Source: a virus
DNA: 64,000 nucleotides
Virus record (IMG/VR): IMGVR_UViG_3300025875_000007
Span: 1 to 64,000 of that record
Reading direction: 5' to 3' (one strand)
Made by a program: the position numbers and the translations under genes. Shown in pieces: positions 1 to 64,000 of this stretch. The notes beneath the pieces were generated by a model. That model made no database searches and was not told the origin of the DNA. It saw only the letters and a list, made by a program, of their open reading frames with translations. Numbering within the stretch: the stretch's first letter is position 1; each line of letters starts with the position of its first letter.

Positions 1-156
1 AGGGTTCTTGCGACCCTTGTGATGCTTGCGCTTATCGCCAGTTTCGTTTACTACACGATGGTACTGGTTCAGTTGTTCCAAACGCATGAGCCGGGCGTCA
101 CTCCTATTCAGGGGACCTGGCAAGAAGACGTCGGTGTTCAAGCATCTACAGATTAG
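1..156 (+). CDS. 3' end of an upstream gene (partial, runs off the window); hydrophobic segment
   Basis: Frame 1 is open from base 1 to TAG at 154-156. The translation ...VLATLVMLALIASFVYYTMVLVQLF... looks like a TM helix. The next gene's RBS follows directly. Confidence 0.35.
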   Translation, partial: RVLATLVMLALIASFVYYTMVLVQLFQTHEPGVTPIQGTWQEDVGVQASTD

Positions 157-164
157 AGGAAACA

Positions 165-764
165 ATGACACTGCCTTCGTTGGTAAGCTTCAGCGGTTAC
201 CGAGGGGTCGGTAGGGATACTGCTGCAGACCAGCTGGTTGCTAAGGCTCGGTTTGTGAAGTGCACTATCGACGAGCCTCTTGAGGAGGCTTTGCTCGCTA
301 TCGACCCTCTGATTCTGGATCCCTCGGGGAATTCTGTTGAGCGCTACTCTACGCTGAAGAATACCCTGGGCGACTATGCGAAGGAGGAGTACGCCGAGAT
401 CCCTCGACTTCTTGCAGTTCTCAAGACCTACTTCGGTCCTCAGGTTCTTGGTGCAGAGCACTGGACTGGTTTGACATACCAGCGAATTCGTGCCATTCGT
501 GAGATTAACAAGAGTGTTGCGCTCTCTGGTGTGGTCGACCAGCAGGAGCTGGACGCAGTGCGTGAGCTTGGTGGTGTGACGGTCTGGATCAATCGACCTA
601 GCATCAAGGTGCGGGTTGGTGACACCACCATTACCGCTGCGGATTGCGATGTCGTTGTTGAGAATGATGGAACATTCAAGGAATTTTATGCCAACATCGT
701 CGAAAGTCTGGAGGAGTGGAATGAGAAGCATCCTAAGGTTTCTGTTGAGGAAGAGGAAGACTGA
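165..764 (+). CDS. dNMP kinase-like P-loop protein
   Basis: The N-terminal SFSGYRGVGRDTAADQL resembles the glycine-rich loop of phage deoxynucleoside-monophosphate kinases, with Lys replaced by Arg. The C-terminal DVVVENDGT is typical of that family. An RBS precedes the ATG. Confidence 0.5.
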   Translation: MTLPSLVSFSGYRGVGRDTAADQLVAKARFVKCTIDEPLEEALLAIDPLILDPSGNSVERYSTLKNTLGDYAKEEYAEIPRLLAVLKTYFGPQVLGAEHWTGLTYQRIRAIREINKSVALSGVVDQQELDAVRELGGVTVWINRPSIKVRVGDTTITAADCDVVVENDGTFKEFYANIVESLEEWNEKHPKVSVEEEED

Positions 765-786
765 CAACCTCGTTCCTCTAACTCTG

Positions 787-1182
787 GTGCCCGTCGAGGT
801 ATTCGGAGAAGATGACGGTTATGGTCTCATGGACGCCGTGTCAGCCTGGAGTGACTGCAATCGGGCCGAGGGGCGCATCTACCGCGTCGAAGACTTCAGT
901 CCTGCCTACCGCCTTCCTGGAGAGTCTGTACAGGTCTGGGTTAGGCAGGAAGATGTAGAGTTCTTTCAGAAGAACTGGAGTTCAGATCCAGAGGAAATGG
1001 CCGCTACCAAAGAAAACGTGATTGAAGAGCTATTAGAGTCAATCCGCCTCACTCAGGAGTACGCACAGAACCCCGCAGTTGAGGGTTGGTCTTGGTACGA
1101 CACATACAAGAAATACCGACCCGAGGATGCTGAGCGTCTTCGGGCGTACTGGCAAAAGGGCGTCGACAACGGGACTTGGTGA
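787..1182 (+). CDS. hypothetical protein (start uncertain: GTG 787 or ATG 829; the track ORF opens at 616)
   Basis: The ORF 616..1182 overlaps the previous gene up to 764. The first in-frame starts after that stop are GTG 787 and ATG 829. Confidence 0.5.
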   Translation: MPVEVFGEDDGYGLMDAVSAWSDCNRAEGRIYRVEDFSPAYRLPGESVQVWVRQEDVEFFQKNWSSDPEEMAATKENVIEELLESIRLTQEYAQNPAVEGWSWYDTYKKYRPEDAERLRAYWQKGVDNGTW

Positions 1183-1258
1183 TGGCGGGAAATTCATTGT
1201 TGGTACCGACCCATAAGTTTATTGGGACCCATCCAGTAATTGATGGTCCATCTGTCTT

Positions 1259-1285
1259 TTGTTATGCAATGATAGATGGTAAAAT
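1259..1285 (+). promoter_or_regulatory. sigma70-like promoter candidate (TTGTTA-N15-TAAAAT, TGG immediately upstream of the -10)
   Basis: It lies in an AT-rich ~170-nt gap. TTGTTA is at 1259-1264 and the extended -10 TGG+TAAAAT at 1277-1285. An imperfect palindrome GGACCCATC/GATGGTCC sits at 1225-1249. Confidence 0.3.
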
Positions 1286-1350
1286 GTGTAATAGACACAG
1301 CTCGGATTCTGTACATCAAATCAACAACACAACCAATCAGGAGACAGACA

Positions 1351-1692
1351 ATGTGGGATAAGCGCGCAGAGCACCTCAAGACCGTTGACGGCCAGACTGT
1401 CAAGATGGTTCTGGACCAGGGACACGGTGACACGAAGCTGGTGAGCGTTCGACTGCTGGGCATTTACGGTCAGGAGTCTGACCAGCCGGGTGGTCCGGCT
1501 TGCAAGGAGTTCATCAACCGGTGGTTCGGAGATCACGGTGCAGACTCGACCGGGTCGGATCGTTGGGGCTTCATCGTGACGACCTCTCAGCTGCCTACGG
1601 GTGAGATCGTTGCGTCCATCACTGACATCACGATCTCTCACAACCTCAATGCTGAGCTGGCGGAGTTCATCCATGCAAACGGATTCAAGTAA
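1351..1692 (+). CDS. hypothetical protein with a weak staphylococcal-nuclease-like motif
   Basis: ATG 1351 is preceded by CAGGAGA. VSVRLLGIYGQESDQPGG resembles the SNase VRLxGIDxPE...QP segment, but the D/P positions are replaced. Confidence 0.5.
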   Translation: MWDKRAEHLKTVDGQTVKMVLDQGHGDTKLVSVRLLGIYGQESDQPGGPACKEFINRWFGDHGADSTGSDRWGFIVTTSQLPTGEIVASITDITISHNLNAELAEFIHANGFK

Positions 1693-1708
1693 GTATTCAT
1701 CCCGACCT

Positions 1709-1897
1709 TTGTCGGCTCGGGAAATCCAGGTTGTAACCCTTATCGCGGAGGGTAAGACCAATAAGCAAATCGGTAACGAACTAGGGTTGTCTGAATACAC
1801 AATCAAATCTCATCTGGATCGCATTGGCTCGGTCTTTGGTGCGAGAGATCGTGCCCAGATTGTGGCTATTGCGTTTCGTAAGGGTTTGCTTACTTAG
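1709..1897 (+). CDS. LuxR/FixJ-type HTH DNA-binding protein (stand-alone, ~62 aa)
   Basis: LSAREIQVVTLIAEGKTNKQIGNELGLSEYTIKSHLDRIGSVFGARDRAQIVAIAF is a near-textbook LuxR C-terminal HTH. TTG 1709 is the first start after the upstream stop; the track ORF opens at 1601. Confidence 0.75.
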   Translation: MSAREIQVVTLIAEGKTNKQIGNELGLSEYTIKSHLDRIGSVFGARDRAQIVAIAFRKGLLT

Positions 1898-1905
1898 GAG
1901 GCTGT

Positions 1906-2022
1906 ATGACTGGCACTCTATTAGACGCACCATTCTTCGAGCTAATTGGTCGTCTTGTTTGTATCTTTCTGCTTCTTTGGTTCTTATTTTGGTTTGGTCG
2001 ATACCTGGATAAGCGGGAATGA
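1906..2022 (+). CDS. small membrane peptide (38 aa)
   Basis: AGGAGG RBS then ATG 1906. [38 protein letters not shown] has one TM. Its stop overlaps the next ATG (ATGA). Confidence 0.4.
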
Positions 2023-3206
2023 TACAAGAACTATATCCCCACCAACAGAAGGCAGTTGAGGAACTTGACAACGGGAAGATCCTCTACGGGGGAACAGGAG
2101 CTGGCAAGAGTAAGACGGCTGCGGCTTATTACGTTCTACGAGAATCGCCGAAGCATGTTTACGTCATTACTACTGCAAAGAAGCGAGACAGCCTTGACTG
2201 GGAAGAGGAGTTCGCAGACTTCCACGTTTACCTCAGGGATGAGGAGCTTGAAGAGGCAGGAGTACTGCGCGAGCATGGAACTCTTGCCGTGGACTCTTGG
2301 AACAATCTCTGGAAGTACAAGGACGTAAAGAATGCTTTCTTCATCTTTGATGAGCAGCGCGTTGTGGGTAGTGGAGAATGGACTAACACTTTCATACGCA
2401 TTGCTAAAGCAAATCGATGGATTCTTCTCACCGCAACCCCCGGCGACACGTGGCTTGATTACATTCCAGTCTTTGTCGCAAATGGATTCTACAAGAATCG
2501 AACCGAGTTCAAGCGAGACCACTGTATTTTCTCGTTTCATGGGAAGTACCCGAAACTCGAGAGATATCTCGCTGTCGGAAAACTCGTACGGCTAAGGAAC
2601 CAACTGCTGGTTGAGATGCCCTTCGAACGGCACACGACCAGGGTAAGTCGAGAGGTCCTTTGTAGTCACGATTCTAAGAAGATGGAACAGGTCACCAAGA
2701 AGCGGTGGCACGTCTTCGAGGAACGGCCGCTGAAGGATGCGGGTGAGCTACATGGTGTTGCGAGGAAGGTTGCTAACTCGGATGACTCTCGCTTCTTGGC
2801 AATTAGAAATCTGCTAACCGTCCATCCGAAGATGATTGTCTTCTACAACTTCGACTATGAATTGGAGATCCTGCGTGAGCTTGCCGAAGACACAATTGTC
2901 GCTGAATGGAATGGTCATAAGCATCAGCCTGTACCGGATAGCGATAGTTGGGTGTATTTGGTACAGTACGTTGCCGGAAACGAGGGTTGGAACTGTACGA
3001 CTACTGACACAATGGTGTTTTACTCCCTCACGTATTCCTATAAAGTTTGGCATCAAGCGCATGGCCGGATTGATCGACTTAATACCCCGTTTGACACAAT
3101 GTACTATTATATCCTCCGTTCAAGTTCTTGGATCGATCTAGCGATTATGAAGAGTTTGAAGCTGAAGAAGAACTTCAACGAGATTAAGGATGGGGTTAAG
3201 TGGTGA
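2019..3206 (+). CDS. SF2 (DEAD/SNF2-like) DNA helicase
   Basis: Walker [12 protein letters not shown], motif II FIFDEQR, motif [11 protein letters not shown]. Confidence 0.85.
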
Positions 3207-3403
3207 ATCCCGTTAGAGTTAAAGTCGGACCGGCCCGTTGGGGGCATCACAGCTATGTGTATGAGTCTCGGCCACTACTTGAGGATTTCGTGTACAAGTA
3301 TTGGCGACCCACCGAAAGGTGGGCGATTAGTCGAGCCTGTCGAAAGCGGAAGCAGCTCATAGCCCATATGCATCGACAGCAACATGTTAGGACTGTGATC
3401 TAA
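3200..3403 (+). CDS. hypothetical protein
   Basis: Track ORF, translationally coupled to the helicase gene. Confidence 0.45.
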
Positions 3404-3620
3404 TAATTAGAGATCGAACACGACTCGACGAACTCCTCGAATCTTGGGGTGCTGCGGCTCCATACGAAGGAACCGGACTCAACCGACTCCCTGAGATCAT
3501 GGAGATCTGTTACGAGAGAGCGCGCGTTACTGGTGTTCGTCAGAAGCTGACTTGGAATGCCCAACACAAGTCATGGTTCGTTTTCAATCTGGAAGATCAA
3601 CCACTACCCTAGGAGCAATA

Positions 3621-3941
3621 ATGACAGACAAAGTGGTTGAGTGGGACATCGATGCGAATCTTCCGATGTACACTCGAGACTACTTGAAGATGAAGACCGA
3701 GGAAGTAAAGAATAGGCCCAGGGTAATTCTCGCAGGGACTACCGAAGCGGCCGTAAACTTCTGCAGAGAGCACAATTTGCACCCGACAGATGTCACTATT
3801 GTGCGAGGAATTACCTCGATTGAGGGTCTTCGATTCCGTTACGAGGATGTCTTTCGAGTTCCGGGATGGTCCAAGAGGACCGATATTGAGGAAATTGAGG
3901 ATCGAATTCTGTCCACGCACATCATTATGTGTCCTCGGTAA
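3621..3941 (+). CDS. hypothetical protein
   Basis: ATG 3621 is preceded by TAGGAGCAATA. The upstream part of track ORF 3552.. has no RBS. Confidence 0.6.
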   Translation: MTDKVVEWDIDANLPMYTRDYLKMKTEEVKNRPRVILAGTTEAAVNFCREHNLHPTDVTIVRGITSIEGLRFRYEDVFRVPGWSKRTDIEEIEDRILSTHIIMCPR

Positions 3942-3949
3942 CTGTCAAA

Positions 3950-4215
3950 TTTGCCAAGATTTTGCCAAGATTTGAAAAACGCTTGGTAAAGATCTTGAAA
4001 AATAAGGCTTCTTTTAGGGCTCGCCACATGGTAATATATGCTGAATTGTTGATCTTGATTTCAAGATCATTGGTAAATTTGGCCACTTTTCACGCTCAGC
4101 ACATGGTCATTTGCCAAGATTATACCCTCCCACTACCTTGTAGAGTAAAAGTGAATTACCATGTGGTAATAGGTACAGAGCTGTAAGAGTTTTTGATGAC
4201 GAAAATCTTGGCAAA
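3950..4215. repeat. iteron/operator-like repeat cluster in a ~295-nt non-coding AT-rich gap
   Basis: The 11-mer TTTGCCAAGAT occurs at 3950-3960, 3961-3971 (tandem) and 4110-4120, with its reverse complement at 4205-4215. A perfect palindrome TGATCTTGA-TT-TCAAGATCA is at 4050-4069, and GATCTTGA recurs at 3990. CCACATGGTAATA at 4024-4036 is matched by CCATGTGGTAATA at 4159-4171. Confidence 0.6.
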
Positions 4216-4236
4216 TAATCTGAGGAGTCATACAAA

Positions 4237-4545
4237 ATGGATGAGCAACCAAAGCACGAAGTTGAAGACGATTCTGACGACTTCGCCAGATCGTTAATTT
4301 CTCTGGTGGATCTCGTTCAAGGCGGAGCAACATCCGACGAGGCGTTGGGCATTTCTGCTTCGTATGGGAACCACGATCTTCGACAGTACCTTGAGCCCGG
4401 CGTAAACGGGAGACCACAAGTACGAGCCTTTGGTCCAGAACTGGCCACCCCATATCAAAACTCGAGAGACTTCTGGATCGCCCAACGCCGCGCAATAGCA
4501 CATCACTTCGCAACCTATCCGGATCCTGAAAATCGTAAGGAGTGA
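4237..4545 (+). CDS. hypothetical protein
   Basis: Track ORF with a GAGGAG RBS upstream of the ATG. Confidence 0.6.
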   Translation: MDEQPKHEVEDDSDDFARSLISLVDLVQGGATSDEALGISASYGNHDLRQYLEPGVNGRPQVRAFGPELATPYQNSRDFWIAQRRAIAHHFATYPDPENRKE

Positions 4546-4551
4546 TGCAAA

Positions 4552-4812
4552 ATGGACAACCGACCGGTTCTCGTTCGAATCGTTGCGGCTTTACAATCAG
4601 CCGGTATTCGAGGCGTGCCCTTTAATTCGATTACCTTAGTGTTGGGTACATCAGCTAATGAGAGACTTACAAAGGAGCTGGAAACGCTTGCCGCCCTTAC
4701 CGAGTCGTTTCCCATAAACACGTATCAGACGTTTGTGGGACTGCCAAAGACTAGTCGAACCGATGTCGATCCAAATGCGGTTGTCATTACTTGTTCGCCT
4801 ATACACGCCTAA
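4552..4812 (+). CDS. hypothetical protein
   Basis: Track ORF with an AAGGAG RBS upstream. Confidence 0.6.
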   Translation: MDNRPVLVRIVAALQSAGIRGVPFNSITLVLGTSANERLTKELETLAALTESFPINTYQTFVGLPKTSRTDVDPNAVVITCSPIHA

Positions 4813-4821
4813 GGAGAGCAT

Positions 4822-5148
4822 ATGTTAGTGTTTTGGCTATCGCTAGTCATGGCAGCTGCTGGCTGTCTTGGTTTGTTCTTGGCAGGCAAAGGCAAGTGGC
4901 AAGGCTGGGCGATTGGTTTAGCAGTCCAATCCGTGTGGATGGTCTTTGCAATTATTACCGAAGCCTACGGTCTCATCATCACCGCCATTATGTATGCGGT
5001 TGTTTACGGCCGAAACCTAATCAAGTGGTACAAAGAACGGGATGAGTCACGGTTTGCCACCAACGCGGTTGCTTCGGGGGTATATAGTGTTAATGAACTT
5101 CGAGAAATGTTAAGGAAGTCCGATGGAGGAAACCCGAGTAATTCCTGA
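4822..5148 (+). CDS. membrane protein (about 3 TM)
   Basis: AAGGAGAG RBS. Hydrophobic stretches: FWLSLVMAAAGCLGLFLAG, WAIGLAVQSVWMVFAII, GLIITAIMYAVVY. Confidence 0.65.
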   Translation: MLVFWLSLVMAAAGCLGLFLAGKGKWQGWAIGLAVQSVWMVFAIITEAYGLIITAIMYAVVYGRNLIKWYKERDESRFATNAVASGVYSVNELREMLRKSDGGNPSNS

Positions 5149-5620
5149 CTTCCCCGAGTATGGCGTCGCAAAAACCGGTGTCGTGTACAACCTATCAACC
5201 GAGAAGGTTCGGAAACCGTCTCTTACAAGAGAGGGCGCAGCTAAGATCACACTCTTTCGAGGAGGCAAGCCATACACACGATCTCTACCAAAGATTGTGG
5301 CCGATGTTTGGTTGTGGAATGATTTCGACCCACAAATCTTCGACACCCCGATTCATCTCGACAACGATCTATCAAACAACCATGTAGACAACCTGGCTTG
5401 GCGTCCTCGATGGTTCGCAGTCAAGTACCAACGACAGTACTGGAATGAAGAGTACCGTTACTCAAAGACTGTGGTCGAGGACATCAAGACAGGCGAGATT
5501 TACAAGAGTATTATGGACGCTTGTCAAAAGTACGGCTATCTCTACCTGGATGTGCTGAAGTCCTGTACGAAAGGAGACGAGGTTTACCCAACATGGAGGA
5601 AATTCCGGTTTCTGACCTAA
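5123..5620 (+). CDS. HNH homing endonuclease (NUMOD4-like N-terminus)
   Basis: IPDFPEYGVAKTGVVYN is NUMOD4-like. HLDNDLSNNHVDNLAW is an HNH_3-type core. Confidence 0.8.
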   Translation: MEETRVIPDFPEYGVAKTGVVYNLSTEKVRKPSLTREGAAKITLFRGGKPYTRSLPKIVADVWLWNDFDPQIFDTPIHLDNDLSNNHVDNLAWRPRWFAVKYQRQYWNEEYRYSKTVVEDIKTGEIYKSIMDACQKYGYLYLDVLKSCTKGDEVYPTWRKFRFLT

Positions 5621-5631
5621 CATGGTAATAG

Positions 5632-5659
5632 TTCGCGTACAATACGTGGCCTATAATAG
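5632..5659 (+). promoter_or_regulatory. phage promoter-motif copy (TTCGCG-N14-TATAAT)
   Basis: TTCGCG at 5632-5637, a 14-nt spacer, TATAAT at 5652-5657. It lies upstream of the nuclease/RNAP gene string. Confidence 0.5.
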
Positions 5660-5717
5660 AAGGGGTGAGGGTTTGCTTCTTGTTTTTGCCTGATTTTTCG
5701 ACGAAAGGGAGACTCTA

Positions 5718-6059
5718 ATGCGACGAAAGTTAGAGTCTCCCTTTCAATCTCGCTGGATTAAAAGGCTTGAGGCCGAATTTCCAGGCTGTATCATACTCAA
5801 ACTTGATGCCAACTATCGACAGGGCATTCCTGATCTCCTTATGCTCTGGGAGATTTATTGGGCTACGTTTGAAGTTAAGAAGACCCGACCGACGAAAGAA
5901 AGCGACTTCGAGCCAAATCAGGAATGGTACATAGCAAAGATGGACTCAATGTCGTTCTCTGCGTGCGTCTACCCCGAGAACGAAGAGGAGATCGTAGATG
6001 CGCTTCAACGACAATTCAAAACTCGCAGGGCAGCACTCGTTTCTAAGCGCAAGCAGTAG
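5718..6059 (+). CDS. VRR-NUC / PD-(D/E)XK nuclease
   Basis: GIPDLLML...ATFEVKK fits the PD...(D/E)xK pattern at VRR-NUC size. Confidence 0.65.
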   Translation: MRRKLESPFQSRWIKRLEAEFPGCIILKLDANYRQGIPDLLMLWEIYWATFEVKKTRPTKESDFEPNQEWYIAKMDSMSFSACVYPENEEEIVDALQRQFKTRRAALVSKRKQ

Positions 6060-6558
6060 CTCTTGGGTAAATTACGACGACGAGAAGCTTGATCGTGTTT
6101 ATCTGAGTCGACAGGCTGCAAAGCGTGGTACGGACTTTCACGATCTCGCCCAGCGATGCATCACGCTCAACCAAAGACTTCCTGAGTTCCCAGTTACGAC
6201 TATGGGGCTCTATGTTAACGATGCCATCGGCTTTCGGATGAAGCCTGAGGTTACCCTCTTTTATTCGATTAACGCATTCTGTACAACAGATTGCATTTCG
6301 TTTCGAAAGAACATGCTCCGGATTCACGACCTGAAGATGGGGCTTGGGCACACCTCAGAGCGTCAGCTTGAAGTTTATGCGGCTTACTTCTGTCTCGAGT
6401 ACGGTGTTCGTCCATTCGACATCGAGACCGAACTTCGGATTTATCAGAACAACGAGGCACGGATCTATGAAGCCGATCCTGTGACCATCTCTCTCATTAT
6501 GCAAAAGATCGTTGCGTTCGACAGGCGTATCAATCAGCTTAGGGAGGACTCTGAGTGA
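5998..6558 (+). CDS. PD-(D/E)XK exonuclease (Cas4/RecB-like phage exonuclease)
   Basis: The N-terminal HSFLSASSSSW matches the S(A/P)SSxxRW-type opening of phage exonucleases. IHDLKMG is the D-x-K motif and QLEVYAAY the QhxxY motif. ATG 5998 is the only start upstream of the first motif, which gives a 62-nt overlap. Confidence 0.6.
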   Translation: MRFNDNSKLAGQHSFLSASSSSWVNYDDEKLDRVYLSRQAAKRGTDFHDLAQRCITLNQRLPEFPVTTMGLYVNDAIGFRMKPEVTLFYSINAFCTTDCISFRKNMLRIHDLKMGLGHTSERQLEVYAAYFCLEYGVRPFDIETELRIYQNNEARIYEADPVTISLIMQKIVAFDRRINQLREDSE

Positions 6559-9287
6559 TTTTCCAGTATGAGGATTACATATCGCACTACGGAACTCCTC
6601 GGAAGTCTGGACGATACCCTTGGGGCTCCGGTACGAAAGATGAGAAGATCTATGAGGGAAGTTTTCTAGACATCACGTCTAAGATGGAACGTGATGGCAT
6701 GAAGCCCCTCGAGATCGCAAAAGGGTTCGGTATCACGACGACCCAGCTTCGTGCTCGCAAGACCATCGAGAGCAACGAGCGAAAGAATCAGAAGTTTGCA
6801 GATGTCAAGAAGCTCCATGACAAGCAAATGGGCCCTTCTGCGATTGGTAAGCAGTTAGGTCTTTCTGAGTCTTCTGTTCGCTCTGTGATTGCTTCGATGA
6901 ACAAGGAGCAAAAGGCGAACATCCATACCGTCGCCAAGATTCTTAAAGACGAAGTGGATGAGAAGAAGTACGTTCAGATTGGTACTGGTGTTGAGCATCT
7001 TCCCGTCATGGGCAACATTTCAGCAAACCGTCTGAAGAATGCTGTCGGTATTCTCGAAGAGGATGGCTACACAGTCCATTCTGTACAGGTGGACCAGATT
7101 GGCACTCCTGGACAAAAGACTACCGTTAAGGTTCTTACTCCTCCCGGAACGACGTATCGGGATGTGGACAACAACAAAGAACAAATTCGTCTTCCTGGTA
7201 AGTGGACCGATGATGGTGGCGACACTTTCCACGGTCCCAAGCCTCCTTTGAACATTGACCCTAAGCGGGTTGCGGTTCGATACAAGGAGCAAGGTGGTGA
7301 CGAGGCTGACGGTGTCATCTTTGTTCGTCCTGGCAAAGAAGACATCGCCATTGGCGGAAAGAACTATGCACAGGTTCGTATCGCTGTTGGTGGTACGCAC
7401 TATCTTAAGGGTATGGCCGTTTACAAAGACGACCTGCCTGATGGCGTAGATCTTCTGTTCAATACGAACAAGAGCGATACAGGCAACAAGCTCGACGCCA
7501 TGAAGAAGCAGGAGAAAGATCCGACTACCGCAACAAGGCGGAATCCAGACGGAACGCCCGATTTGGATTCTGCAAAGATTAATGAGACGAATCCCTTCGG
7601 ATCTCAGATTCGTCGGCAGATTCTTGATCTAGAAGGTAAGAAGGCCGTCTCGGCTATGAACCTTCTGGATGAAGAGGGAACTTGGTCTGACTGGAACAAG
7701 TCTCTTTCTTCTCAGGTTCTGTCTAAGCAGTCTCCTGTTCTGGCTAAGCAGCAGCTTGATGTCAAACGTCAGCGTATGAGGGAAGACCTTGACGAGATCA
7801 AGTCTCTGACCAACCCCGTTGTTCGTAAGCACCTTCTTGAGGCCTTTGCTGATGGTGCTGATTCTTCGGCAGTACACCTTGACGCTGCGCACATTCCTCG
7901 TCAGTCAACGCACGTTCTGCTTCCGGTTAAGAGTCTTAAGGCTAGTGAGGTTTACGCACCAAATTACGATGATGGCGAAACGGTTGTTCTGATTCGCTTT
8001 CCTCATGGTGGCAAGTTCGAAATTCCGGAACTCACGGTAAACAACAAGAATCGTGAAGCCATCAAGATGATGGGTAAGCGGCCTCCGGATGCTGTTGGTA
8101 TCAACTCCAAGGTTGCAGAACGACTTTCTGGTGCGGACTTTGATGGGGACACTGTTCTTGTCATTCCGAATAGTCCTAACAACCCTCGTCGTATTCGTAA
8201 CGAGGCAGCACTTAAGTCTTTGCAGGGATTCGATCCTAAGTCATACAAGCTTCCTGATGATGCACCAAAGATGTCTTCGAAGACTAAGGGCATTGAGATG
8301 GGTAAGGTTTCTAACCTTATCACTGACATGACGATTAAGGGTGCCAGCAACGAAGAGCTTGCTCGAGCTGTAAAGCACTCTATGGTAGTCATTGATGCTG
8401 AAAAGCACCATCTCGATTACAACAAGTCTTTTAGAGACCACGCCATTGGGGCTTTGAACGAACGATACATGAATGGGCCTAAGGGTGGAGCTTCGACTCT
8501 GATCTCAAGGGCTACGTCTATGGATCGTGGCGTTGACAAGATGGTTCCTCGTAAGGCATCTGAAGGCGGTCCTATCGATCCTAAGACGGGTCGTAAGATG
8601 CTAGTTCCTGATACCTATCTTACTCGTGATGGTGTTACTATCACTAAGAAGATGGACATTGAAAAGTTAGCGAATACTAATGACGCTTTCTCTTTGGTGT
8701 CTAAGGAACGTACTAAGATCGAGGAAGTTTACGCCGAGCATTCTAATGCTCTTAAAGAGTTTGCTAATGAGGCTCGTAGAGAGGTGTACGCATACAAGCC
8801 TCCTAGAGTAGACCTCAATGCTAAGAAGGTTTATAAGACTGAGGTTGCTAGCCTTGTGTCTAAGCTCAATGTTGCACGAGCTAATAAGCCTTTGGAGAGG
8901 CAGGCTCAACTCTTTGCCAATGCTGTGGTGGCTAAGCAGAAAGAAGCTGATCCCACCATGGATAGGGCTAGGCTTAAGAAGATTGAGGCCCAAGCATTAG
9001 CAACTGCTCGTGCTAGGGTACAGGCTAACAAGCACAAGATTGTACCTACTGATGAAGAGTGGGCCGCCATCCAGGCAAGGGCGGTTACACCTAACCAGCT
9101 TCAGCAGATGCTGTCTAATGCTGACCTAGATGCAGTGCGTACACTTGCTACACCTCGTGCTAGAACGGCTCTATCTCCTGCTAAGATAGCCCGTATCAAT
9201 AGCATGGCTGCACGAGGATTCAATCAGGCTGACATTGCTACTGCTTTGGGCCTATCCCCAGCAGTGGTTAGGGAAGTATTCAACTGA
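6555..9287 (+). CDS. candidate single-subunit two-barrel RNA polymerase (YonO-like) with fused HTH domains
   Basis: aa 279-304, GGTHYLKGMAVYKDDLPDGVDLLFNT, resembles the beta DPBB motif GRHGNKG...DMP..G..DIVLNP. aa 478-537, VLIRFPHGG...AVGINSKVAERLSGADFDGDTVLV, resembles the beta-prime NRAPTLHR...NADFDGDQMAV (ADFDGD at nt 8133-8150). HTH-like segments sit at aa ~50-70, ~92-115 and ~884-906. Confidence 0.6.
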   Translation: MIFQYEDYISHYGTPRKSGRYPWGSGTKDEKIYEGSFLDITSKMERDGMKPLEIAKGFGITTTQLRARKTIESNERKNQKFADVKKLHDKQMGPSAIGKQLGLSESSVRSVIASMNKEQKANIHTVAKILKDEVDEKKYVQIGTGVEHLPVMGNISANRLKNAVGILEEDGYTVHSVQVDQIGTPGQKTTVKVLTPPGTTYRDVDNNKEQIRLPGKWTDDGGDTFHGPKPPLNIDPKRVAVRYKEQGGDEADGVIFVRPGKEDIAIGGKNYAQVRIAVGGTHYLKGMAVYKDDLPDGVDLLFNTNKSDTGNKLDAMKKQEKDPTTATRRNPDGTPDLDSAKINETNPFGSQIRRQILDLEGKKAVSAMNLLDEEGTWSDWNKSLSSQVLSKQSPVLAKQQLDVKRQRMREDLDEIKSLTNPVVRKHLLEAFADGADSSAVHLDAAHIPRQSTHVLLPVKSLKASEVYAPNYDDGETVVLIRFPHGGKFEIPELTVNNKNREAIKMMGKRPPDAVGINSKVAERLSGADFDGDTVLVIPNSPNNPRRIRNEAALKSLQGFDPKSYKLPDDAPKMSSKTKGIEMGKVSNLITDMTIKGASNEELARAVKHSMVVIDAEKHHLDYNKSFRDHAIGALNERYMNGPKGGASTLISRATSMDRGVDKMVPRKASEGGPIDPKTGRKMLVPDTYLTRDGVTITKKMDIEKLANTNDAFSLVSKERTKIEEVYAEHSNALKEFANEARREVYAYKPPRVDLNAKKVYKTEVASLVSKLNVARANKPLERQAQLFANAVVAKQKEADPTMDRARLKKIEAQALATARARVQANKHKIVPTDEEWAAIQARAVTPNQLQQMLSNADLDAVRTLATPRARTALSPAKIARINSMAARGFNQADIATALGLSPAVVREVFN

Positions 9288-9583
9288 TGGAAGGAAGGGT
9301 AATGGCTGATACAGTAATTGAGCAAATGCTTAGCACAGTAGACAACCCATTCAATCCATTCCATCAGTTCAAAGAATGGCATCAATGGGATACACATGCT
9401 GGGTACCACACACTGGGTTACCTAGCCCGCATTGCAGTGGTATCGCCTGATCTGTCAGAGGCTGACTACAATCGTATCGTTGATGATGCAATGGAAGAGA
9501 TTGTAGCAGAGAACCTATATGGTGTGCACTGCAGGGTGACACCACTGACCAAGACACCACTGATGACACAGGCTGCAGCATAG
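9287..9583 (+). CDS. conserved phage protein of unknown function
   Basis: Track ORF coupled to the upstream stop; alternative ATG at 9302 after GGAAGG. I recall the DNPFNPFHQFKEW motif from other Gram-positive phage proteins. Confidence 0.6.
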   Translation: MEGRVMADTVIEQMLSTVDNPFNPFHQFKEWHQWDTHAGYHTLGYLARIAVVSPDLSEADYNRIVDDAMEEIVAENLYGVHCRVTPLTKTPLMTQAAA

Positions 9584-9590
9584 ACACCCC

Positions 9591-9842
9591 CATGCTGTAG
9601 CATGGCATGGCACGCCATGCATAGCACCACCCTTGCTGCCTACCAACCGATGCATACATTGGTCGGTTGGTAGGCAGTCAAGTATTCCTCACACAATTAT
9701 TCATGATGTCGCAATAGACGACGCAATTAATTATGAATAGTTGTGTGAGGAATACATGGCCTCTCGCCGTTTGCAACTTAACGGACACATCGGACATATG
9801 AGATAGGGGGGGGAGGGGGGTCTTCGCAAACCCACCCCCCTC
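9591..9842. repeat. cluster of five inverted repeats/hairpins in a non-coding gap
   Basis: CATGCT-GT-AGCATG at 9591-9604. GCATGGC-AC-GCCATGC at 9605-9620. 15-bp stem CTGCCTACCAACCGA/TCGGTTGGTAGGCAG at 9636-9677. 23-nt arms (22/23) at 9682-9704 and 9733-9755. G-run/C-run hairpin GAGGGGGG/CCCCCCTC at 9813-9842. Confidence 0.6.
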
Positions 9843-9935
9843 TTCCATCGCTGCCCTCCTATATTTTCCCCCGGCGGGAATTTTCGTGGGAGGTTTTCAT
9901 GATCATCTTCGGCGGGGTGCCTCAGGAGACAACCC

Positions 9936-10100
9936 ATGGACAAGCACTACCTAGCCCATCTACTTGAGATGTATCCCGTCGAGCACTTCCGAAGTCGCCT
10001 GAGTGAAGTCGTGGCCGTCTCGGATGCTAAGAAGCTCGGGGCCCGAAAGCAGTATGAGAAGAACAGGCAACGGAGGAGCCGCGACAGTGAGCATCGCTGA
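9936..10100 (+). CDS. small basic protein (54 aa), hypothetical
   Basis: ATG 9936 to TGA 10098-10100: MDKHYLAHLLEMYPVEHFRSRLSEVVAVSDAKKLGARKQYEKNRQRRSRDSEHR. It is below the track size cutoff. Confidence 0.35.
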   Translation: MDKHYLAHLLEMYPVEHFRSRLSEVVAVSDAKKLGARKQYEKNRQRRSRDSEHR

Positions 10101-10551
10101 TCCAGTTAGAGTAGAAGCGTTGCATAAGTCTGGTCTCTTACGTCATGACTTAGGTAAGCGCCTTGACATCCTGTGCGAAACCGCAACCGAGCTTGTAGGA
10201 TGTCCTGTCTCCTACATCAACCTTCTTGACAAAGAGCAGCAGTACACTGTTGGTAGCTATCCACCAAGGGTTCGCAAAAGCAGCAAGGTAGAAACTACCG
10301 GTTGTGAAGAAGTGATCGCTTCAAAGAATGTCGTCAACGTACCAGACACTCGTTTGCATCCTGTAATGTGTATGCGAGAGTTCGTGACCGTTGCGGGTAT
10401 GTTGGCCTACCTCGGTGTTCCAGTTCTTTATGGAAAGCAAGTGGTTGGATCGTTCTGTGCGTTGGACTATGAGCCACGCGAATGGGCGTTCTGGCAAGTC
10501 GAGGCTCTTAAGGGTCTCGCAAGTTTAACATCAGCCGCCGCGCTGAGATAG
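10087..10551 (+). CDS. stand-alone GAF-domain protein
   Basis: DPVRVEALHKSGLL...LDILCETATELVGCPVSYINLLDKEQQYTVGS...VPDTRLHP...YLGVPVLYGKQVVGSFCALDYEPREW follows the bacterial GAF pattern. GTG 10087 lies 9 nt after GGAGGA; the track ORF opens at 10003. Confidence 0.7.
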   Translation: MSIADPVRVEALHKSGLLRHDLGKRLDILCETATELVGCPVSYINLLDKEQQYTVGSYPPRVRKSSKVETTGCEEVIASKNVVNVPDTRLHPVMCMREFVTVAGMLAYLGVPVLYGKQVVGSFCALDYEPREWAFWQVEALKGLASLTSAAALR

Positions 10552-10572
10552 TCTAACGAACGGAGGCATTTC

Positions 10573-10962
10573 ATGCAGCATCTCCCCCTCATCAAGTTTG
10601 CATTTGTCGCTGCGGAAACTGCCCCTGCTACAGGGATGGGCTTCGATGCGATTGGTCCTTTTGTCAACGTCGGCATCGTCGGCATTATCCTGCTGTGTCT
10701 AGTCTTCAAGAAGTTCTTCGTCCCCGAGTGGGTACTTAAGGATGCAGAGGCCCGCCACCAAAGAGAGCGAGAAGAGAAAGACACTCGCCATGCACAAGAG
10801 ATGGCGGCTAAAGACGCCGACATCACTGAGCTTAAGAAGATGGTGGCAGACGGAGCAAAGCAACTTAACGACCAGGTCATCCCGGCCTTCACTCGGAGCA
10901 TTGACGTTAACCGGGAGTATGTAGAGCTTCTTCGGACTCGACGCTTACCACACGAGGGGTGA
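10573..10962 (+). CDS. membrane protein (1 TM + coiled coil), lysis-module-type
   Basis: TM VNVGIVGIILLCLVF followed by FVPEWVLKDAEARH...QVIPAFTRS. I recall this pattern from actinophage lysis-cassette membrane proteins. Confidence 0.55.
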   Translation: MQHLPLIKFAFVAAETAPATGMGFDAIGPFVNVGIVGIILLCLVFKKFFVPEWVLKDAEARHQREREEKDTRHAQEMAAKDADITELKKMVADGAKQLNDQVIPAFTRSIDVNREYVELLRTRRLPHEG

Positions 10963-10967
10963 ACGTC

Positions 10968-11138
10968 ATGAGTCAAGATCCGGAAGTAATGCGGCTCGCT
11001 GCCACAACAGCTCGAGCCTATGCAGTAGCTGAGCGCCTCGTTAATGAGCTTGACAAAACAGTCACCACATTGCAGTCGTTCATGAGAGATAAACCGCCAG
11101 TGTTCGAACCGTACCCCAAGGAAGGAGGAGCCGCATGA
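10968..11138 (+). CDS. small hypothetical protein (56 aa)
   Basis: ATG 10968; the stop overlaps the next ATG (ATGA at 11135). It is below the track cutoff. Confidence 0.4.
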   Translation: MSQDPEVMRLAATTARAYAVAERLVNELDKTVTTLQSFMRDKPPVFEPYPKEGGAA

Positions 11139-11698
11139 GCAGTGATGACCGAAACATGGAAGATCGCGTCACATCGCTAGAGCGGTTCGCGGAAGCAGTT
11201 ACGATTCGACAGGATGGCGAAGACCAACTCCAAGAGGGTGTTAGTCGCCTGTCTGACGAGACGAGCGCATTAACGTTGCTTTTGACTAAGGTCGACAGTC
11301 AGCAGCAACAGTTATCTGCGATCGATCGACGCACCGAGTTGGTAGAGGAAACTGCGGTTAGTCGTGATGAGCTGATTAACGCCCACGACGAGCAAGAGCA
11401 GCTTGCTCTTGATTTCCGCAAGCAGACATTAAAGCGTATCTATCTAACCGGAATGTCCATTGGACTTATCCTGTTTACTGGTATCGGTACTTTCCTGTGG
11501 GTGGACGACAAGAATACTAAAGCCACTTACAAACTCTGCATGGAGCGGAATGAAGAGGGCGACATCCTCCACGACATTCTGGTTGGACTGACTAAGGATG
11601 TTCCGCCGGAGGCACAGCAGCGGGAAGACATTATGGTCATTCGAGAAGGCATTCAGCGACTCGAAGATAAGATCGTAGATTGCGAGGCTATTTTTTAA
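11135..11698 (+). CDS. coiled-coil protein with a TM segment
   Basis: GGAGGAG RBS. A long heptad-like N-terminal half, then TM IYLTGMSIGLILFTGIGTFLWV. Confidence 0.6.
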   Translation: MSSDDRNMEDRVTSLERFAEAVTIRQDGEDQLQEGVSRLSDETSALTLLLTKVDSQQQQLSAIDRRTELVEETAVSRDELINAHDEQEQLALDFRKQTLKRIYLTGMSIGLILFTGIGTFLWVDDKNTKATYKLCMERNEEGDILHDILVGLTKDVPPEAQQREDIMVIREGIQRLEDKIVDCEAIF

Positions 11699-12045
11699 TG
11701 GACTTTGTCGATTTGTTCAAGTGGCTTGTCATCGGAAACGGTGTGGTCTTAGCCGTTCAGGCCCTTCGAGTGGTTTCTGTCTATAGTAGCGTCTACTCGC
11801 TTAGTCCGAAAGACTGGCGGAAGCAGCTTCCTCTGCACGTTTGGTTGATGGCGCTGTCATTCTTTATCTACGTCGCCACCAGTAGTGTCTACCTTGCCAT
11901 TCGACAGGACCAGGAGCTTGTTCGAGTTCTGGCCTATGGTCTTGCTGGAGCTATTGCGCAGTACGGGCTCTGGAATGTTCTCAAGTACGATAGGCGACGC
12001 TACAGCAAGGTCACGAACTTTCAGGATCCGTACATCGAGCCGTAG
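11698..12045 (+). CDS. membrane protein (3 TM), holin-like topology
   Basis: The ATG overlaps the upstream TAA. Three hydrophobic helices. It sits directly upstream of a lysin candidate. Confidence 0.5.
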   Translation: MDFVDLFKWLVIGNGVVLAVQALRVVSVYSSVYSLSPKDWRKQLPLHVWLMALSFFIYVATSSVYLAIRQDQELVRVLAYGLAGAIAQYGLWNVLKYDRRRYSKVTNFQDPYIEP

Positions 12046-12057
12046 GGAGGAGGACGA

Positions 12058-12744
12058 ATGTCCGACCTTGATATTGAGATCGTAAACCAGAAGTATCCTC
12101 AGCTTGGACGCATCAAGGTTCACGATCCAGCGTCTAAGGGTTTCCCTATGTTAGCCACAGTCAACAGGGATCTGTGGAAGACCAAGCTAAACAGGATCTA
12201 TGATCCGCGCACCAACCCGAATCAGTGTCACGGCGAGTGCACAGGTTGCGCAAACGCAATGATGCTGAATTCGGCAGGCAACCGAGTGACCGGTCAAGTT
12301 CTAGGCATGGACTATGCCCACAAGGTATATTCCGATGCCAGCGCCAACGACCCCTTCGAGGGAGCGTGGCCTCCTACCGATACGGGTTCTTCGGGTATTG
12401 CTGCAGCAAAGGCTGCCCAGAAGTTCGGTATGGGTGGAGAGTATCGCTGGATCTTCGGCGGAGCTGACGGAGTAATCGAGGCCGTTATGAGCGGTCGAGT
12501 CGTTAGCGCTGGTACCTGGTGGCACGAGGGTATGATGGAGCGCGACGACAAACTCTTCATTCATCCGACCGGCCCTCGGGTTGGTGGACACCAGTTTGTT
12601 ATCCGTGGGTACAACAAGCCCATGGACGCTGCTGTTATTCGTTGTTGGTGGGGCGGGTTCCGGGATGCTTATCTTCTGCGACCGGTTCTAGACGATCTTC
12701 TTCGCGCTGGTGGAGACGCCCACGTTCAGGATAGGAAATTCTAA
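12058..12744 (+). CDS. putative papain-like cysteine peptidase (endolysin candidate)
   Basis: GGAGGAGGA RBS. NPNQCHGECTGCANAMMLNS gives the Q...C nucleophile context and GGHQFVIRGYN a downstream His. Its position is in the lysis block. Confidence 0.4.
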   Translation: MSDLDIEIVNQKYPQLGRIKVHDPASKGFPMLATVNRDLWKTKLNRIYDPRTNPNQCHGECTGCANAMMLNSAGNRVTGQVLGMDYAHKVYSDASANDPFEGAWPPTDTGSSGIAAAKAAQKFGMGGEYRWIFGGADGVIEAVMSGRVVSAGTWWHEGMMERDDKLFIHPTGPRVGGHQFVIRGYNKPMDAAVIRCWWGGFRDAYLLRPVLDDLLRAGGDAHVQDRKF

Positions 12745-13214
12745 TGACTGAGTCTTCGCTTCTTTCAACCCTGCAGCATTCTCGTCGAGTGGACGAGCTT
12801 CTTCTTCAGCTGGTCATTGATATTCAGGGACGAATCACAAAGCATGACCAGTCGAAGATGGAAGATCCAGAGCTTGAGACTTTCGACAAGTTCAGCCCAA
12901 GGCTGAAGACCAGTACGTACGGCTCGGAGGAGTACAAGGGCTTTCTTCGGGAGATGAAGCCAGCTCTTGACCATCACTATGCGAACAACCGTCACCACCC
13001 CGAGCATTTTCCTAACGGTGTAGACGGCATGACGCTGGTGGATCTCGTTGAGATGCTGGCGGACTGGAAGGCAGCAACAGAGCGTCACGACGATGGAGAT
13101 CTCGAGAAGTCTTTCGAGATTCAGCAAGAGCGCTTTGGTATTTCGGAGCAGTTAGTCTCAATCCTTCGGAACACGGCAAAGGAAGCGGGCTGGCTAGCTA
13201 AGAAAAGTGTGTAG
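12744..13214 (+). CDS. HD-like metal-dependent hydrolase family protein (function unknown)
   Basis: Motifs KHDQSKM ... HHYANNRHHPEHF ... DLVEMLADW. Confidence 0.4.
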   Translation: MTESSLLSTLQHSRRVDELLLQLVIDIQGRITKHDQSKMEDPELETFDKFSPRLKTSTYGSEEYKGFLREMKPALDHHYANNRHHPEHFPNGVDGMTLVDLVEMLADWKAATERHDDGDLEKSFEIQQERFGISEQLVSILRNTAKEAGWLAKKSV

Positions 13215-13240
13215 GAACTCACCAGAAGGGAGTATAAACC

Positions 13241-13597
13241 GTGGCCACACGCCAAACAAATCATCCGAACGCTAGTAGAACTGCCCGGCGACCGGCCACA
13301 ACTCCCGAGGCTCGTGAGCATCAACTCATCTCGGCGGCGGTTGATCTAGCCGCCAAGCAGATTGCCGACGGAACAGCCTCGTCTCAGGTTATTACGCACT
13401 TTCTAAAGCAGGGCTCCATATCTGAGCAGCTGGCGCAAGAGAAAGCCCGACAGGATATTCGCCTGGCCGAGGCAAAGATCGAAGCGATGGCCTCAGCTAA
13501 GCGAGTCGAAGAGATGTACGGCGAAGCTCTTGCCGCTATGCGTGCTTATGGTGGCCACGAGCCCCTTCCTCAGCCGGAGTTCGACTATGACGATTAA
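13241..13597 (+). CDS. hypothetical helical protein (weak small-terminase-like candidate)
   Basis: GTG after GGGAG. The segment SSQVITHFLKQGSISEQLAQEKARQDIRLAEAKIEAM reminds me of small terminase subunits of Gram-positive phages. It is adjacent to an HNH gene. Confidence 0.5.
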   Translation: MATRQTNHPNASRTARRPATTPEAREHQLISAAVDLAAKQIADGTASSQVITHFLKQGSISEQLAQEKARQDIRLAEAKIEAMASAKRVEEMYGEALAAMRAYGGHEPLPQPEFDYDD

Positions 13598-14000
13598 AAC
13601 ATATACAGAGCTCGACGAGCTAGACACCTTTGAGGAGCGCTTTCGATATTTGGCGCTTCATGGAGATGTTGGTCGATCAACCTTTGGTTTTGATCGTCAT
13701 ATTAACCAACAATTCTACACCTCAAGACAGTGGCGTCAGATTCGACACCACGTCATTGCTCGAGATCTAGGTTGTGATCTCGGGGTTCATGGATACGATA
13801 TTCACGGACAGCTGTTGATCCATCATATCAATCCGCTAAGGCCCGAGGACATTGTCCATGCCAATCCGGATATTCTGGATCCTGAATTCTTGATTACTAC
13901 AACTCAAAGAACGCACAACGCCATTCACTTTGGTGACGAGAGACAACTTCCCCGGCCTCTCGCCTCAAGGCGACCTGGCGACACAACACCCTGGAAATAA
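13587..14000 (+). CDS. HNH endonuclease
   Basis: RQWRQIRHHVIARDLGCDLG...LIHHINPL...THNAIH. ATG 13587 overlaps the upstream stop; the track ORF opens at 13530. Confidence 0.8.
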   Translation: MTIKTYTELDELDTFEERFRYLALHGDVGRSTFGFDRHINQQFYTSRQWRQIRHHVIARDLGCDLGVHGYDIHGQLLIHHINPLRPEDIVHANPDILDPEFLITTTQRTHNAIHFGDERQLPRPLASRRPGDTTPWK

Positions 14001-14009
14001 GGAGAGAAC

Positions 14010-14543
14010 ATGGCTACGAAGGACACTGACAAGGACGCTCCGAAGGTTTCCGAGGAGTCCAAGCCTACCGAGGATTCCCCGGTTACTGAGGACACCCAGG
14101 TCGTTACTCCTGAGGCTCCCACGGTCGAGGAGACCCCGAAGGGTCTTCAGGACCTGGAGAACGTTAACGCTTCAGATGTTCCGAACCCCGACACCGAGGA
14201 CGTTCTTAAGGCTCATGACCAGAACGTTGCCAGGGCTACGGCACAGGATGCTCCCGCTATGGGTGTGCCGATGGGTGCTGTGAACGAGGCAGAGCCGACG
14301 GCGACGGAGAACCGTTTCTCGGGTCTTTACCCGAACAACACCTACCCGCTGGTTGATGGTGCGCTCGACGAGGTTCAGGAGAAGCGTAAGCAGGCTCGCG
14401 ATGAGGGTGCTCGTACTCGTCGTGTTTCTGATGACGCCACTCCGAGGGCTCCTCACCCGCCGCTCGCGGAGAAGTTCACGACGAACGACCATGCGGTTCC
14501 TCGCGCTGAGGCTGAGGCCGAGGCTGAGGACGTCGTCGCATAA
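14010..14543 (+). CDS. acidic Pro/Glu/Thr-rich protein, hypothetical
   Basis: Track ORF with an AAGGAGAGA RBS. Confidence 0.6.
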   Translation: MATKDTDKDAPKVSEESKPTEDSPVTEDTQVVTPEAPTVEETPKGLQDLENVNASDVPNPDTEDVLKAHDQNVARATAQDAPAMGVPMGAVNEAEPTATENRFSGLYPNNTYPLVDGALDEVQEKRKQARDEGARTRRVSDDATPRAPHPPLAEKFTTNDHAVPRAEAEAEAEDVVA

Positions 14544-14579
14544 TAGGTAGTACTCGGAAACTTCTAATAGGAGAAGACT

Positions 14580-14789
14580 ATGTCTAAGAAGTCTGAAGAG
14601 CGACCTCGCGAGAGTGCCCCTCCCGCCAGCGGACCTGTCTCTGCAGTTCCCACCCCCGATGTTCCAACTGCGGCTGCGCCTGTCTCGGCAGCTCCCACCC
14701 CGGATGTTATGGCTGAGCCGAAGAACACTCAGTCTAAGTCTAAGTCTACGTCTAAGTCGACGTCTAAGACTAAGTCTGATTCCGACTGA
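14580..14789 (+). CDS. low-complexity protein (PV/PT repeats plus (S/T)KS repeats)
   Basis: AGGAGAAGA RBS. APVSA(V/A)PTPDV is duplicated. The tail is SKSKSTSKSTSKTKSDSD. Confidence 0.5.
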   Translation: MSKKSEERPRESAPPASGPVSAVPTPDVPTAAAPVSAAPTPDVMAEPKNTQSKSKSTSKSTSKTKSDSD

Positions 14790-14811
14790 CGTTTTACCAA
14801 AGGAGATATCC

Positions 14812-14934
14812 ATGAGCGACAATGATCTTATTACACCAATTTATGATGAGCTCAATGAGGATAATCGAGCGGAGCCGCTTGACGCGGAGGTTCAGCATCT
14901 GGCAACCCCACAAGAGGTAGGTGACGAAGAATGA
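14812..14934 (+). CDS. small acidic protein (40 aa)
   Basis: AAAGGAGA RBS then ATG 14812. The upstream part of track ORF 14614.. is a frame shadow. Confidence 0.4.
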   Translation: MSDNDLITPIYDELNEDNRAEPLDAEVQHLATPQEVGDEE

Positions 14935-15833
14935 CAGGAATTGCAGGATTCGTTACTCGTGCAGCTGCTGGCCTCCGCGCTCCTAAATCAATTAGTCGAA
15001 AGATCACGCCCCAGCATGGTGGGGTTGCGCCGCACTATGGTGGTCCGCGTCAGCCTGCTGCTTCTTCTGGTGCAGATCATGCATCGTGTATCAGCACATG
15101 GCGTAACTGGCAAAAGTATCACATGGACACACACGGTTGGGCCGACATTGCCTACACCGGTGGTTTCTGTAATCATGGCTATGCATTCGCGGGGCGAGGC
15201 GCTGGTGTTCGTACTGCAGCTAACGGAACCAACACCGGCAACCAGAACTTCTATGCCGTGGTTTGGATCGGAGGCGAGGGTCAGGAGCCCACGAAGGAGG
15301 CTATTGACGCTCTAGATTGGTGGGTTAGCGAGCTTCGTAAGTCCGGAGCAGGAACGGCGGTCAAGCCACATCGATGGTTTAAGTCGACAGGGTGTCCTGG
15401 TGATCCCCTTGTAGGCTATGCTTCCAGTCGAGATGGTAAGGCCGTCCCCACAACTGCCATTACTCCGCCTACTCCTCCAGCTCCTCCAGGAGTTGATCGA
15501 GAGAAGACTAAGCAGATTCAAACCCTGCTAAAGCTGACGGCGGATGGTCTTTGGGGTAACGACACCGAAAAGCGTGCCGACCTCATGGTCAAGGCCAGCC
15601 GAGCTATCGTTGGATACCCAGTCAAGACTCCGGCTGCGTATGACATCGCTAGTGTTCAGTACGTCGTCGGTTCAAAGACCGACGGCATCTGGGGACCTAA
15701 ATCTCGTGCCGCACTCATCGAGTGGGTGAAGAAGATGCAGCGGGTTCTTGCACAAACAGCCGATGGTTCTTGGGGCCCCCGGACTGATCACGCGTTCAAC
15801 GTAGTTCGTCAAGCAAACAAAGGCCGGTTCTAG
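14931..15833 (+). CDS. N-acetylmuramoyl-L-alanine amidase (PGRP/Amidase_2) with PG-binding repeats; endolysin
   Basis: GWADIAYTGGFCNHG and STGCPGDPL are amidase_2 motifs. The C-terminal repeats ADGLWGNDT, TDGIWGPKS and ADGSWGPRT resemble PG_binding_1. Confidence 0.8.
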   Translation: MTGIAGFVTRAAAGLRAPKSISRKITPQHGGVAPHYGGPRQPAASSGADHASCISTWRNWQKYHMDTHGWADIAYTGGFCNHGYAFAGRGAGVRTAANGTNTGNQNFYAVVWIGGEGQEPTKEAIDALDWWVSELRKSGAGTAVKPHRWFKSTGCPGDPLVGYASSRDGKAVPTTAITPPTPPAPPGVDREKTKQIQTLLKLTADGLWGNDTEKRADLMVKASRAIVGYPVKTPAAYDIASVQYVVGSKTDGIWGPKSRAALIEWVKKMQRVLAQTADGSWGPRTDHAFNVVRQANKGRF

Positions 15834-15855
15834 TTGTCAAAATGGGAGGTGACTC

Positions 15856-16479
15856 GTGAGCGATAGTATTCTAATCAGTACCAAGAAGGCTCTGGACGTT
15901 CCAGAAAACTATGATGTCTTCGACCAAAACATCATTATGCACATCAACAGCGTGTTCTCAACTCTGTCTCAGCTTGGTATTGGTCCCGAAGAGGGATTTG
16001 AGATTGAGGATGACACTTCACTGTGGAGTCACTTCCTTGGCGGCAACGCAAAGTTCAACTTTGTAAAGACTTACATGTTCCTGCAAGTCAAGTTGCTCTT
16101 TGATCCTCCTGGTACATCGTTTCTTCAAGATTCAATCAAGGAGAAGATCAAAGAACTTGAGTATCGAATTGTTACCGAGGTAGAAACGCGTTCAACAAGA
16201 ATTAAGAGCGCGTTTAAGAGAATTAGTGCGAACCGTGGTGACGAACTTCGAGTTCATGTCGCAAATCCTGCAGGAAAAACTTATATCGATGATGCGGGAT
16301 CATACGAGGCGGTCTTTGTGCCATTGGGTGGGACGCGGGAAAGAAGCGCTAGTCTTGACACATCAAACAAGGCTAGAGGTGTTTTGTATCTAATGGTCAA
16401 TGTTGAAGACGGCACGTATACAGTTCGCAGGTTAAGTCCTAGGCGTACTATTCTCGTACTCGAGGTGAATGCAGAATGA
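15856..16479 (+). CDS. hypothetical structural-module protein (N-terminus resembles gp6-type head-tail connector)
   Basis: GTG after [40 protein letters not shown] resembles connector N-termini. Confidence 0.5.
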
Positions 16480-17771
16480 GTGGGTTTTTAGAACCACAGG
16501 TGGAAGTGTCGATTGACGGTCAGGAAGGACCTCCGGGGCCCATGGGACCACCAGGTCCTGCCGGGCCTCCCGGTTCTGATGGACCTCCTGGTCCTACTGG
16601 AGCAGATTCAACGATTCCAGGTCCACAAGGTCCACAAGGTCCTAGTGGGCCTCCTGGTCCTGAGGGTCTTGAGGGCGCGCCGGGACCCACGGGTGCCGAT
16701 TCAACCGTTCCGGGCCCTGCCGGTCCGGAAGGCCCCGAGGGTCCTCCAGGTCCTGCTGGTGCTGATTCAACTGTTCCGGGTCCCGCTGGTCCGGAAGGTC
16801 CTGAGGGTCCTGCCGGTCCCGAAGGTCCTACAGGTCCTGCTGGTGCTGACTCAACTGTTCCGGGTCCTGCTGGTCCAACGGGTCCCGAAGGTCCTGCAGG
16901 TCCTGCTGGTGCTGACTCAACGGTTCCGGGTCCTGTTGGTCCAACGGGTCCCGAAGGTCCTGAGGGTCCTGTCGGTCCTGAGGGTCCGGAAGGTCCTCCC
17001 GGACCTGCTGGTGCTGACTCAACTGTTCCGGGTCCTCCTGGTCCCGAAGGTCCGGAGGGCCCCAAAGGAGACACGGGAGATACAGGTCCTCAGGGTCCTC
17101 CCGGTCCTGCGGGAGAAGATGGTACGGGCGGTTCTTCTGGTTACCCCATGGTGGGTGGTTTTAGCGCTCGTGGTCCTGGCGATATTTCTATTGACGCCTG
17201 GGGTCCGATGGCTATGCTTTCAAAGAGCAGCTCTAGCCAGGCGGGAGGACTAGACCAAGGAGGCGCTTTTCTACAGATTGGAAGTGGAACTTCCACTGGA
17301 ACGGCGGTGCAGTATCAAATCAATACCGCCATTGCTCGTCGAGACGCAATGAGTCATTTGACTTTTCGGTTTACACTTGAACAGCTTGTTGCGCAGCGCT
17401 TTGTTCTTGGATTTATGTCTGACTTTTCCGTATCCGTTCTGACTGGTACCTATGCGATTCTTGAGTTCGACACAAACAATAGTGACACCACGTTTAAGTT
17501 CGTTAGCGCTATTACTGGTTCACGTACGGTGGTTGATACATTAGTCTCTCCTGGTCCAGGTAGTATTTTAGATTTAGACATCGAACTTCTTTCGAATGGA
17601 ACAAAGATGTCTCTTACAGATCTATCTGGTGCTGTTTTGGCTACCCATACCTTTGCCGATGCAGAAAGCGTTCCCCCAACCACTCCGCTTGAGATGGGTA
17701 TTGGTATCTTAAATCGGGAGGCCGCAGCCAAGGTGCTCAAGATGTACCGAGGCGTTTTGCGCCATCGATAA
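16476..17771 (+). CDS. collagen-like (Gly-X-Y) repeat protein with a globular C-terminal domain
   Basis: About 200 aa of uninterrupted GPxGPx triplets, punctuated six times by GADST(V/I)PGP, then a ~210-aa non-repetitive domain. Confidence 0.85.
16524..17130 (+). repeat. tandem coding repeats (collagen triplets; GADSTVPGP-containing units)
   Basis: GCTGA(T/C)TCAAC(T/G)GTTCCGGGTCC recurs about every 60-100 nt. Both other frames stay open, which produces shadow ORFs 16513..17253 and 16520..17074(-). Confidence 0.8.
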
Positions 17772-17810
17772 ACAGATCGACTCTAAGACTAGCAGAAAGG
17801 AAGGAGGGTT

Positions 17811-18353
17811 ATGGCCTTTGTAGATGACTTTTTAGAGCATTACGGCACCAAAGGTATGAAGTGGGGCGTTCGAAAGAAGAGTAAGCCTCGTCCAGCTTTC
17901 ATGCCGCCCGTTAAGTCTGGTTCTGGGAAGCCAAAATGGCAGTCGCCTCCGGCTAAAAAGGTTGCTACACCAACACCTTCGGCTCCGAGAAAGGTAAAGC
18001 CAACCCTTTTACCTTTCCAAAAAAAGAAGACGCCAAAGGTTCTCTCCGAGGAAGCGCAGCAGTTCCGCGATATTCGAGCAAAGGCTAAGCGTGATGGTGT
18101 TTCGGCACTGTCCAACAAGGAGCTTGAGCTGATCAATAAGCGCCTCGAGTTGCAGTCGAAGTACAATAAGGCGTTTCCCAAGAAGAAGAATCCTTTTGTG
18201 GAAGTGGCCATCGATGGAATTCTTTCCGACTACGGAACCAAAACCGTTGTTAAATTGGTAAAGGACAAGAACCCCGTGATGGGCCTTGCCGTCGAAGCGG
18301 CGCTGGAGCTCAACAAGCAATCCCGTAAGGGTAACTCGTCTAAGAACAAGTAG
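17811..18353 (+). CDS. Lys-rich protein with N-terminal HYGxxGMKWG motif
   Basis: MAFVDDFLEHYGTKGMKWGVRKKSKPRP. GGAAGGAGGG RBS. Confidence 0.7.
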   Translation: MAFVDDFLEHYGTKGMKWGVRKKSKPRPAFMPPVKSGSGKPKWQSPPAKKVATPTPSAPRKVKPTLLPFQKKKTPKVLSEEAQQFRDIRAKAKRDGVSALSNKELELINKRLELQSKYNKAFPKKKNPFVEVAIDGILSDYGTKTVVKLVKDKNPVMGLAVEAALELNKQSRKGNSSKNK

Positions 18354-18362
18354 GAGGATCGC

Positions 18363-18827
18363 ATGGATGTTTCAGACGCACCTGCTAGTCAGGGAATTAT
18401 GATTGCGTTCCTCCCGACGAATGCTGAATGGTGTAGCATGGAGCTTCCGCATATGACGCTCGTCTATGCGGGAACTACCGATAAGCGAACCCCAAGTGAT
18501 TTCAGCGCACTTGCGAAGGACGCATCAACAGTAGCTATGCTGTTTAGGCCTTTTGTTCTTCCTGTTATGGATCTCGCTGTTTTCGGCGAAGAGGATAAGG
18601 TCGATGTTCTGCGATTTCGTCTAACGCCAGAGCTGCTGGCGGCTAGACGTATTGTCGAAAAGTGGAACATGAGCCAACATTCGTTCAGGCCACATGCAAC
18701 AATTGGTCCAGCACAAACACATGTAGATGTTCGAGATTTTCCTCGAATGGTTCGCTTCGACCGACTCATGGTTGGTTGGGGCAACGAACATTTGACGTTT
18801 AATCTGAACAATAGATACGAGGATTGA
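18363..18827 (+). CDS. 2H phosphoesterase superfamily protein (LigT-like / Acb1-like)
   Basis: Two H-x-T motifs at the expected spacing: PHMTLVY and RPHATIGP. 154 aa. Confidence 0.65.
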   Translation: MDVSDAPASQGIMIAFLPTNAEWCSMELPHMTLVYAGTTDKRTPSDFSALAKDASTVAMLFRPFVLPVMDLAVFGEEDKVDVLRFRLTPELLAARRIVEKWNMSQHSFRPHATIGPAQTHVDVRDFPRMVRFDRLMVGWGNEHLTFNLNNRYED

Positions 18828-18841
18828 AGGGAGGGTTGGCG

Positions 18842-20590
18842 ATGGGTTTATCTAATACCGCAGTACCAAGATATTACGGTGAGTTTCGAGATGCAGTTCT
18901 AGATGGCGAGATTCCTGTAAATCGGGAAATCGCACTAGAGATGAATCGTATTGATGCACTCATCGCCAACCCGAACATCTATTACGACGACATGGCAGTG
19001 GAAGGTTTCATTCTCTATTGTGAGAAAGAACTTACCCTGACTGATGGAGGTGATCTGAATCTGCTCCCCTCATTCAAGGTGTGGGCGGAGCAAATCTTTG
19101 GCTGGTACTACTTCGTTGAGCGAAGTGTGTATGAGCCAGACCCAGACAACCGAGGCGGACGCTACGTCACCAAGACGATCCGAAAGCGTCTGACCACCAA
19201 GCAGTACTTGATTGTGGCTCGTGGAGCCGCCAAGTCCATGTATGCCGCTTGCATTCAGGCATACTACTTGAATGTTGATACAGACACCACGCACCAAATT
19301 ACAACTGCGCCAACCATGAAGCAGGCCGACGAGGTTATGTCGCCGTTTCGAACTGCGATTGTTCGTGCTCGAGGTCCTCTCTTCAAGTTCCTCACTGAGG
19401 GCTCGATGCAGAATACAACGGGCTCTAAGGCGATGCGTGTGAAGCTCGCATCGACAAAGAAGGGTATCGAGAACTTCCTTACGGGATCGATTCTCGAGAT
19501 CCGACCGATGGCAATCAACAAACTTCAGGGACTCCGTCCCAAAGTGTCCACAATCGATGAGTGGCTTTCGGGCGACCTTCGTGAGGATGTCGTTGGTGCG
19601 GTCGAACAGGGCGCGTCGAAGCTTGACGATTACCTTATTGTGGCTATCAGTTCCGAGGGTACTGTCCGTAACGGATCTGGTGACACAATCAAGATGGAGT
19701 TGGCTGACATCCTCAAGGGTGACTATCTTGCTCCTCATATTTCGATCTGGCACTACAAGCTTGATGAGCTGGAAGAAGTAAACGAGCCCGAGACATGGTT
19801 GAAGGCCAACCCCAATTTGGGAAAGACCGTCACTTACGAGACGTATCATTTGGATGTTGAGCGAGCTGAGAAGGCTCCTGCATCACGTAACGATATTCTC
19901 GCTAAGCGATTCGGTATTCCTATGGAGGGGTACACATACTTCTTCACGTACGAGGAGACTCTCCCCGACGAGCGCAAGCGAAGCTTCTGGAACATGCCTT
20001 GTTCTTTGGGTGCTGACCTTTCTCAGGGTGATGACTTCTGTGCATTCACTTTCCTGTTCCCGCTCTCTCGTGGAGCATTTGGCGTTAAGACTCGCAGCTA
20101 TATCACCTCTCTAACGTTAATGAAGCTACCGGGTGCTATGCGAGCAAAGTATGAAGAGTTTATCCGAGAGGGTAGCCTTCACGTTCTTGAAGGCACCATC
20201 CTTGACATGATGGATGTGTATGACGATCTCGATCGTTATATTCAGCATGAAAATTGGGATGTGCGAACCTTCGGATTTGACCCATACAACGCCAAGGAAT
20301 TTGTTGCACGTTGGGAAACCGAGAACGGCCCCTTTGGCATCGAGAAGGTTATTCAGGGAGCTCGGACGGAATCAGTTCCTCTGGGCGAGCTTAAGATTCT
20401 TGCCTCGGAAGGGCTGCTTCTCTTCGACCAGTCGTTGATGCAGTTTGCTATGGGTAACGCCATCACGCTTGAAGACACAAACGGTAACCGAAAGCTTCTT
20501 AAGAAGCGACAAGACGAGAAGATTGATAATGTGGCGGCCCTTATGGATGCCTACATTGCATGGAAGGCCAACAAGGAGGCGTTTGAGTAA
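18842..20590 (+). CDS. terminase large subunit
   Basis: Size and position upstream of the portal. P-loop-like VARGAAKS. ATG 18842 follows AAGGGAGGG; the track ORF opens at TTG 18824. Confidence 0.85.
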   Translation: MGLSNTAVPRYYGEFRDAVLDGEIPVNREIALEMNRIDALIANPNIYYDDMAVEGFILYCEKELTLTDGGDLNLLPSFKVWAEQIFGWYYFVERSVYEPDPDNRGGRYVTKTIRKRLTTKQYLIVARGAAKSMYAACIQAYYLNVDTDTTHQITTAPTMKQADEVMSPFRTAIVRARGPLFKFLTEGSMQNTTGSKAMRVKLASTKKGIENFLTGSILEIRPMAINKLQGLRPKVSTIDEWLSGDLREDVVGAVEQGASKLDDYLIVAISSEGTVRNGSGDTIKMELADILKGDYLAPHISIWHYKLDELEEVNEPETWLKANPNLGKTVTYETYHLDVERAEKAPASRNDILAKRFGIPMEGYTYFFTYEETLPDERKRSFWNMPCSLGADLSQGDDFCAFTFLFPLSRGAFGVKTRSYITSLTLMKLPGAMRAKYEEFIREGSLHVLEGTILDMMDVYDDLDRYIQHENWDVRTFGFDPYNAKEFVARWETENGPFGIEKVIQGARTESVPLGELKILASEGLLLFDQSLMQFAMGNAITLEDTNGNRKLLKKRQDEKIDNVAALMDAYIAWKANKEAFE

Positions 20591-21144
20591 TGATACTCAA
20601 TGAAACCAAACCGCCTCTGGCGGAGGCTGTGGACCTGGCACACTACGGAGTGCCAGGCATGAAGTGGGGGCGTCGTAAGGGTCGTTCGTCTAACGACGAG
20701 GACTATGACGATATGCTTGAGCAGGAGAGACACGAACGCAACAAGCGAATTGTTGCTGGAAGCGCTCTTGCTGCCGTTGGCGCGGTTGCTACGGTAGCCG
20801 TTCTACATAAGACCGGCGTTGTTAAAATCAATCCCGATCTCATTGCTAAGGGCAAGGAAGCCGCAGCTAAGCTTCGCGAGTCATCTGAGAAAGAGACAAC
20901 TCGCGGTAAGATTCCGTTCAACGCGGCTGCTGACGCATATAAAAAGTCTCGTGAACGGTACAAAGATTCTGACTTTGCAAAGCGTACGTTCGAGCCCGAT
21001 CGTGCTAACCCTCTTTGGCGCGTTGATAAAACAAAGACTCCGTTAGCTACCAGTCTTGCCGACGTGCTTTTGGGTAGAGGTGTTCACACGATTCACACAT
21101 TAAACAACGACGTTTGGGCCACTCCAGTCGGCAGAAAGAGGTGA
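20590..21144 (+). CDS. protein with HYGxxGMKWG motif and one TM
   Basis: LAHYGVPGMKWGRRKGRSSN. TM IVAGSALAAVGAVATVAVL. It lies between terminase and portal. Confidence 0.7.
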   Translation: MILNETKPPLAEAVDLAHYGVPGMKWGRRKGRSSNDEDYDDMLEQERHERNKRIVAGSALAAVGAVATVAVLHKTGVVKINPDLIAKGKEAAAKLRESSEKETTRGKIPFNAAADAYKKSRERYKDSDFAKRTFEPDRANPLWRVDKTKTPLATSLADVLLGRGVHTIHTLNNDVWATPVGRKR

Positions 21145-21147
21145 CGT

Positions 21148-22506
21148 ATGGCAGTACTAGGTACTCTTAGGCACGCCTGGAATGCGTTCCTCGACCAGCC
21201 GGGTCCAGATCCAGTTCGTGGTAACGCGCTGTCGAATTCGAGCTTTGGCATGGCGAGCTATTCGACCCGCCCTGATCGCAGCCCTCGCAATATGTCAAAT
21301 GAGCGATCTCTCGTCTCATCGATTTACACTCGCTTGGGTATCGATGTCGCGTCTATCGAAATGCGGCATGTTCGACTGGATGATAACGGCCGGTTCGCTG
21401 AGGAAATTGACAGTGGACTCAATAACTGTCTCAAGCTCGAGGCGAACATCGACCAGGCCGCCAGTCATTTCGTGCAGGATATTGCAAACACCCTCTTCAA
21501 CGAAGGTATTACTTGTCTTGTTCCGGTAGACACGGATCTGGATCCGTCAGAGTCTTCCGGATTCAACATCAAGACTATTCGTGTGGGCACGGTTGTTCAG
21601 TGGTTCCCTCGCAAGGTTCGGGTCAGTCTTTACAACGACCAAACGGGCCGACGTGAGGAGCTGACGCTAGATAAGAGTTTCGTTTCGATTATTGAGAATC
21701 CGTTCTATGCGGTGATGAACGAGCCGAACTCCACTCTTCAGCGTCTGATCCGGAAGCTCAATATTCTGGACGCCATTGACGAGCAATCTGGTTCTGGAAA
21801 GCTCGACATCATTATCCAGCTGCCGTACGTCGTTAAGTCTGAGGCACGCAAGCAGCAGGCAGAGCAGCGTCGTACGGACATTGAGGTTCAACTCAAGAGC
21901 AGCAAGTATGGTGTGGCTTACACCGATGGCACCGAGAAGATCACGCAGCTTAACCGACCGGTTGAGAATAACCTGCTCGCACAGGTTCAGTATCTGACTG
22001 AGATGCTATATTCTCAGCTCGGTCTGACCAAGGACCTTATTGATGGTAAGGCCACCGAAGAGGTCATGCTCAACTATTACAACCGTACAGTCGAGCCGAT
22101 TGTTCGGGCGATTGTTGAGGGTATGCGTCGATCCTTCCTGACAAAGACCGCTCGTTCTCAGAAGCAGTCTATTCTATATTTCCGTGATCCATTCAAGCTG
22201 GTGCCGGTTGGTAATCTGGCTGAGATTGCGGATAAGCTTGCTCGTAACGAGGTTCTTTCCTCTAACGAGATTCGTGGACTGCTCGGCTTCAAGCCGTCGT
22301 CGGAGCCAAAGGCCGATCAGCTGATCAACGCCAACATGCCGGTGAGTATGACTGGTGTTGGTGGGGCTACTGCTGAGGTTGTCGAGGGCGAGGTTGTTCC
22401 TACTGCTGCCATTGAAGCTGCACCTGCTCCTGAGCCCGCTCCTGATCCTGAGCTCGAAAGTCTTGAACTTGAACTGGAAGGCCTGGAATTGGAGTTGGAG
22501 CAATGA
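21148..22506 (+). CDS. portal protein
   Basis: 452 aa and immediately after the terminase region. Acidic (ELE)n C-terminus. Confidence 0.75.
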   Translation: MAVLGTLRHAWNAFLDQPGPDPVRGNALSNSSFGMASYSTRPDRSPRNMSNERSLVSSIYTRLGIDVASIEMRHVRLDDNGRFAEEIDSGLNNCLKLEANIDQAASHFVQDIANTLFNEGITCLVPVDTDLDPSESSGFNIKTIRVGTVVQWFPRKVRVSLYNDQTGRREELTLDKSFVSIIENPFYAVMNEPNSTLQRLIRKLNILDAIDEQSGSGKLDIIIQLPYVVKSEARKQQAEQRRTDIEVQLKSSKYGVAYTDGTEKITQLNRPVENNLLAQVQYLTEMLYSQLGLTKDLIDGKATEEVMLNYYNRTVEPIVRAIVEGMRRSFLTKTARSQKQSILYFRDPFKLVPVGNLAEIADKLARNEVLSSNEIRGLLGFKPSSEPKADQLINANMPVSMTGVGGATAEVVEGEVVPTAAIEAAPAPEPAPDPELESLELELEGLELELEQ

Positions 22507-23129
22507 GAACGGTAGACGAGTTTCTAACAGACGTTCTTCAGCACGAGTACGACCCGGTTAAGGCTCGCGAGTACTACCTTCGTACTCGAAAGCTTAAGGG
22601 ACGTAAGCGTAAGCGAGTTGAAGAGGACGAAGTTCCTATGAAGTCGCGTACCGGCGCAAAGCTGGTTGACTTCGATGGAGCTAACGGTGGGCGCGCCGTG
22701 TATGAGGACGGCAGCACCTATGATGGTGACGGATGGGATTCCGATACCAAGGGCAAGGGGCGCGGTTTAGATCGCTCCGAGCGATTCAGTAATGTGCAAA
22801 AGGGCATTGACTCTGTTCGAGCCAGTGTGCTTAAGAACATTAAGGATCCTGCCAAGCAAAAGGCTCGGTTGGCTCAGCTTGATGACCTTCAGCGTCGAAC
22901 CAACGCAGCGAAGGCGAAGGCTATTACAACTCGGAAGCCGACCGCTAAGGAAAGTTCCGATGCTCGTGCAGCGGTAAATAAGACTCAAGCCGCCATCAAT
23001 AAGCTTCGTGCTGGCGCAAAAAATTTCAAGAATGAAGCCGCTAGGAACGCGTACTTGGACAAGGTTGATGACATGCAGGAACGTCTCAACAAGACAAAGA
23101 CGCGACTTAAGATGAAGGCTGGGTCTTAA
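22503..23129 (+). CDS. K/R/A-rich helical protein (scaffold or internal-protein candidate), paralog A
   Basis: Its N-terminus DEFLTDVLQHEYDPVKAREYYLRTRKLKGRKRK is shared with the next gene. Confidence 0.65.
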   Translation: MRTVDEFLTDVLQHEYDPVKAREYYLRTRKLKGRKRKRVEEDEVPMKSRTGAKLVDFDGANGGRAVYEDGSTYDGDGWDSDTKGKGRGLDRSERFSNVQKGIDSVRASVLKNIKDPAKQKARLAQLDDLQRRTNAAKAKAITTRKPTAKESSDARAAVNKTQAAINKLRAGAKNFKNEAARNAYLDKVDDMQERLNKTKTRLKMKAGS

Positions 23130-23169
23130 TGCCGAAATACCTACTCGCGACCGAAAGGGGTCTGCGCAG

Positions 23170-23637
23170 ATGACAGACGTCGGAGAGTTCATCGACGATT
23201 TCCTACAGCATGACTACGACCCTGTTAAGGCTCGCGAGTACTACCTTCGTACTCGGAAGCTGAAGGGTCGTGCGGTCAAGAAGGTCAAGCAGCTTGCTGA
23301 CAAGGCCTGGGAGACCGATAAGGAGTACAGCGCAAAGGTCAATAAGGCTGCCGGGCAGCTGAACAGGGATCGAGCCCTGGCTAAGGCTGCTCGTAAAGAG
23401 CGTCTTGCTATGCAGCAGCGCAGGATCGATCAGGCCCGCGCAAAGGCACGCAAGGTCAAGGACCCGAAGAAGCGAGGTCTTGTCGAGAGGAAGCTTGATG
23501 CTCTCGAAAAGCGCCTTAAGAGTGGCTTCGGCAATGCCAAGCTCAGTCGGTCTAAGTCCAAGCCTCTTGGTGACATCAAGCTTGGAAAGCCCAAGAACCC
23601 CTTCGCGGGCGCCAAGCTTAGTCGGACTAAGTCATGA
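23170..23637 (+). CDS. K/R/A-rich helical protein, paralog B
   Basis: N-terminus GEFIDDFLQHDYDPVKAREYYLRTRKLKGRAVKK. A 32-nt DNA stretch is identical to paralog A. Confidence 0.65.
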   Translation: MTDVGEFIDDFLQHDYDPVKAREYYLRTRKLKGRAVKKVKQLADKAWETDKEYSAKVNKAAGQLNRDRALAKAARKERLAMQQRRIDQARAKARKVKDPKKRGLVERKLDALEKRLKSGFGNAKLSRSKSKPLGDIKLGKPKNPFAGAKLSRTKS

Positions 23638-23699
23638 CGAATACGTCCCGCTCCGTCGGAGCATGGGTTATCACCAACAAGTAGGAAGGAACAGCCAAA

Positions 23700-25760
23700 A
23701 TGGAAGCTGATTTCAGCGGTTACGCCACAAAGGCTGGCCTCAAGTGCTCCGACGGTCGGACCATCACTGCCGAGGCATTCAAGCACATGGACGGCATGAC
23801 CGTCCCGCTTGTTTGGCAGCATGGTCACGACAAGCCGGATAACATTCTGGGCCACGCAATTCTTGAGGCTCGCTCTGATGGGATGTACGCCTACGGTTTC
23901 TTCAATGGGACCACGCAGGGCCAGAACTCTGCTCTTCTGGTGCAGCACGGCGACATCAAGAACCTTTCGATTTACGCCAACCAGCTCAAGGAGACCCTGG
24001 TTCAGGGTAGCAAGAATGTCATTCACGGTGTGATCCGTGAGGTCAGTCTTGTTCTGTCTGGTGCCAATCCTGGTGCACTGATTGACCAGGTCCGGATCGC
24101 TCACAGCAGCGACCCGGATGACATCGAGGTTCTCGAGGACGCTGCTATTATCTTCACGGATGCTGAGCTTCAGCACTCTGATGAGGGTGACGACAGCGAG
24201 AACTCCGACGAGAACAACGATGACGACGATGACGAGGGCGACCTTGACCAGCTCGAGGCTGAGCTGGATGAGGTTGAGGCTGAGGTCGGTACGCCCGACG
24301 TCGCGCACGCCGAGTCTGACGATGATGAGGAGAAGACTGTCCAGGACATCTACGACTCGATGACCGAAGAGCAGCAGGCCGTCGTTCACATGATGGTTGG
24401 GGCAGCCCTCGAGGCCGCCGATGTTGAGCACAGCAACACCGACAGTGACACCAACACAGCAGACAACACTGACGAGGGTAACCTCAGCCACCAGGAAGGT
24501 ACGGACAACATGGGTAACGTTTTCGACCAGGGCAAGAGCAAGGCCTCCGAGGGCATCGTGCTTTCACACTCGGACGTCAAGGAGATCGTCGACAACGCCA
24601 AGGAGCTCGGCTCCTTCAAGTCGGCAATTGAGAGCTACGCGCTCTCGCACGGCATCGAGAACATCGAGCTGCTGTTCCCGGACGCCCAGCTGACGGGTGG
24701 GATGAACGTCCTGCAGCGTCGCACCGAGTGGGTCGCGCAGGTCATGGACGCGGTCAAGAAGTCCCCGTTCTCGCGCATCAAGAGCATTGGCGCGGACATC
24801 ACGGCCGACGAGGCTCGTGCGCGTGGTTACGTTCGTGGTAACCTGAAGAAGGAGGAGATCATCAAGCTCCTCCGTCGCGTTACGACCCCGACCACGATCT
24901 ACAAGAAGCAGAAGCTCGACCGCGATGACATCGTGGACATCACCGAGCTGGACGTCGTTGCTTGGCTCAAGGCCGAGATGCGCGTCATGCTCGAGGAGGA
25001 GCTGGCCACCGCTCTGCTCATCGGTGACAGCCGCGAGCCCGACGACCTCGACAAGATCGACGAGGAGAAGCTTCGTCCGATCGCGTACGACAACGAGGTC
25101 TACGCCCACCCGGTTACTCTGCCGTCGAACACCACGGCCGACGCGCTGGTCGAGTCCGTTCTGCGGGCTCGTAAGCACTACAAGGGCACGGGTCAGCCCA
25201 CGTTCTACACCACGGATGACATCCTCACGGACATGATCCTGGTCAAGGACAAGATGGACCGTCGTCTGTACAAGACGGAGGAGGAGCTGGCTGCGGCGAT
25301 GCGCGTTGCGCGTATCGTGGTTGTCGAGACCATGGAGCGCGCTCCGGACGTCCTCGGCATCATGGTCAACCTCGCGGACTACACCCTGGGTGCGGACCGT
25401 GGCGGCGCCATCTCGATGTTCGAGGACTTCGACATCGACTACAACCAGCAGAAGTACCTCATCGAGACGCGTGTCTCGGGTGCCCTGACCAAGTTCAAGG
25501 CTGCTGTCGTCATCAAGCGTACCTCTGGTACGACTGTTGTCGCGACCGCTCCCGCCTACAACGAGGCCACGGACACCATCACGATCCCGTCCGTCACCGG
25601 CGTCGTGTACTACGACGTCACCGACGCGGGCAACGAGGTTGTTGTTCCTGCCGGTCCGCTCGTCATCACCCGCACCACGGACATCGAGGCTCGTCCGTCG
25701 GCCGGTTACTCGTTCGCCCACAACACGGACAACGACTGGACGTACGCGTACGTCGCCTAG
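23700..25760 (+). CDS. prohead protease / major capsid protein fusion (HK97-type)
   Basis: The N-terminal VPLVWQHGHDKPDNILGH ... EVSLVLSGANPGA matches the prohead serine protease pattern. A ~100-aa D/E-rich linker follows, then a ~400-aa capsid-sized domain. Confidence 0.75.
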   Translation: MEADFSGYATKAGLKCSDGRTITAEAFKHMDGMTVPLVWQHGHDKPDNILGHAILEARSDGMYAYGFFNGTTQGQNSALLVQHGDIKNLSIYANQLKETLVQGSKNVIHGVIREVSLVLSGANPGALIDQVRIAHSSDPDDIEVLEDAAIIFTDAELQHSDEGDDSENSDENNDDDDDEGDLDQLEAELDEVEAEVGTPDVAHAESDDDEEKTVQDIYDSMTEEQQAVVHMMVGAALEAADVEHSNTDSDTNTADNTDEGNLSHQEGTDNMGNVFDQGKSKASEGIVLSHSDVKEIVDNAKELGSFKSAIESYALSHGIENIELLFPDAQLTGGMNVLQRRTEWVAQVMDAVKKSPFSRIKSIGADITADEARARGYVRGNLKKEEIIKLLRRVTTPTTIYKKQKLDRDDIVDITELDVVAWLKAEMRVMLEEELATALLIGDSREPDDLDKIDEEKLRPIAYDNEVYAHPVTLPSNTTADALVESVLRARKHYKGTGQPTFYTTDDILTDMILVKDKMDRRLYKTEEELAAAMRVARIVVVETMERAPDVLGIMVNLADYTLGADRGGAISMFEDFDIDYNQQKYLIETRVSGALTKFKAAVVIKRTSGTTVVATAPAYNEATDTITIPSVTGVVYYDVTDAGNEVVVPAGPLVITRTTDIEARPSAGYSFAHNTDNDWTYAYVA

Positions 25761-25775
25761 TAGGCAGGATAGCTC

Positions 25776-26117
25776 ATGGCAAAGTTCTACGGCAGGGTTG
25801 GCTACGGCATGTCGGTGGAGAAAGCGCCGGGCGTGTGGAAGGATGTCATCTCCGAGCAAGTGTATTACGGAGATGTAGTTCGCAACTCACGCGGTCTTCG
25901 TGATGGTAGTACAATCAACGATGACTTGACCGTCGGTAACTCCATTAGCATTGTCGCGGACGCTTACGCTCATAAACACTTCTTTGCCATTCGCTATGTT
26001 GAATGGGCGGGGACTCTGTGGGAAGTCGATGACGTTACCGTACAGAGTCCCCGCCTCCTTCTCCGGCTAGGAGGTGTATACAATGGGCCTAAGGCTCCAA
26101 CTCCAAGCACTCCTTGA
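25776..26117 (+). CDS. head-tail joining protein candidate
   Basis: MAKFYGRVGYG...PGVWKDVISEQVYYGDVVRNSR resembles proteins found between capsid and tail genes of Gram-positive siphophages. Confidence 0.55.
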   Translation: MAKFYGRVGYGMSVEKAPGVWKDVISEQVYYGDVVRNSRGLRDGSTINDDLTVGNSISIVADAYAHKHFFAIRYVEWAGTLWEVDDVTVQSPRLLLRLGGVYNGPKAPTPSTP

Positions 26118-26388
26118 GCTTCTGCTTGGAAGTGAGGCTGTATATTTCGAGCCGCCCAACAGTACGGAAATGGTATACCCCTGTATTGTATACAATAGGG
26201 ATTCCACAGATACCGGGCACGCTAATAATAAACCCTATCGGTTTACCAAGCGTTATCAGGTAACGGTTATCGACGAGGATCCTGATACCACCATTCCGGA
26301 TCGGGTTGCTGAGTTGTCCATGTGTACACATGACAGGTCGTTCGTGGTGAACAATCTCAACCATTACGTCTTTAGCTTATACTTCTGA
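26074..26388 (+). CDS. head-tail joining / tail completion protein candidate
   Basis: VYFEPPNSTEMVYPCIVYNRDSTDT...RYQVTVIDEDPD is a typical pattern. The start is ambiguous (26074 or 26083). Confidence 0.55.
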   Translation: MYTMGLRLQLQALLELLLGSEAVYFEPPNSTEMVYPCIVYNRDSTDTGHANNKPYRFTKRYQVTVIDEDPDTTIPDRVAELSMCTHDRSFVVNNLNHYVFSLYF

Positions 26389-26399
26389 AGGGAAGTAAC

Positions 26400-27059
26400 A
26401 TGCCAGCTCTTGAGTGGGACAAGGTCGGTGAGCGGTTCTTCGAGACCGGTGTCGACCGTGGTGTCCTCTACATTCCGACGGACGCGGGTGTTTACAGCAC
26501 CGGTGTCGCTTGGAACGGTCTCACGGCCGTTACCGAGACCCCGTCGGGTGCTGAGTCCAACCCTCAGTACGCCGACAACATCAAGTACCTCAACCTGATC
26601 TCCGCTGAGGAGTTCGGCGCTACGGTTGAGGCGTTCACGTACCCCGCTGAGTTCGCGCAGTTCGATGGTGCTGTTGTCGTTGGCACCGGCGTGACCATCG
26701 GTCAGCAGAACCGACGTGTCTTCGGTCTTTCGTACCGGACTCGCGTTGGTAACGACCTGCTGGGTACGGACCTCGGGTACAAGCTCCACCTGGTTTACGG
26801 TTGCCAGGCGGCTCCTTCTGAGCGTGGTTATGCCACGATCAACGACAGCCCGGAGGCTCTTGCCTTCAGCTGGGAGCTGACGACCACTCCGGTGGCCGTT
26901 GCGGGTCTGAAGCCGACCTCGCTGATCACGGTCGACAGCACCAAGGTTGCCGCTGGCGCCCTGGCTACGCTGGAGGCTGCTCTCTGGGGCGACGGTGCAC
27001 ACCTTCCGCTCCCGGACGAGGTCATCGGCATGTTCGGTGGCGCTCCGGCGACGCCGTAG
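26400..27059 (+). CDS. major tail protein
   Basis: MPALEWDKVGERFFETGVDRGVLYIP...GVAWNGLTAVTETPSGAE is a characteristic major tail N-terminus. Confidence 0.8.
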   Translation: MPALEWDKVGERFFETGVDRGVLYIPTDAGVYSTGVAWNGLTAVTETPSGAESNPQYADNIKYLNLISAEEFGATVEAFTYPAEFAQFDGAVVVGTGVTIGQQNRRVFGLSYRTRVGNDLLGTDLGYKLHLVYGCQAAPSERGYATINDSPEALAFSWELTTTPVAVAGLKPTSLITVDSTKVAAGALATLEAALWGDGAHLPLPDEVIGMFGGAPATP

Positions 27060-27098
27060 TTCACAGTAGTTAAATCTTGAGATAAAGGAGGCCAGAGA

Positions 27099-27644
27099 GT
27101 GCTCACGATTATGGTACCGATTGGTGAAGAGTCTTACAACGAGAAGACTCGGGAATTCATCAACTCGGAAGAATTTGAATTACAGCTTGAGCACTCTCTG
27201 GTCTCCCTCTCAAAATGGGAGTCTTTCTGGGAGAAACCCTTCCTTGGGTCCAGTGAGAAATCCTTCGACGAAATCTTGGGGTACATCAAGGACATGACCT
27301 TGACCCCCAATGTTCCTCCGGAGGTTTACCAGAAGCTCTCAAAAGCAAATTATGCTGACATCAATAAGCATTTAAACGCAAAGATGACGGCAACGTGGTT
27401 TACGGAAGACAAAAGACCATCTAGAACTGGTGAAGCAGTCACCGCCGAGCTTATCTACTATTGGATGGTTGCTTTACAAATCCCTTTTGAGTGTCAACAC
27501 TGGCACCTGAATCGTCTTCTGACACTTGTTAAGGTGTGCAGCAAGAAGAACGCTCCGCCTAAGAAGATGGGTCGAAGAGAAGCCGCTATGCAACAACGGC
27601 AGCTTAACGAGCAGAGGTTGGCCAAATACGGCACTAAGGGATAA
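27099..27644 (+). CDS. tail assembly chaperone candidate
   Basis: Position between the major tail and tape measure genes. GTG after AAAGGAGG. Confidence 0.5.
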   Translation: MLTIMVPIGEESYNEKTREFINSEEFELQLEHSLVSLSKWESFWEKPFLGSSEKSFDEILGYIKDMTLTPNVPPEVYQKLSKANYADINKHLNAKMTATWFTEDKRPSRTGEAVTAELIYYWMVALQIPFECQHWHLNRLLTLVKVCSKKNAPPKKMGRREAAMQQRQLNEQRLAKYGTKG

Positions 27645-27656
27645 TCGGGAGTAGTC

Positions 27657-28034
27657 GTGATTAGAATTGAATCGAAGGGTTCCTTCCTCAAGACGGAAGC
27701 ATTCCTTAAGAGGAACCACACTTCTAATGTTCGACGAATCCTAGAGAAGTACGGTCAGCAGGGCGTAGTCGCCCTTACTAATGCTACTCCTCGAAGGACA
27801 GGTCTAACTGCCGGTTCTTGGGATTACAAAATTATGACGACACAAAAAGGCCTTTCGCTTACCTGGGTAAACACCAACGTGGAGTCCGGATTTCCCGTAG
27901 CCGCTATGATACAGTACGGCTATACCACGGGAACAGGCGGATATGTCGCAGGTCAAGACTATATTAACCCGGCTCTTCGACCGATATTTGATCGAATGTC
28001 TGCTGAGATCAGGAGGGAGGTGAACAATGGCTAA
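27657..28034 (+). CDS. tail-module protein (HK97 gp10-like pattern)
   Basis: ATPRRTGLTAGSW ... IQYGYTTG resembles the gp10 family aP..TG.L ... EfGT pattern. Confidence 0.45.
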   Translation: MIRIESKGSFLKTEAFLKRNHTSNVRRILEKYGQQGVVALTNATPRRTGLTAGSWDYKIMTTQKGLSLTWVNTNVESGFPVAAMIQYGYTTGTGGYVAGQDYINPALRPIFDRMSAEIRREVNNG

Positions 28035-31000
28035 TGTTGACAATCATGTTGTAAAGGCGGTATTCGACAATGCCGCGTTCAAGAAAGGTACAGAGGGCGC
28101 GCTAAGGTCGCTTGAACTTCTCAAGGCTGGCATTAGTAATATTTCTGCGTCAGCCAGTAAGCTTAGTTCAATCAATATTAAGACCAACGCAAATAGCCTG
28201 CAGCCACTTAGTCAAGGCGTCGATGCTTTGGTTACGAAATTTTCAACGTTACAGGTAGCCGGTGTAACAGCCATTTCAAATATTTCAAACAAGGCTGTAA
28301 ACGCAGGCTTGGAGATGACCAAGTCTCTTACCATTGCGCCGATCTCTGGTGGTCTGGGCGAGTACGAGAAGAAGATCGGCTCTATTCAGACGGTTCTTGC
28401 AAACACGGCGGCTGCCGGAACGACCCTTGAAGAGGTCTCCGCTGCTCTTACCGACTTGAACCATTACTCCGATCAGACCATCTATAACTTCGGTGAGATG
28501 GCCAAGAACATTGGTACGTTCACCGCAGCGGGTGTCGATCTCGAGACGGCTACGGGTTCAATTAAGGGTATTGCCAACCTTGCGGCTCTTTCTGGTTCAA
28601 GCTCGGAGCAAGCCTCCGGAGCTATGTATCAGCTTTCGCAGGCGATCTCGTCTGGTAAAGTCAGTCTTATGGACTGGAACTCGGTAGTCAATGCCGGTAT
28701 GGGTGGTTCGGTTTTCCAGCGAGCTCTTGCCGAGACTGCTGTGGCCATGGGAAAGATGGAATCGAGCGCGCTTGCGCTTGATGGTCCCATGAAGAACGTT
28801 AAGATCAACGGTCAGTCTTTCCGAGACTCTATCTCGGCTGAGAATGGTCCTTCTTGGCTTACGTCTGACGTTCTTACCACCGCACTTCAGAACTTTACCG
28901 GTGACATGACCGAGGCTCAGCTCGTGGCGCAGGGCTTTAGTTCGGCCCAGGCTAAGGCCATCATGGATCAAGCCGCAATGGCTAGTGACGCGGCAACCAA
29001 GGTTAAGACTGCCTCTCAGCTTATGAGCACTCTCAAGGAGGGCGCCGAGTCTGGTTGGGCAGAGACCTGGGAACTCATTATTGGTGACTTCAACACTGCC
29101 CCTAAGGTCTTCACAAATATCAGCAAGACTATCGGTGGCATTATTGGTGGCGCTGCAGACTCGCGCAACAAGATGCTCGCCGCATGGGCTGAAGCTGGCG
29201 GACGGGATGATATTCTTCGAGGTTTTGCTTGGTCTTGGCGGGCCTTGCTGTCTGTTGTTAGGCCGGTCATTGAGGCGTTTCGGGATATTTTTCCGGCAAC
29301 AACTGGGCAGCGACTTGCCGAGCTTTCCAAGCAATTCCATACCTTCGCTCAGGGCTTAGTTCTGGGCGAGGAAAACATGGAAAACCTCCGGAGGACTTTC
29401 CGAGGAATCTTTGCTGTTGTTGGCATCGTTATGCAGGTCTTCAAGGGCGTTACCTCAGCCATATTTAGTCTTTTCTCCACAAGCCAAAGTGCGGGTGGCG
29501 GATTCCTTGCCTTTACGGCCATCATTGGTGACTTCCTTTACGGTCTCTCTAGGATCCTCACGTACAAGGATCCGATCGGGAAGTTCTTCGACGTTCTTGT
29601 TTCGCCGCTAACTCTGATCAAGCCGCTCATTAATCTTGTTGTAGATTTGGCTCAGGCAATCTCGGCCCTCTTCTCTGGCAACATCGGCTTCGATGAATTC
29701 TTCGGTAAGATCAGGGATTCGTTTGGCACATTCGGCGATTCCTTTGCTGCCATTGGCGATAAGATCGCTTCCTTCTTCGCTTCGATTGGTAGCGTTGTTG
29801 GTGGTGTCGCCACGAAGGCTGGCGGAACGTTCATTAGCGCATTGACCAAGCCGTTTAAGCCTCTTATGGGTCTTGTGATTAATCTTGGTCAAGCGTTTTC
29901 ATTGTTGTTCCGAGGTGACATTGGTGTCGACCAGTTCTTAAACAGCATTAAGCTCTCCTTCACCTTCTTTGGTTCTTCGCTTGACATTATCAAAGACAGG
30001 GTGCAGGAGTTCTTCGCTGGGATTGGCGACGCCTTTGACAGCTTTGCCACCTACCTGCAGAACAAGGCTAAAGAGCTTGCTGACGGTGGAAACCGAGTGG
30101 GCGCGGGTATCGTTGCTGGCCTGGGCGAAGTTGTACAGTTCTTCAGGGACTTCGCTACCAGGGTCACTGGCATCGTCGTCGGTCTTGTTACAGGGTTGAG
30201 CGCTGCTTCTCTAAACGCTGCCGGTTTCTTCAGCGATATCGGTGGTAGTGGCTTTGAGAAGTTTAAGAGCGTTCTAACGTCGGTCGTTGAAAAGATTACC
30301 GAGTTCCGCGAGAGTTTGAATATTTCAGACAATCTAGGTAAGGTTAATTCCGCTGCAGGCGCAACAGCCTCCGGGGGAGTTTCTGCTTTATCAAAGATGA
30401 TGACTATTGCTGGTGCAATCTGGTCGGGCATTAGTGGTATGTTCACTGGTCTTGGAAATCTTATTGGCCCGTTCCTTTCAGAGGTGGGCCAGTTCTTCAC
30501 GAATATAACTGACAAAATCGGTGACTACATCGGTACGATGGACAACCAAGAGCTGATTGGTGCAATCAACTCGGGTGTTCTTGTGCTGCTGTACGTGGCT
30601 TTCAAGCGCTTTATTGGTAACATGAATGGCACCCTTGGCTCATTCAAGGACATGGCTGACAACATCGGTGGAACCTTTGGTGCGCTTCAATCAAGCCTTA
30701 AGTCACTTACGGGTGCGGTTGTAGCAAGCACGGTTCTGCAGATTGCCATTGCGGTTGGTGTTCTAATTGGTGCCTTGTTCCTTCTGGCTAAGATTGATCC
30801 AGGAGCACTGAAGCAAGCACTTATTACACTAGCCGCTTTGTTCGCTCAAATGGCCGCTATGATGTTCACTCTGTCTAAGATTGATACCTCTAAGCTGGGC
30901 GCTATCGGCCTTTCCATGATTGCGGTCGCTACCGCCATTCTTATTCTTTCGTCGGCTTTGAAGCGACTCGGTGAGCTTGATCGAGAAGTTCTTATTCAGG

Positions 31001-32961
31001 GTGGAATTGCTGTCGCATCGCTTCTGGCCGCCATGGCTGGCTTTGCATACTTAGCAACGTTCGCTCCTGGAATTGTTGGCGCATCCGTTGCCATGGTTAT
31101 CATGGCTGGCGCACTCACGCTTCTAGCCGGAGTGATCGTTCTCTACTCGAAGATCCCATTCGAGACGATGATTCAGGGTCTTGCTGGCATGGCTGCAGTA
31201 ATGGTTGTGCTCGGTCTTTCACTGAAGGTGTTCCCCAAGACCGCTGCTGCAAGTGCTTTGGGTATTCTTATCATTGCTAACGCTCTGGTTCTTCTGGTTC
31301 CTGCGCTTGCGCTCTTGGGAACTCTACCCATTGACAATCTTGTTCAGGGTCTTCTGGCGATTGCGGGAATGATGCTTATTATGGCGGTGGCATCGAAGGC
31401 GATGACGGGTTCAATTCTTGGAGCAGCCGCCCTGATGATCATGGCGCAGGCGCTTATGGTTCTTGTTCCCGTTCTGGCACTACTGGGTGCTCTTCCGCTG
31501 GACGTTCTCGGCAAGGGACTTCTTGGTATCGCAGCCATCATGGCAATCTTTGTGGTCGGTATGTACGCCCTCACTCCCGTCATTGTGGTGTTGGGTCTCT
31601 TTGCAACCTCGCTGTTGATCGTGGGTGGCGCAATTGTTCTGGCCGCAACTGGATTCTATATCTTCGTCAAGGCCTTAGCTGGACTTCTACTTATTGGTGC
31701 AGCTGGCTTTGCTGTAATTACAGCAGGTGTTGCATCGCTTCTGGCTCTGCTACCGTTGCTTGCACAGCAGGCAGGTTATGCGTTTGTCACATTCGTTAAG
31801 GTTATTCGTGACTCCGCGCCTAAGCTGATCGAAGCCGCCGGGCATATTATTGAGACGTTTGCAGCTGAGATTGCTCGACGAGTTCCAGCTATTGCGGGTC
31901 ATGGCTTAGACATGATCATCGGTATTCTGAAGGCGATTAGAAGTCGCATCGGCGAGATCACAAACGTTGTTATCGACATTGTCGTGAACTTCATCACTGC
32001 AATTCGGGAACGACTGCCAACGATCATCCAAGCTGGTATCGACTTCATTGTCTCCTTTATGGATGGACTGGCAGCAGCCGTTCGAGGTGACAGAGAGCGG
32101 ATTGGCGAATCTGGCCATGACTTGGCTCTAGCCCTGATTGAGGGTTTGGCTAGTGGTCTGAGTTCTCTTTGGGGAACTGTCCAGAAGGCTATTGGCGATC
32201 TCGGTAGAGGGATCGTAAAGCGCTTCAAGGAGTTCTTCGGTATCAATTCGCCATCAACACTCTTTGCTGGTCTGGGTAAGAACATCGTTCAGGGTCTGGC
32301 CAATGGTATTAAGGGTGCTGTTCACCTCGCTAAGGAAGCCGCGCTGAAGCTGGCCGAGAAGCTTCCTGGTTGGGTGCAGAAGGTTCTTGGCATCAAGTCT
32401 CCTTCTACGGTGTTCGCAGAGATCGGTATGTATTCTGTTAAGGGTCTTGCACAGGGCCTTGACAAGAACGCAAATATGGTTGAAGGATCTGCGACCAACG
32501 TTGGCAATGCGGCAACGCGTGCGATGAAGGAGAGTCTTATGTCGCTCGCAAATATCAATGCGGATACCATGAACGTTAATCCGACCATCACGCCAGTACT
32601 TGACTTGACGGACGTCAAGAAGGGCTCTGCGGCTATTGATGGAATGATGGGTACCGGTTCGATGAGGGTCAACGCCACGGCGACAGTTACCAAGGCTACT
32701 GACGTTTCTGACGACTACAATCGCACTCGAGCCAGCGTTGCAAACGTGTCCATGCAAGAAAGGAACGACCTTCGGGCATTGGTTGCAACCCTTTCGTCCA
32801 AGGTTTCCAAGCGCGATATCGATCCTGTTCCGCCTCGTCCGGTCGAGTTCCACATCGGCACGGTTCAGGACGGCGACAGCCTTCTGCAGCGAGCGAGAGC
32901 TACTAACAGAATGCTGAGCTTGGCTGAGGGTGGAGATTCTGCACAATTGGAGAGTATCTAA
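28027..32961 (+). CDS. tape measure protein
   Basis: 1644 aa, Ala/Gly/Ile/Leu-rich with a long central hydrophobic block, in the canonical position. Confidence 0.9.
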   Translation: MANVDNHVVKAVFDNAAFKKGTEGALRSLELLKAGISNISASASKLSSINIKTNANSLQPLSQGVDALVTKFSTLQVAGVTAISNISNKAVNAGLEMTKSLTIAPISGGLGEYEKKIGSIQTVLANTAAAGTTLEEVSAALTDLNHYSDQTIYNFGEMAKNIGTFTAAGVDLETATGSIKGIANLAALSGSSSEQASGAMYQLSQAISSGKVSLMDWNSVVNAGMGGSVFQRALAETAVAMGKMESSALALDGPMKNVKINGQSFRDSISAENGPSWLTSDVLTTALQNFTGDMTEAQLVAQGFSSAQAKAIMDQAAMASDAATKVKTASQLMSTLKEGAESGWAETWELIIGDFNTAPKVFTNISKTIGGIIGGAADSRNKMLAAWAEAGGRDDILRGFAWSWRALLSVVRPVIEAFRDIFPATTGQRLAELSKQFHTFAQGLVLGEENMENLRRTFRGIFAVVGIVMQVFKGVTSAIFSLFSTSQSAGGGFLAFTAIIGDFLYGLSRILTYKDPIGKFFDVLVSPLTLIKPLINLVVDLAQAISALFSGNIGFDEFFGKIRDSFGTFGDSFAAIGDKIASFFASIGSVVGGVATKAGGTFISALTKPFKPLMGLVINLGQAFSLLFRGDIGVDQFLNSIKLSFTFFGSSLDIIKDRVQEFFAGIGDAFDSFATYLQNKAKELADGGNRVGAGIVAGLGEVVQFFRDFATRVTGIVVGLVTGLSAASLNAAGFFSDIGGSGFEKFKSVLTSVVEKITEFRESLNISDNLGKVNSAAGATASGGVSALSKMMTIAGAIWSGISGMFTGLGNLIGPFLSEVGQFFTNITDKIGDYIGTMDNQELIGAINSGVLVLLYVAFKRFIGNMNGTLGSFKDMADNIGGTFGALQSSLKSLTGAVVASTVLQIAIAVGVLIGALFLLAKIDPGALKQALITLAALFAQMAAMMFTLSKIDTSKLGAIGLSMIAVATAILILSSALKRLGELDREVLIQGGIAVASLLAAMAGFAYLATFAPGIVGASVAMVIMAGALTLLAGVIVLYSKIPFETMIQGLAGMAAVMVVLGLSLKVFPKTAAASALGILIIANALVLLVPALALLGTLPIDNLVQGLLAIAGMMLIMAVASKAMTGSILGAAALMIMAQALMVLVPVLALLGALPLDVLGKGLLGIAAIMAIFVVGMYALTPVIVVLGLFATSLLIVGGAIVLAATGFYIFVKALAGLLLIGAAGFAVITAGVASLLALLPLLAQQAGYAFVTFVKVIRDSAPKLIEAAGHIIETFAAEIARRVPAIAGHGLDMIIGILKAIRSRIGEITNVVIDIVVNFITAIRERLPTIIQAGIDFIVSFMDGLAAAVRGDRERIGESGHDLALALIEGLASGLSSLWGTVQKAIGDLGRGIVKRFKEFFGINSPSTLFAGLGKNIVQGLANGIKGAVHLAKEAALKLAEKLPGWVQKVLGIKSPSTVFAEIGMYSVKGLAQGLDKNANMVEGSATNVGNAATRAMKESLMSLANINADTMNVNPTITPVLDLTDVKKGSAAIDGMMGTGSMRVNATATVTKATDVSDDYNRTRASVANVSMQERNDLRALVATLSSKVSKRDIDPVPPRPVEFHIGTVQDGDSLLQRARATNRMLSLAEGGDSAQLESI

Positions 32962-33398
32962 TGAGTCGATCAGTTTTGGTATCGAGAACTGAATTGGGTC
33001 TCGGAGATCTTCAGCTTTCTGAAGAGAAGCGTTTCTATCTTCCAGATGGAACATTTAATGCGGGACAGACTACTCAGTCTCGAAAAACCCACGAAAGCCC
33101 ACAAGTTAAGGGTCGGTATCCATCAAGCATCATTGAGGGTAGTCGAACTGGAAACATTTCAGTTCACGTGATTGCTACTGAGGAAACGCTGCAAGCGGAG
33201 CTTCAGTTAGTAATCGATGCGATGGAACAGTTCCGATATATGTTAACTTGGAAGTTCGATGGACTAGGTGGCGTTTGGCAGTGTGAAAAAGCTGACTGGA
33301 CCCTCGGAGAAGGCGGTGTTCTTCACGTAAAGTTTTTACAGATCCACACACAAATCGTTCATTTCACAGTCCCTCATAACAGAATTAGTGGGTTTTAA
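32961..33398 (+). CDS. minor tail protein (hypothetical)
   Basis: Track ORF coupled to the tape measure stop. Confidence 0.6.
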   Translation: MSRSVLVSRTELGLGDLQLSEEKRFYLPDGTFNAGQTTQSRKTHESPQVKGRYPSSIIEGSRTGNISVHVIATEETLQAELQLVIDAMEQFRYMLTWKFDGLGGVWQCEKADWTLGEGGVLHVKFLQIHTQIVHFTVPHNRISGF

Positions 33399-33819
33399 TA
33401 TGGCTGGTGGATATGTTAGTGATGCCTTTGCCGATATTATTGTTGAAGCTATCTTAACTTGCGACGTTACCAAAGTTCCCAAGAGTTATTTCTTTGGTCT
33501 AACTCTTGAGCTTCCTTCTGATCAAAATGGGACTGGTTTGGTGGATCCCACACCGACTGAATACGAGCGAGTTGAAGTGCTTGCCGAAAGCATTTCTTGG
33601 AAATCAGTCGGTGTGGGATCCCGTACTATGGTTACGGGATTGGATATTGTTTTTCCTCAAGCTGTAACAGATTGGGGAAATATTAAGGGCTACACTCTCC
33701 ACGATTCGTTGACGGAGGGGATGTTCTTAGGGTATGGGGCTATCGTCCCGTATATCATCTCCGCAGGATTGACGGCTCGGCTACCGGCTGGGTCTGTTGC
33801 GCTTAGACTACCTATTTAA
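33388..33819 (+). CDS. minor tail-module protein (hypothetical)
   Basis: Track ORF overlapping the upstream gene by 11 nt. Confidence 0.6.
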   Translation: MGFNMAGGYVSDAFADIIVEAILTCDVTKVPKSYFFGLTLELPSDQNGTGLVDPTPTEYERVEVLAESISWKSVGVGSRTMVTGLDIVFPQAVTDWGNIKGYTLHDSLTEGMFLGYGAIVPYIISAGLTARLPAGSVALRLPI

Positions 33820-33827
33820 GGAATTTT

Positions 33828-34226
33828 ATGCCTACATTAATTACAGACGCTGAGCGAAATGCTGACGCTGACCGTGCTGCGGAACAAATTAAGTATTTGT
33901 CTGTGCACACAGCAAGTACAGAGCTTACCGGAACAGCCGAAGCAACGGGAGGCGATCCTCCTTATGCACGGAAGCCGGTTACATTTAATGCAGCAGGCAC
34001 CGCAGGACCACTTGGTGAGACGCTTCAACCGGCTACAGTAGGTGTGGCTTGGTCTAGCCAGGCGGTGTTTGATGTTGCTGCGGGTACGTACACGCACTGG
34101 GGTGCTTGGGATACCTTAACGGGTGGGGTGTTTAAGCGTGGCAACGACCTTTCTACTGTTCAAAATCCCACGGGACAGTCGGTCTTCGCTCTGAGTATTG
34201 GCGTTGGGCCATACTCGGGTGTTTGA
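33828..34226 (+). CDS. minor tail-module protein (hypothetical)
   Basis: Track ORF. Its general pattern is similar to the preceding gene. Confidence 0.6.
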   Translation: MPTLITDAERNADADRAAEQIKYLSVHTASTELTGTAEATGGDPPYARKPVTFNAAGTAGPLGETLQPATVGVAWSSQAVFDVAAGTYTHWGAWDTLTGGVFKRGNDLSTVQNPTGQSVFALSIGVGPYSGV

Positions 34227-34238
34227 GGAGTAGCATAG

Positions 34239-36437
34239 ATGAGTTCCTCACCGGTTAATGTATCATCATCTTCATCTGTATCTACTACAGACACCGTTGT
34301 TACCGGTTTGTCGCCAGTAGAGGTTGGTTCAGTAAATGTTGTACACACCAATGTCATTGACTTTGATGTGTATTCTGGTGAAAACGGCTTAATTCATATT
34401 CCATTTGAGTTTTCTGGAATTATGAGTCCTATATTTCCACCGCCAACCCAGCCTGTTGCTCTTGAACCTTTACCTAATCCAGACACGGCCCCTGTACTAG
34501 CTAAATCTAATACCGCTAGCGGTCATTTACTTCCCGGTAAGTATCGTTATTGTTATGCAGCGTGGAGAGGTGATAAACTACAAGCAACAGCACCCTCTCC
34601 AGTTGCTGAAATTACATTAACAACTGAGAATACGACCACTTTAGCCTATCCATCAATTCCTGGAGCGGACGGCTATCATGTTTATCGAGAGCAAGAACTT
34701 CATGTGTACACACCACCTCCGCCAGACGAAGAGCCCCCGCCGAGCGACGAGCCTGTCGATGAGCCTGGCGACCCGATCGTGACGGGTAACTGGGTGGATC
34801 GACCGGACCTTCCATTCGATGTTCCGGTCACATCCATTATGCGGTCTTCCACAAAGAAGTATTGGGCGCATTACTTCTTCACGTTCCCAGTTGCGTTCAC
34901 CTCAAATCAGGATAGCCCCACAGCTCCAGACGTAGATACTAGGCTTTATGCTGACGGTTCGCCGTACTCTACAGCAAACCAGTGGCATCGGTGGAATCCT
35001 CCATCTTATGGTTCGTATGCTGCTTACGGCGGCGAGGTTCGGGATCGTCCCGAATTCATGCGTCCGAAGCGACCTAAGGTCGAGTCGCCCACAAAGCCCG
35101 GTAAGATGCTAGATTTCCGAGTGCAGGATAAGATCACTGAAATTCGTCAGGCACAGGCAGCTGGTATTGATGGATTTACCCCCGACTGGCTCGACGTTCC
35201 TAAGACTGCTAAAGAGTATGACCTCAGCATCAAATCGTCTGATGGTGGAGCACCACATCGATGGCGGCAGATTATCGAGCTTTATGAGGCGTGTGCTGAG
35301 GTCAACAGGCAGGATGGACCGGGATCGTTTTATCTGGTTCCTATGCCTGATGGAACAACGCAGGCTACCTTAAACGCAACCAACTTGGCTAAGGCGATTC
35401 TGTACCTTCAGAAAAACTATCCTGGTGTGCATTACTTTAGGAATGGTAAATTAGTATTATCGCCATACTATCCTGAAAAGGCTCCGGATAAAACAGGTAC
35501 GGGTACGGTCCCCCTTAATTTCTGGAAGAGTGTCATCTCCACAATTAAGTCTGGCGGATATAGCACTTATTTCCTCCCTTGCTATCAAAACACATGGACT
35601 GCTGCAGCCCAGCAGCCAATGTTCAGGGGTATCACTAGTGGTATTTCTCAATGGGGAGATCGATCTCCTGCGCAATGTCGAGGTGAGAACTCTCGGAACC
35701 GCCTCATGCATCAGGTCATCAAGCGAGACTATCCCGGAAATGAATTTATGTGTCCGGTTGCTTTCCAGGACTTCCGTCCAAACCAGAAGAATTATTTCGA
35801 GAGCGACCATGCCGAGACGCTTCATGAATCATGGAAGACGGCAATCGGAGTTCCTGGAAGTACCAAGTACATTCCCGCACAGATGGTTCAGGTTCCGACC
35901 TGGAATGACTATGCTGAAGGTGCATATATTGCCCCAACGTATGCTCATGGTTGGGTCTTCCTAGATTTGTCTCTGTGGTATGCTATTCGTTGGAAGACCG
36001 GAAGCTATCCTAAGATTAACAAGGATGCTATCTATCTGACGCATCGAGTTCAGCCTACGGATAGTGACACTTCGACAACGATGAATTATACTGGTCCGCA
36101 GACAGCTTTTATGAAGAAGCGTTCTGATGGTATGACTGATCAAAACACCGTTAGTGTTGTTTGTTTCTTCAAAGCGGCAGATAATACGGTCATCTTTGAT
36201 ATTGGTGGTCGAACAGTAACTCGAACTGGAATTGGTTCGGGTCGGCAGGTTGTAAAAGTTCCGCTGCTGCCTATCGGCACGGGTCTTGTCAGCGTTAAGG
36301 CAATTCGGAACGGTTCGGAGATTGCTCGAGTTAGCTCCGCAGAGCGACGACGAGTCAAGACGACCAGGGTTGCTCAGGATCTTGGTTACTACGGCGCTAA
36401 GTCTTTACCGAATGCAAAAGTCAAGACGAGCGTTTAA
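34239..36437 (+). CDS. minor tail protein; possible glycoside-hydrolase/depolymerase domain
   Basis: FN3-like segment GKYRYCYAAW...GADGYHVYRE, a Pro-rich linker, and AAGIDGFTPDW that is reminiscent of GH71-type glycosidases (weak). Confidence 0.6.
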   Translation: MSSSPVNVSSSSSVSTTDTVVTGLSPVEVGSVNVVHTNVIDFDVYSGENGLIHIPFEFSGIMSPIFPPPTQPVALEPLPNPDTAPVLAKSNTASGHLLPGKYRYCYAAWRGDKLQATAPSPVAEITLTTENTTTLAYPSIPGADGYHVYREQELHVYTPPPPDEEPPPSDEPVDEPGDPIVTGNWVDRPDLPFDVPVTSIMRSSTKKYWAHYFFTFPVAFTSNQDSPTAPDVDTRLYADGSPYSTANQWHRWNPPSYGSYAAYGGEVRDRPEFMRPKRPKVESPTKPGKMLDFRVQDKITEIRQAQAAGIDGFTPDWLDVPKTAKEYDLSIKSSDGGAPHRWRQIIELYEACAEVNRQDGPGSFYLVPMPDGTTQATLNATNLAKAILYLQKNYPGVHYFRNGKLVLSPYYPEKAPDKTGTGTVPLNFWKSVISTIKSGGYSTYFLPCYQNTWTAAAQQPMFRGITSGISQWGDRSPAQCRGENSRNRLMHQVIKRDYPGNEFMCPVAFQDFRPNQKNYFESDHAETLHESWKTAIGVPGSTKYIPAQMVQVPTWNDYAEGAYIAPTYAHGWVFLDLSLWYAIRWKTGSYPKINKDAIYLTHRVQPTDSDTSTTMNYTGPQTAFMKKRSDGMTDQNTVSVVCFFKAADNTVIFDIGGRTVTRTGIGSGRQVVKVPLLPIGTGLVSVKAIRNGSEIARVSSAERRRVKTTRVAQDLGYYGAKSLPNAKVKTSV

Positions 36438-36440
36438 GTA

Positions 36441-36491
36441 ATTCAGAAGGAGGGTCTTCATATCTAAAAAGTGAAGACCCTCCTTCTGAAT
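36441..36491 (+). terminator. strong 20-bp hairpin (terminator candidate) inside the tail module
   Basis: ATTCAGAAGGAGGGTCTTCA (36441-36460) pairs perfectly with TGAAGACCCTCCTTCTGAAT (36472-36491) across an 11-nt loop, directly after the stop at 36437. Confidence 0.65.
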
Positions 36492-36543
36492 AATATTTAC
36501 TATGCCCATCACAACGTTCGGTAAAGTTTAGAGAGGTTCTATA

Positions 36544-39138
36544 GTGGAACTTATTGAAGTTACATATGCGTATGAAGGATCATTAGTTACCTCTGTAGAT
36601 ACGGGTATTTCGCCATTAGCTTATGAAGCTGATGGGTCTCAGATCAACCCTTATACCAATGTTGCATATCCGGTGGGCACCCTTCTAATTAATGATGAAA
36701 ATGGTATTCCCAGGATTTCGCAGATACCCTATTTGGCTGATGGTTCTCAACTTAACCCGCACACGGATGAACCATATCCAGTAGGTACCCTCTTAGTAAA
36801 TGATGTGTATGGGATTCCTCAAATAGTCTTTATGGCTGATGGTTCTCAAATTGATCCCACCACAAATGCTCCATATCCAGTGGGAACTTTGTTGGTAACT
36901 GACCTATACGGAGTACCTTATCCGGTCGGTTCTAATAAATTGGCTGGACCAATTATAACTGAAAACTCCACACAAACATGGGCTATTAATACGCAACCCC
37001 TCCGTAGAGAGTCTTTGATTTTTGATAGGCCTACAAAATTTGGACGATTTAAGCAGCCGATTGACTGGGCCCCCACTAATATAATTAGTGCGGACTGGGG
37101 TGTAATTCAAATTATTATCGACGGTATAGATGTTACATATTTCAGAGGGGTGCCTGCTGAAATGGGGCCTTGGTCGAGTAACGAGCCCAATGGAGATGCT
37201 GCGGCATCTATTTTCTTCTCTCAGATATCCTGGTGGGAGCGACCGGCCCACAACGACCTTACTTGGACACGACCTGGATCAGACGTCACTGTCCAGTTAG
37301 TTCGACCCGACGGCAGCACTAAGGTTCTCTTCGAGGGTATTCTTGTAGCGCATAAGTACTCGGGACAAGGTGTCGGAGTAAGCTACGATATTCTTGGCGT
37401 TCTATATCAAGCAGATCACACGCCTTATATTCAAGAGCTTTATAAGAAGAAGCGGGATATTGGTACAGCAATTGCCGATATTATGGACGGTACCGTTTCG
37501 CGTCACTTTGGTTTATGTAACCGCCCGGTAACGGGGATTATTACCGATATTCGTGGCTCGGGCGGCGGTCGTCTTACCCAAGGCGTGCAAGATATTCTTA
37601 GCACCGCGTGGACAGCCGATATTCACAACCAGTGGACGATTACTAATGAAGAGGGCCGCAAGCCCGTCATTAAGCTTAAGGATCGAGACACCCATCACTG
37701 GACTATGGCGATGGGTCATCCGGGCTTAGAGCTCGACATCACTAACGACACTCAAAATATTGTCAGTATGATTTGGGGTAGTGGAACCGGTCCCGAGGGC
37801 GACTCCTGGTTCAATGCTAAATATCCAGGAATTCGAATCGAAGAGGCTCCTGCATATCCTCAAGCTGCTGGTTCTACATTCACGGCGGGCGATGGTTCTA
37901 CCGGGTTCGATGAGTTCGCTGATGAGATGCGAACTCGGGGTTACACGATGTACTCGGGCGATACCTACGACCCTCGAGATGTGGATGAGGTAAAGGATGC
38001 TCAGCGTCGAGCGGGCATTCAGGTTGACGGTGTGGTTGGAGCTCAAACTTGGAATGCGTTATTTGGTGTTGGCGGAAATCACGTCAGTCTTAAAGGTGCT
38101 CATATCGCTCCAATCGCGGCGGTTACCGATAACATGGAGTTCCTCTATAGAGTTGATGGTTCTATAATCGGTCCTAACCCTGCCTACGATCGGAGTCGAC
38201 TTGCGATTGGTCGACTTATTGAGTACGGAGAGGTCAGTAAGGCTCAAGGTAGAGCGTTTGCTAACCGAGAGATTCAGCCTGCCCGAGAGTATGATCCTCA
38301 GTGGGTTGGTTCAGCGACGATCAACATGGATCCTGAGGAAGGATCTCGTTGGGAAATGCGAGCCGGACAAAATCTCTTTGTGAAGTATTTTCATCCTCCT
38401 CTGATGCAACTTGCTGAGGGCGTGGATGGGTTGCTGTTGCACATGAGTCAGGTCTCCGTTACACCGGGTGGTAGTGTCACAGCTCAGTTGTCATATTTGG
38501 CCCACGATATGACTACGCTATCTGCTCTTATGAAGCGCAACAAGAGCACGATTGATCCGGCTCGACGTACCAATCAGAATAGTCGTTCGTCCAAGGTGCA
38601 TCAGGACCGAATTATTCCATGGGATTCCGAAGCCGGTGGCGGTAAAATCCCCGTGCATAACTTGCAGGGAGGATTGTGGACCACCTTCCCAATCCCTGCT
38701 GGTGAATTGGGCACGATCAATAAAACAATGTATGTTTGCGCTACAACTTTGAGTTCTTCAGTTATTAATACTGCATTTCTTGCAGATGGAAGTTTGCCCG
38801 GAGGAAAGCGATTCTGTGTGGCAGTTTTCAATAAACCAGTCACCGCCAACTGGCTTGCTTCCGTGGTTGGAAATCCTCTTACAGCAGATGACATTTGGTC
38901 GAAGAAGGCTCCTCAGCTAGAAGCGGCGGGTTTAATCCAGGCCTTTGGAACTACCGGCCAAGCGGCTGGTTATTGGCCAGGACAGGAAACAAAGACCGAT
39001 CCTATAACAGGAAAGATGCTTGATGGCGCAACTTGGCCATGGGAATCTAAGTCGGCTCCATATCTGTTTATTGCTGAATTCTGCGAAGCTTCTACCAAAA
39101 TAGCAGGACTATTGCGGAATGCTCCCTTTGGAACCTAG
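36544..39138 (+). CDS. minor tail (tip) protein with N-terminal repeats and a PG_binding_1-like motif
   Basis: Three ~35-aa repeats ADGSQ(I/L)(N/D)P.T..(A/P)YPVGTLL(I/V).D..G(I/V)P (nt ~36628-36915). DAQRRAGIQVDGVVGAQTWNALF lies at ~37990-38070. Confidence 0.7.
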   Translation: MELIEVTYAYEGSLVTSVDTGISPLAYEADGSQINPYTNVAYPVGTLLINDENGIPRISQIPYLADGSQLNPHTDEPYPVGTLLVNDVYGIPQIVFMADGSQIDPTTNAPYPVGTLLVTDLYGVPYPVGSNKLAGPIITENSTQTWAINTQPLRRESLIFDRPTKFGRFKQPIDWAPTNIISADWGVIQIIIDGIDVTYFRGVPAEMGPWSSNEPNGDAAASIFFSQISWWERPAHNDLTWTRPGSDVTVQLVRPDGSTKVLFEGILVAHKYSGQGVGVSYDILGVLYQADHTPYIQELYKKKRDIGTAIADIMDGTVSRHFGLCNRPVTGIITDIRGSGGGRLTQGVQDILSTAWTADIHNQWTITNEEGRKPVIKLKDRDTHHWTMAMGHPGLELDITNDTQNIVSMIWGSGTGPEGDSWFNAKYPGIRIEEAPAYPQAAGSTFTAGDGSTGFDEFADEMRTRGYTMYSGDTYDPRDVDEVKDAQRRAGIQVDGVVGAQTWNALFGVGGNHVSLKGAHIAPIAAVTDNMEFLYRVDGSIIGPNPAYDRSRLAIGRLIEYGEVSKAQGRAFANREIQPAREYDPQWVGSATINMDPEEGSRWEMRAGQNLFVKYFHPPLMQLAEGVDGLLLHMSQVSVTPGGSVTAQLSYLAHDMTTLSALMKRNKSTIDPARRTNQNSRSSKVHQDRIIPWDSEAGGGKIPVHNLQGGLWTTFPIPAGELGTINKTMYVCATTLSSSVINTAFLADGSLPGGKRFCVAVFNKPVTANWLASVVGNPLTADDIWSKKAPQLEAAGLIQAFGTTGQAAGYWPGQETKTDPITGKMLDGATWPWESKSAPYLFIAEFCEASTKIAGLLRNAPFGT

Positions 39139-39216
39139 TGGGATTTCGGCCCTGCCCCTGCCGGATCTTCTATATATTAACTTATTTTCAAACTGCTATG
39201 GTCGGGAGGATTTCTA

Positions 39217-41100
39217 ATGGAGTGGGTCTATAACGCGTACTGGGGTACGCTCTGTGTTCATGTTGGCCCATACACAGGTGGCTCTTATCTGACCCCGCCT
39301 TCGGGACCACTTGAGTCTGGTACTGGAGAGTATTATCTTGTAGTTGCCGATCCGGCCACCGTTGAGGACCTTTCCTATGAGGGTTTTGGCGGAAGTATCT
39401 TCGCCGGTATTGGACAAGACGATTCAAAGCCCGAAGGATACTACACCTTCGACGACACCACTCCGGTTCCGGCGGGCTGGGATTTGTACATCATTTGGTA
39501 CGACGCGGGCTACAATGATCCGCCGTCTAATCCTCCGGACCCCACAACGTTATATTCTGCAGATCAAGCTGCGGGTGGTACACGAGCTGTGGGCGAGCCT
39601 CCTCCCCCGCCTCCAATTCCACCCGCTACTAATACAACCCCAGAGAAGGCTGCTGTAGCGGCCGATTTGTATCCCAATCCCGATCCTCCAACGAGAATTC
39701 ACAGCTACACCCTAGAGACCGCTGGCGTCACGTGGTGGGTTGTTCGATGCTATCCTCGTACAACCGACCCAGTTAGTGATGCATCTGGTGGCTTCACCGC
39801 CACGGTGCCCTCTGATGTTCAATTAACTGTGTGGCGAAGGAACGGATTGCCGCTGGGTGACGTCCCAGCAACCGAACCGATTGCTAGCGGGTCAGGTGCA
39901 GTTAGCGTACCCACATCTCCTGGCCAAGAGATGTACCTACTTCGAATTACGGGTAGCGGCGAGCGACGCGATGGTTTGATAATCGTTGGGCTTGGAATGA
40001 AGGTCGGACAGTATTGGGGAACGGCTGTCGATACCGACTGGCATATTGTTCCTGGCGAGCACACCGGCTGGGGACATATGTGGCCCGGCACGGAGTTCTA
40101 CGATGGATATGTCGGTTTTGTGGGTAGCTATATCGAAACTGGTTTGGTGGCGCATCAGGTTCACCGTCAGTTCGTTCACGATATCGGTCTTGATGGAACC
40201 ACTACGACTACCGATGGGACTAGTGAGCAAGCTCGCCAACTTGAGGATGGCGGCGCTAGTGTCTTTGTTCAGTCCAGTTTCGCAGAGGGTGGTTGGGGTC
40301 ACCTCGGTACTGAAGATCAAGGCTCAATTCATTATGATGACGCCACCGTTCAACATTACTGGAATATCGAGCTTGGAGCCCGTGCAGCAGACTTCATTAG
40401 GCGGGCCACCAATACTTCATGGACAGCTCCGCTAGACTGGGCCGAAATCATAGATATGCCAGCGGATTCTGAGGTCACATTTGATGATCTTAGTACTTAT
40501 CGTTGGGAAGCTGAGTATGACCTGGATTATTTTGAGTTGAATGAAAAAGTTCGACTTACTACCTATATGAAGGGTACTGGGTCTACGTATGGCGACAACC
40601 CTGTATACCATTACTGGACACGCGGTAAGATTGCCAACGATGATGGTCCGGGATATTTTGGACCTGACTCTGGGTACCACGACTTAGGTTACGTGAATGT
40701 AAGTCCAAACGCGGTTGCTTATGAAGAAAGTCACGGTCCAAACCAAATTCCACGTGGAGAACTCACGCTTCCTACGGAATATCCGCTCCGAACAGATTTG
40801 GATCGGGAAACATGGCGCGTTGCACCGAACAAGCACGCTGACGAGCGAGTAAACGAGTATGATCCTAGTCTGATTATCGGTCAGGGAATGGGTTGGGACG
40901 CCAAGTTTGTTATTCAGGTATATTTGATCTTGCGCATTCCGCGTTATCGCTTCCGGCTCTATTACATCGCTGGAAAGAAAGAAATCCCAATGCGTCAGCG
41001 CCATCGGGATGATGGACTAGCAACCGATGCTCGAGAGTTTAAAGGTCACGCTAGTTCTCAACAAGTTTCTAATCGTCGAGGCGGAAGGACATATTACTAA
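39217..41100 (+). CDS. minor tail / receptor-binding protein candidate
   Basis: 627 aa, last large gene of the tail block. GGGAGGA RBS. Confidence 0.6.
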   Translation: MEWVYNAYWGTLCVHVGPYTGGSYLTPPSGPLESGTGEYYLVVADPATVEDLSYEGFGGSIFAGIGQDDSKPEGYYTFDDTTPVPAGWDLYIIWYDAGYNDPPSNPPDPTTLYSADQAAGGTRAVGEPPPPPPIPPATNTTPEKAAVAADLYPNPDPPTRIHSYTLETAGVTWWVVRCYPRTTDPVSDASGGFTATVPSDVQLTVWRRNGLPLGDVPATEPIASGSGAVSVPTSPGQEMYLLRITGSGERRDGLIIVGLGMKVGQYWGTAVDTDWHIVPGEHTGWGHMWPGTEFYDGYVGFVGSYIETGLVAHQVHRQFVHDIGLDGTTTTTDGTSEQARQLEDGGASVFVQSSFAEGGWGHLGTEDQGSIHYDDATVQHYWNIELGARAADFIRRATNTSWTAPLDWAEIIDMPADSEVTFDDLSTYRWEAEYDLDYFELNEKVRLTTYMKGTGSTYGDNPVYHYWTRGKIANDDGPGYFGPDSGYHDLGYVNVSPNAVAYEESHGPNQIPRGELTLPTEYPLRTDLDRETWRVAPNKHADERVNEYDPSLIIGQGMGWDAKFVIQVYLILRIPRYRFRLYYIAGKKEIPMRQRHRDDGLATDAREFKGHASSQQVSNRRGGRTYY

Positions 41101-41633
41101 TGGCTCATGTAGCAAATGATGAGTACACTCCCCTTTTCAGCAATCGTGTGTACGATGTGCTGAAGTATATTGCGCTGGTCATTCTTCCCGCCGCAAGCGC
41201 TTTATATTTCGGGTTGGGTGAGATTTGGGACCTTCCCAAGGTCACCGAGGTTATCGGTACGATTTCTGTACTGGATACAGTTCTCGGTATGATTATTCGA
41301 TCCGATAACATTCGCTATCGAAATAGCGATGCTCGGTTTGACGGGAAGATTGCTGAGGTTGAGGTTAAGGGCGACAACAATTATTCGCTAGACGTCAAGG
41401 GTGATCCAGCAGAGGTTCTTGAGACTCAAGAAGAGGTTCTGCTTAAGGTCAGTCCGGAAGTGGCGCCAGTTGAGGTTGTTGAAACTCCTCCTTCGCCTAA
41501 GCCACCGCCTCGTAAGAGGGCTCCGCGTAAGAAGCCGGTGGTAGGAATTGCTCCGCCCGCTCCGGTCGAGCCTCCAGTTCCGGTGGTTTCTAAGAAAGTG
41601 ACACGCAAGGCTGCTCCGCGTAATCCTGAGTAG
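41100..41633 (+). CDS. holin (phage r1t holin family-like) with a Pro-rich tail
   Basis: FSNRVYDVLKYIALVILPAASALYFGLGEIWDLPKVTEVIGTISVLDTVLGMII matches my memory of the r1t-type holin pattern. Confidence 0.65.
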   Translation: MAHVANDEYTPLFSNRVYDVLKYIALVILPAASALYFGLGEIWDLPKVTEVIGTISVLDTVLGMIIRSDNIRYRNSDARFDGKIAEVEVKGDNNYSLDVKGDPAEVLETQEEVLLKVSPEVAPVEVVETPPSPKPPPRKRAPRKKPVVGIAPPAPVEPPVPVVSKKVTRKAAPRNPE

Positions 41634-41661
41634 GTCGCGATATTTACATCTCCTATAAAGG
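41634..41661 (+). promoter_or_regulatory. promoter-motif copy (GTCGCG-N14-TATAAA)
   Basis: TCGCG at 41635-41639, hexamer at 41654-41659, 29 nt before ATG 41688. Confidence 0.5.
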
Positions 41662-41687
41662 AAGCCCCCCTCTACGTTAGGAGAAAT

Positions 41688-41978
41688 ATGTTCAGCAAGA
41701 AGCCTTGCCCTGAAGAGACGGAGCTTAACACCGAGATCACTCGCGTGCTTGCCGTGCTTGCACGATGTGAGCCCGATTCCGACGAGTACACCAGCGCAGT
41801 CAAGAACCTCGCGACGCTGTACGCGCAGAAGGAGACCCTTCCTGTCACGCGCGTCAGCCCCGACACGTTCTGGACCGTCGTTGCCAACCTCGCCGGACTC
41901 GCTCTCGTCACGCAGTACGAGCGCGCGAACGTCCTCGGTGGTTACGCCATCAAGCTCGTCAGGCAGCTGAAGAACTGA
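41688..41978 (+). CDS. hypothetical protein (96 aa)
   Basis: Track ORF with an AGGAGA RBS. High GC3. Confidence 0.7.
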   Translation: MFSKKPCPEETELNTEITRVLAVLARCEPDSDEYTSAVKNLATLYAQKETLPVTRVSPDTFWTVVANLAGLALVTQYERANVLGGYAIKLVRQLKN

Positions 41979-42007
41979 GCAGTCCCCGCTAGACCCTTCC
42001 GAAGTCG

Positions 42008-42052
42008 GAGGGCACGCGAACCTTAAACAAGTTTGCGTGCCCTCTGATTTTC
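42008..42052 (+). terminator. intrinsic terminator
   Basis: GAGGGCACGC (42008-42017) pairs with GCGTGCCCTC (42035-42044), followed by TGATTTT. Confidence 0.7.
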
Positions 42053-42080
42053 GGTTGAATTACATATCCTCTAATTTTTG

Positions 42081-42108
42081 GTCGCGTGATATTCATCGCC
42101 TATAATGA
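42081..42108 (+). promoter_or_regulatory. promoter-motif copy
   Basis: GTCGCG-N14-TATAAT(42101-42106)-GA. Confidence 0.55.
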
Positions 42109-42137
42109 CCCGACTCCACCAATTCTAAGGAGATCCG

Positions 42138-42371
42138 ATGCACCCGACCCTCAAGGTTCTGGTGGCCATCTTCGTCACCACTCTTGCCAACCACAAGTTC
42201 TACCAGTACAAGCTTTCCATGCTCGACGACCTGCACCGCCAGGCCTCGATCAAGGAGTGCATGGAAGGGTGGACGCGCGGCTTCAAGGATGGTGAGCTGG
42301 AAGGCCGCCGGGCCATGTGGCTCGAACACCTGACCGATCCCAAGGCACCCTGGTACAAGTCCGAGTCCTAA
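42138..42371 (+). CDS. small protein (77 aa), N-terminal TM
   Basis: AAGGAGA RBS and its own motif promoter. Confidence 0.7.
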   Translation: MHPTLKVLVAIFVTTLANHKFYQYKLSMLDDLHRQASIKECMEGWTRGFKDGELEGRRAMWLEHLTDPKAPWYKSES

Positions 42372-42375
42372 GGCC

Positions 42376-42403
42376 GGAGCCCCTCACAAGGGCTCTAGTC
42401 TTT
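42376..42403 (+). terminator. conserved hairpin + TAGTCTTT module
   Basis: GAGCCC/GGGCTC stem, then TAGTCTTT at 42396-42403. Confidence 0.5.
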
Positions 42404-42429
42404 CGCGAGATATTCACGCCCTATAATGA
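42402..42429 (+). promoter_or_regulatory. promoter-motif copy
   Basis: TTCGCG-N14-TATAAT(42422-42427)-GA. Confidence 0.55.
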
Positions 42430-42454
42430 CCAGCCCTCAACCTCAGGAGTTCGC

Positions 42455-42565
42455 ATGAAGCTCAAGACCGTCCTCGTCAACCTCGGCGCCTTCGCCACCG
42501 TGTTCATCGCGGCCACCAAGGCGCTCGAGTACTTCGACAAGAAGAACAAGCTCCGCAACAACTGA
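42455..42565 (+). CDS. 36-aa membrane peptide
   Basis: CAGGAG RBS. MKLKTVLVNLGAFATVFIAATKALEYFDKKNKLRNN. It shares the stop of track ORF 42317..42565. Confidence 0.55.
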   Translation: MKLKTVLVNLGAFATVFIAATKALEYFDKKNKLRNN

Positions 42566-42585
42566 CCCGAGATCCGAGACCTCTG

Positions 42586-42616
42586 AAGTCTATGTAACCC
42601 ATAGGCTTTACGTCTT
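42586..42616 (+). terminator. conserved hairpin module
   Basis: AAGTCTATG/CATAGGCTT 9-bp stem, then TACGTCTT. Confidence 0.5.
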
Positions 42617-42642
42617 CGCGGATATTACACGGACTATAACGA
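42615..42642 (+). promoter_or_regulatory. promoter-motif copy
   Basis: TTCGCG-N14-TATAAC(42635-42640)-GA. Confidence 0.5.
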
Positions 42643-42668
42643 CCCCGCTCACAACATCAGGAGTAGAC

Positions 42669-42821
42669 ATGTTCGACCTGTCGCACCCCAAGTCCGTGAC
42701 CCTCATCGTGACGGTCAACCTCGACCCCGTTCCGGGTACCTTCCACACCCAGGAGAGTGCTCAGGAGGGCGTCCAGGCCATCCTCACCTCGATGATCCCG
42801 CACTACAAGCCCGACGTCTAG
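42669..42821 (+). CDS. 50-aa protein, hypothetical
   Basis: CAGGAG RBS then ATG 42669: MFDLSHPKSVTLIVTVNLDPVPGTFHTQESAQEGVQAILTSMIPHYKPDV. It is below the track cutoff. Confidence 0.5.
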   Translation: MFDLSHPKSVTLIVTVNLDPVPGTFHTQESAQEGVQAILTSMIPHYKPDV

Positions 42822-42854
42822 ATCCACCCGATGCACGCGTAGTCACAGACCTCT

Positions 42855-42879
42855 GAAGCCCTCATGGGTTTTAAGTCTT
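42855..42879 (+). terminator. weak hairpin + TAAGTCTT module
   Basis: GAAGCCC/GGGTTTT pair with wobbles, then AAGTCTT. Confidence 0.35.
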
Positions 42880-42880
42880 A

Positions 42881-42908
42881 TTCGCGAGAAAAACAAGCCC
42901 TATAATGA
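42881..42908 (+). promoter_or_regulatory. promoter-motif copy
   Basis: TTCGCG-N14-TATAAT(42901-42906)-GA. Confidence 0.55.
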
Positions 42909-42939
42909 CCCAACCACTACAACTGTTAGGAGCCCCACC

Positions 42940-43200
42940 GTGGACCTCAGCAGCAGCGTGATCATGCCTCGAGAAGACTTCATCGAGCTCACGACATGCG
43001 CCTTCAACCAGCCCCCCACGTCGCCCGCCGAGCGCGTCGCCGTCACCCTGCAGACCACCATCATCTTCGCAGGGATCGCCGCCGCCTTCAGCGGTGCCAC
43101 GTACGTCTGGTACCGGCTCATGTCGAAGCTCGAGTCGGAGAAGACCGAGAACGAGATCACCGTCATCGACGCCCGCGCCAACAGCTACAAGCAGCAGTAG
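42940..43200 (+). CDS. small membrane protein (86 aa)
   Basis: GTG after TAGGAG. TM VAVTLQTTIIFAGIAAAFSGATYVWY. Confidence 0.65.
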   Translation: MDLSSSVIMPREDFIELTTCAFNQPPTSPAERVAVTLQTTIIFAGIAAAFSGATYVWYRLMSKLESEKTENEITVIDARANSYKQQ

Positions 43201-43215
43201 ATCAGTCAAGACCCC

Positions 43216-43249
43216 GAGTCTATGCCCACCAGCATAGGCTCTAGGTCTT
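43216..43249 (+). terminator. conserved hairpin + TAGGTCTT module (repeat family copy A)
   Basis: GAGTCTATGC/GCATAGGCTC 10-bp stem. Confidence 0.55.
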
Positions 43250-43266
43250 CAAAATAGGAGTGTTTT

Positions 43267-43440
43267 ATGGCTGCATCCTTCGTCGATCCTAAACTTGATG
43301 AGTTCATAAAGTTCTTAGAAAGCCTTTCGGAAATTCCCCTGTCTCCTTGGCAAAAAGAGCTTGCAAAGGTGGTTTTAAGCGGTAAGAAGTTCCGCATCGT
43401 CCAAGGTCGCAAGGGATCGTACATCGTGACAGACGCGTAA
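43267..43440 (+). CDS. 57-aa protein, hypothetical (AT-richer insert, no motif promoter)
   Basis: TAGGAG RBS. MAASFVDPKLDEFIKFLESLSEIPLSPWQKELAKVVLSGKKFRIVQGRKGSYIVTDA. Confidence 0.45.
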   Translation: MAASFVDPKLDEFIKFLESLSEIPLSPWQKELAKVVLSGKKFRIVQGRKGSYIVTDA

Positions 43441-43459
43441 CTTTCACGCCCTATAGTGA
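43432..43459 (+). promoter_or_regulatory. promoter-motif copy (ACGCG variant)
   Basis: ACGCG(43433-43437)-N14-TATAGT(43452-43457)-GA. Confidence 0.45.
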
Positions 43460-43494
43460 AAGACCCATCGCCATCCCGACAGAAAGAAGTCGTC

Positions 43495-43719
43495 ATGACC
43501 ATGTTCGCCAAGCTCATCACCGAAGCCACCATCGAGGAGATCACCGAGACCAACGACGGTGTGCGCCCCGCCGACGAGACCCTGAACAACAACACGTTCT
43601 ACGTCTACCCGGACGCGCACACCGACGCCCACGCGGAGATCCTCACCCGAGCCGCCTTCGGCAAGAAGTACGCCTGGCACGACGTCAACTCGACCGACAA
43701 CATCGTCGTCCCGCGCTAG
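43495..43719 (+). CDS. small acidic protein (74 aa)
   Basis: ATG 43495 within track ORF 43456... AGAAAGAAG lies upstream. Confidence 0.6.
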   Translation: MTMFAKLITEATIEEITETNDGVRPADETLNNNTFYVYPDAHTDAHAEILTRAAFGKKYAWHDVNSTDNIVVPR

Positions 43720-43732
43720 TCCTTCACCAAGG

Positions 43733-43760
43733 CTAGGCCCCCTCCAGGGGCTTTAGTCTT
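43733..43760 (+). terminator. conserved hairpin + TTAGTCTTT (part of an exact 48-nt repeat)
   Basis: GCCCC/GGGGC stem. Positions 43721-43768 are identical to 44038-44085. Confidence 0.5.
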
Positions 43761-43762
43761 TG

Positions 43763-43790
43763 CTCGCGCAAAAGACATGGACCCTAATGA
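43763..43790 (+). promoter_or_regulatory. promoter-motif copy (degenerate hexamer CCTAAT)
   Basis: CTCGCG-N14-CCTAAT-GA. Confidence 0.4.
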
Positions 43791-43815
43791 AGGACCCCGA
43801 CCCAGAAGGAGAGAC

Positions 43816-44034
43816 ATGTCCAAGCAATTCAAGCGTTCCGACGCCTGCACCAAGCTCATCGAGTCCATCTACATGATCAGCTCCGGACCAGACATCACGC
43901 CCCCAGACCTCAACCGAGGCTTCCTGGAGGCGCTGACCTGCTTCGCCGCGACCATGAGTGGCCACACGAGCGTCATCGCAGGCACCGACAGCGACGGAGA
44001 AGTCGAAGACTTCATGTTCATCTTCCGCAACTAG
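43816..44034 (+). CDS. small protein (72 aa)
   Basis: GAAGGAGAGA RBS then ATG 43816 within track ORF 43777... Confidence 0.6.
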   Translation: MSKQFKRSDACTKLIESIYMISSGPDITPPDLNRGFLEALTCFAATMSGHTSVIAGTDSDGEVEDFMFIFRN

Positions 44035-44049
44035 CACCCTTCACCAAGG

Positions 44050-44077
44050 CTAGGCCCCCTCCAGGGGCTTTAGTCTT
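44050..44077 (+). terminator. conserved hairpin + TTAGTCTTT (second copy of the 48-nt repeat)
   Basis: Identical to the copy at 43733-43760. Confidence 0.5.
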
Positions 44078-44079
44078 TG

Positions 44080-44107
44080 CTCGCGTTATATTCATCTCCT
44101 ATAGTGA
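44080..44107 (+). promoter_or_regulatory. promoter-motif copy
   Basis: CTCGCG-N14-TATAGT(44100-44105)-GA. Confidence 0.55.
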
Positions 44108-44135
44108 AGACCCCCTACCCCATCAAGGAGATCCC

Positions 44136-44372
44136 ATGCACGGACCCTACGGCTTCGAGAAGACCACCCGCACGGTGGCCGACCTCCAGGAGGACGACCG
44201 ATTTTACATCGGTGGACTCATGTACAAGGTCCTCGGCGACCCGCTCACCAATTCGGTGAACGGCGAAGTCCAGGTCCGCATGTACCCCGTGTTCGTCGAC
44301 TTCCTCCCGGACATCACCGTCATGACCCTTCCCGGCCGGAACCCGATCGAGATCCACAACCAGCCCGCGTAG
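44136..44372 (+). CDS. small protein (78 aa)
   Basis: AAGGAGA RBS. Track ORF. Confidence 0.7.
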   Translation: MHGPYGFEKTTRTVADLQEDDRFYIGGLMYKVLGDPLTNSVNGEVQVRMYPVFVDFLPDITVMTLPGRNPIEIHNQPA

Positions 44373-44384
44373 ACCCTTCGAAGG

Positions 44385-44417
44385 CTAGAGCCCCCATCAC
44401 CATGGGCTTTAGTCTTT
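44385..44417 (+). terminator. conserved hairpin + TTAGTCTTT module
   Basis: AGCCC...GGGCT stem, then TTAGTCTTT ending at 44417. Confidence 0.45.
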
Positions 44418-44456
44418 GCAAATCTAAAAAATTCCCGGGGGAGGTTTTCAGTCAAA

Positions 44457-44484
44457 GTCGCGTAAAAAACACGCACTATAATGA
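44457..44484 (+). promoter_or_regulatory. promoter-motif copy
   Basis: GTCGCG-N14-TATAAT(44477-44482)-GA. Confidence 0.55.
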
Positions 44485-44511
44485 CCCGACCCATCTGATT
44501 GGAGAGCCCCC

Positions 44512-44730
44512 ATGCTCAACAAGCTCAAGAAGTCCAACCGGTACCAGTACACCTGTCCCGACGTCATCCACTACCGCAAGAACCAGTACCGGCTCGCGAT
44601 CTACTCCAACGTGTTCGCAGTCGCTACCCAGGTCCTCTTCTGGGGTGGCCTCGTCGCGATGAGCAAGCGCCTGGACCCGAAGCCGACCCTCAAGCCCGTG
44701 GAGCCCCTCAGCCCCTCCGACGCCAGCTAG
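44512..44730 (+). CDS. small membrane protein (72 aa)
   Basis: GGAGAG RBS. TM IYSNVFAVATQVLFWGGLVAM. Confidence 0.7.
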   Translation: MLNKLKKSNRYQYTCPDVIHYRKNQYRLAIYSNVFAVATQVLFWGGLVAMSKRLDPKPTLKPVEPLSPSDAS

Positions 44731-44745
44731 TCCCGTCAAGACCCC

Positions 44746-44779
44746 GAGTCTATGCCCACAAGCATAGGCTCTAGGTCTT
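44746..44779 (+). terminator. conserved hairpin + TAGGTCTT (repeat family copy B)
   Basis: The 35-nt core 44745-44779 is identical to 45953-45987 and differs by 1 nt from 43215-43249. Confidence 0.55.
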
Positions 44780-44787
44780 ACTGAAAT

Positions 44788-44815
44788 ATCGCGACATATA
44801 CATATCCTATAGTGA
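44788..44815 (+). promoter_or_regulatory. promoter-motif copy
   Basis: ATCGCG-N14-TATAGT(44808-44813)-GA. Confidence 0.55.
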
Positions 44816-44843
44816 ACGTCCATCTCTCACGAAGGAGTTTTAT

Positions 44844-44948
44844 ATGCCACGACTCATTCAGTACGTCCTCTGGACTTGGTTCTCGTGCATCCTCATGTAC
44901 GGCGGAACCATCCTGTTCGTCTTTGCGCTCGTCAGCATCATGACCTAG
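44844..44948 (+). CDS. 34-aa membrane peptide
   Basis: GAAGGAG RBS. MPRLIQYVLWTWFSCILMYGGTILFVFALVSIMT. Confidence 0.5.
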   Translation: MPRLIQYVLWTWFSCILMYGGTILFVFALVSIMT

Positions 44949-44974
44949 CTTCTACAGATCTAGTTCAAGGCTAC

Positions 44975-44998
44975 AGCCCTACACGGGCTTTAGTCTTT
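44975..44998 (+). terminator. conserved hairpin + TTAGTCTTT module
   Basis: AGCCC-TACAC-GGGCT, then TTAGTCTTT. Confidence 0.45.
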
Positions 44999-45003
44999 CG
45001 CAA

Positions 45004-45076
45004 GGGCCTATAGCTCAATTGGCAGAGCAGCGGACTTTTAATCCGCGGGTTCAGGGTTCGAGTCCCTGTGGGCCCA
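45004..45076 (+). tRNA. tRNA-Lys (anticodon UUU)
   Basis: Cloverleaf folded by hand. Acceptor GGGCCTA/TGGGCCC, D-arm AGCTCAATTGGCAGAGC, anticodon arm GCGGA-CTTTTAA-TCCGC, T-arm CAGGG-TTCGAGT-CCCTG. Confidence 0.85.
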
Positions 45077-45144
45077 CTCGCAAGGGGAGTCGTCACTAAG
45101 ATTTACCAACATGCAGTCCCCCATGATATTCTGCATGTTGGCTG

Positions 45145-45217
45145 GTCCTCATCGTCCAGTGGCCTAGGACTCCACCCTTTCAAGGTGGCTACGCGGGTTC
45201 GAATCCCGTTGAGGGCA
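45145..45217 (+). tRNA. tRNA-Glu (anticodon UUC)
   Basis: Acceptor GTCCTCA/TGAGGGC, D-arm GTCC-AGTGGCCTA-GGAC, anticodon arm CCACC-CTTTCAA-GGTGG, T-arm GCGGG-TTCGAAT-CCCGT. Confidence 0.85.
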
Positions 45218-45250
45218 CGATACATACCAACCAAAATAGGAGCGATAATT

Positions 45251-45445
45251 ATGGTTCAGATGGTTATTCAGAGGATTTCTGATAAGAAGTTTGCTTCGCT
45301 GCGCGGTTTCATGAACCACATAACGGACGCCGAATTCTTCGACGACGAAGTACATGCATTGGAAGTCATGCAAGACTACACGAAGAGCGGTACTCCATGC
45401 GAGTTGCTTTACGTCACAATCACCATGTCAAACGTAAAGGGCTAG
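45251..45445 (+). CDS. hypothetical protein (64 aa)
   Basis: TAGGAG RBS then ATG 45251. The upstream part of track ORF 45068.. overlaps both tRNAs and is rejected. Confidence 0.55.
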   Translation: MVQMVIQRISDKKFASLRGFMNHITDAEFFDDEVHALEVMQDYTKSGTPCELLYVTITMSNVKG

Positions 45446-45449
45446 TCTC

Positions 45450-45599
45450 ATGGAATCGGTTCAAATTGTAGTCACAAGACTAACGCCATCGCCAGGAGTA
45501 ACGCTTTACTCCATTCAAAACGCAGACGGTAAGGTGACGCAGGCGGAAGCGGTGGCTATACTTCGGGCAGCTGCTGATGATATGGAAAGTCGTAAATAG
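45450..45599 (+). CDS. hypothetical protein (49 aa)
   Basis: ATG 45450: MESVQIVVTRLTPSPGVTLYSIQNADGKVTQAEAVAILRAAADDMESRK. Confidence 0.4.
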   Translation: MESVQIVVTRLTPSPGVTLYSIQNADGKVTQAEAVAILRAAADDMESRK

Positions 45600-45604
45600 G
45601 ATCA

Positions 45605-45632
45605 CTCGCGAAAAAAACACGCCCTATAACGA
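45605..45632 (+). promoter_or_regulatory. promoter-motif copy
   Basis: CTCGCG-N14-TATAAC(45625-45630)-GA. Confidence 0.5.
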
Positions 45633-45661
45633 CCCTGTTCATCCGACAGATTGGAAATGTC

Positions 45662-45925
45662 ATGACCGACACCTCCGTCACCCCCACCACCGTCCCCACC
45701 GTCCCCCCGTCCCCGACGAGCGTCCCCGTGCCGCCCGCCGAGACCGAGACGGTCGCCAAGGTCGCCGGCGTCCTCGTGCGCGCGAAGGGTGGAGCCTCCA
45801 AGCTCCTCACCCGCTTCGCCGTGCCCGTCGCCACCGGTGCCCTGACCGGCCTCCTCGTCAACGCCAAGCGCAACCGCTCGGAGAACGAGGACGACGACGT
45901 GGTGGTCGACGAGTCGAACGACTAG
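45662..45925 (+). CDS. Pro/Thr-rich small protein (87 aa) with one hydrophobic segment
   Basis: Track ORF. High GC3. Confidence 0.65.
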   Translation: MTDTSVTPTTVPTVPPSPTSVPVPPAETETVAKVAGVLVRAKGGASKLLTRFAVPVATGALTGLLVNAKRNRSENEDDDVVVDESND

Positions 45926-45953
45926 TCCCATCCGCCTCAACAGATCAGGCCTC

Positions 45954-45988
45954 GAGTCTATGCCCACAAGCATAGGCTCTAGGTCTTT
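45954..45988 (+). terminator. conserved hairpin + TAGGTCTTT (repeat family copy C)
   Basis: GAGTCTATGC/GCATAGGCTC stem. Confidence 0.55.
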
Positions 45989-45991
45989 CTG

Positions 45992-46019
45992 TTCGCGATA
46001 TTTACATCGCCCATAGTGA
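45992..46019 (+). promoter_or_regulatory. promoter-motif copy
   Basis: TTCGCG-N14-CATAGT(46012-46017)-GA. Confidence 0.5.
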
Positions 46020-46140
46020 AGAAATATCCCTTACTATGGAGTGTAAGATGAGATCACTGTGTTATGTCAATAGCACCCCCGGAAGCCCTGACAAGCGGAC
46101 AAATTGTGAAACTTCTTTCCCTTTTATTTTTGGAGGAAAC

Positions 46141-46341
46141 ATGACACACGAGTATCGAGCGGCCGGAAGCATCGACCTCATGCCCCCCGCAACACTCGAA
46201 GATGTTGAAGCGTTCTGTAGAGAAGCTCGAAAGCTTGGTGTCTCTGAGAAGTCACCACTACACACAACCCGACAAGGACTAGTCGGTCCGATTGTAGGTT
46301 GGTATTTCTCAGTTCCTGTAGTACCGGCAGCTCCGCAGTAG
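46141..46341 (+). CDS. hypothetical protein (66 aa)
   Basis: TGGAGGAAAC RBS then ATG 46141. The upstream part of track ORF 46036.. is AT-rich and lacks an RBS. Confidence 0.55.
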   Translation: MTHEYRAAGSIDLMPPATLEDVEAFCREARKLGVSEKSPLHTTRQGLVGPIVGWYFSVPVVPAAPQ

Positions 46342-46369
46342 TTCGCGTAAAATACACATCCCATAGTAG
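46342..46369 (+). promoter_or_regulatory. promoter-motif copy
   Basis: TTCGCG-N14-CATAGT(46362-46367)-AG. Confidence 0.5.
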
Positions 46370-46493
46370 AGGAGTCCTGAAAAGGATCCGAGACACTAAT
46401 GTGTAGGTGAAAACCCTACCCGGAGTGGTAGCCATTAAAGATAAGGCTACTTAACGGACTGTTTTAGTTGGACAGTCACCTCCTCTATTTTTT
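46368..46493 (+). ncRNA. ~125-nt structured RNA / leader closed by a long-range stem and a U-run
   Basis: AGAGGAG (46368-46374) pairs with CTCCTCT (46480-46486), followed by ATTTTTT. Internal hairpins: GTAGCC/GGCTAC and GACTGT/ACAGTC. There is no credible ORF. Confidence 0.45.
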
Positions 46494-46515
46494 CGCCTCA
46501 ATTTAAGGGAGCTCG

Positions 46516-46719
46516 ATGGATGCACTTGCTCTAACAATCATGCAATTTTTGGACAGCGTCATTATCGTCGCTGTACTAGCGTTTGTTGTCTGGCTGGTTC
46601 TTAGCCTGACCCCGAAGCCTCGTCCCGTCTCGGGGCAAACATATCTCTACATCAAGCCGTCAGACGACGACTTCTTCGACATGATTACGGAGTTCCGCAA
46701 TGACATCCCTGGTAAGTAG
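46516..46719 (+). CDS. small membrane protein (67 aa)
   Basis: AAGGGAG RBS. TM VIIVAVLAFVVWLVLSL. Confidence 0.65.
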   Translation: MDALALTIMQFLDSVIIVAVLAFVVWLVLSLTPKPRPVSGQTYLYIKPSDDDFFDMITEFRNDIPGK

Positions 46720-47482
46720 GTTCAAGGCAATCGAGAAGCTGGCGATCGACAACTCGCCCGTTCTTCTGACCGCAATCGGTGTGGCCGGTGTCATCGGCAC
46801 TGCAATCCTGACCCACCGTGCGGCGCTCAAAACGCACCGCGTGCTCCTCGAGGTCGAGGACAACCAGCTCGCAAACAAGGAGCCATTCACGCCTCTGACT
46901 CCGAAGGAGAAGGTGAAGGCGACCTGGACGCACTACATCCCCCCGGTCGTCTCAGGCACAGCCACCATCACCGCCATCGTGCTGGCCAACCACATCAGTA
47001 CGAAGCGTGCGGCAGCCCTTGCTGTTGCGTGCACGATCTCGGAGAAGGCGTACACCGAGTACCGCGACAAGGTCGTAGAGCGATTCGGTGAAAAGGAAGA
47101 GAACCAGATCCGAAACGGTATCGCACAGGACCGGATCGATAAGGCGCCGCCCACCGAGGGCAACGTGCTCATGGTTTCTGGCGGTGATCACCTCTTCATG
47201 GAGATGTACACCGGCCGGTACTTCCGAAGCGATATCGAGACGATTCGTCGAGCCGAGAATCAGCTCAACCACAAGCTCAACACAAACGGCTACGCCACCG
47301 TGTCTGATTTCTATGACATGATCGGCCTTGCGCACACCGCCATCTCTGATGAGATTGGTTGGAACAGCGACAAGCTGATGGCTGTGGACTACCAGGCCAT
47401 CCTGAGCGAGGATGGTCAGCCGTGCGTTGCGATCAACTTCGTCACGGGTCCGGTCCGCGACTACACTCGGTTTCACGGCTAA
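46700..47482 (+). CDS. conserved phage protein with an N-terminal TM (paralog of 51245..52141)
   Basis: SPVLLTAIGVAGVIGTAILTHRAALKTH opening. C-terminal GYATVSDFYDMIGL...IGW pattern. Confidence 0.65.
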   Translation: MTSLVSRFKAIEKLAIDNSPVLLTAIGVAGVIGTAILTHRAALKTHRVLLEVEDNQLANKEPFTPLTPKEKVKATWTHYIPPVVSGTATITAIVLANHISTKRAAALAVACTISEKAYTEYRDKVVERFGEKEENQIRNGIAQDRIDKAPPTEGNVLMVSGGDHLFMEMYTGRYFRSDIETIRRAENQLNHKLNTNGYATVSDFYDMIGLAHTAISDEIGWNSDKLMAVDYQAILSEDGQPCVAINFVTGPVRDYTRFHG

Positions 47483-47534
47483 GGAACACTTCAAGCAGCT
47501 GCGCATATTCGAGCGAGGAAACGTAGTAGGCGAG

Positions 47535-47648
47535 ATGTGCGTTACTGAGGAGTGTCCTTCCTGCGGATCACGAGAGTCACGATACGCAGAGAACGATCTC
47601 ATGCAATGTGAGTACTGCCCGGCGATATTCCCGAAGCAGTTTCTGTAG
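47535..47648 (+). CDS. zinc-ribbon peptide (37 aa)
   Basis: MCVTEECPSCGSRESRYAENDLMQCEYCPAIFPKQFL has CxxC...CxxC. ATG 47535 within track ORF 47412... Confidence 0.45.
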   Translation: MCVTEECPSCGSRESRYAENDLMQCEYCPAIFPKQFL

Positions 47649-47735
47649 TACAAGGGGGTACGGCCTTAAGCGGCGTACTTAAACGACACTACTTTGTTGT
47701 GCGCCCCTCACAACCATCTCTTTAAGGAGACAAAT

Positions 47736-47924
47736 ATGCAGCCCAGCCTGTTCACCTACCAGACCTCGATCGACGAGCCGCCGCACCCCGACCCCAACGT
47801 TGTGGCACGCCTCGTGGAGGCGGAGCTGAGCGACTGCGAGTTCGGCTGCAAGATCTACCAGGACACCCGTAACTCGAACGTCCGTATCCTCGTCCACAGC
47901 GCGGTCTACGGCTGCCGCAAGTAG
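47736..47924 (+). CDS. small protein (62 aa), tandem paralog 1
   Basis: AAGGAGA RBS. LFTYQTSIDEPPHPDPNVVARLVEAELSDCEFGCKIYQD. Confidence 0.6.
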   Translation: MQPSLFTYQTSIDEPPHPDPNVVARLVEAELSDCEFGCKIYQDTRNSNVRILVHSAVYGCRK

Positions 47925-47934
47925 GAGTCTAATT

Positions 47935-48117
47935 ATGTCGGACAAGCTGTTTACGTACACGATCAGACAAGACCAGCTCGACAAGCACCCGGATCAGGCG
48001 GTTGTCAAGCGCTTGGTAGAAGCGTCTGCAAGTGACTGCACGGACGCCTGCAAGATCTACAAGGACCCTCAGACCACTTTGCGATTGCTGGTACACCGAT
48101 GCCCCCCAGCCGACTAA
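47935..48117 (+). CDS. small protein (60 aa), tandem paralog 2
   Basis: LFTYTIRQDQLDKHPDQAVVKRLVEASASDCTDACKIYKD aligns with the preceding gene. Confidence 0.6.
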   Translation: MSDKLFTYTIRQDQLDKHPDQAVVKRLVEASASDCTDACKIYKDPQTTLRLLVHRCPPAD

Positions 48118-48317
48118 CGCCCAGAAGCATTGCTGTAACATGCCGTAGATGCGGTAAATTCAAAAGGCGCGAGACAACAGTGCTCGATCGATACAATAAT
48201 CGATACTGCTTGGATTGCGCCATTGCCGTTGAACTGTGTGAGCTTTGCGGATCTACGAATCTCGACGACATATCCATGTACGGCCAACTCCACTACGACG
48301 ATTGGTGCTTAAAATAA
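48099..48317 (+). CDS. Cys-rich zinc-finger-like protein (72 aa)
   Basis: CRRCG...CLDC...CELCG give three CxxC pairs. Confidence 0.55.
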   Translation: MPPSRLTPRSIAVTCRRCGKFKRRETTVLDRYNNRYCLDCAIAVELCELCGSTNLDDISMYGQLHYDDWCLK

Positions 48318-48484
48318 TGCACAAGTTCATCAACGAGGTCCAGAAGGGCAACGTCATCATCGACGGCAGCAACCGTACTACGGTCTACAAGGTCGAGCCC
48401 TGCCCGTCTTCCAAGGGCACCAAGACTCACATCAACGGCAAGGACTGCTGGGAGAACTTCTCCGAAGTCCGAGTCCAGGACTAA
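48317..48484 (+). CDS. hypothetical protein (55 aa)
   Basis: The ATG overlaps the upstream TAA. It lies within track ORF 48245... Confidence 0.45.
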   Translation: MHKFINEVQKGNVIIDGSNRTTVYKVEPCPSSKGTKTHINGKDCWENFSEVRVQD

Positions 48485-48519
48485 TCCAGTTCCACATCCA
48501 AATTTTGAAGGAGCTAAAT

Positions 48520-48831
48520 ATGGCAACCAAAGAAGAAATCGACATCTTCACGCGAGTCAGCCAAAGGATCGAGCAGCAGGACGCTAGCCCCAGCGATTTT
48601 GCGAAGCGCGCCTATATTCGGGAGCTCAACGAGGGGCTCTACGAGATTGCTCTGTATGGACCGTTCTCGGATGAAGAGGTCGGCGGGCTCCTTAACGACG
48701 CCTTCGCTGACGCCATGGCGAGCGGAGGCGCAGACATCGAGGAAGTTCGTCTCACGGACGAAGACGCCTCCAAGCACTACATCAACCCACGCGAGTTCTG
48801 GATGAGACAGCTCGCAACACTTACGGAGTGA
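48520..48831 (+). CDS. hypothetical acidic protein (103 aa)
   Basis: GAAGGAG RBS then ATG 48520. Confidence 0.6.
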   Translation: MATKEEIDIFTRVSQRIEQQDASPSDFAKRAYIRELNEGLYEIALYGPFSDEEVGGLLNDAFADAMASGGADIEEVRLTDEDASKHYINPREFWMRQLATLTE

Positions 48832-48832
48832 A

Positions 48833-49438
48833 ATGATCACGAAGACCATCACGTTCGAGGACTTCAACGGTAAGACTCTTACCGAGGAGTTCTGCTTCCA
48901 CCTCTCTGAGGACAAGGTCATTGAGATGGAGCTGAGCAAGAAGGGCGGTCTTACTGAGTACATCAAGCGGATCGTTGCCGAGGAGGACGGTGAGAAGCTG
49001 GTTGCCATCTTCAAGGACCTCCTGACAAAGACCGTCGGTAAGAAGTCTCCGGATGGTCGTAAGTTCATCCAAAACCAGGAGATCACTGACGACTTCGTTC
49101 AGACCCCTGCATATTCCAAGCTCTTTGTTGAACTGTCTACGGATGCGGGCCAGGCTGCGGCATTCATCAACGGTGTTGTTCCCGCTTCGATGCAGGCGGA
49201 GATCAAGAAGAAGCAGCAGGCTGTTACTGATCTTCCGTCTGTCGAGGGTGCTGTTGCGCTCGCGCAGGATGCTCAGGCGTCTACCCCGCTCTCGCAGCAG
49301 GACGAGTTCGAGGAGAAGATGAAGGACCCGGATTGGGTTCCGACACAGAAGGACCTACAGAACATGTCTCCGGCACAGATCGCAGCCGCCTTCCAACGCA
49401 AGCAGGCTCAGACCGAGCGAGCTCAGAGCACTCCGTAG
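48833..49438 (+). CDS. conserved phage protein (201 aa), function unknown
   Basis: Track ORF, tightly coupled to the upstream gene. Confidence 0.65.
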   Translation: MITKTITFEDFNGKTLTEEFCFHLSEDKVIEMELSKKGGLTEYIKRIVAEEDGEKLVAIFKDLLTKTVGKKSPDGRKFIQNQEITDDFVQTPAYSKLFVELSTDAGQAAAFINGVVPASMQAEIKKKQQAVTDLPSVEGAVALAQDAQASTPLSQQDEFEEKMKDPDWVPTQKDLQNMSPAQIAAAFQRKQAQTERAQSTP

Positions 49439-49466
49439 TTCGCGTAAAATACACGGGCCATAGTGA
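49439..49466 (+). promoter_or_regulatory. promoter-motif copy
   Basis: TTCGCG-N14-CATAGT(49459-49464)-GA, starting 1 nt after the upstream stop. Confidence 0.5.
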
Positions 49467-49562
49467 GACCACTCAAAAGCCCGAAAGGGATTCATAGGAG
49501 CAATACCTCTAAAGCGCGAAAGCGAATCACAGGAGCAATACCTACGTGGTCTCTATTTTTTT
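49465..49562 (+). ncRNA. ~100-nt structured RNA with two 35-nt-period direct repeats, closed by an 8-bp stem + U7
   Basis: GAGACCAC (49465-49472) pairs with GTGGTCTC (49546-49553), then TATTTTTTT. Repeat units at 49476-49508 and 49511-49543 each hold a GAAA-tetraloop hairpin plus AGGAGCAATACCT. One base pair covaries between units (CCC/GGG vs CGC/GCG). Confidence 0.55.
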
Positions 49563-49598
49563 CGACCCCTCCCACACCCACTAGTTAGGAATCCAATT

Positions 49599-49958
49599 AT
49601 GACCGAGATCCGCGAGGACGAGATCGTCGACGCCGAGATTGTCAATGGCAACGACACCAAGTCCCTGAAGAAGTTCAACCCTGGGCGTAGCGGCCTCAAG
49701 CTGATCGCTACAAGCTCGGTCCGGTTTGTGGTCTCCTCTGCGATCACGACGCTCGTCCCGGTCGAGACCAAGAAGGAGAAGCGCAAGGTCTTCGTTGCGT
49801 CCATGGTGCTCTCCGGTATGCTCAACGAGCAAGTCAAGCCGTATGTCGACCGCGAGATCGACGAGGCAATCGACTTCTGCAAGGGCGTGGTCGAGCACAT
49901 CAACAAGATGCAGCAGGCGCAGGCAGAGGCCGCCGAGTCTGACGTTCCTAACCCGTGA
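49599..49958 (+). CDS. hypothetical protein (119 aa), two moderately hydrophobic segments
   Basis: Track ORF with a TAGGAA RBS. Confidence 0.65.
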   Translation: MTEIREDEIVDAEIVNGNDTKSLKKFNPGRSGLKLIATSSVRFVVSSAITTLVPVETKKEKRKVFVASMVLSGMLNEQVKPYVDREIDEAIDFCKGVVEHINKMQQAQAEAAESDVPNP

Positions 49959-49985
49959 CAGGCTAGACATTCGGAAGAGGCACCA

Positions 49986-50624
49986 GTGGATCAGTTCCCA
50001 GGCAACAGCAAGCTGCCCGATAGGGCACGGGCTCGCGAAGAGCCCCCTAAGAAGGTAGTAGAGAGCGTCGTTCAAGGGAAGGTCACTCGACGCAAGACCC
50101 CGATTGGTCGTCGTCTGACACAGAACCTGATTGGCGGCGACGCTCAGAGCGTCTGGGGTTACATGCTCGGGGAGATCGTAATTCCCTACGCTCGTGACAT
50201 GATCTACGAGGCCTTTGCGGGCGGTCTCGAGCGAGCAATCTTCGGAACCGAGTCCGGCGGACGCAGTCGGGGACGAAGTCGAGGGGGTCGTACTGACTAT
50301 CAGTCGCCCTTCAACCGCAATCGAGGTTCTTCGCGATACGACGAGCCTCGACGTGAGATGAGTAGGCGCGGTCGGAGTATGCACAGCTTCGACGAGATTG
50401 TGCTGGACAGCCGCATCGAGGCCGAGGAAGTGCTCGATCGCCTCGAGGCCATGCTCGACAAGTACGACAGCGTCACGGTTGCCGACTTCTACGAGCTTTG
50501 TGGAGTCGAGGCAACCTACACGGATCAGAAGTACGGCTGGACGAACCTTGCTAGCGCTAAGCCCCAGCGTATTCCCGGTGGTGGGCATCTAGTGCGGATG
50601 CCCCCTCCCGAGCCCCTCGACTAA
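49986..50624 (+). CDS. conserved phage protein (212 aa), function unknown
   Basis: Track ORF. I recall the C-terminal SVTVADFYELCGVEATYTDQKYGW pattern from other phages. Confidence 0.65.
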   Translation: MDQFPGNSKLPDRARAREEPPKKVVESVVQGKVTRRKTPIGRRLTQNLIGGDAQSVWGYMLGEIVIPYARDMIYEAFAGGLERAIFGTESGGRSRGRSRGGRTDYQSPFNRNRGSSRYDEPRREMSRRGRSMHSFDEIVLDSRIEAEEVLDRLEAMLDKYDSVTVADFYELCGVEATYTDQKYGWTNLASAKPQRIPGGGHLVRMPPPEPLD

Positions 50625-50782
50625 TGCCTAGTGAGGCTGAGGAGCGCCGGGCACTTCTTGAGGCATATCCTCCTGTCTCAGACAAGAAGAAGAGCCCGTG
50701 GGTTGAAAAAGTCAATAAGATGTCGAAGGCTCAAGTGCACGCCATCTATATTCGCCTGAAGGATCAGGGTGTGATTAAGTGA
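50624..50782 (+). CDS. hypothetical protein (52 aa)
   Basis: The ATG overlaps the upstream TAA and the stop overlaps the next GTG (GTGA). Confidence 0.45.
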   Translation: MPSEAEERRALLEAYPPVSDKKKSPWVEKVNKMSKAQVHAIYIRLKDQGVIK

Positions 50783-51258
50783 GCGGATGTTCTTGTGGCA
50801 CGCCTTATCAAGAAGGTATTCACGCATCGGATAAGTGCGTGTCCAGGCCCATGCGAGATAGGGGCTGGCTTCTCGTGGCGGAGGCAGTAGCCGCTAGAGC
50901 CGACTGTCGGAGACGACAGATCGGAGCAGTAATCGTAGATAAGCACGACCGCATTGTCAGCACCGGAAGAAATGGCTCACCTCCGGGTGGGCCTTCTTGT
51001 TTGCAGGGAGAGTGTCCTCGAGGGCTCTTAACCACTGACGAGCTTCCCCCTGACAGTTCGTATGACAGCGGTATCGGCAAGTGCGTGGCTGTTCACGCAG
51101 AGGCTAACGCCATGATATTTGGCGATCCCGCTAGAATGCGGGGCGGCACGATGTACATCAGCTGTCCCGTTCCACCATGCCCGGGCTGCCAGCGCTTGAT
51201 TGACGGCATGGGTCTCAAAGTCGTATTCAATTCCAAGGAGAACAATGAGCGTCGTTAG
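50779..51258 (+). CDS. dCMP deaminase (CMP/dCMP-type zinc deaminase)
   Basis: CVAVHAEANAM and PCPGCQRLI zinc-binding motifs. Confidence 0.85.
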   Translation: MSGCSCGTPYQEGIHASDKCVSRPMRDRGWLLVAEAVAARADCRRRQIGAVIVDKHDRIVSTGRNGSPPGGPSCLQGECPRGLLTTDELPPDSSYDSGIGKCVAVHAEANAMIFGDPARMRGGTMYISCPVPPCPGCQRLIDGMGLKVVFNSKENNERR

Positions 51259-52141
51259 TATGATTACGTCAAAGGCAGGATTAACCCTTCTCAAGGGCAA
51301 GAAGCACTCTCCTGTCATCCTGTTCACCGCCGGTGTGATCGGCTTCGGTGCGACGGTCTTTCTCGCCAGCAAGGCTACGCTGGAGCTGGGTGATCTCCTG
51401 GACAAGCACGAGAAGGAGCTGAACGACGCCCGCGACCTCCACGAGGTCAACCGGCTGCAGGACAGCAAGAAGGCCGATCGCGAGCACAAGAAGGTTTCTA
51501 CGGCGATCAAGCTGGTCTTCGTTCGGGACCTCGCGATTCTTTACGGTCCGGCAGTCGGCGTCGGCATCTTGTCTGTGGGTGCACTCACCGGTTCACACAT
51601 CATCATGAACCGTCGGTACACCAGCGTCGTCGCTGCTTACGCAACCCTCGACCGGTCCTTCAGGGAGTACCGCAGCCGGGTTGTGGAGGAGTACGGCGTC
51701 GAGACGGACAAGAAGTTCGTCAACGGAACCACCACTCGCGAGATCGTGTCTGATGACGGCAAGCAGGTCATGACCGTCGAGGAGGCTGCTGGTCTGTCGC
51801 CTTACGCAGCGCTCTTCGCTAAGGACACGACCTTCGACTGGTCGCCGCAGCCCGACTACAACCTGCACTTCCTTCGGGCGCAGCAGCAGATCGCGAATGA
51901 CATCCTGAATTCCAAGGGTTACATCTTCCTGAATGATGTTCGCAAGTCCCTTGGTCTTCCGCTTGTCCCGGAGGGTCAGGCCGTGGGTTGGTTCAAGGAC
52001 AACCCGCGTTCCAAGCACGACAACTGCGTTAGCTTCGGGATCTTCGACAACCCGAATGCGTTCAACGACTTCATGGCGGGCAAGGAAGGCGCTATCTGGC
52101 TGGACTTCAACGTCGACGGCGTTATCTACGATCTTATCTAA
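51245..52141 (+). CDS. conserved phage protein with an N-terminal TM (paralog of 46700..47482)
   Basis: AAGGAGA RBS then ATG 51245. SPVILFTAGVIGFGATVFLASKATLE opening. Confidence 0.65.
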   Translation: MSVVSMITSKAGLTLLKGKKHSPVILFTAGVIGFGATVFLASKATLELGDLLDKHEKELNDARDLHEVNRLQDSKKADREHKKVSTAIKLVFVRDLAILYGPAVGVGILSVGALTGSHIIMNRRYTSVVAAYATLDRSFREYRSRVVEEYGVETDKKFVNGTTTREIVSDDGKQVMTVEEAAGLSPYAALFAKDTTFDWSPQPDYNLHFLRAQQQIANDILNSKGYIFLNDVRKSLGLPLVPEGQAVGWFKDNPRSKHDNCVSFGIFDNPNAFNDFMAGKEGAIWLDFNVDGVIYDLI

Positions 52142-52156
52142 GGAATATTCTTAAAT

Positions 52157-52498
52157 ATGGACACCAAAGAGCTTACCGACAAGATCGCATATCTTCAGGG
52201 AACTGTTGACGATCTGTCCAATTTTCACCAGCAGGACTTTACGTACTTCTCACAGTGGCTGCGAGAGCTGGACACCAAGGTCAACGGATTTCAGAACACG
52301 CTTGTCAAGTTTGAGAAGACGGGTCAGTTCAATGCCCAGATCTCAGACGTGGTCAAGTCTGCGGTTCAGTCCGTTCCACTTGTTCAGGGACGAAACGTTT
52401 CAAAGTTGAAGATTGCGCTTGCTGCTGGTGCCGGTGTCTACATCGGGATCAAGGTCAACCAGGTTTACCAGACCCGTCAGTCGAAGAAGGAGCAGTAG
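52157..52498 (+). CDS. coiled-coil protein with a C-terminal TM
   Basis: Track ORF. LKIALAAGAGVYIGIKV near the C-terminus. Confidence 0.6.
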   Translation: MDTKELTDKIAYLQGTVDDLSNFHQQDFTYFSQWLRELDTKVNGFQNTLVKFEKTGQFNAQISDVVKSAVQSVPLVQGRNVSKLKIALAAGAGVYIGIKVNQVYQTRQSKKEQ

Positions 52499-52500
52499 GT

Positions 52501-53445
52501 ATGGCCAAGAAGGAAATCATCAATACCGACAATATCACCCTTCGTGTCGGCGAGGGCGCAGCAGACATGCTTGACACCGCGATCGAGCAGACCTCCGAGG
52601 CGATCGAGATTGCTGAGAAGGCTCTCGATCACGCTGAGCACGCTGTCGAGCGGGTTGTCACCGTCACGAGGCACAACCCGTGGATCATCGCTGGCGCATT
52701 CCTGGTCGGCGCTGGTCTCGGTGGGTTCATCGCGTACAAGATCGCCGAGAAGCGTCTGGCTGCCAAGTTCGACGCAGAGCTGAGCGAGCAGATTGCGGCC
52801 GCTAAGGCCTATCGGTCTCGGGTGGCCAAGGAGGGCGAGTTCGAGACGCCCGAGGGTGCTGTCAGCGCTCTGGTCCCTGACGAGGTCCAGGAGGCGGTGC
52901 GGTCGTATCAGGGTCGTCCTTCGGCGAGGCAGCCGCAGGTCCCGTACGACAAGCCCGAGAAGGTCGATCCTCGTCCTCCGGTGAACATCGTGGCTGAGAA
53001 CGTTGAGGTCACGGAGAACGTCACTGTAGTGGCGAAGGGCGATCCTCGTGACTGGGACTACAACGCCGAGGTGGCTGACCGGGAGCTCAACCCTGAGATC
53101 CCGTACACCATCTCGTTCGAGGAGTTCAACGAGAACAATGTGGGTCATGAGCAGACGACCATGACCTACTACGCGCAGGATCGGACGCTTGCTGACTCTC
53201 AGGATGGCATCGTCGACAACATCAACCATGTGATCGGTGACGACAACCTTCGCCGATTCGGTCACGGTTCGCATGATCCGAACGTTGTGTACGTCCGCAA
53301 CGAGAAGATCGACATGGACTTCGAGATCACCCGTAGCAACGGATCGTACCAGTCTGAGGTGCTGAACATCGATCCGGAGCCCGCGAGTCTGCAGCACTCT
53401 CGAACCCGTCGTCCGAACCGGCGAACGTGGAGAGCAGATGAGTGA
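52501..53445 (+). CDS. conserved phage protein with a TM
   Basis: TM WIIAGAFLVGAGLGGFIAY. I recall the C-terminal PYTISFEEFNE...TYYAQDRTLAD...VYVRNEKIDMDFEI pattern from Gram-positive phages. Confidence 0.65.
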   Translation: MAKKEIINTDNITLRVGEGAADMLDTAIEQTSEAIEIAEKALDHAEHAVERVVTVTRHNPWIIAGAFLVGAGLGGFIAYKIAEKRLAAKFDAELSEQIAAAKAYRSRVAKEGEFETPEGAVSALVPDEVQEAVRSYQGRPSARQPQVPYDKPEKVDPRPPVNIVAENVEVTENVTVVAKGDPRDWDYNAEVADRELNPEIPYTISFEEFNENNVGHEQTTMTYYAQDRTLADSQDGIVDNINHVIGDDNLRRFGHGSHDPNVVYVRNEKIDMDFEITRSNGSYQSEVLNIDPEPASLQHSRTRRPNRRTWRADE

Positions 53446-53966
53446 CCAAACCCCTTGACGAACTCTATCTGAGTTGGTTATACCAGTGCGTGGCAGATCC
53501 AAACGTTGCAAATCCAGCGCACACCTTCTGGAATTTGCTACAGCACTTGTTCACCAAAGAGTACGTCTGGCTTGTGCCAAACGACGACAATCGTGTGGCA
53601 GATGGACGTGCACTCAGAGATGAGTTCATTGAGGACCTGGGTCTGAATAACGTGGATCCGGATTGGTTAAATCTTGGGTGTTCCATGCTCGAGATGATTA
53701 TTGCGCTATCGCGGCGGCTCTCCTTCCTAGCCGAGGGAGAGCCCCGCGATTGGTTCTGGCATCTTATTAACAACCTAGGTCTCAATATCGACGATCGGCA
53801 ACGGTTCCCACGAAGCAGGGTAGAGGAGGTGCTTGACAGACAGATATGGCGAACATATAGATCAAATGGTGCTGGAGGGCTCTTCCCTCTCAAGCGCTCC
53901 CGTCGTGACCAACGTGACGTTGAGATATGGACCCAACTCAATGCATATTTGCGGGAGAATTACTAG
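53442..53966 (+). CDS. hypothetical protein (174 aa)
   Basis: Track ORF, coupled to the upstream gene. Confidence 0.6.
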   Translation: MTKPLDELYLSWLYQCVADPNVANPAHTFWNLLQHLFTKEYVWLVPNDDNRVADGRALRDEFIEDLGLNNVDPDWLNLGCSMLEMIIALSRRLSFLAEGEPRDWFWHLINNLGLNIDDRQRFPRSRVEEVLDRQIWRTYRSNGAGGLFPLKRSRRDQRDVEIWTQLNAYLRENY

Positions 53967-53982
53967 CACGAGAGGAGGGTAG

Positions 53983-56900
53983 ATGGACTTCTATTCGATA
54001 GGCACGAAGGAAGCAAAAAATGGCGTCTTAGAGATTTTCCCAGACTTCATTGTTGGGCGATCTAAGGACCTCATGGTTCGTGCCAATTCGTTTTATGCAA
54101 TCTGGGACGAAGCAGTAAAGCTGTGGTCCACTGACGAGTACGATGTACAGCGTCTTGTGGACGATGAGCTTCGCGAATTCGCCGATAAGAAGAAGGCCGA
54201 AGGCCTCTCGTGCAACGTGAAGTATCTCCGCTCGGTTGGCTCGGGCAGTTGGTATCGATTCCGGAATTTCGTCCGACAGGTTGCCGATAACAGCCATCAA
54301 CTGGACGACAAGTTGGTTTTCGATGGTCAGGAAACAAAGAAGTCTGACTACGTCAGTAGGAAGCTTCCGTACGCACTGACCCCCGGAGACTATTCGGCCT
54401 GGGATGAACTGCTGGGGGTCCTATATTCCACAGAGGAAAGGGCCAAGATCGAATGGGCAATTGGCGCGATTATTTCGGGCGACAGCAAAAAGATCCAGAA
54501 GTTCCTGGTTCTGTACGGTCCGGCGGGAACGGGGAAGTCGACGGTTCTGGACATCATCCAGAAGCTCTTCGTTGGCTACACGACCAGTTTCGAAGCCAAA
54601 GCCCTGGGATCGAACGGGAACGCCTTCGCGACGGAGGTCTTCAAGGGGAATCCCTTGGTAGCGATCCAGCACGATGGGGATCTGAGCAAGATCGAGGACA
54701 ACACGAAGCTGAACTCGATCATCTCGCACGAAGATATGACGATGAACGAGAAGTACAAGCCGTCGTACACAGCCAGGGTGAATGCCTTTTTGTTTATGGG
54801 TACCAACCAGCCTGTGAAGATCTCGGATGCCAAATCCGGTATTATCCGTCGACTGATTGACGTTCATCCGACCGGTGTGAAGATTCCGGTCAACCACTAC
54901 CACACGCTGGTAGGTAAGGTCGACTTCGAGCTGGGTGCTATCGCCCACCACTGCCTTGAGGTCTACCGCAAGATGGGCAAGAACTACTACAACACGTATC
55001 GTCCGCTTGAGATGATGTTGCAGACCGACGTCTTCTTCAACTTCATCGAAGCCAAATACGATGTCTTCAAGTCGCAGGACGGCACAACGCTGAAGCAGGC
55101 GTACACGCTCTACAAGGAATTCTGCAGCGACACAGGTATCGAGCGTATGCTGCCGCAGTACAAGGTTCGAGAGGAGCTTCGTAACTACTTCGAGGACTTC
55201 AAGGATCGCGCAACTGTTGGTGGCGAGGTTGTTCGAAGCTACTACTCCGGATTCTCAGCACACCCCTTCAAGGCTCCGGCCAAGGAGGCGAATACGTTTT
55301 CTCTGGTTTTGGATGAGACCACGTCTATATTTGATGAGGAGTACGCAAACTGTGCAGCCCAATACGCAAACGATGCGGGAACTCCGAAGAGCGCTTGGAC
55401 TCGCGTTCGAACGCATCTCGGAGATCTTCAGACAACTGAGCAGCACTTTGTCAAGGTGCCTGAGAAGCATATCGTCATCGATTTCGATCTCAAGGATGAT
55501 GCAGGAAACAAGTCGCTCGAGCGCAATCTGGAAGCGGCCAGTGTATGGCCCCCCACGTACGCGGAAGTCAGTCAGGGTGGAGGAGGCGTCCACCTACACT
55601 ACAACTATGAGGGCGATGTCGCCGAGTTAAGTCCCGTATATTCTGACGGCATTGAAGTCAAGGTCTACACGGGAAATGCTTCTCTTCGACGCAGGCTGTC
55701 CAAGTGCAACGCTGTCCCCGTTGCGACGCTAAATTCCGGTCTTCCGAAGAAGGAGAAGCCGAAGGTGCTACATCCAAAGGTTCTCTCTAGCGAGAAGAGT
55801 CTTCGTGACTTGATTGCTCGAAATCTGCGGAAGGAAATCCATCAGGGAACCAAGCCCTCGATCGACTTCATCCACAAGATTCTCGAGGACGCGTACAATA
55901 GCGATCTTCGCTATGACGTCACAGACCTCCAGCCGAAGATTATGGCTTTCGCAGCCGGTAGCAGCAATAAGGCTATGGAGTCTCTGAAGATCGTTCAGAA
56001 GATGAAGTTCACATCTGCAGATAAGGAAATGCTCCTTTCTGATGCTGCTAAAGTTGCCGTTCTCTCGAACAACGCTGGAGCTAAGGACGACCGCTTGGTC
56101 TTCTTCGATGTTGAGGTGTACCCGAACCTCTTCATCGTGTGCTGGAAGTACCAGGGTAGCGACACAGTCGTTCGAATGGTCAATCCCAGTGCACAGGAGA
56201 TTGAGCGTCTCTTCGTCTACAAGCTGGTTGGCTTTAACAACCGGAAATACGACAACCATATTCTTTACGCTCGGTACATGGGCTACTCCAACGAGCAGTT
56301 GTTCAGTCTTTCGCAAAAGATGGTCGTCGAGAACAACAAGAACGCAACCTTCGGCGAGGCCTACAACCTATCCTACTGCGATATTTGGGACTTCAGTTCC
56401 GTCAAGGAGAGTCTCAAGAAGTTCGAGATCATGCTTGGACTCAAGCACATGGAGATGGATATTCCTTGGGATCAGCCCGTTCCCGAGGAGTTGTGGCCGA
56501 AGGTCATCGAGTACTGTGTGAACGATGTGATCGCCACAGAGGCAGTATTCGAGGCTCGGAAGGGTGACTTCACCGCTCGTCAGATTCTGGCGGCGCTTAG
56601 TGGTCTGTCGATCAATGACAGCACCCCGAAGCACACCGCTAAGATCATTTTCGGTGGCGATCGGAACCCGCAGCAAAGCTTCGTCTACACCGATCTGAGT
56701 CGTGACTTCCCCGGATACACGCACAGCTTCGGTAAGTCTCAGTACCGTGACGAGGACCCGAAGGAGGGTGGCTATGTCTACGCAGAGCCAGGCATCCACA
56801 ACAACGTTGCTCTTCTTGACGTTGCCTCCATGCACCCGACCAGCCTGGTTAGACTTAATTATTTCGGACAGTACACCTCTAATTTCGAGGATCTCCTTAA

Positions 56901-57750
56901 GGCACGCCTTGCCATTAAGAACGGACGCTATGGCGAGGCACGTGAAATGCTGGGGGGTCGTCTTGCTCCCTACCTCACCGACGAAAAGGATGCTAAGGAC
57001 CTCGCGTACGCTCTGAAGATTGTCATCAACATCGTCTACGGTCTGACCTCGGCGAAGTTCGACAATCCCTTCAGGGACCCTCGCAACAAGGACAACATCG
57101 TTGCGAAGCGTGGCGCTCTCTTTATGATCGACCTGAAGCACCACGTTCAGGGTTTGGGATACACGGTCGTGCACATCAAGACCGACTCGATCAAGATTGC
57201 CGATGCGGACACGTTCATCATCGATGAGGTTTCCAAGTTCGGTGAGAAGTACGGATACGACTTCGAGCACGAGGCCACGTACGATCGTATGGCTCTCGTG
57301 AATGATGCGGTCTACATCGCTCGCAAGGCAGACTGTCTGGTCAATTGTTGGACGGCTACGGGTGCGCAGTTCATTCACCCGTACGTCTACAAGACGCTGT
57401 TTACTGGCGAAGAGGTCGAGTTCAATGACCTCTGTGAGACCAAGCAGGTCATGAAGGGATCCATCCACCTCAAGATCGGTGACGACCTTCGCTTTATCGG
57501 TCGCATCGGTCGGTTCATTCCTGTCAAGGAAGGTTCAGGTGGCGGAAGCCTGATTCGTGTCCACGAGGGCAAGGAATATGCCGTCACGGGTACTAAGGGT
57601 TTCCTTTGGAAGGAAGCCAACATGTTCGTCGAGGACGTTGATCAGATCGACATCGACTACTTCGAGAATCTGTCGGATGCTGCAGTAAGGTCCATCGAAA
57701 AGTATGGATCCTTCGAAGAGTTCATCGGAGAATACCCTAAGGAGCGGTAA
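53983..57750 (+). CDS. SF3 (D5/P4-like) helicase - AEP prim-pol - family B DNA polymerase fusion
   Basis: Walker A VLYGPAGTGKST (aa ~178). Prim-pol motifs IVIDFDLKD and GGGGVHLHY (aa ~495-555). PolB motifs: ExoI FFDVEVYPN, ExoIII YCVNDV, motif A LLDVASMHPTS, motif B KIVINIVYG, motif C IKTDSI. Confidence 0.85.
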   Translation: MDFYSIGTKEAKNGVLEIFPDFIVGRSKDLMVRANSFYAIWDEAVKLWSTDEYDVQRLVDDELREFADKKKAEGLSCNVKYLRSVGSGSWYRFRNFVRQVADNSHQLDDKLVFDGQETKKSDYVSRKLPYALTPGDYSAWDELLGVLYSTEERAKIEWAIGAIISGDSKKIQKFLVLYGPAGTGKSTVLDIIQKLFVGYTTSFEAKALGSNGNAFATEVFKGNPLVAIQHDGDLSKIEDNTKLNSIISHEDMTMNEKYKPSYTARVNAFLFMGTNQPVKISDAKSGIIRRLIDVHPTGVKIPVNHYHTLVGKVDFELGAIAHHCLEVYRKMGKNYYNTYRPLEMMLQTDVFFNFIEAKYDVFKSQDGTTLKQAYTLYKEFCSDTGIERMLPQYKVREELRNYFEDFKDRATVGGEVVRSYYSGFSAHPFKAPAKEANTFSLVLDETTSIFDEEYANCAAQYANDAGTPKSAWTRVRTHLGDLQTTEQHFVKVPEKHIVIDFDLKDDAGNKSLERNLEAASVWPPTYAEVSQGGGGVHLHYNYEGDVAELSPVYSDGIEVKVYTGNASLRRRLSKCNAVPVATLNSGLPKKEKPKVLHPKVLSSEKSLRDLIARNLRKEIHQGTKPSIDFIHKILEDAYNSDLRYDVTDLQPKIMAFAAGSSNKAMESLKIVQKMKFTSADKEMLLSDAAKVAVLSNNAGAKDDRLVFFDVEVYPNLFIVCWKYQGSDTVVRMVNPSAQEIERLFVYKLVGFNNRKYDNHILYARYMGYSNEQLFSLSQKMVVENNKNATFGEAYNLSYCDIWDFSSVKESLKKFEIMLGLKHMEMDIPWDQPVPEELWPKVIEYCVNDVIATEAVFEARKGDFTARQILAALSGLSINDSTPKHTAKIIFGGDRNPQQSFVYTDLSRDFPGYTHSFGKSQYRDEDPKEGGYVYAEPGIHNNVALLDVASMHPTSLVRLNYFGQYTSNFEDLLKARLAIKNGRYGEAREMLGGRLAPYLTDEKDAKDLAYALKIVINIVYGLTSAKFDNPFRDPRNKDNIVAKRGALFMIDLKHHVQGLGYTVVHIKTDSIKIADADTFIIDEVSKFGEKYGYDFEHEATYDRMALVNDAVYIARKADCLVNCWTATGAQFIHPYVYKTLFTGEEVEFNDLCETKQVMKGSIHLKIGDDLRFIGRIGRFIPVKEGSGGGSLIRVHEGKEYAVTGTKGFLWKEANMFVEDVDQIDIDYFENLSDAAVRSIEKYGSFEEFIGEYPKER

Positions 57751-57752
57751 AT

Positions 57753-58031
57753 ATGAAGAAGCGTGTTGTAGTTGGCGCAGTGCTAGTTGCTGGTGGAAGT
57801 TGCCTCGTTCTCAAGGGGATCCACCAGCTTCAAAACTCCAACATCGTGTTCCAAATGAAGCCCGAAGAGATCAAGCTCCCTCCGAAAGTGTTCCAGGAGC
57901 TCTCGAAGTACGCCTTCGCCATCCTTCCGTACTCTGGGTTCTGCGAGATCACGGGTTGCACCCACGAGATCCACGCGAATAACCCCGAGGGATATTCGAA
58001 GGCCATGTCCGAGCACCTCTCTACTCACTAA
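57753..58031 (+). CDS. small protein with an N-terminal signal/TM
   Basis: MKKRVVVGAVLVAGGSCLVL. Confidence 0.6.
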   Translation: MKKRVVVGAVLVAGGSCLVLKGIHQLQNSNIVFQMKPEEIKLPPKVFQELSKYAFAILPYSGFCEITGCTHEIHANNPEGYSKAMSEHLSTH

Positions 58032-58041
58032 GGCCTGAAAT

Positions 58042-58257
58042 ATGCCAGCAATCAGATATTTTGAGGTCGAAGAGACTCGAGTTGTTCGTGTTGCAGCCCA
58101 CGGTCCAGCCCAGGCAGGCATTATCGCTCAGGCAGCATTCGACCACGGACAGAACTCCGATAATGGTGTCGTAACCGGTAAGGGTCCTGTTGACGTCTGG
58201 GGAAACACCATGACAAGAATCAGGACTGTCAGCATTAACGTCGAGGAGGAGCGCTGA
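58042..58257 (+). CDS. hypothetical protein (71 aa)
   Basis: Track ORF. Its stop overlaps the thyX start. Confidence 0.55.
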   Translation: MPAIRYFEVEETRVVRVAAHGPAQAGIIAQAAFDHGQNSDNGVVTGKGPVDVWGNTMTRIRTVSINVEEER

Positions 58258-59027
58258 TGACCGACTTATTTGTGCCCGCTACGGTCACAGCAATCGGTAT
58301 TACCCAGGCATTGCCGGGGTTTAACGAGGTGCAAAATCAGACCGGATGGCGATCGGACTATCGCGAGAGCGACGCCGAGAGCATCATCGAGTTTGCCGGT
58401 CGAGGCTGCTACGAGAGTTGGGGTCGTCCGAATCCCGCGACCGCTACTGTTGCTGGATATCTCGATCACATCATGGATGTTGGTCACTTCAGTGTAATCG
58501 AGCATGGTTCGATCACCTTCTACTGTCGTGGACTGAGTCGGTCCCTGACGCATGAGCTGGTTCGTCACCGACACTTCAGCTACTCTCAATTGTCGCAGCG
58601 ATACGTGGATCCAGGAGCTGGAAAGAGCAACACGGGTCCGGTTCAGCCGCCGATCAGTGTGGGCGATGATGTGGCTGAGATGATTCTCCAAGAGGCGTGG
58701 GAGGATGCAAATATCCACTACGAGAAGCTGGTGGATCACTTCAAGATGAAGAACCCGAATGCCACTCGTAAGGAGTGGCGTCAGGCGGCTCGAGCAGTCC
58801 TTCCAAATATGACTGAGACTCGTCTGGTTTTGACCGGTAACTTCCGGGCGCTTCGTCACTACTTTGCCATGCGGTGCACCGAGGCTGCAGACGCCGAGAT
58901 CCGTCACTTCGCTTGTCTGATGTTGGACGAGTGCAAGAAGTATGCCCCTCATATCTTTGCCGACTTCGAGTTCGGCGAGCTTGAGGATGGCTCTCGAGTT
59001 GCGTCTAGCAAGTACAGCGAGGCGTAA
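58257..59027 (+). CDS. thyX: FAD-dependent thymidylate synthase ThyX
   Basis: ThyX signature RHRHFSYSQLSQRY. Size is typical. Confidence 0.9.
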   Translation: MTDLFVPATVTAIGITQALPGFNEVQNQTGWRSDYRESDAESIIEFAGRGCYESWGRPNPATATVAGYLDHIMDVGHFSVIEHGSITFYCRGLSRSLTHELVRHRHFSYSQLSQRYVDPGAGKSNTGPVQPPISVGDDVAEMILQEAWEDANIHYEKLVDHFKMKNPNATRKEWRQAARAVLPNMTETRLVLTGNFRALRHYFAMRCTEAADAEIRHFACLMLDECKKYAPHIFADFEFGELEDGSRVASSKYSEA

Positions 59028-59203
59028 TGGCGACCGAGGTCGATGTCACGGGGCGATTTGCCTGGCGCTTCAGTCTAGAAGAGCTTAAGGACTTCGTTTC
59101 TAAGGCGGAAGAGCATGGGCGCGAAGATATTGTCTGGTACGCCAGCGCTGGAGATCAACGAGAGCCTTCGGAATTGAGGCTCGAAGCTAGGAGTCTTAGA
59201 TGA
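59027..59203 (+). CDS. hypothetical protein (58 aa)
   Basis: The ATG overlaps the thyX TAA and the stop overlaps the next ATG (ATGA). Confidence 0.4.
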   Translation: MATEVDVTGRFAWRFSLEELKDFVSKAEEHGREDIVWYASAGDQREPSELRLEARSLR

Positions 59204-59451
59204 ACTGCGAAGTCTGCACGAACGAAATAAAGGCCATGTCCTTCAAGGGCACCGGCGTCTGTGGCGAAAACTGTCGAAAGGTGAGGGATAATGGCCGGGT
59301 CGAACTATCGAGAAGCGGTGGCCTTGGAGGACATCAGCCGAACGTTGAAGGAGATCTCATCAGCCTTGAAGGAGCAGAATCGCCTCCTCAAGAATCGCCT
59401 CCTCAAGAAGCGCTCGTCCCCTACCACCAAGGACCGGACGACATCGGATGA
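59200..59451 (+). CDS. Cys-rich small ORF; 3' extent doubtful
   Basis: MNCEVCTNEIKAMSFKGTGVCGENCRK looks real. Beyond ~59290 it overlaps 59291..59647 out of frame and turns low-complexity. Confidence 0.3.
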   Translation: MNCEVCTNEIKAMSFKGTGVCGENCRKVRDNGRVELSRSGGLGGHQPNVEGDLISLEGAESPPQESPPQEALVPYHQGPDDIG

Positions 59452-59647
59452 GCCCGTCGAAGAGCCGGTCGTTGAGGAAACCCCTAAGGGTCCCGCACGC
59501 AAGACCTACGGCTGGAGTATGGCCAATTCTGTCCAGCGTGACGGTGGTCTGAACATCGGAGACATCAAGATCGAGAAAGATGACTCCCACTGGTCTTGGA
59601 CTGGCGAAACCTGGGAGAGGATCGAGCTTCCCAGTGGACAAACGTGA
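59291..59647 (+). CDS. hypothetical protein (118 aa)
   Basis: Track ORF with a coiled-coil-like N-terminus. Confidence 0.55.
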   Translation: MAGSNYREAVALEDISRTLKEISSALKEQNRLLKNRLLKKRSSPTTKDRTTSDEPVEEPVVEETPKGPARKTYGWSMANSVQRDGGLNIGDIKIEKDDSHWSWTGETWERIELPSGQT

Positions 59648-59900
59648 GAAGCGCAAGGATCAGGAAGTCTTCTTAGTCATCTACAAGGGTGGCGAGAAGA
59701 TTCAAGTCGGTCACGCGATTCTGAAGGGTGACGGCAGCCTCATCGGACAGGTCTCCAAAGACGTGAGAAAAGAGATCACAGATCTCTTATTTGGAGGCCA
59801 ACTCGGTGACGTGTCCTTGAATCCCAGGACTGTCGTACCACCCGATATGTTGTATCACGACGTAATAAAGCGCATTCCCCCGAATATTCAGGAGCAATAA
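59634..59900 (+). CDS. hypothetical protein (88 aa)
   Basis: GTG 59634 within track ORF 59580... The start is uncertain. Confidence 0.5.
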   Translation: MDKREKRKDQEVFLVIYKGGEKIQVGHAILKGDGSLIGQVSKDVRKEITDLLFGGQLGDVSLNPRTVVPPDMLYHDVIKRIPPNIQEQ

Positions 59901-60412
59901 TGCCAGCACAAGTCTCAATTAATAGCTTACTCCATGAGAACGCCAGACTCATGTTCCGAAACTTCGCCGGTCGTGTCGAGCAGTACAACGACAAGGGGGC
60001 TCGAGGTTTCGTCATGTTCCTGGAGCCCGAGCGTGCCGAGGCGATGAAGGCCGAGGGTTGGAACATAAAGTACCTTCGACCTCGGGAAGAGGACGACGTT
60101 CCTCAGGCATATCTTCCGGTGGCCGTCAGTTACAAGATCCGGCCTCCGAAAATCGTGGTGATCACTTCTAAGGCTCGAACAGAGTTCGGCGAGGACGAGC
60201 TTCCGATGCTTGACTACGCGGAGATCAAGAACGCGGACATTATGCTCTCAGCTAGCAACTGGGACGTCAACGGCAATACGGGCATCAAGGCATATCTGAA
60301 GTCGGCGTTCCTTACGCTCAACGAGGACCCGTTGGAGCTGAAGTATGCCGAGGACCCTACTTTGGACCAGACTCCTGCTTTGGCTACGAGTTCGACTGCG
60401 AGTGAGGACTAA
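59900..60412 (+). CDS. conserved phage protein; possible OB-fold ssDNA-binding protein
   Basis: I recall the pattern FRNFAG...GARGFVMFL...GWNIKYL...LPVAVSY...NWDVNGNTGIKAYLKSAFLTLNEDPLELKY from replication modules of Gram-positive phages. The function is not established. Confidence 0.6.
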   Translation: MPAQVSINSLLHENARLMFRNFAGRVEQYNDKGARGFVMFLEPERAEAMKAEGWNIKYLRPREEDDVPQAYLPVAVSYKIRPPKIVVITSKARTEFGEDELPMLDYAEIKNADIMLSASNWDVNGNTGIKAYLKSAFLTLNEDPLELKYAEDPTLDQTPALATSSTASED

Positions 60413-60639
60413 TGAGGCTTCGAACCATCTGGACAATTCCAGCCATGACGGTTCGAGAACGTCTTCGCAGGACTCGTGAGTGGGCGGCTATGGAGGTGGG
60501 GGCTCGACTTCCGCTTCGTGTTCGATACTGGACGGCTATGCAGGAGATTGCTCATGCAACCCGAGACAGTAAGGACACCATGGCCACTCCTCTAGACGAG
60601 ATCCTCAAGAATCTTCGACACCCGAAGGTGATGAGCTAA
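60412..60639 (+). CDS. hypothetical protein
   Basis: Track ORF, coupled to the upstream gene. Confidence 0.55.
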   Translation: MRLRTIWTIPAMTVRERLRRTREWAAMEVGARLPLRVRYWTAMQEIAHATRDSKDTMATPLDEILKNLRHPKVMS

Positions 60640-60854
60640 TGGCTGCGGTCACGAAGATCTTGGCGGTCATGCAGAGGAGCGCCCTGAGCTACACGGCCTT
60701 CTCGAATTATATTCCGTTTGAGTTGACAGACGAGCGAGGCGTGGTTATCCGCACACTCATTATGTCTCGCAAGGACGTTAATGATCTCGGATGGCCTAAG
60801 GAGATCACGGTCACTATCGAATCCAGCAACACGCTGAATAATGGGAGAAATTGA
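60639..60854 (+). CDS. hypothetical protein
   Basis: Track ORF, coupled to the upstream gene. Confidence 0.55.
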   Translation: MAAVTKILAVMQRSALSYTAFSNYIPFELTDERGVVIRTLIMSRKDVNDLGWPKEITVTIESSNTLNNGRN

Positions 60855-61204
60855 TGCCTGGTCAGAATGAAGTCGAAAAGTACCCGCCGGGGTTCCACTC
60901 AAATGTTCGATTCGGGGATCGCGAGGAGGGTTACGATGACGGCCCTAGCGACGCTCGCATCGGCCCTCAGTTGGGCTACATGCAGGATAGCCTCTCAAAG
61001 CTGACCTCTTTGATCGAGAGTCTGGGTGAGAAGGTTTCTCCGATTCTTCTTCCGGAAGATTCGGTGAACGTGAACATGCCCATCACTGCGTCTCCTCCCC
61101 GTAAGCCAGCTAGCGAGGTCAGCAACATGATCGACGATCTCAATGGTCAGATTACTCAACTTCAGGGAATGGTTGTTCGGATTGCGGAGAGGGTGCAACT
61201 GTAA
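60851..61204 (+). CDS. hypothetical protein
   Basis: Track ORF, coupled to the upstream gene. Confidence 0.55.
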   Translation: MMPGQNEVEKYPPGFHSNVRFGDREEGYDDGPSDARIGPQLGYMQDSLSKLTSLIESLGEKVSPILLPEDSVNVNMPITASPPRKPASEVSNMIDDLNGQITQLQGMVVRIAERVQL

Positions 61205-61584
61205 TGGGACAGTCAAGGATCGTTCCAATTGCGGCGGATACCGTTGATATTCCTTCTCCGGGAATGTTCGCCTCGGCCGATTGGCGCGTTATCTCTCGAC
61301 ACGGGGAGAACTATTATCGGGCCTGTGGGGAAGTTGTGCAATCACATGAACAGGGCGGACACACCACGTGCGTCAAGCCCCTTCATCACCCCACCTGGCA
61401 GCACGAAGATTTTGAGGGTCGAATTAAGGACACCGTGGGCGTTGTTGATATCGAGTTTCAAATTCGAATGGACGCTCGAAATGTACTTAAGCGAACGGGC
61501 TTGAGTGAAGAGCAGATTTTCAACGCCCTAAATGCCCTGTCCTCCAGTGGTGTAAACCTGATTAAGGAGTCTCGTGACCACTGA
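61204..61584 (+). CDS. hypothetical protein
   Basis: Track ORF, coupled to the upstream gene. Confidence 0.55.
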   Translation: MGQSRIVPIAADTVDIPSPGMFASADWRVISRHGENYYRACGEVVQSHEQGGHTTCVKPLHHPTWQHEDFEGRIKDTVGVVDIEFQIRMDARNVLKRTGLSEEQIFNALNALSSSGVNLIKESRDH

Positions 61585-61762
61585 GCCGTCGGAGATGAAC
61601 GTTCAGGAGGAGGCCCAGGAGCTGGGTACTCTTCTCGACGAGTTCGAGCGTGTGGTGAATCTCCCTGATCCGGAGGAGAAGTTCTATCCGGTCAATCGTG
61701 CTGCTCGACGTACCGCTGAGAAGCGTAATCGAGCACTGATGAAGCGGAAGCCGCGTGGCTGA
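61574..61762 (+). CDS. hypothetical protein (62 aa)
   Basis: Track ORF with a GTG start after AAGGAG. Confidence 0.5.
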   Translation: MTTEPSEMNVQEEAQELGTLLDEFERVVNLPDPEEKFYPVNRAARRTAEKRNRALMKRKPRG

Positions 61763-61766
61763 AGCA

Positions 61767-61868
61767 ATGATCGCAGGCGCTGTCATATTCCTACTGGGAT
61801 TTGTCTGCGGCTGTGTATTCCTTGTCCTCGCAGCAAACGCCAGAAGGAATGGAGATAGGGATGGCTGA
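61767..61868 (+). CDS. 33-aa membrane peptide
   Basis: MIAGAVIFLLGFVCGCVFLVLAANARRNGDRDG. Confidence 0.35.
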   Translation: MIAGAVIFLLGFVCGCVFLVLAANARRNGDRDG

Positions 61869-62142
61869 CCTGTTCACGGCTAAACATGGCAATGGCGACG
61901 CGGTCGAAGCAAATCAGCTTAGGGCAGATAATGCTGAGGCCCTTTCTGTTTGGTGTGGCGGTGTCTTGGTCAAGGAGCATGATGCGCTAAAGCATGATGT
62001 CACCTACGCAGCCATCAACGTGCCTACGGTAGCCGGTAAGAAGCGCGCCCAAGAGGGGGATTGGATTATCAAGCGTCCAGCGGGTGACTTCTTTCCTGTT
62101 CAGGCCCATAGATTTGAGGAGCTCTTTGATCCCATCGAGTAA
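61861..62142 (+). CDS. hypothetical protein (93 aa)
   Basis: GGAGATAGGG RBS then ATG 61861 within track ORF 61801... Confidence 0.55.
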   Translation: MADLFTAKHGNGDAVEANQLRADNAEALSVWCGGVLVKEHDALKHDVTYAAINVPTVAGKKRAQEGDWIIKRPAGDFFPVQAHRFEELFDPIE

Positions 62143-62202
62143 TTGGCATTATTTACTCCTTACATATGCAGAAACCCCCTCCTGAAAGAGGAAAACAATC
62201 AA

Positions 62203-62589
62203 ATGCTAGAGACTTCGCAGTACGTCCGTAAGCCATTCAACATCGACGCCGTTCGAGTGACCGCTGAGAACATTCAGGAAGTCGCTCGGTGGGTCGACAG
62301 CGAGGTTCGCAACGACCAGCGTGACGGTCAGTACGTCAAGGTTCGCGTCCACAACCCCAGGAACGAAAAGCAGACCAAGGCCTACGTCGGCGACTGGGTG
62401 CTTTACGCCGGTACGGGCTACAAGGTCTACACCAACAAGGCGTTCCTCAAGGACTTCGATAAGGTCTCTGACGAGACAAAGATGGTCGACCCTGACGCCA
62501 AGAGGCGCAATGCAGACACCGAGGTTGTCGGTGTTATCGAGGGAGACGTCGTGGTTCCGAAGCGAGTCCCTCGAAAGAAGGCTAGCTAA
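62203..62589 (+). CDS. hypothetical protein (128 aa)
   Basis: AAGAGGAAAA RBS then ATG 62203 within track ORF 62143... Confidence 0.6.
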   Translation: MLETSQYVRKPFNIDAVRVTAENIQEVARWVDSEVRNDQRDGQYVKVRVHNPRNEKQTKAYVGDWVLYAGTGYKVYTNKAFLKDFDKVSDETKMVDPDAKRRNADTEVVGVIEGDVVVPKRVPRKKAS

Positions 62590-62809
62590 CAATGGGCCTT
62601 ACAAATATGCGAACGAGTGATATTGCAGCATTCTGTCTTGGCGGCTTCGTTGGGCTTGTGGCTGTCAAGCACGTCATTCTTTGAACTCTTCGCTAAGCTA
62701 CTGGTCTGTGCTGTAGGGGGCGCAGGTCAGGATTAGGGTGCTACGTGGGTTCTCCCGTCGAACGGAGCAGACGTACAGGCTGGTTACAAAGTCAGCCCAC
62801 CCGCCCAGC

Positions 62810-62883
62810 GGGCCCTTGGCCCAAATGGCAGAGGCAGGGGCCTTAAAAGCCCCGAGTTATGGGTTCAAGTCCCATAGGGCCCA
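62810..62883 (+). tRNA. tRNA with anticodon UAA (Leu by anticodon) but a short 5-nt variable loop
   Basis: Acceptor GGGCCCT/AGGGCCC, anticodon arm GGGGC-CTTAAAA-GCCCC, variable loop GAGTT, T-arm ATGGG-TTCAAGT-CCCAT, discriminator A. The D-stem has one mismatch. Confidence 0.7.
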
Positions 62884-62957
62884 CGAAACGCCCGGTAACG
62901 ACCCGGGGAAAGGAGATCGTCAGAGTCATGGCCTAATCCACTAATAGAGAAGAAAAT

Positions 62958-63329
62958 ATGAGTTCGGCCGAACTTTTGAAGAATGAAATTGCTACGACGT
63001 TGAGTCTGGGCTTGGGTCGAGGTGAAGACATCGATACGATCGCCGCAGATATCTTGCATGAATTGCTCGAAGCAGGAACTGAGCGAATCGAAGAAGCGTC
63101 TAGCACCTTCATCCGCCTAAGGCAAGCGATGAAAACGTACAACCCAATCCTAACCCTCTTAACAACGGAGAAACAGCATGGCGACCGACCCCAAGGACGG
63201 CGGCCCCACCACCGAGTCTCGCGAGGAGAAGCGAGTCGAGGTTTCGGAGCCTGCTCCGCCCACTCCGGCCAAGGAGACCGTCACGGAGACGACGACGGTC
63301 GAGCGCGAGAACTAGTATGGCTGGCCTGA
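62958..63329 (+). CDS. hypothetical protein; C-terminal third doubtful
   Basis: The N-terminal ~70 aa look genuine. After ~63180 the frame reads R/G-rich across a better-looking ORF in another frame. Confidence 0.4.
   Translation: MSSAELLKNEIATTLSLGLGRGEDIDTIAADILHELLEAGTERIEEASSTFIRLRQAMKTYNPILTLLTTEKQHGDRPQGRRPHHRVSRGEASRGFGACSAHSGQGDRHGDDDGRARELVWLA
63178..63315 (+). CDS. small acidic Pro/Thr/Glu-rich protein (45 aa)
   Basis: GGAGAAAC RBS then ATG 63178. High GC3. The stop is 1 nt before the next ATG. Confidence 0.4.
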   Translation: MATDPKDGGPTTESREEKRVEVSEPAPPTPAKETVTETTTVEREN

Positions 63330-63532
63330 AGGCAAGGGCTGTTCTCAAGACAAGCAGTCCGGCAAATCCTAAGGGCGGCCTGTTTCGCACTAGGTACTAC
63401 TTTCAAATTCTCGCAGCCAACGGCGAGCCGCTTTGTACTTCTGAGATGTACGTCTCTAGGAACAATGCGGTTGAAGGTATCTACGCTCTCGCAGATAGTA
63501 TGAGAGAAGTTCTCGACATCTACGAGAAGTAA
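63317..63532 (+). CDS. YegP/DUF1508-like protein
   Basis: YYFQILAANGEPLCTSEMYVSRNNAVEGIYAL matches the F.L.A.NGE.I..SE.Y.S...A..GI repeat pattern. Confidence 0.6.
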   Translation: MAGLKARAVLKTSSPANPKGGLFRTRYYFQILAANGEPLCTSEMYVSRNNAVEGIYALADSMREVLDIYEK

Positions 63533-63560
63533 TTCGCGAAAAAAACATGCGCTATGATGA
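63533..63560 (+). promoter_or_regulatory. promoter-motif copy
   Basis: TTCGCG-N14-TATGAT(63553-63558)-GA, starting 1 nt after the upstream stop. Confidence 0.5.
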
Positions 63561-63676
63561 GACCCCGTGTCGTCGCCGCCCAAATGTAAATTCAGGTGGA
63601 CATCCGATGGCACGGGGTCTCATCCAAGCCTTATGTTGCTTTCCGTTGATTAATTTCCGGACGAGACATAGGCTTT
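63559..63676 (+). ncRNA. structured 5' leader (two long hairpins) upstream of 63720
   Basis: The 11-bp stem GAGACCCCGTG (63559-63569) / CACGGGGTCTC (63611-63621) begins right after the hexamer. A second hairpin, GCCT(T)ATG...CATAGGC, lies at ~63626-63676. Confidence 0.4.
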
Positions 63677-63719
63677 CATTAATGCTCGTCAACCCATCCC
63701 AAATATAGAGGAGACTCTC

Positions 63720-63971
63720 ATGAGCACGTCCACGCTCGCCTTCGCCTTCGACCAGCCCAGCACGTGGAACGAGATGCGTGCCGCGATGTCGGACCGTTTC
63801 CGTGACAACAACGAGCGTGTCGGTCAAGCCTACTTCAACGCTCTGGTCATCGCCTGGCCCGAGGTCGCGGAGCTCGTCCGTGGCACCATGGCGGACCCGT
63901 TCTACGCCGAGGACATGAAGGACCCGCGCATGGCTCGGTTCTTCGACGTCGTCACGCCGTACTTCCTCTGA
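63720..63971 (+). CDS. hypothetical protein (83 aa)
   Basis: GAGGAGA RBS. Track ORF. High GC3. Confidence 0.65.
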   Translation: MSTSTLAFAFDQPSTWNEMRAAMSDRFRDNNERVGQAYFNALVIAWPEVAELVRGTMADPFYAEDMKDPRMARFFDVVTPYFL

Positions 63972-64000
63972 TGGGCGAGTCTACGGCACCGCCCTTGGGT

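Follow-up and report, generated by a model that had tools for sequence, protein, structure and literature searches.

The non-coding region between the 201-aa and 119-aa genes of this phage is best explained as belonging to a family of promoter-proximal RNA cassettes specific to its phage lineage (Table 1). A phage-specific promoter is followed by a long-range closing helix and a U-run, and the interior of the helix holds two copies of a 35-nt module; the cassette promoter feeds a downstream operon (119-aa, 212-aa and subsequent genes) that has no promoter of its own. The repeat pair arose by local duplication of a single swappable RNA module. The promoter/helix/U-run scaffold appears to be undescribed so far, and literature searches on promoters, start sites and terminators of these phages turned up only a 32-bp boundary repeat.

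Table 1. Features of the cassette, its flanking genes and its sister cassettes; positions refer to the window, i.e. the whole 64,000-nt stretch analyzed.
Feature	Position	Strand	Details
Sister cassette	5633..5690	+	Promoter, then AGAAG...CTTCT and UGUUUUUG
Sister cassette "locus 2"	46343..46493	+	Same promoter; helix AGAGGAG/CTCCTCT, then A + U6; ~105-nt conserved structured RNA
Upstream gene	48833..49438	+	201 aa, Pfam Phage_TAC_17; stop TAG (49436-38) abuts promoter; synteny kept in relatives
Phage-specific promoter	49439..49464	+	T-TCGCG-TAAAATACAC-GGGC-CATAGT; hexamer 49459-49464
Helix 5′ arm	49465..49472	+	GAGACCAC; first base past promoter hexamer; upstream of both repeats
Module copy 1	49472..49506	+	35 nt; hairpin CCC-GAAA-GGG 49480-89; 13-mer AGGAGCAATACCT 49496-49508
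Module copy 2	49507..49541	+	35 nt; hairpin CGC-GAAA-GCG 49515-24; 13-mer 49531-49543
Helix 3′ arm	49546..49553	+	GTGGTCTC; pair probability ~1.0
U-run	49554..49562	+	UAUUUUUUU; directly 3′ of helix 3′ arm; U7
C-rich leader	49563..49598	+	Unstructured, CGACCCCTCCCACACCC; RBS TAGGAA (49586-91); no separate promoter
Downstream gene	49599..49958	+	119 aa, weak phrog_7539 match; first gene of operon fed by cassette promoter
Sister cassette	63534..63621	+	Same promoter type; 11-bp helix GAGACCCCGTG/CACGGGGTCTC from hexamer+1; no U-run after

Promoter, closing helix and sister cassettes

The promoter proposed from its motif in the preliminary description was confirmed as a recurrent motif: the plus strand of the window carries 14 copies, one of them at 46343. 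Instances in relatives were collected by scanning IMG/VR with a looser promoter pattern, and 119 instances at loci of 29–59% GC gave the consensus T-CGCG-TAAAATACAC-nnCC-TATAAT-GARA. The conserved block extends through the four bases after the hexamer (GARA), with a purine at +1 in 117/119, and loci that carry it encode signature proteins of the phage group. The 5′ arm of the helix doubles as the purine-rich sequence (GAGACC) that promoters of this class conserve at the presumed start of the transcript, and in Streptomyces phage Bilo GAGACCCCTAC stands after every promoter; a scan of IMG/VR for the promoter plus GAGACC returned zero matches.

The same description had named an 8-bp stem with U7 as the terminator. 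Stem and U7 are both present, but the stem forms at long range: its arms flank both repeats, and its eight pairs (five of them G-C) enclose a 73-nt interior. A G+C-containing stem followed by a U-run is the form of an intrinsic terminator, atypical here in that the "loop" is 73 nt long. The helix and U-run can thus be read as a putative intrinsic-terminator-like signal, and a stem of 8 bp around a 73-nt multiloop is atypical as a terminator and probably weak. Ordinary genes of Arthrobacter phage Giantsbane end in canonical hairpin terminators with U6-7, indicating that such termination signals are in use in the phage group.

Pairing in the closing helix is conserved by covariation. Across eight orthologues, 96.4% of cells are paired, with double changes in 7/8 pairs; none of 500 shuffles matched the observed level, and every slid register was much worse. 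Promoter-anchored scans for long-range stems found 27 helices of at least 8 bp whose 5′ arm starts −3 to +1 from the hexamer end, against ~7.6 expected, whereas the 44 at other offsets corresponded to background (~46 expected), confining the enrichment to −3 to +1. Stems in some cassettes reach 16–17 bp. The fold of the whole cassette RNA showed no gain in stability over shuffled sequences (z = −1.3).

Sister cassettes share this design. The locus 2 RNA has a covarying P1 helix, with paralogues in Giantsbane, where an unannotated gap of 449 nt contains three tandem cassettes. In the relative L010 another promoter lies directly behind the locus 2 cassette, which is therefore a free-standing unit there. 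AT-rich relatives (L018 and L025) carry the same cassette design as well. Both the cassette at 63534 and Giantsbane cassette 1 have an offset-0 helix without a U-run, which argues that the 5′ arm sits in the cassette's own transcript.

Exchangeable interiors and the 35-nt module

Thirteen orthologous loci keep the promoter, offset-0 helix, T-run, C-rich leader and downstream gene, and their interiors comprise approximately eight unrelated types. The repeat unit occurs twice in the window and once in the nearest relative (L008/L009), and is absent at 11/13 loci; in L016 the interior is a bare 4-nt loop without payload, with the cassette retained. The T-run after the 3′ arm is reduced to only 4 U in L010, L014, L015, L052 and L054, and the leader sequence CGACCCC...TTAGGAnnCnAATTATG is also found in relatives. 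Interiors that loci have in common are 92–95% identical, compared with 65–77% for flanking coding DNA, identifying them as conserved, exchangeable modules. Conversely, flanks are closest between L008 and L011 (80–85%), whose interiors are unrelated. Modules have thus been exchanged between lineages, with interiors discordant with flank similarity. At the orthologous position Giantsbane and Bilo show the ordinary order, with the hairpin before the promoter, so that the cassette is not universal at this locus.

The two module copies are identical at 30/35 positions, and Tandem Repeats Finder (TRF) reported period 35, 2.1 copies, 86% matches and a score of 109 over 49472-49543, the sole sizeable non-coding tandem repeat that it found in the window. 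Copy 1 matches the single unit of L008/L009 without differences; copy 2 departs from copy 1 by five substitutions, including one compensatory stem pair, and leaves the GAAA loop and the 13-mer intact. The unit hairpin has a 3-bp stem whose middle pair changes from C-G in copy 1 to G-C in copy 2. The 13-mer AGGAGCAATACCT has exactly two occurrences, starting at 49496 and 49531, and the 10-mer AGGAGCAATA has four copies in the window versus 0.08 expected, two of them, at 3611 and 59890, being true ribosome-binding sites with an ATG directly after. The module carries the Shine-Dalgarno-like sequence AGGAGCAAUACC beside its GAAA-capped mini-hairpin. AGGAG occurs twice in the leader: no start codon is suitably spaced from the first copy, and a GTG lies 10 nt past the second, in a frame that is not kept in L008. 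The 12-codon ORF starting at this GTG (49546) was rejected for the same lack of conservation in the closest relative.

Most of what had been read from the letters of this region holds. The two 33-nt frames at 49476-49508 and 49511-49543 are 29/33 identical as stated, each unit has its GAAA hairpin (CCC/GGG versus CGC/GCG) and the shared 13-mer, the 10-mer doubles as a ribosome-binding site, no ORF beyond the rejected GTG frame fits, and the sequence anatomy supports a compact unit running from promoter through structured RNA to U-run. Selection at the RNA level is borne out by the compensatory pair in the unit hairpin, the strong covariation of the closing helix, and modules that are more conserved than the adjacent genes. 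The preliminary description had staked its reading on conservation of repeats and pairing in related genomes; the repeats are largely not conserved, whereas the hairpin and helix pairing is.

Database searches returned no described relative of the module. With Rfam 15, the locus (49350-49650) had no match at E ≤ 10, the whole window gave only three tRNAs at the gathering threshold, the loci of nine relatives had no match at E ≤ 1, and the sister loci gave nothing relevant. A BLAST search for near matches among GenBank phages and a degenerate unit scan of JGI metagenomes were likewise without a match. The exact tandem 12-mer matched twice in IMG/VR, both times in an unrelated AT-rich phage whose repeat is protein-coding (…GAIP…). 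Readings of the module as tRNA-like, CRISPR-repeat-like or preQ1-like found no support from ARAGORN, Rfam or loop/stem geometry.

Transcription of the cassette and competing readings

The phage group is predicted to encode a YonO/RdRP-like single-chain RNA polymerase, an assignment based on PHROG 4291 and the literature; the homologue in the window (910 aa, 6555-9287) has HTH domains at both ends (bioRxiv 10.1101/842583), and a PDB sequence search with it returned no match. The polymerase acting on the cassette is probably this YonO-like enzyme, neither T7-like nor that of the host. The discussion of the YonO paper ties the flap domain, which YonO-type polymerases lack, to hairpin-dependent termination (PMC5467207); going beyond that paper, we infer that a flap-less enzyme may ignore hairpin termination signals. 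For the SPbeta YonO late transcript, the same paper defines no promoter for YonO (PMC5467207), and no definition of a promoter for this enzyme class was found in the literature searched.

We consider the chances roughly even that the cassette yields a promoter-proximal RNA of ~98 nt, a leader or small RNA that is closed by a hairpin and ends in a leaky terminator. The conserved phage promoter (~26 bp, TCGCG-N14-CATAGT) would fire with a start within a base or two of G49465, and the first eight transcribed bases, GAGACCAC, would pair with 49546-49553, closing the helix on the 73-nt interior with U7 next. Helix and U-run would act as a leaky intrinsic terminator or attenuator, giving a hairpin-closed ~98-nt RNA with a sequestered 5′ end, plus read-through mRNA for the downstream operon. 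The interior would serve as a payload slot, the two 35-nt modules being a copy-number variant of the nearest relative's single module. The modules are under sequence-level selection and have been exchanged between lineages. The sigma-70-type −10 reading of the TATAAT-like hexamer weighs against this account by placing the start ~7 nt downstream, in the 5′ arm, as does the short run of only 4 U in several relatives.

As to the role of the module, our preference is a tentative guess: two start-codon-less Shine-Dalgarno sequences might bind 30S subunits in cis, in a STAB-SD-like manner, and the bound 30S might, together with the 5′-terminal helix, protect the read-through mRNA. STAB-SD and SP82-type elements are 5′ mRNA stabilizers of Gram-positive bacteria. 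The AGGAG sites resemble them as apparently strong Shine-Dalgarno-like leader sequences, in a context matching real phage ribosome-binding sites, that lack a usable start codon and seem not to serve initiation. They differ in that the cassette's Shine-Dalgarno sequence is duplicated, is joined to a GAAA hairpin and occurs in one module type only. The guess suits only some module types, and Shine-Dalgarno-like pentamers in 40–100 nt are statistically ordinary.

Should the hairpin-closed leader reading be right, it would provide the first working description of promoter and start-of-transcript architecture for phages with YonO/RdRP-like polymerases, a large, cross-phylum group (Arthrobacter AM/AU/AW, Streptomyces BI, Gordonia DJ, Lactococcus 1706-like). 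It would also mean that unannotated intergenic gaps of SEA-PHAGES genomes hold structured RNAs, including one well-conserved ~130-nt RNA family and a slot with exchangeable RNA modules.

A fairly unlikely alternative follows from the −10 reading of the hexamer: a promoter-embedded insulator, in which a host sigma-70-type −10 element would place the start ~7 nt downstream, near A49471, and the interior would be plain 5′ UTR. The cassette's own transcripts, devoid of the 5′ arm, would read into the 119-aa gene, and only RNA from the upstream operon would terminate at the U-run. Nearly all hexamers keep the critical −10 positions (A at position 2, T at position 6), and the stretch from the upstream gene to the promoter contains no further terminator. 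The conserved 6-nt helix base GAGACC would lie precisely within the discriminator region, leaving the promoter's own RNA without the stem part that abuts the U-run, even with 16–17-bp stems. Tight coupling of promoters and terminators is known in bacteria, although with the opposite order of elements, the terminator lying upstream of the promoter (bioRxiv 10.64898/2026.08.19.745784). This last is the order of the ordinary units of the window genome itself, with terminator first and then promoter, which counts against an insulator here. The 14-bp spacing between TCGCG and hexamer is wrong for a −35/−10 pair, and the ~20 contiguous bp (spacer and hexamer+1 to +4 included) conserved at 29–59% GC are unlike host-sigma promoters. 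The offset-0 helices of the 63534 and Giantsbane cassettes, which have no U-run, could not terminate upstream RNA, and the covarying P1 helix would be missing from the conserved locus 2 RNA.

It is unlikely that the cassette is instead a trans-acting decoy or sponge RNA, as the preliminary description had favored, with its scaffold expressing and stabilizing a payload that titrates a host or phage factor, such as 30S subunits, an RBS-binding translational repressor or an RNA-targeting defense protein. Payloads would differ by phage to match hosts, and the step from one unit to two would raise capacity. Modules conserved far above the flanking genes and swapped between lineages are expected of functional payloads; copy 2 retains its hairpin, by compensatory change, with the GAAA loop and entire 13-mer despite the substitutions elsewhere, the 10-mer equals two real ribosome-binding sites, and at least one sister cassette (L010) is a free-standing RNA gene. 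Against this reading, L016 keeps the cassette without a payload, no antisense target was found in the window, no module matched an Rfam family, and the cassette always heads the same operon, which fits a role in cis. In addition, no bacterial counterpart array emerged from 185,579 species genomes: a scan for tandem GGAGCAATAC gave 74 matches versus ~16 expected by chance (a rough estimate), and these proved to be coding repeats, REP-like arrays or simple tandem repeats of other kinds. The best-looking arrays were a REP-like 36-nt × 5 in a Rhizobacter MAG and a 34-nt × 5 in Moorena, and the sole actinobacterial match was a coding EQY/DQY repeat; as none had a ToxN-like neighbor, they were rejected as host counterparts.

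A broader proposal, which we judge quite unlikely, is that phages with YonO-like polymerases use a dedicated scaffold (own promoter, closing helix and U-run) to display interchangeable trans-acting RNA payloads that are swapped or amplified, here from one to two, in host adaptation. Ribosome or RBS-regulator decoys and anti-defense RNA mimics would be examples. Such a scaffold, if true, would be the RNA counterpart of protein moron or anti-defense cassettes.

Exchange of interiors would also fit an element acting mainly as DNA, with promoter and helix flanks as recombination boundaries or protein-binding repeats and the duplication as a by-product of slippage that has no function as RNA. Interior types are discordant with flank phylogeny, the same promoter motif has been read as a recombination-promoting boundary repeat of 32 bp in cluster AU phages (bioRxiv 10.1101/2020.01.10.891226), and the promoter/stem-loop cassettes (PeSLs) of T4-like phages are linked to modular shuffling (PMC4122927). 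As in those systems, repeated promoter and stem-loop motifs bound small genes in a plastic region, with variable inserts and signs of sequence exchange between the conserved motifs. The stem-loop precedes the promoter in PeSLs, as in this phage's ordinary units, whereas the cassette has its promoter first, and what lies between its helix arms is a non-coding RNA payload, not an ORF. Moreover, compensatory changes in the closing helix and unit hairpin indicate selection on pairing, the modules are more conserved than the coding flanks, and the strand-specific U-run, fixed promoter offset and constant orientation with transcription point to RNA, making a purely DNA-level element very unlikely.

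Type III toxin–antitoxin loci and leader elements

The preliminary description had likened the layout to a ToxI array. The region shares with type III systems (ToxIN, CptIN, TenpIN) and phage pseudo-ToxI the sequence of promoter, tandem repeats in the ~34–45-nt range, terminator-like signal and gene, and repeat copy number differs between relatives. The change from one unit to two resembles the pseudo-ToxI repeat expansion seen in escape phages, as with PhiTE and ToxIN. Nevertheless, a type III antitoxin array, or a pseudo-ToxI neutralizing a ToxN-family endoribonuclease encoded downstream or by the host, is extremely unlikely. Searches of Pfam and PADLOC (E ≤ 0.01) gave the 119-aa protein no match, to ToxN or otherwise, and identified no adjacent endoribonuclease gene of the ToxN/AbiQ/CptN/TenpN family; its weak PHROG match is to a family of unknown function. 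The core of this protein is nearly identical in the window (two units), L008 (one unit), and L010 and L011 (unrelated interiors), and RNA and protein do not diverge together across the window, L008, L010, L011 and L016, the last of which lacks a payload. A cis-encoded type III pair is largely refuted because the 119-aa protein varies independently of the RNA and matched no Pfam or PADLOC model. The stem surrounds the repeats rather than coming after them, the repeat is missing at most orthologous loci, the 185,579 species genomes scanned offered no credible host array for mimicry, and the region is not a member of the class, removing a tempting but wrong annotation of the repeats as a type III antitoxin.

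Further parallels lie with leader and attenuator terminators and with 5′-terminal stem-loop stabilizers, such as the ompA leader and the T7 phi10 leader GGGAGACCAC..., whose start the cassette's 5′ sequence GAGACCAC resembles. Common to these and the cassette are a first-base helix right after a phage promoter, a U-run and a promoter-less gene downstream. The cassette helix differs in closing an interior of 4 to ~100 nt with conserved, exchangeable modules, and there is no evident alternative antiterminator structure or sensing domain. If the hairpin-closed leader reading is right, the cassette would constitute a compact system in which a closing helix and U-run balance short RNA against read-through mRNA.

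Anatomy of the repeat locus

The tandem repeat exceeds chance: a 35-nt unit is present in 2.1 copies at 49472-49543 (86% identity, TRF score 109), the only sizeable non-coding tandem repeat detected by TRF within the 64-kb window. The features that the preliminary description had read in the two units were all found, namely GAAA hairpins, an identical 13-mer (AGGAGCAATACCT, at 49496 and 49531) and a compensatory difference, the middle pair of the hairpin being altered on both sides between copies. A 10-mer had also been said to double as a ribosome-binding site (RBS), and AGGAGCAATA indeed recurs at 3611 and 59890 as a plain RBS with an ATG directly after it. The 8-bp stem and U-run described as a terminator are present, but the stem is not a local hairpin, which we ruled out because its arms lie on either side of both units; it surrounds a 73-nt interior, and its 5' arm begins at the first base past the promoter hexamer (offset 0). 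No Rfam family matched the locus, even at E<=10. We refer to a phage promoter, closing helix and enclosed interior, usually followed by a U-run, as a cassette. Long collagen-like (Gly-X-Y) coding repeats were seen separately at 16520-17110, inside a 431-aa ORF (16476-17771).

Positions of features at the locus and in related DNA (window coordinates unless a stretch is named; L-numbers are fetched stretches with relatives' or comparison loci)
Feature	Position	Description
Promoter hexamer CATAGT	49459-64	
Closing helix, 5' arm	49465-72	GAGACCAC; upstream of both units
Closing helix, 3' arm	49546-53	GTGGTCTC; downstream of both units, then UAUUUUUUU
Unit hairpin, copy 1	49480-89	CCC/GGG stem (3 bp), GAAA loop
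Unit hairpin, copy 2	49515-24	CGC/GCG stem (3 bp), GAAA loop
Type A interior	window; L008/L009	two units; one unit
Type B interior	L010, L052	~37 nt
Type C interior	L011, L013	49 nt
Type D interior	L012 + L053	~58 nt
Type E interior	L014, L015	37-40 nt
Type F interior	L016	bare 4-nt loop
Type G interior	L051	~100 nt
Type H interior	L054	46 nt
Putative YonO/RdRP-like single-chain RNA polymerase	6555-9287	910 aa; PHROG 4291, E = 0; HTH motifs at both termini
Sister cassette	5634	same promoter class; short AGAAG…CTTCT helix, then UGUUUUUG
Sister cassette	46343-46493	same promoter class; helix AGAGGAG/CTCCTCT at offset 0, then A + U6
Sister cassette	63534-63621	same promoter type; 11-bp helix GAGACCCCGTG / CACGGGGTCTC at offset 0; 41-nt interior; no U-run
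Giantsbane promoter	L049, MN703412 (annotated isolate)	TCGC(G/A)-N14-TATAAT-GAGAAG
Bilo promoter	L050, MZ820086 (annotated isolate)	...-GAGACCCCTAC

Scaffold and interiors in orthologous loci

Using homologues of two flanking genes, we located 13 orthologous loci in metagenome assemblies, whose flanking proteins are 45-73% identical to those of the window. All 13 keep the promoter, a helix with its 5' arm at offset 0 from the hexamer, a T-run past the 3' arm, a C-rich leader (CGACCCC…), the RBS and the downstream gene (105-130 aa). The helix occurs in covarying versions (GAGACCAC/GTGGTCTC, GAGACCTC/GAGGTCTC and AGAACCC/GGGTTCT, with 16-17 bp in L014 and L015). Among the 8 orthologues compared, 96.4% of cells are paired, with both-side changes in 7 of 8 pairs; this level was reached by none of 500 shuffles, and slid registers pair 26-60% of cells. 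The pair probability is ~1.0 in every orthologue (ViennaRNA).

The interiors belong to ~8 unrelated types. Conservation across relatives, on which the preliminary description had staked an RNA function, holds for helix pairing in the 13 loci but not for the repeat type, which is found in 2 of 13 lineages. Repeat number does vary there, and the tandem repeat is a copy-number variant (1 vs 2) of one module type. Interiors of a shared type are 92-95% identical, as opposed to 65-77% for adjacent coding DNA (window/L008, L010/L052, L011/L013), and they are better conserved than the promoter and tail flanks as well. The flanks most alike are those of L008 and L011 (80-85%), yet the interiors of these two loci are unrelated. 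Together, the excess identity and the flank/interior discordance show that the modules are constrained in sequence and have been swapped within a fixed scaffold. The L008 unit and copy 1 of the window have the same sequence; copy 2, with five substitutions, retains its hairpin (by virtue of the compensatory change) as well as the GAAA loop and the whole 13-mer. The tandem repeat reflects an exchangeable module duplicated locally and is by itself unremarkable; the scaffold and the sister RNAs merit follow-up.

Promoter class and cassette family

The window belongs to a siphophage oriented on the plus strand whose GenBank relatives are all distant; megablast with the window DNA gave no match, and the encoded proteins share 30-52% identity with Arthrobacter and Streptomyces phage proteins. 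The promoter motif TCGCG-N14-(T/C)ATA(A/G)T has 14 plus-strand copies in the window. Between 41.6 and 45.9 kb, 11 of them precede the small genes of an array, most of which encode membrane proteins; the array's units close with a hairpin and TAGTCTT immediately before the next promoter. A YonO/RdRP-like putative RNA polymerase, the kind encoded here, has been described as the signature of a supercluster of actinophages to which Lactococcus 1706-like and Faecalibacterium phages also belong (bioRxiv 10.1101/842583). A PDB sequence search with the 910-aa polymerase found no match; one may speculate that its pair of HTH domains recognises the two parts of the promoter.

We found the promoter core in 9 viral stretches and 18 from metagenomes (29-59% GC), several of which encode the supercluster's homologues of DUF6353, primase-polymerase and p212. 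From 119 distinct instances we obtained the consensus T-CGCG-TAAAATACAC-nnCC-TATAAT-GARA, with a purine at hexamer+1 in 117 and the same profile in low-GC and high-GC subsets; the 14-bp spacing from TCGCG to the hexamer is unfit for a -35/-10 pair. A contiguous block kept across hosts and through +4 matches the expectation for a phage-encoded recognition system, and the same conservation suggests that transcription starts at or beside hexamer+1. The only related description found in the literature concerns cluster AU phages, in which a 32-bp boundary repeat between genes was taken for a motif of recombination (bioRxiv 10.1101/2020.01.10.891226). This repeat is probably the promoter of Giantsbane and Bilo, which is the same as that of the window. 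In Bilo, GAGACCCCTAC follows every promoter, pointing to the 5' arm GAGACC as the group's standard start-of-transcript sequence, with which the 3' arm appears to have evolved to pair.

The unit of promoter, structured RNA and terminator proposed earlier is upheld, although as one instance of a cassette family in phages encoding a YonO-like RNA polymerase, a family previously undescribed within the literature searchable here. Offset-0 closing helices also follow this promoter class in relatives (L010:374, L016:503, L018, L024, L025), and Arthrobacter phage Giantsbane carries three tandem cassettes in the 449 unannotated nt that separate genes 41 and 42 (L049 2541-2989); two of these are paralogous to the 46343 RNA, and a U-run is absent from one. 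In an offset-unbiased scan, long-range helices were enriched solely at offsets -3 to +1 (27 observed vs ~7.6 expected), counts at other offsets equalling background; no closing helix follows the eleven ordinary array promoters.

The 46343 cassette RNA (~126 nt, 46368-46493) is conserved and structured, with a variable GNRA-capped hairpin, a GACACUAAUGU...CCGG core and, across five orthologues, double changes in 6 of 38 predicted pairs; it has no Rfam match. RNAs of this type lie upstream of a DUF6353 gene in the window, L008, L010, L012 and L013, and since another promoter directly follows the L010 copy, the cassette can be a free-standing RNA gene.

Several further elements were observed. A third conserved non-coding leader behind a promoter (45993-46140; orthologues L008:617, L012:301) has a covarying internal hairpin (GCUAC-GUCC-GUAGC, CCUAC...GUAGG, UGUUAU...AUAGCA) and an apparent ATG frame that is not kept. 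Some 360 nt at 5634-5998, upstream of genes leading to the polymerase gene, are non-coding, with a perfect 16-bp hairpin (GAAAGGGAGACTCTAA...TTAGAGTCTCCCTTTC, ~5695-5737) after the cassette's helix and U-run. A second long-range helix (~63626-63685) separates the 63534 cassette from the next gene. At the position orthologous to the repeat locus, Bilo has a ~100-nt closed structure (GAGATGAGATGGGG...CCCCGCATCTCATC) upstream of the promoter. The array (41630-45990; 11 genes, each with a TCGCG-N14-TATAAT-GACCC promoter and hairpin + TAGTCTT end) resembles the T4 PeSL organisation. It includes three near-identical terminator hairpins, GAGTCTATGCCCAC(A/C)AGCATAGGCTCTAGGTCTT, at ~43215, 44745 and 45955, and a block (43720-43780) duplicated at 44030-44085. 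Three tRNA genes (Lys-UUU, Glu-UUC, Leu-UAA) lie at 45004-45218 and 62810-62884; the first two follow a hairpin + TAGTCTT element without their own promoter, implying read-through of that element.

Transcript model and alternative readings

What the comparisons show directly is the anatomy, helix covariation, repeated use of the design, modules that are conserved yet exchanged, and lack of a cognate protein; the steps that follow are a model. Transcription would start at about G49465, and the 5'-terminal 8 nt would pair as the 3' arm emerges, closing the helix. Helix and U7 would stop part of the transcripts, yielding a hairpin-closed RNA of ~98 nt, and the others would read through as mRNA of the promoter-less downstream operon. 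Alternatively, the cassette could be an insulator, with transcription beginning ~7 nt further on, within the 5' arm, and termination acting only on upstream read-through RNA. We consider this unlikely because some cassettes have the helix without a U-run, which points to a helix in the cassette's own RNA and leads us to prefer the own-transcript model.

The module carries the RBS sequence of the phage itself twice, each time without a start codon, and the simplest guess is that in this phage it may serve as a cis-acting, STAB-SD-like 30S-binding element. Action in trans as a decoy or sponge RNA, originally favoured, seems to us slightly less likely than the insulator. The modules did not recur elsewhere among the 54 fetched loci, had no antisense match within the window and matched no Rfam family.

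A type III toxin-antitoxin pair needs a ToxN-family RNase together with its cognate RNA. A ToxI-like reading was rejected, as the downstream 119-aa protein (49599..49958, plus strand) has no Pfam or PADLOC match and its core is near-identical across phages with two units, one unit or unrelated interiors. Mimicry of a host array (pseudo-ToxI) gained no support from a tandem 10-mer scan of one genome per species (185,579 species); its 74 matches, all from unrelated phyla, are coding repeats, REP-like elements or simple tandem repeats of other kinds, with no ToxN-like neighbour in any case. Arrays in a Rhizobacter MAG (L103 6802-6985; 36 nt x 5.1) and Moorena bouillonii (L126 1-170; 34 nt x 5) place GGAGCAATAC beside a small GC hairpin, and the Moorena unit also shares ...TCAAAG past the 10-mer with the phage unit; we judged both to be coincidental or REP-like.

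Follow-up and report, generated by a model that had tools for sequence, protein, structure and literature searches.

A GP55-type helicase, primase and family B DNA polymerase predicted within one polypeptide of an uncultured siphovirus

A single gene in the window analysed here (64,000 nucleotides, positions 1 to 64,000 of IMG/VR record IMGVR_UViG_3300025875_000007) very probably encodes a GP55-type replicase of the HelPrimPolB family, in an uncultured siphovirus with actinobacterial phages as distant relatives at the DNA level. The gene is located on the plus strand (53983..57750) and is read from ATG to stop through 1255 codons, with no interruption. Both the open reading frame and the motifs of its product were far above chance expectation. 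The PHROG 4210 profile aligned with nearly the entire protein (aa 1–1251 on profile positions 1–1288 of 1304, 1978 bits), GP55 of Lactococcus phage 1706 matched it with 39% identity in the BLASTP search (894 bits, aa 1–1242 on 1–1297), and gp072 of Rhodococcus phage ReqiPoco6 with 64% identity in the tblastn search. The latter search recovered 400 phage records, 252 of which contained 80% or more of the protein in one locus. Matches were also found in at least 8000 metagenomic protein clusters, and the full-length metagenomic homologues amounted to thousands. Based on its conserved residues, the protein is predicted to combine helicase, primase, polymerase and exonuclease activities, which have been shown for GP55 alone.

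The helicase-primase-PolB architecture is already known. The SF3-AEP-PolB fusion was first described in phages of Lactococcus and Rhodococcus (Kazlauskas, Krupovic, Venclovas 2016, NAR 44:4551, PMC4889955), and the group was later named HelPrimPolB (Kazlauskas et al. 2020, NAR 48:10142, PMC7544198). It comprises PolBs with an SF3 helicase and a PrimPol domain at the N-terminus and is prevalent in metagenomes (PMC7544198, PMC4889955). GP55 was then reported to have helicase, primase, polymerase and exonuclease activities and to carry out de novo DNA synthesis (Zhang, Lu, Zhu, Huang 2025, NAR 53:gkaf542, PMC12205980). The initial annotation of the window had proposed a one-chain minimal replisome, a single 1255-aa polypeptide with an SF3 helicase, an AEP prim-pol and a PolB with exonuclease. 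The single chain was confirmed, all the motifs that had been quoted were found at about the same positions, and a one-chain minimal replisome has been demonstrated experimentally for the homologue GP55 (PMC12205980). The novelty that was implied did not hold, given the descriptions of 2016, 2020 and 2025. The domain inventory was right for the helicase, the AEP and the PolB, and it overlooked the alpha-helix domain (aHD) at aa ~601–680 and the N-terminal domain at aa 1–115. Profile searches supported all three domains that had been named, with the Pfam matches of the AEP and the PolB under threshold.

We assessed residue conservation in an alignment of 27 family sequences, which spanned 39–87% identity and came from Lactococcus phages, actinobacterial phages and metagenomes. 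The motif residues given below were invariant, except for Y644 (26 Y, 1 F) and N753 (22 N, 5 C), and all the residues that had been mutated in GP55 were kept in our protein (K189 as K185, D509 as D502, Y655 as Y644, F667 as F656, D712/E714 as D709/E711, and D949 as D946). In the Pfam search with the whole protein, DUF5906 was the only family above threshold, and Prim-Pol and DNA_pol_B were sub-threshold; the single-sequence search against PDB sequences gave no match. Two AF2 models were built, one for each half of the protein and both including the aHD. They consisted of separate confident domains, with low-confidence linkers at aa 418–444 and 591–600; the pTM of the N-terminal half was only 0.50, so the models are informative on single domains and not on their mutual arrangement.

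The protein starts with an alpha/beta domain (aa 1–115; 53983..54327, plus strand), modelled as five strands and two helices with a pLDDT of ~87–94. This domain had no Pfam or PHROG match apart from phrog_4210 and corresponded to no named family; in GP55 the N-terminal region is assigned to the 'helicase domain' (PMC12205980). It is followed by an SF3 helicase of the D5/P4 type (aa ~116–435; 54328..55287, plus strand). We identified the Walker A motif VLYGPAGTGKST at aa 176–187 (G179–T187, including K185), as well as candidate residues for Walker B (D231/D233), for sensor-1 (N275) and for the Arg finger (R289/R290), all of which were invariant in the 27 sequences together with those of Walker A. 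The helicase tail (aa 353–420) was Pox_D5-like and helical/winged-helix. DUF5906 matched the helicase at 4e-13; the Pox_D5 family was weak for our protein and matched 20 out of the 27 family members (best 9e-5). The C-terminal parts of PHROGs 1829, 864 and 1156, annotated as 'DNA primase', also aligned with aa 116–435. In the Foldseek search the helicase matched the NrS-1 CTR (5.8e-10), the SaPI5 primase-helicase, MPXV E5 and vaccinia D5, within a range of 1e-8 to 6e-10, and the search against BFVD again retrieved D5-like helicases.

The primase part consists of a PriS-like/PrimPol-like AEP catalytic domain (aa ~445–590; 55315..55752, plus strand) and the aHD as its accessory domain (aa ~601–680; 55783..56022, plus strand). 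The AEP motifs were VIDFDLKD (aa 498–505, motif I D500-x-D502) and GGGGVHLHY (aa 532–540, motif II H537/H539), with E558 as a candidate for motif III, and D500, D502, H537, H539 and E558 were invariant in the 27 sequences. D500/D502 were aligned opposite D507/D509 of GP55, where the D509A mutant is primase-deficient (PMC12205980). When the AEP segment was searched in isolation, PHROG 3022 'DNA primase' matched 12 out of 12 members (best 4.8e-7, profile positions 48–147 of 788), phrog_695 matched 11 out of 12, and Pfam Prim-Pol was the top family in 11 out of 12, with a best value of 7.6e-4 under the gathering score. The N-terminal part of PHROG 3022 also aligned with aa 467–559 in the search with the whole protein. 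The profile of the AEP segment retrieved nothing from the PDB sequences, even at E <= 10, and thus the AEP assignment rests on the PHROG and Pfam matches and on the homology to GP55. With a pLDDT of ~87–94, the domain ranked among the most conserved regions of the protein and among those modelled with the highest confidence. The aHD formed four helices (aa 604–673) in both AF2 models. Its Y644 and F656 (the latter invariant) aligned with Y655 and F667 of GP55, which are essential for priming; GP55 is without PriL or a helix-bundle domain and uses the aHD, which is not homologous to the helix-bundle domain (PMC12205980).

The C-terminal half contained the features of a family B polymerase, namely a DEDDy exonuclease and the palm motifs A, B and C. 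The 3'-5' exonuclease subdomain (aa ~700–875; 56080..56607, plus strand; pLDDT ~86–98) included ExoI FFDVEVYP (aa 707–714, D709/E711), ExoII N753/D757 and ExoIII YCVNDV (aa 844–849, Y844/D848), and was matched by PHROG 1252 'DNA polymerase' at 2e-46. The polymerase subdomains (aa ~876–1255; 56608..57747, plus strand) included motif A DVASMHPTS (aa 946–954, D946), motif B KIVINIVYG (aa 1012–1020) and motif C IKTDSI (aa 1065–1070). Motif C reads KTDS for DTDS (K1066-T-D1068-S), with Lys replacing the first Asp in 27 out of 27 sequences, and divergent motif C and KxY motifs have been reported for the HelPrimPolB group (PMC7544198). The family profile matched E. coli Pol II in the PDB at 3e-7, spanning motifs A to C, and Pfam DNA_pol_B was weak (7 out of 27 members, best 0.0054). 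Foldseek retrieved archaeal, bacterial and eukaryotic PolBs, such as the 9N polymerase (3.3e-17 with the polymerase half), KOD, Pol II and Pol alpha. Protein-primed PolBs of the phi29 type are marked by TPR1/TPR2 insertions, a terminal-protein gene and phi29-like similarity. All the 50 PDB fold matches listed for the polymerase half were RNA/DNA-primed PolBs, and we recognised none of the neighbouring genes as coding for a terminal protein. The HelPrimPolB group has been placed in the EpsilonN-like clade (PMC7544198).

Compared with GP55, the protein was collinear throughout and presented the same order of domains (N-terminal region and SF3 helicase, PriS-like AEP, aHD, PolB with exonuclease), as well as the same KTDS in motif C. 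It was 62 aa shorter, and much of the difference corresponded to a segment in the C-terminal region that is present in GP55 and P162 but absent from our protein and ReqiPoco6. The Walker A motifs also differed (GPAGTGKST in our protein, GAKGTGKGT in GP55), and the closest relatives at the DNA level (megablast) infect actinobacteria, whereas phage 1706 infects Lactococcus. Given the 39% identity, the protein may depart from GP55 in its preferred nucleotide, in the specificity of its priming sites or in its oligomeric state. Full-length homologues with 52–64% identity were the 'DNA primase/polymerase' genes of Gordonia, Arthrobacter, Streptomyces and Curtobacterium phages and gp072 of ReqiPepy6 and ReqiPoco6. 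In the nearest isolate copy, identity was no higher than 64% for the protein and ~73% for the DNA, the latter in a part of the gene, so the phage of the window represents a distinct uncultured lineage. We found no departure of the protein from the published description of the HelPrimPolB group.

The order helicase, AEP, PolB, pointed out as unusual in the initial annotation, was supported by profile searches, by AF2 models and, for the helicase and the PolB, by fold searches. Canonical AEP-SF3 primase-helicases (poxvirus D5/MPXV E5, ASFV C962R PrimPol, pRN1 ORF904, phage NrS-1 polymerase, SaPI5) share the D5-type helicase fold and a PrimPol-like AEP, but in them the AEP precedes the helicase and a PolB is missing. 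In our protein the order is reversed (helicase at 116–435, AEP at 445–590), the PolB is fused and the aHD is the accessory domain, which sets it outside that class. Three functions are likewise fused in Pas55 of Actinoplanes phage phiAsp2, an SF3 helicase - DnaG primase - PolA chain (PMC4889955), whose DnaG and family A modules have no homology with the primase and polymerase of our protein and which is set apart by its published description. Finally, a related PolB was detected in Efquatrovirus phages of Enterococcus (hhalign probability 98.9%, E = 2.9e-17), where it is a stand-alone protein of 763 aa and a small AEP gene, annotated as 'DNA polymerase/primase', lies ~6 kb off, representing the unfused state.

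The window derives from a metagenome assembly (ENA ERZ27293403, contig k141_272686), and an assembly or frameshift artefact could in principle have fused separate helicase-primase and polymerase genes. The phage records with most of the protein at one place and the metagenomic homologues spanning its full length effectively refute such a fusion, as does the presence of one annotated gene in each of the independently sequenced isolates inspected (ReqiPoco6 gp072, Lactococcus P162_0054, Bing gp64 and 1706 gp55). None of the copies inspected in related genomes was split. Streptomyces phage Bing was considered as a natural split and rejected: its gp64 is a complete homologue of 1350 aa, and gp60, a short fragment with a P-loop, is a paralogue that shares 27% identity with aa 139–330. 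It is also very unlikely that the AEP-like segment has degenerated to a structural remnant in a helicase-polymerase that is primed by a host primase, a protein or recombination. The sub-threshold Prim-Pol matches, the empty PDB sequence search and the gene for an ssDNA-annealing protein close by would fit such a remnant; the five invariant motif residues across diverse members, the conservation and model confidence of the segment, its matches to PHROGs 3022 and 695, and the RNA/DNA-primed PolBs and EpsilonN-like clade to which the polymerase half points all argue against it.

We consider it improbable, though less so than a dead primase, that the SF3 module acts mainly in initiation, DNA binding or dimerisation, with the fork opened by strand displacement of the polymerase or by another helicase. 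SF3 helicases are normally hexameric, and a dimer such as GP55 is unusual among them. Consistent with a role other than fork unwinding, GP55 is a dimer whose helicase activity falls sharply without the polymerase domain (PMC12205980), D5/P4-family proteins often join origin binding with helicase activity (PMC4889955), phage 1706 has a second 'putative helicase' (orf67), and aa 1–115 could bind DNA. On the other hand, GP55 unwinds DNA in a K189-dependent and UTP/dTTP-dependent manner and its helicase domain accounts for most of the strand displacement (PMC12205980), the Walker A/B, sensor-1 and Arg-finger candidates were invariant in our alignment, and the scanned or annotated genes in the neighbourhood included no second recognisable helicase.

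For a HelPrimPolB-family replicase of the GP55 type, the mechanism would follow the steps shown for GP55, extended to our protein by homology. The N-terminal D5/P4-type SF3 helicase would unwind DNA by NTP hydrolysis (with UTP or dTTP in the case of GP55), would confer strand displacement on the polymerase and would mediate dimerisation. The AEP and the four-helix aHD would recognise sites in the template that are only loosely defined (5'-CCAAC-3' for GP55) and synthesise short RNA primers, which the C-terminal PolB, with an active 3'-5' proofreading exonuclease, would elongate, possibly after a hand-off in trans between subunits. A single polypeptide, probably as a dimer, would thus provide helicase, primase, polymerase and exonuclease. 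The gene neighbourhood was a phage replication and nucleotide-metabolism module with an ssDNA-binding/annealing protein, a dCMP deaminase and ThyX, which probably assist. We rejected the idea of conserved partners directly upstream, as the two upstream genes (PHROGs 4695 and 4678) were unlike gp53/gp54 of phage 1706 according to BLASTP. A more tentative and rather doubtful proposal is that aa 1–115 serve as an origin- or DNA-recognition module, making the protein its own initiator, or that the actinophage clade departs from GP55 in mechanism, through the NTP that it uses as fuel, its assembly as a hexamer or a dimer, or its rule for priming sites. Both proposals would add to what has been published and would not define a new class.

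A protein that combines unwinding, priming, extension and proofreading in one chain is among the most compact replication machines known and may find uses in isothermal DNA amplification; the importance of such a chain is already appreciated and has been tested with GP55. Our analysis adds a divergent member from an uncultured phage whose closest relatives at the DNA level are actinobacterial phages, and conservation of the catalytic residues across the 27 sequences from Lactococcus phages, actinobacterial phages and metagenomes. In addition, every full-length copy that we inspected retained the whole fusion, and the parts were seen as separate genes in distant Enterococcus phages only.

An uninterrupted ORF of 1255 codons was found at 53983-57750 (+), as described in the initial annotation, and its product contained all the motifs quoted there, at about the residue numbers given: the Walker A VLYGPAGTGKST (aa 176-187), VIDFDLKD (aa 498-505), GGGGVHLHY (aa 532-540), FFDVEVYP (aa 707-714), YCVNDV (aa 844-849), DVASMHPTS (aa 946-954), KIVINIVYG (aa 1012-1020) and IKTDSI (aa 1065-1070). 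A 366-aa ORF antisense within the polymerase gene (56368-57468, -) is, most likely, a shadow ORF without coding function.

We searched 50,697 phage records with the protein (tblastn) and 400 were matched, 252 of them with at least 80% of the protein covered at a single place. Identity was highest in Rhodococcus phage ReqiPoco6 (64%), followed by phages of Gordonia (62–63%), Arthrobacter (55–59%) and Streptomyces (51–55%), and by Lactococcus phage P162 (37%); Curtobacterium phages were also matched. Most of these records carried the annotation "DNA primase/polymerase". At least 8000 metagenomic proteins matched the replicase at E ≤ 1e-5, and the best 120 of these were nearly all full length. 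PHROG 4210 ("DNA polymerase") aligned over residues 1-1251 (profile 1-1288 of 1304, 1978 bits). The window matched a metagenomic contig (ENA ERZ27293403 k141_272686, 86.8 kb), which would leave room for an ORF created by assembly or frameshift error, but such an artefact was ruled out because the intact ORF is conserved across isolate phages that were sequenced independently. Related genomes were also checked for split versions, and the sole apparent one, Streptomyces phage Bing, was rejected, since its gp64 is a complete 1350-aa homologue (55% identity). Bing gp60 (2983-3438 of the sequence L001) is a 151-aa paralogous P-loop fragment with internal deletions and 27% identity to replicase aa 139-330; it lies upstream, separated from the intact gp64 by about 2.3 kb and three hypothetical genes.

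The closest characterised reference is GP55, the replicase of Lactococcus phage 1706. A GenBank note of 2010 had already described ReqiPoco6 gp072 as "COG3378 C-terminal primase domain + COG0417 PolB", and the group received the name HelPrimPolB from Kazlauskas et al. 2020 (PMC7544198), who placed it in the EpsilonN-like PolB clade as a divergent member, noted changes to its motif C and KxY motifs and described it as prevalent in metagenomes. Zhang et al. 2025 (PMC12205980) purified GP55 and reported a helicase activity that needs UTP/dTTP and K189, an RNA primase (deficient in D509A) that prefers 5'-CCAAC-3' and initiates with GTP, a new four-helix domain (aHD) essential for priming (Y655, F667), polymerase activity (D949), 3'-5' exonuclease activity (D712/E714), strand displacement and de novo DNA synthesis, as well as dimerisation via the helicase region and a primase-to-polymerase hand-off in trans. 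The window protein aligned with GP55 end to end (39% identity, 894 bits), and each experimentally defined residue was kept: K185 for K189 (Walker A lysine), D502, together with D500, for D509 (AEP DxD), Y644 and F656 for Y655 and F667 (aHD), D709/E711 for D712/E714 (ExoI) and D946 for D949 (PolB motif A). These residues were invariant in an alignment of 27 sequences from Lactococcus, Rhodococcus and Streptomyces phages and metagenomes, except for Y644 (26/27). The same held for the candidate residues of Walker B, sensor-1, the Arg finger, AEP motifs II/III, ExoII/III and motifs B/C, with N753 (22/27) as the exception.

All three proposed domains were supported. The SF3 helicase (aa ~116-435) matched Pfam DUF5906 (aa 177-290, 4e-13) and the C-terminal parts of primase-helicase PHROGs 1829, 864 and 1156; Pox_D5 was weak in the window protein (aa 353-420) and was matched by 20 of the 27 family members (best 9e-5). 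For aa 1-700, the AF2 model (pLDDT 78, pTM 0.50) matched D5-type helicases in PDB, namely the NrS-1 C-terminal region (5.8e-10), SaPI5 primase-helicase, MPXV E5, ASFV PrimPol and vaccinia D5 (rmsd 5.0 Å, 369 columns), as well as D5-like helicase-primases in BFVD. PolB (aa ~700-1255) was recovered by a family profile match to E. coli Pol II spanning motifs A-C (3e-7), and matches of the AF2 model of aa 601-1255 (pLDDT 88.7, pTM 0.77) to the 9N, KOD, Tgo, Pol II and Pol alpha polymerases reached 3.3e-17. In place of the usual DTDS, motif C has KTDS (aa 1066-1069; 57178-57189), with Lys for the first Asp in 27/27 family members, which fits the motif C divergence of HelPrimPolB (PMC7544198).

The AEP (aa ~445-590) is the domain call with the weakest independent support. 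Among segments isolated from 12 diverse family members, PHROG 3022 ("DNA primase") matched 12 (best 4.8e-7), PHROG 695 ("DNA polymerase/primase") 11 and Pfam AEP-TOTE 4, while Pfam Prim-Pol was the top family for 11 (best 7.6e-4, under the gathering score). The window segment fell N-terminally in these profiles (48-147 of 788 in PHROG 3022, 64-137 of 704 in PHROG 695); a sequence-profile search of PDB with the segment gave no match. In the AF2 model, the DxD sits at the end of strand 496-501 and H537/H539 lie on the next long strand (536-542; pLDDT of about 90). The unusual helicase-then-primase order is real, because canonical primase-helicase profiles matched in swapped positions: their C-terminal halves aligned with the N-terminal part of the protein and their N-terminal AEP part with the segment following the helicase.

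Two further domains had been overlooked: the aHD (aa ~601-680, between AEP and PolB) and a confidently predicted N-terminal alpha/beta domain of five strands and two helices that precedes the helicase core (aa 1-115; 53983-54327; pLDDT ~90). For the latter, no Pfam/PHROG family was found apart from the whole-protein PHROG, and in GP55 the equivalent part lies inside "helicase domain 1-439", not as a separate domain (PMC12205980). It may bind DNA or an origin, or mediate oligomerisation.

The replicase gene lies within a rightward replication and nucleotide-metabolism module. A dCMP deaminase (50779-51258, +), a ThyX-type thymidylate synthase (58257-59027, +; PF02511) and an ssDNA-binding/single-strand-annealing protein (59900-60412, +; PF24083) flank it as a dTTP-supply and recombination module, to which the use of UTP or dTTP by the GP55 helicase may be relevant. 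Of the neighbour genes examined, none could be recognised as a further helicase, primase or polymerase. The module also includes two DUF6353/phrog_2152 paralogues (46700-47482 and 51200-52141, both +); the ReqiPoco6 counterpart, gp069, is labelled "membrane protein, similar to Lactococcus phage 1706 gp51", and thus this family co-occurs with HelPrimPolB in Lactococcus and Rhodococcus phages. The two genes directly upstream of the replicase (PHROGs 4695 and 4678) had no BLASTP similarity to 1706 gp53 or gp54. A 201-aa ORF with a precomputed match to PF23803 (Phage_TAC_17; 48833-49438, +) was located in this early/replication region, distant from the tail genes. GC skew was reversed at ~42000-46000 (-0.14 to -0.17, positive elsewhere) and 41633 to 46700 was devoid of any ORF of at least 150 aa, which together suggest that a block of small genes transcribed leftward lies between the tail and replication modules. 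Three tRNAs, Lys(UUU), Glu(UUC) and Leu(UAA), each found by ARAGORN and Rfam (45004-45077, 45145-45218 and 62810-62884, all +), decode A-ending codons.

DNA-level kinship to known isolates was distant (~73–74% identity in parts of the terminase-portal-capsid region and the replicase gene). Efquatrovirus (Enterococcus) phages encode PolB as a gene of its own (hhalign probability 98.9%, E = 2.9e-17) and the AEP as another, of 246 aa, whose DxD...GGxH match is weak (E = 0.02); in Enterococcus phage PricklyPear (sequence L006) the small AEP and related PolB genes lie apart, at 229-969 and 6605-8896. These are the unfused counterpart of HelPrimPolB modules, at greater distance. HNH homing endonuclease genes were found near the Efquatrovirus PolB and AEP genes.

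The initial observation is confirmed and its interpretation supported: the window protein is another member of the abundant HelPrimPolB family, an architecture already published, named and biochemically characterised. At 39% identity, it may depart from GP55 in the nucleotides it prefers, in its priming motif and in its oligomeric state. By homology, we infer that it serves as the self-contained replicase of the phage, in which, as shown for GP55, the SF3 module would unwind DNA and power strand displacement, the AEP and aHD would make short RNA primers, and PolB would elongate those primers and proofread.
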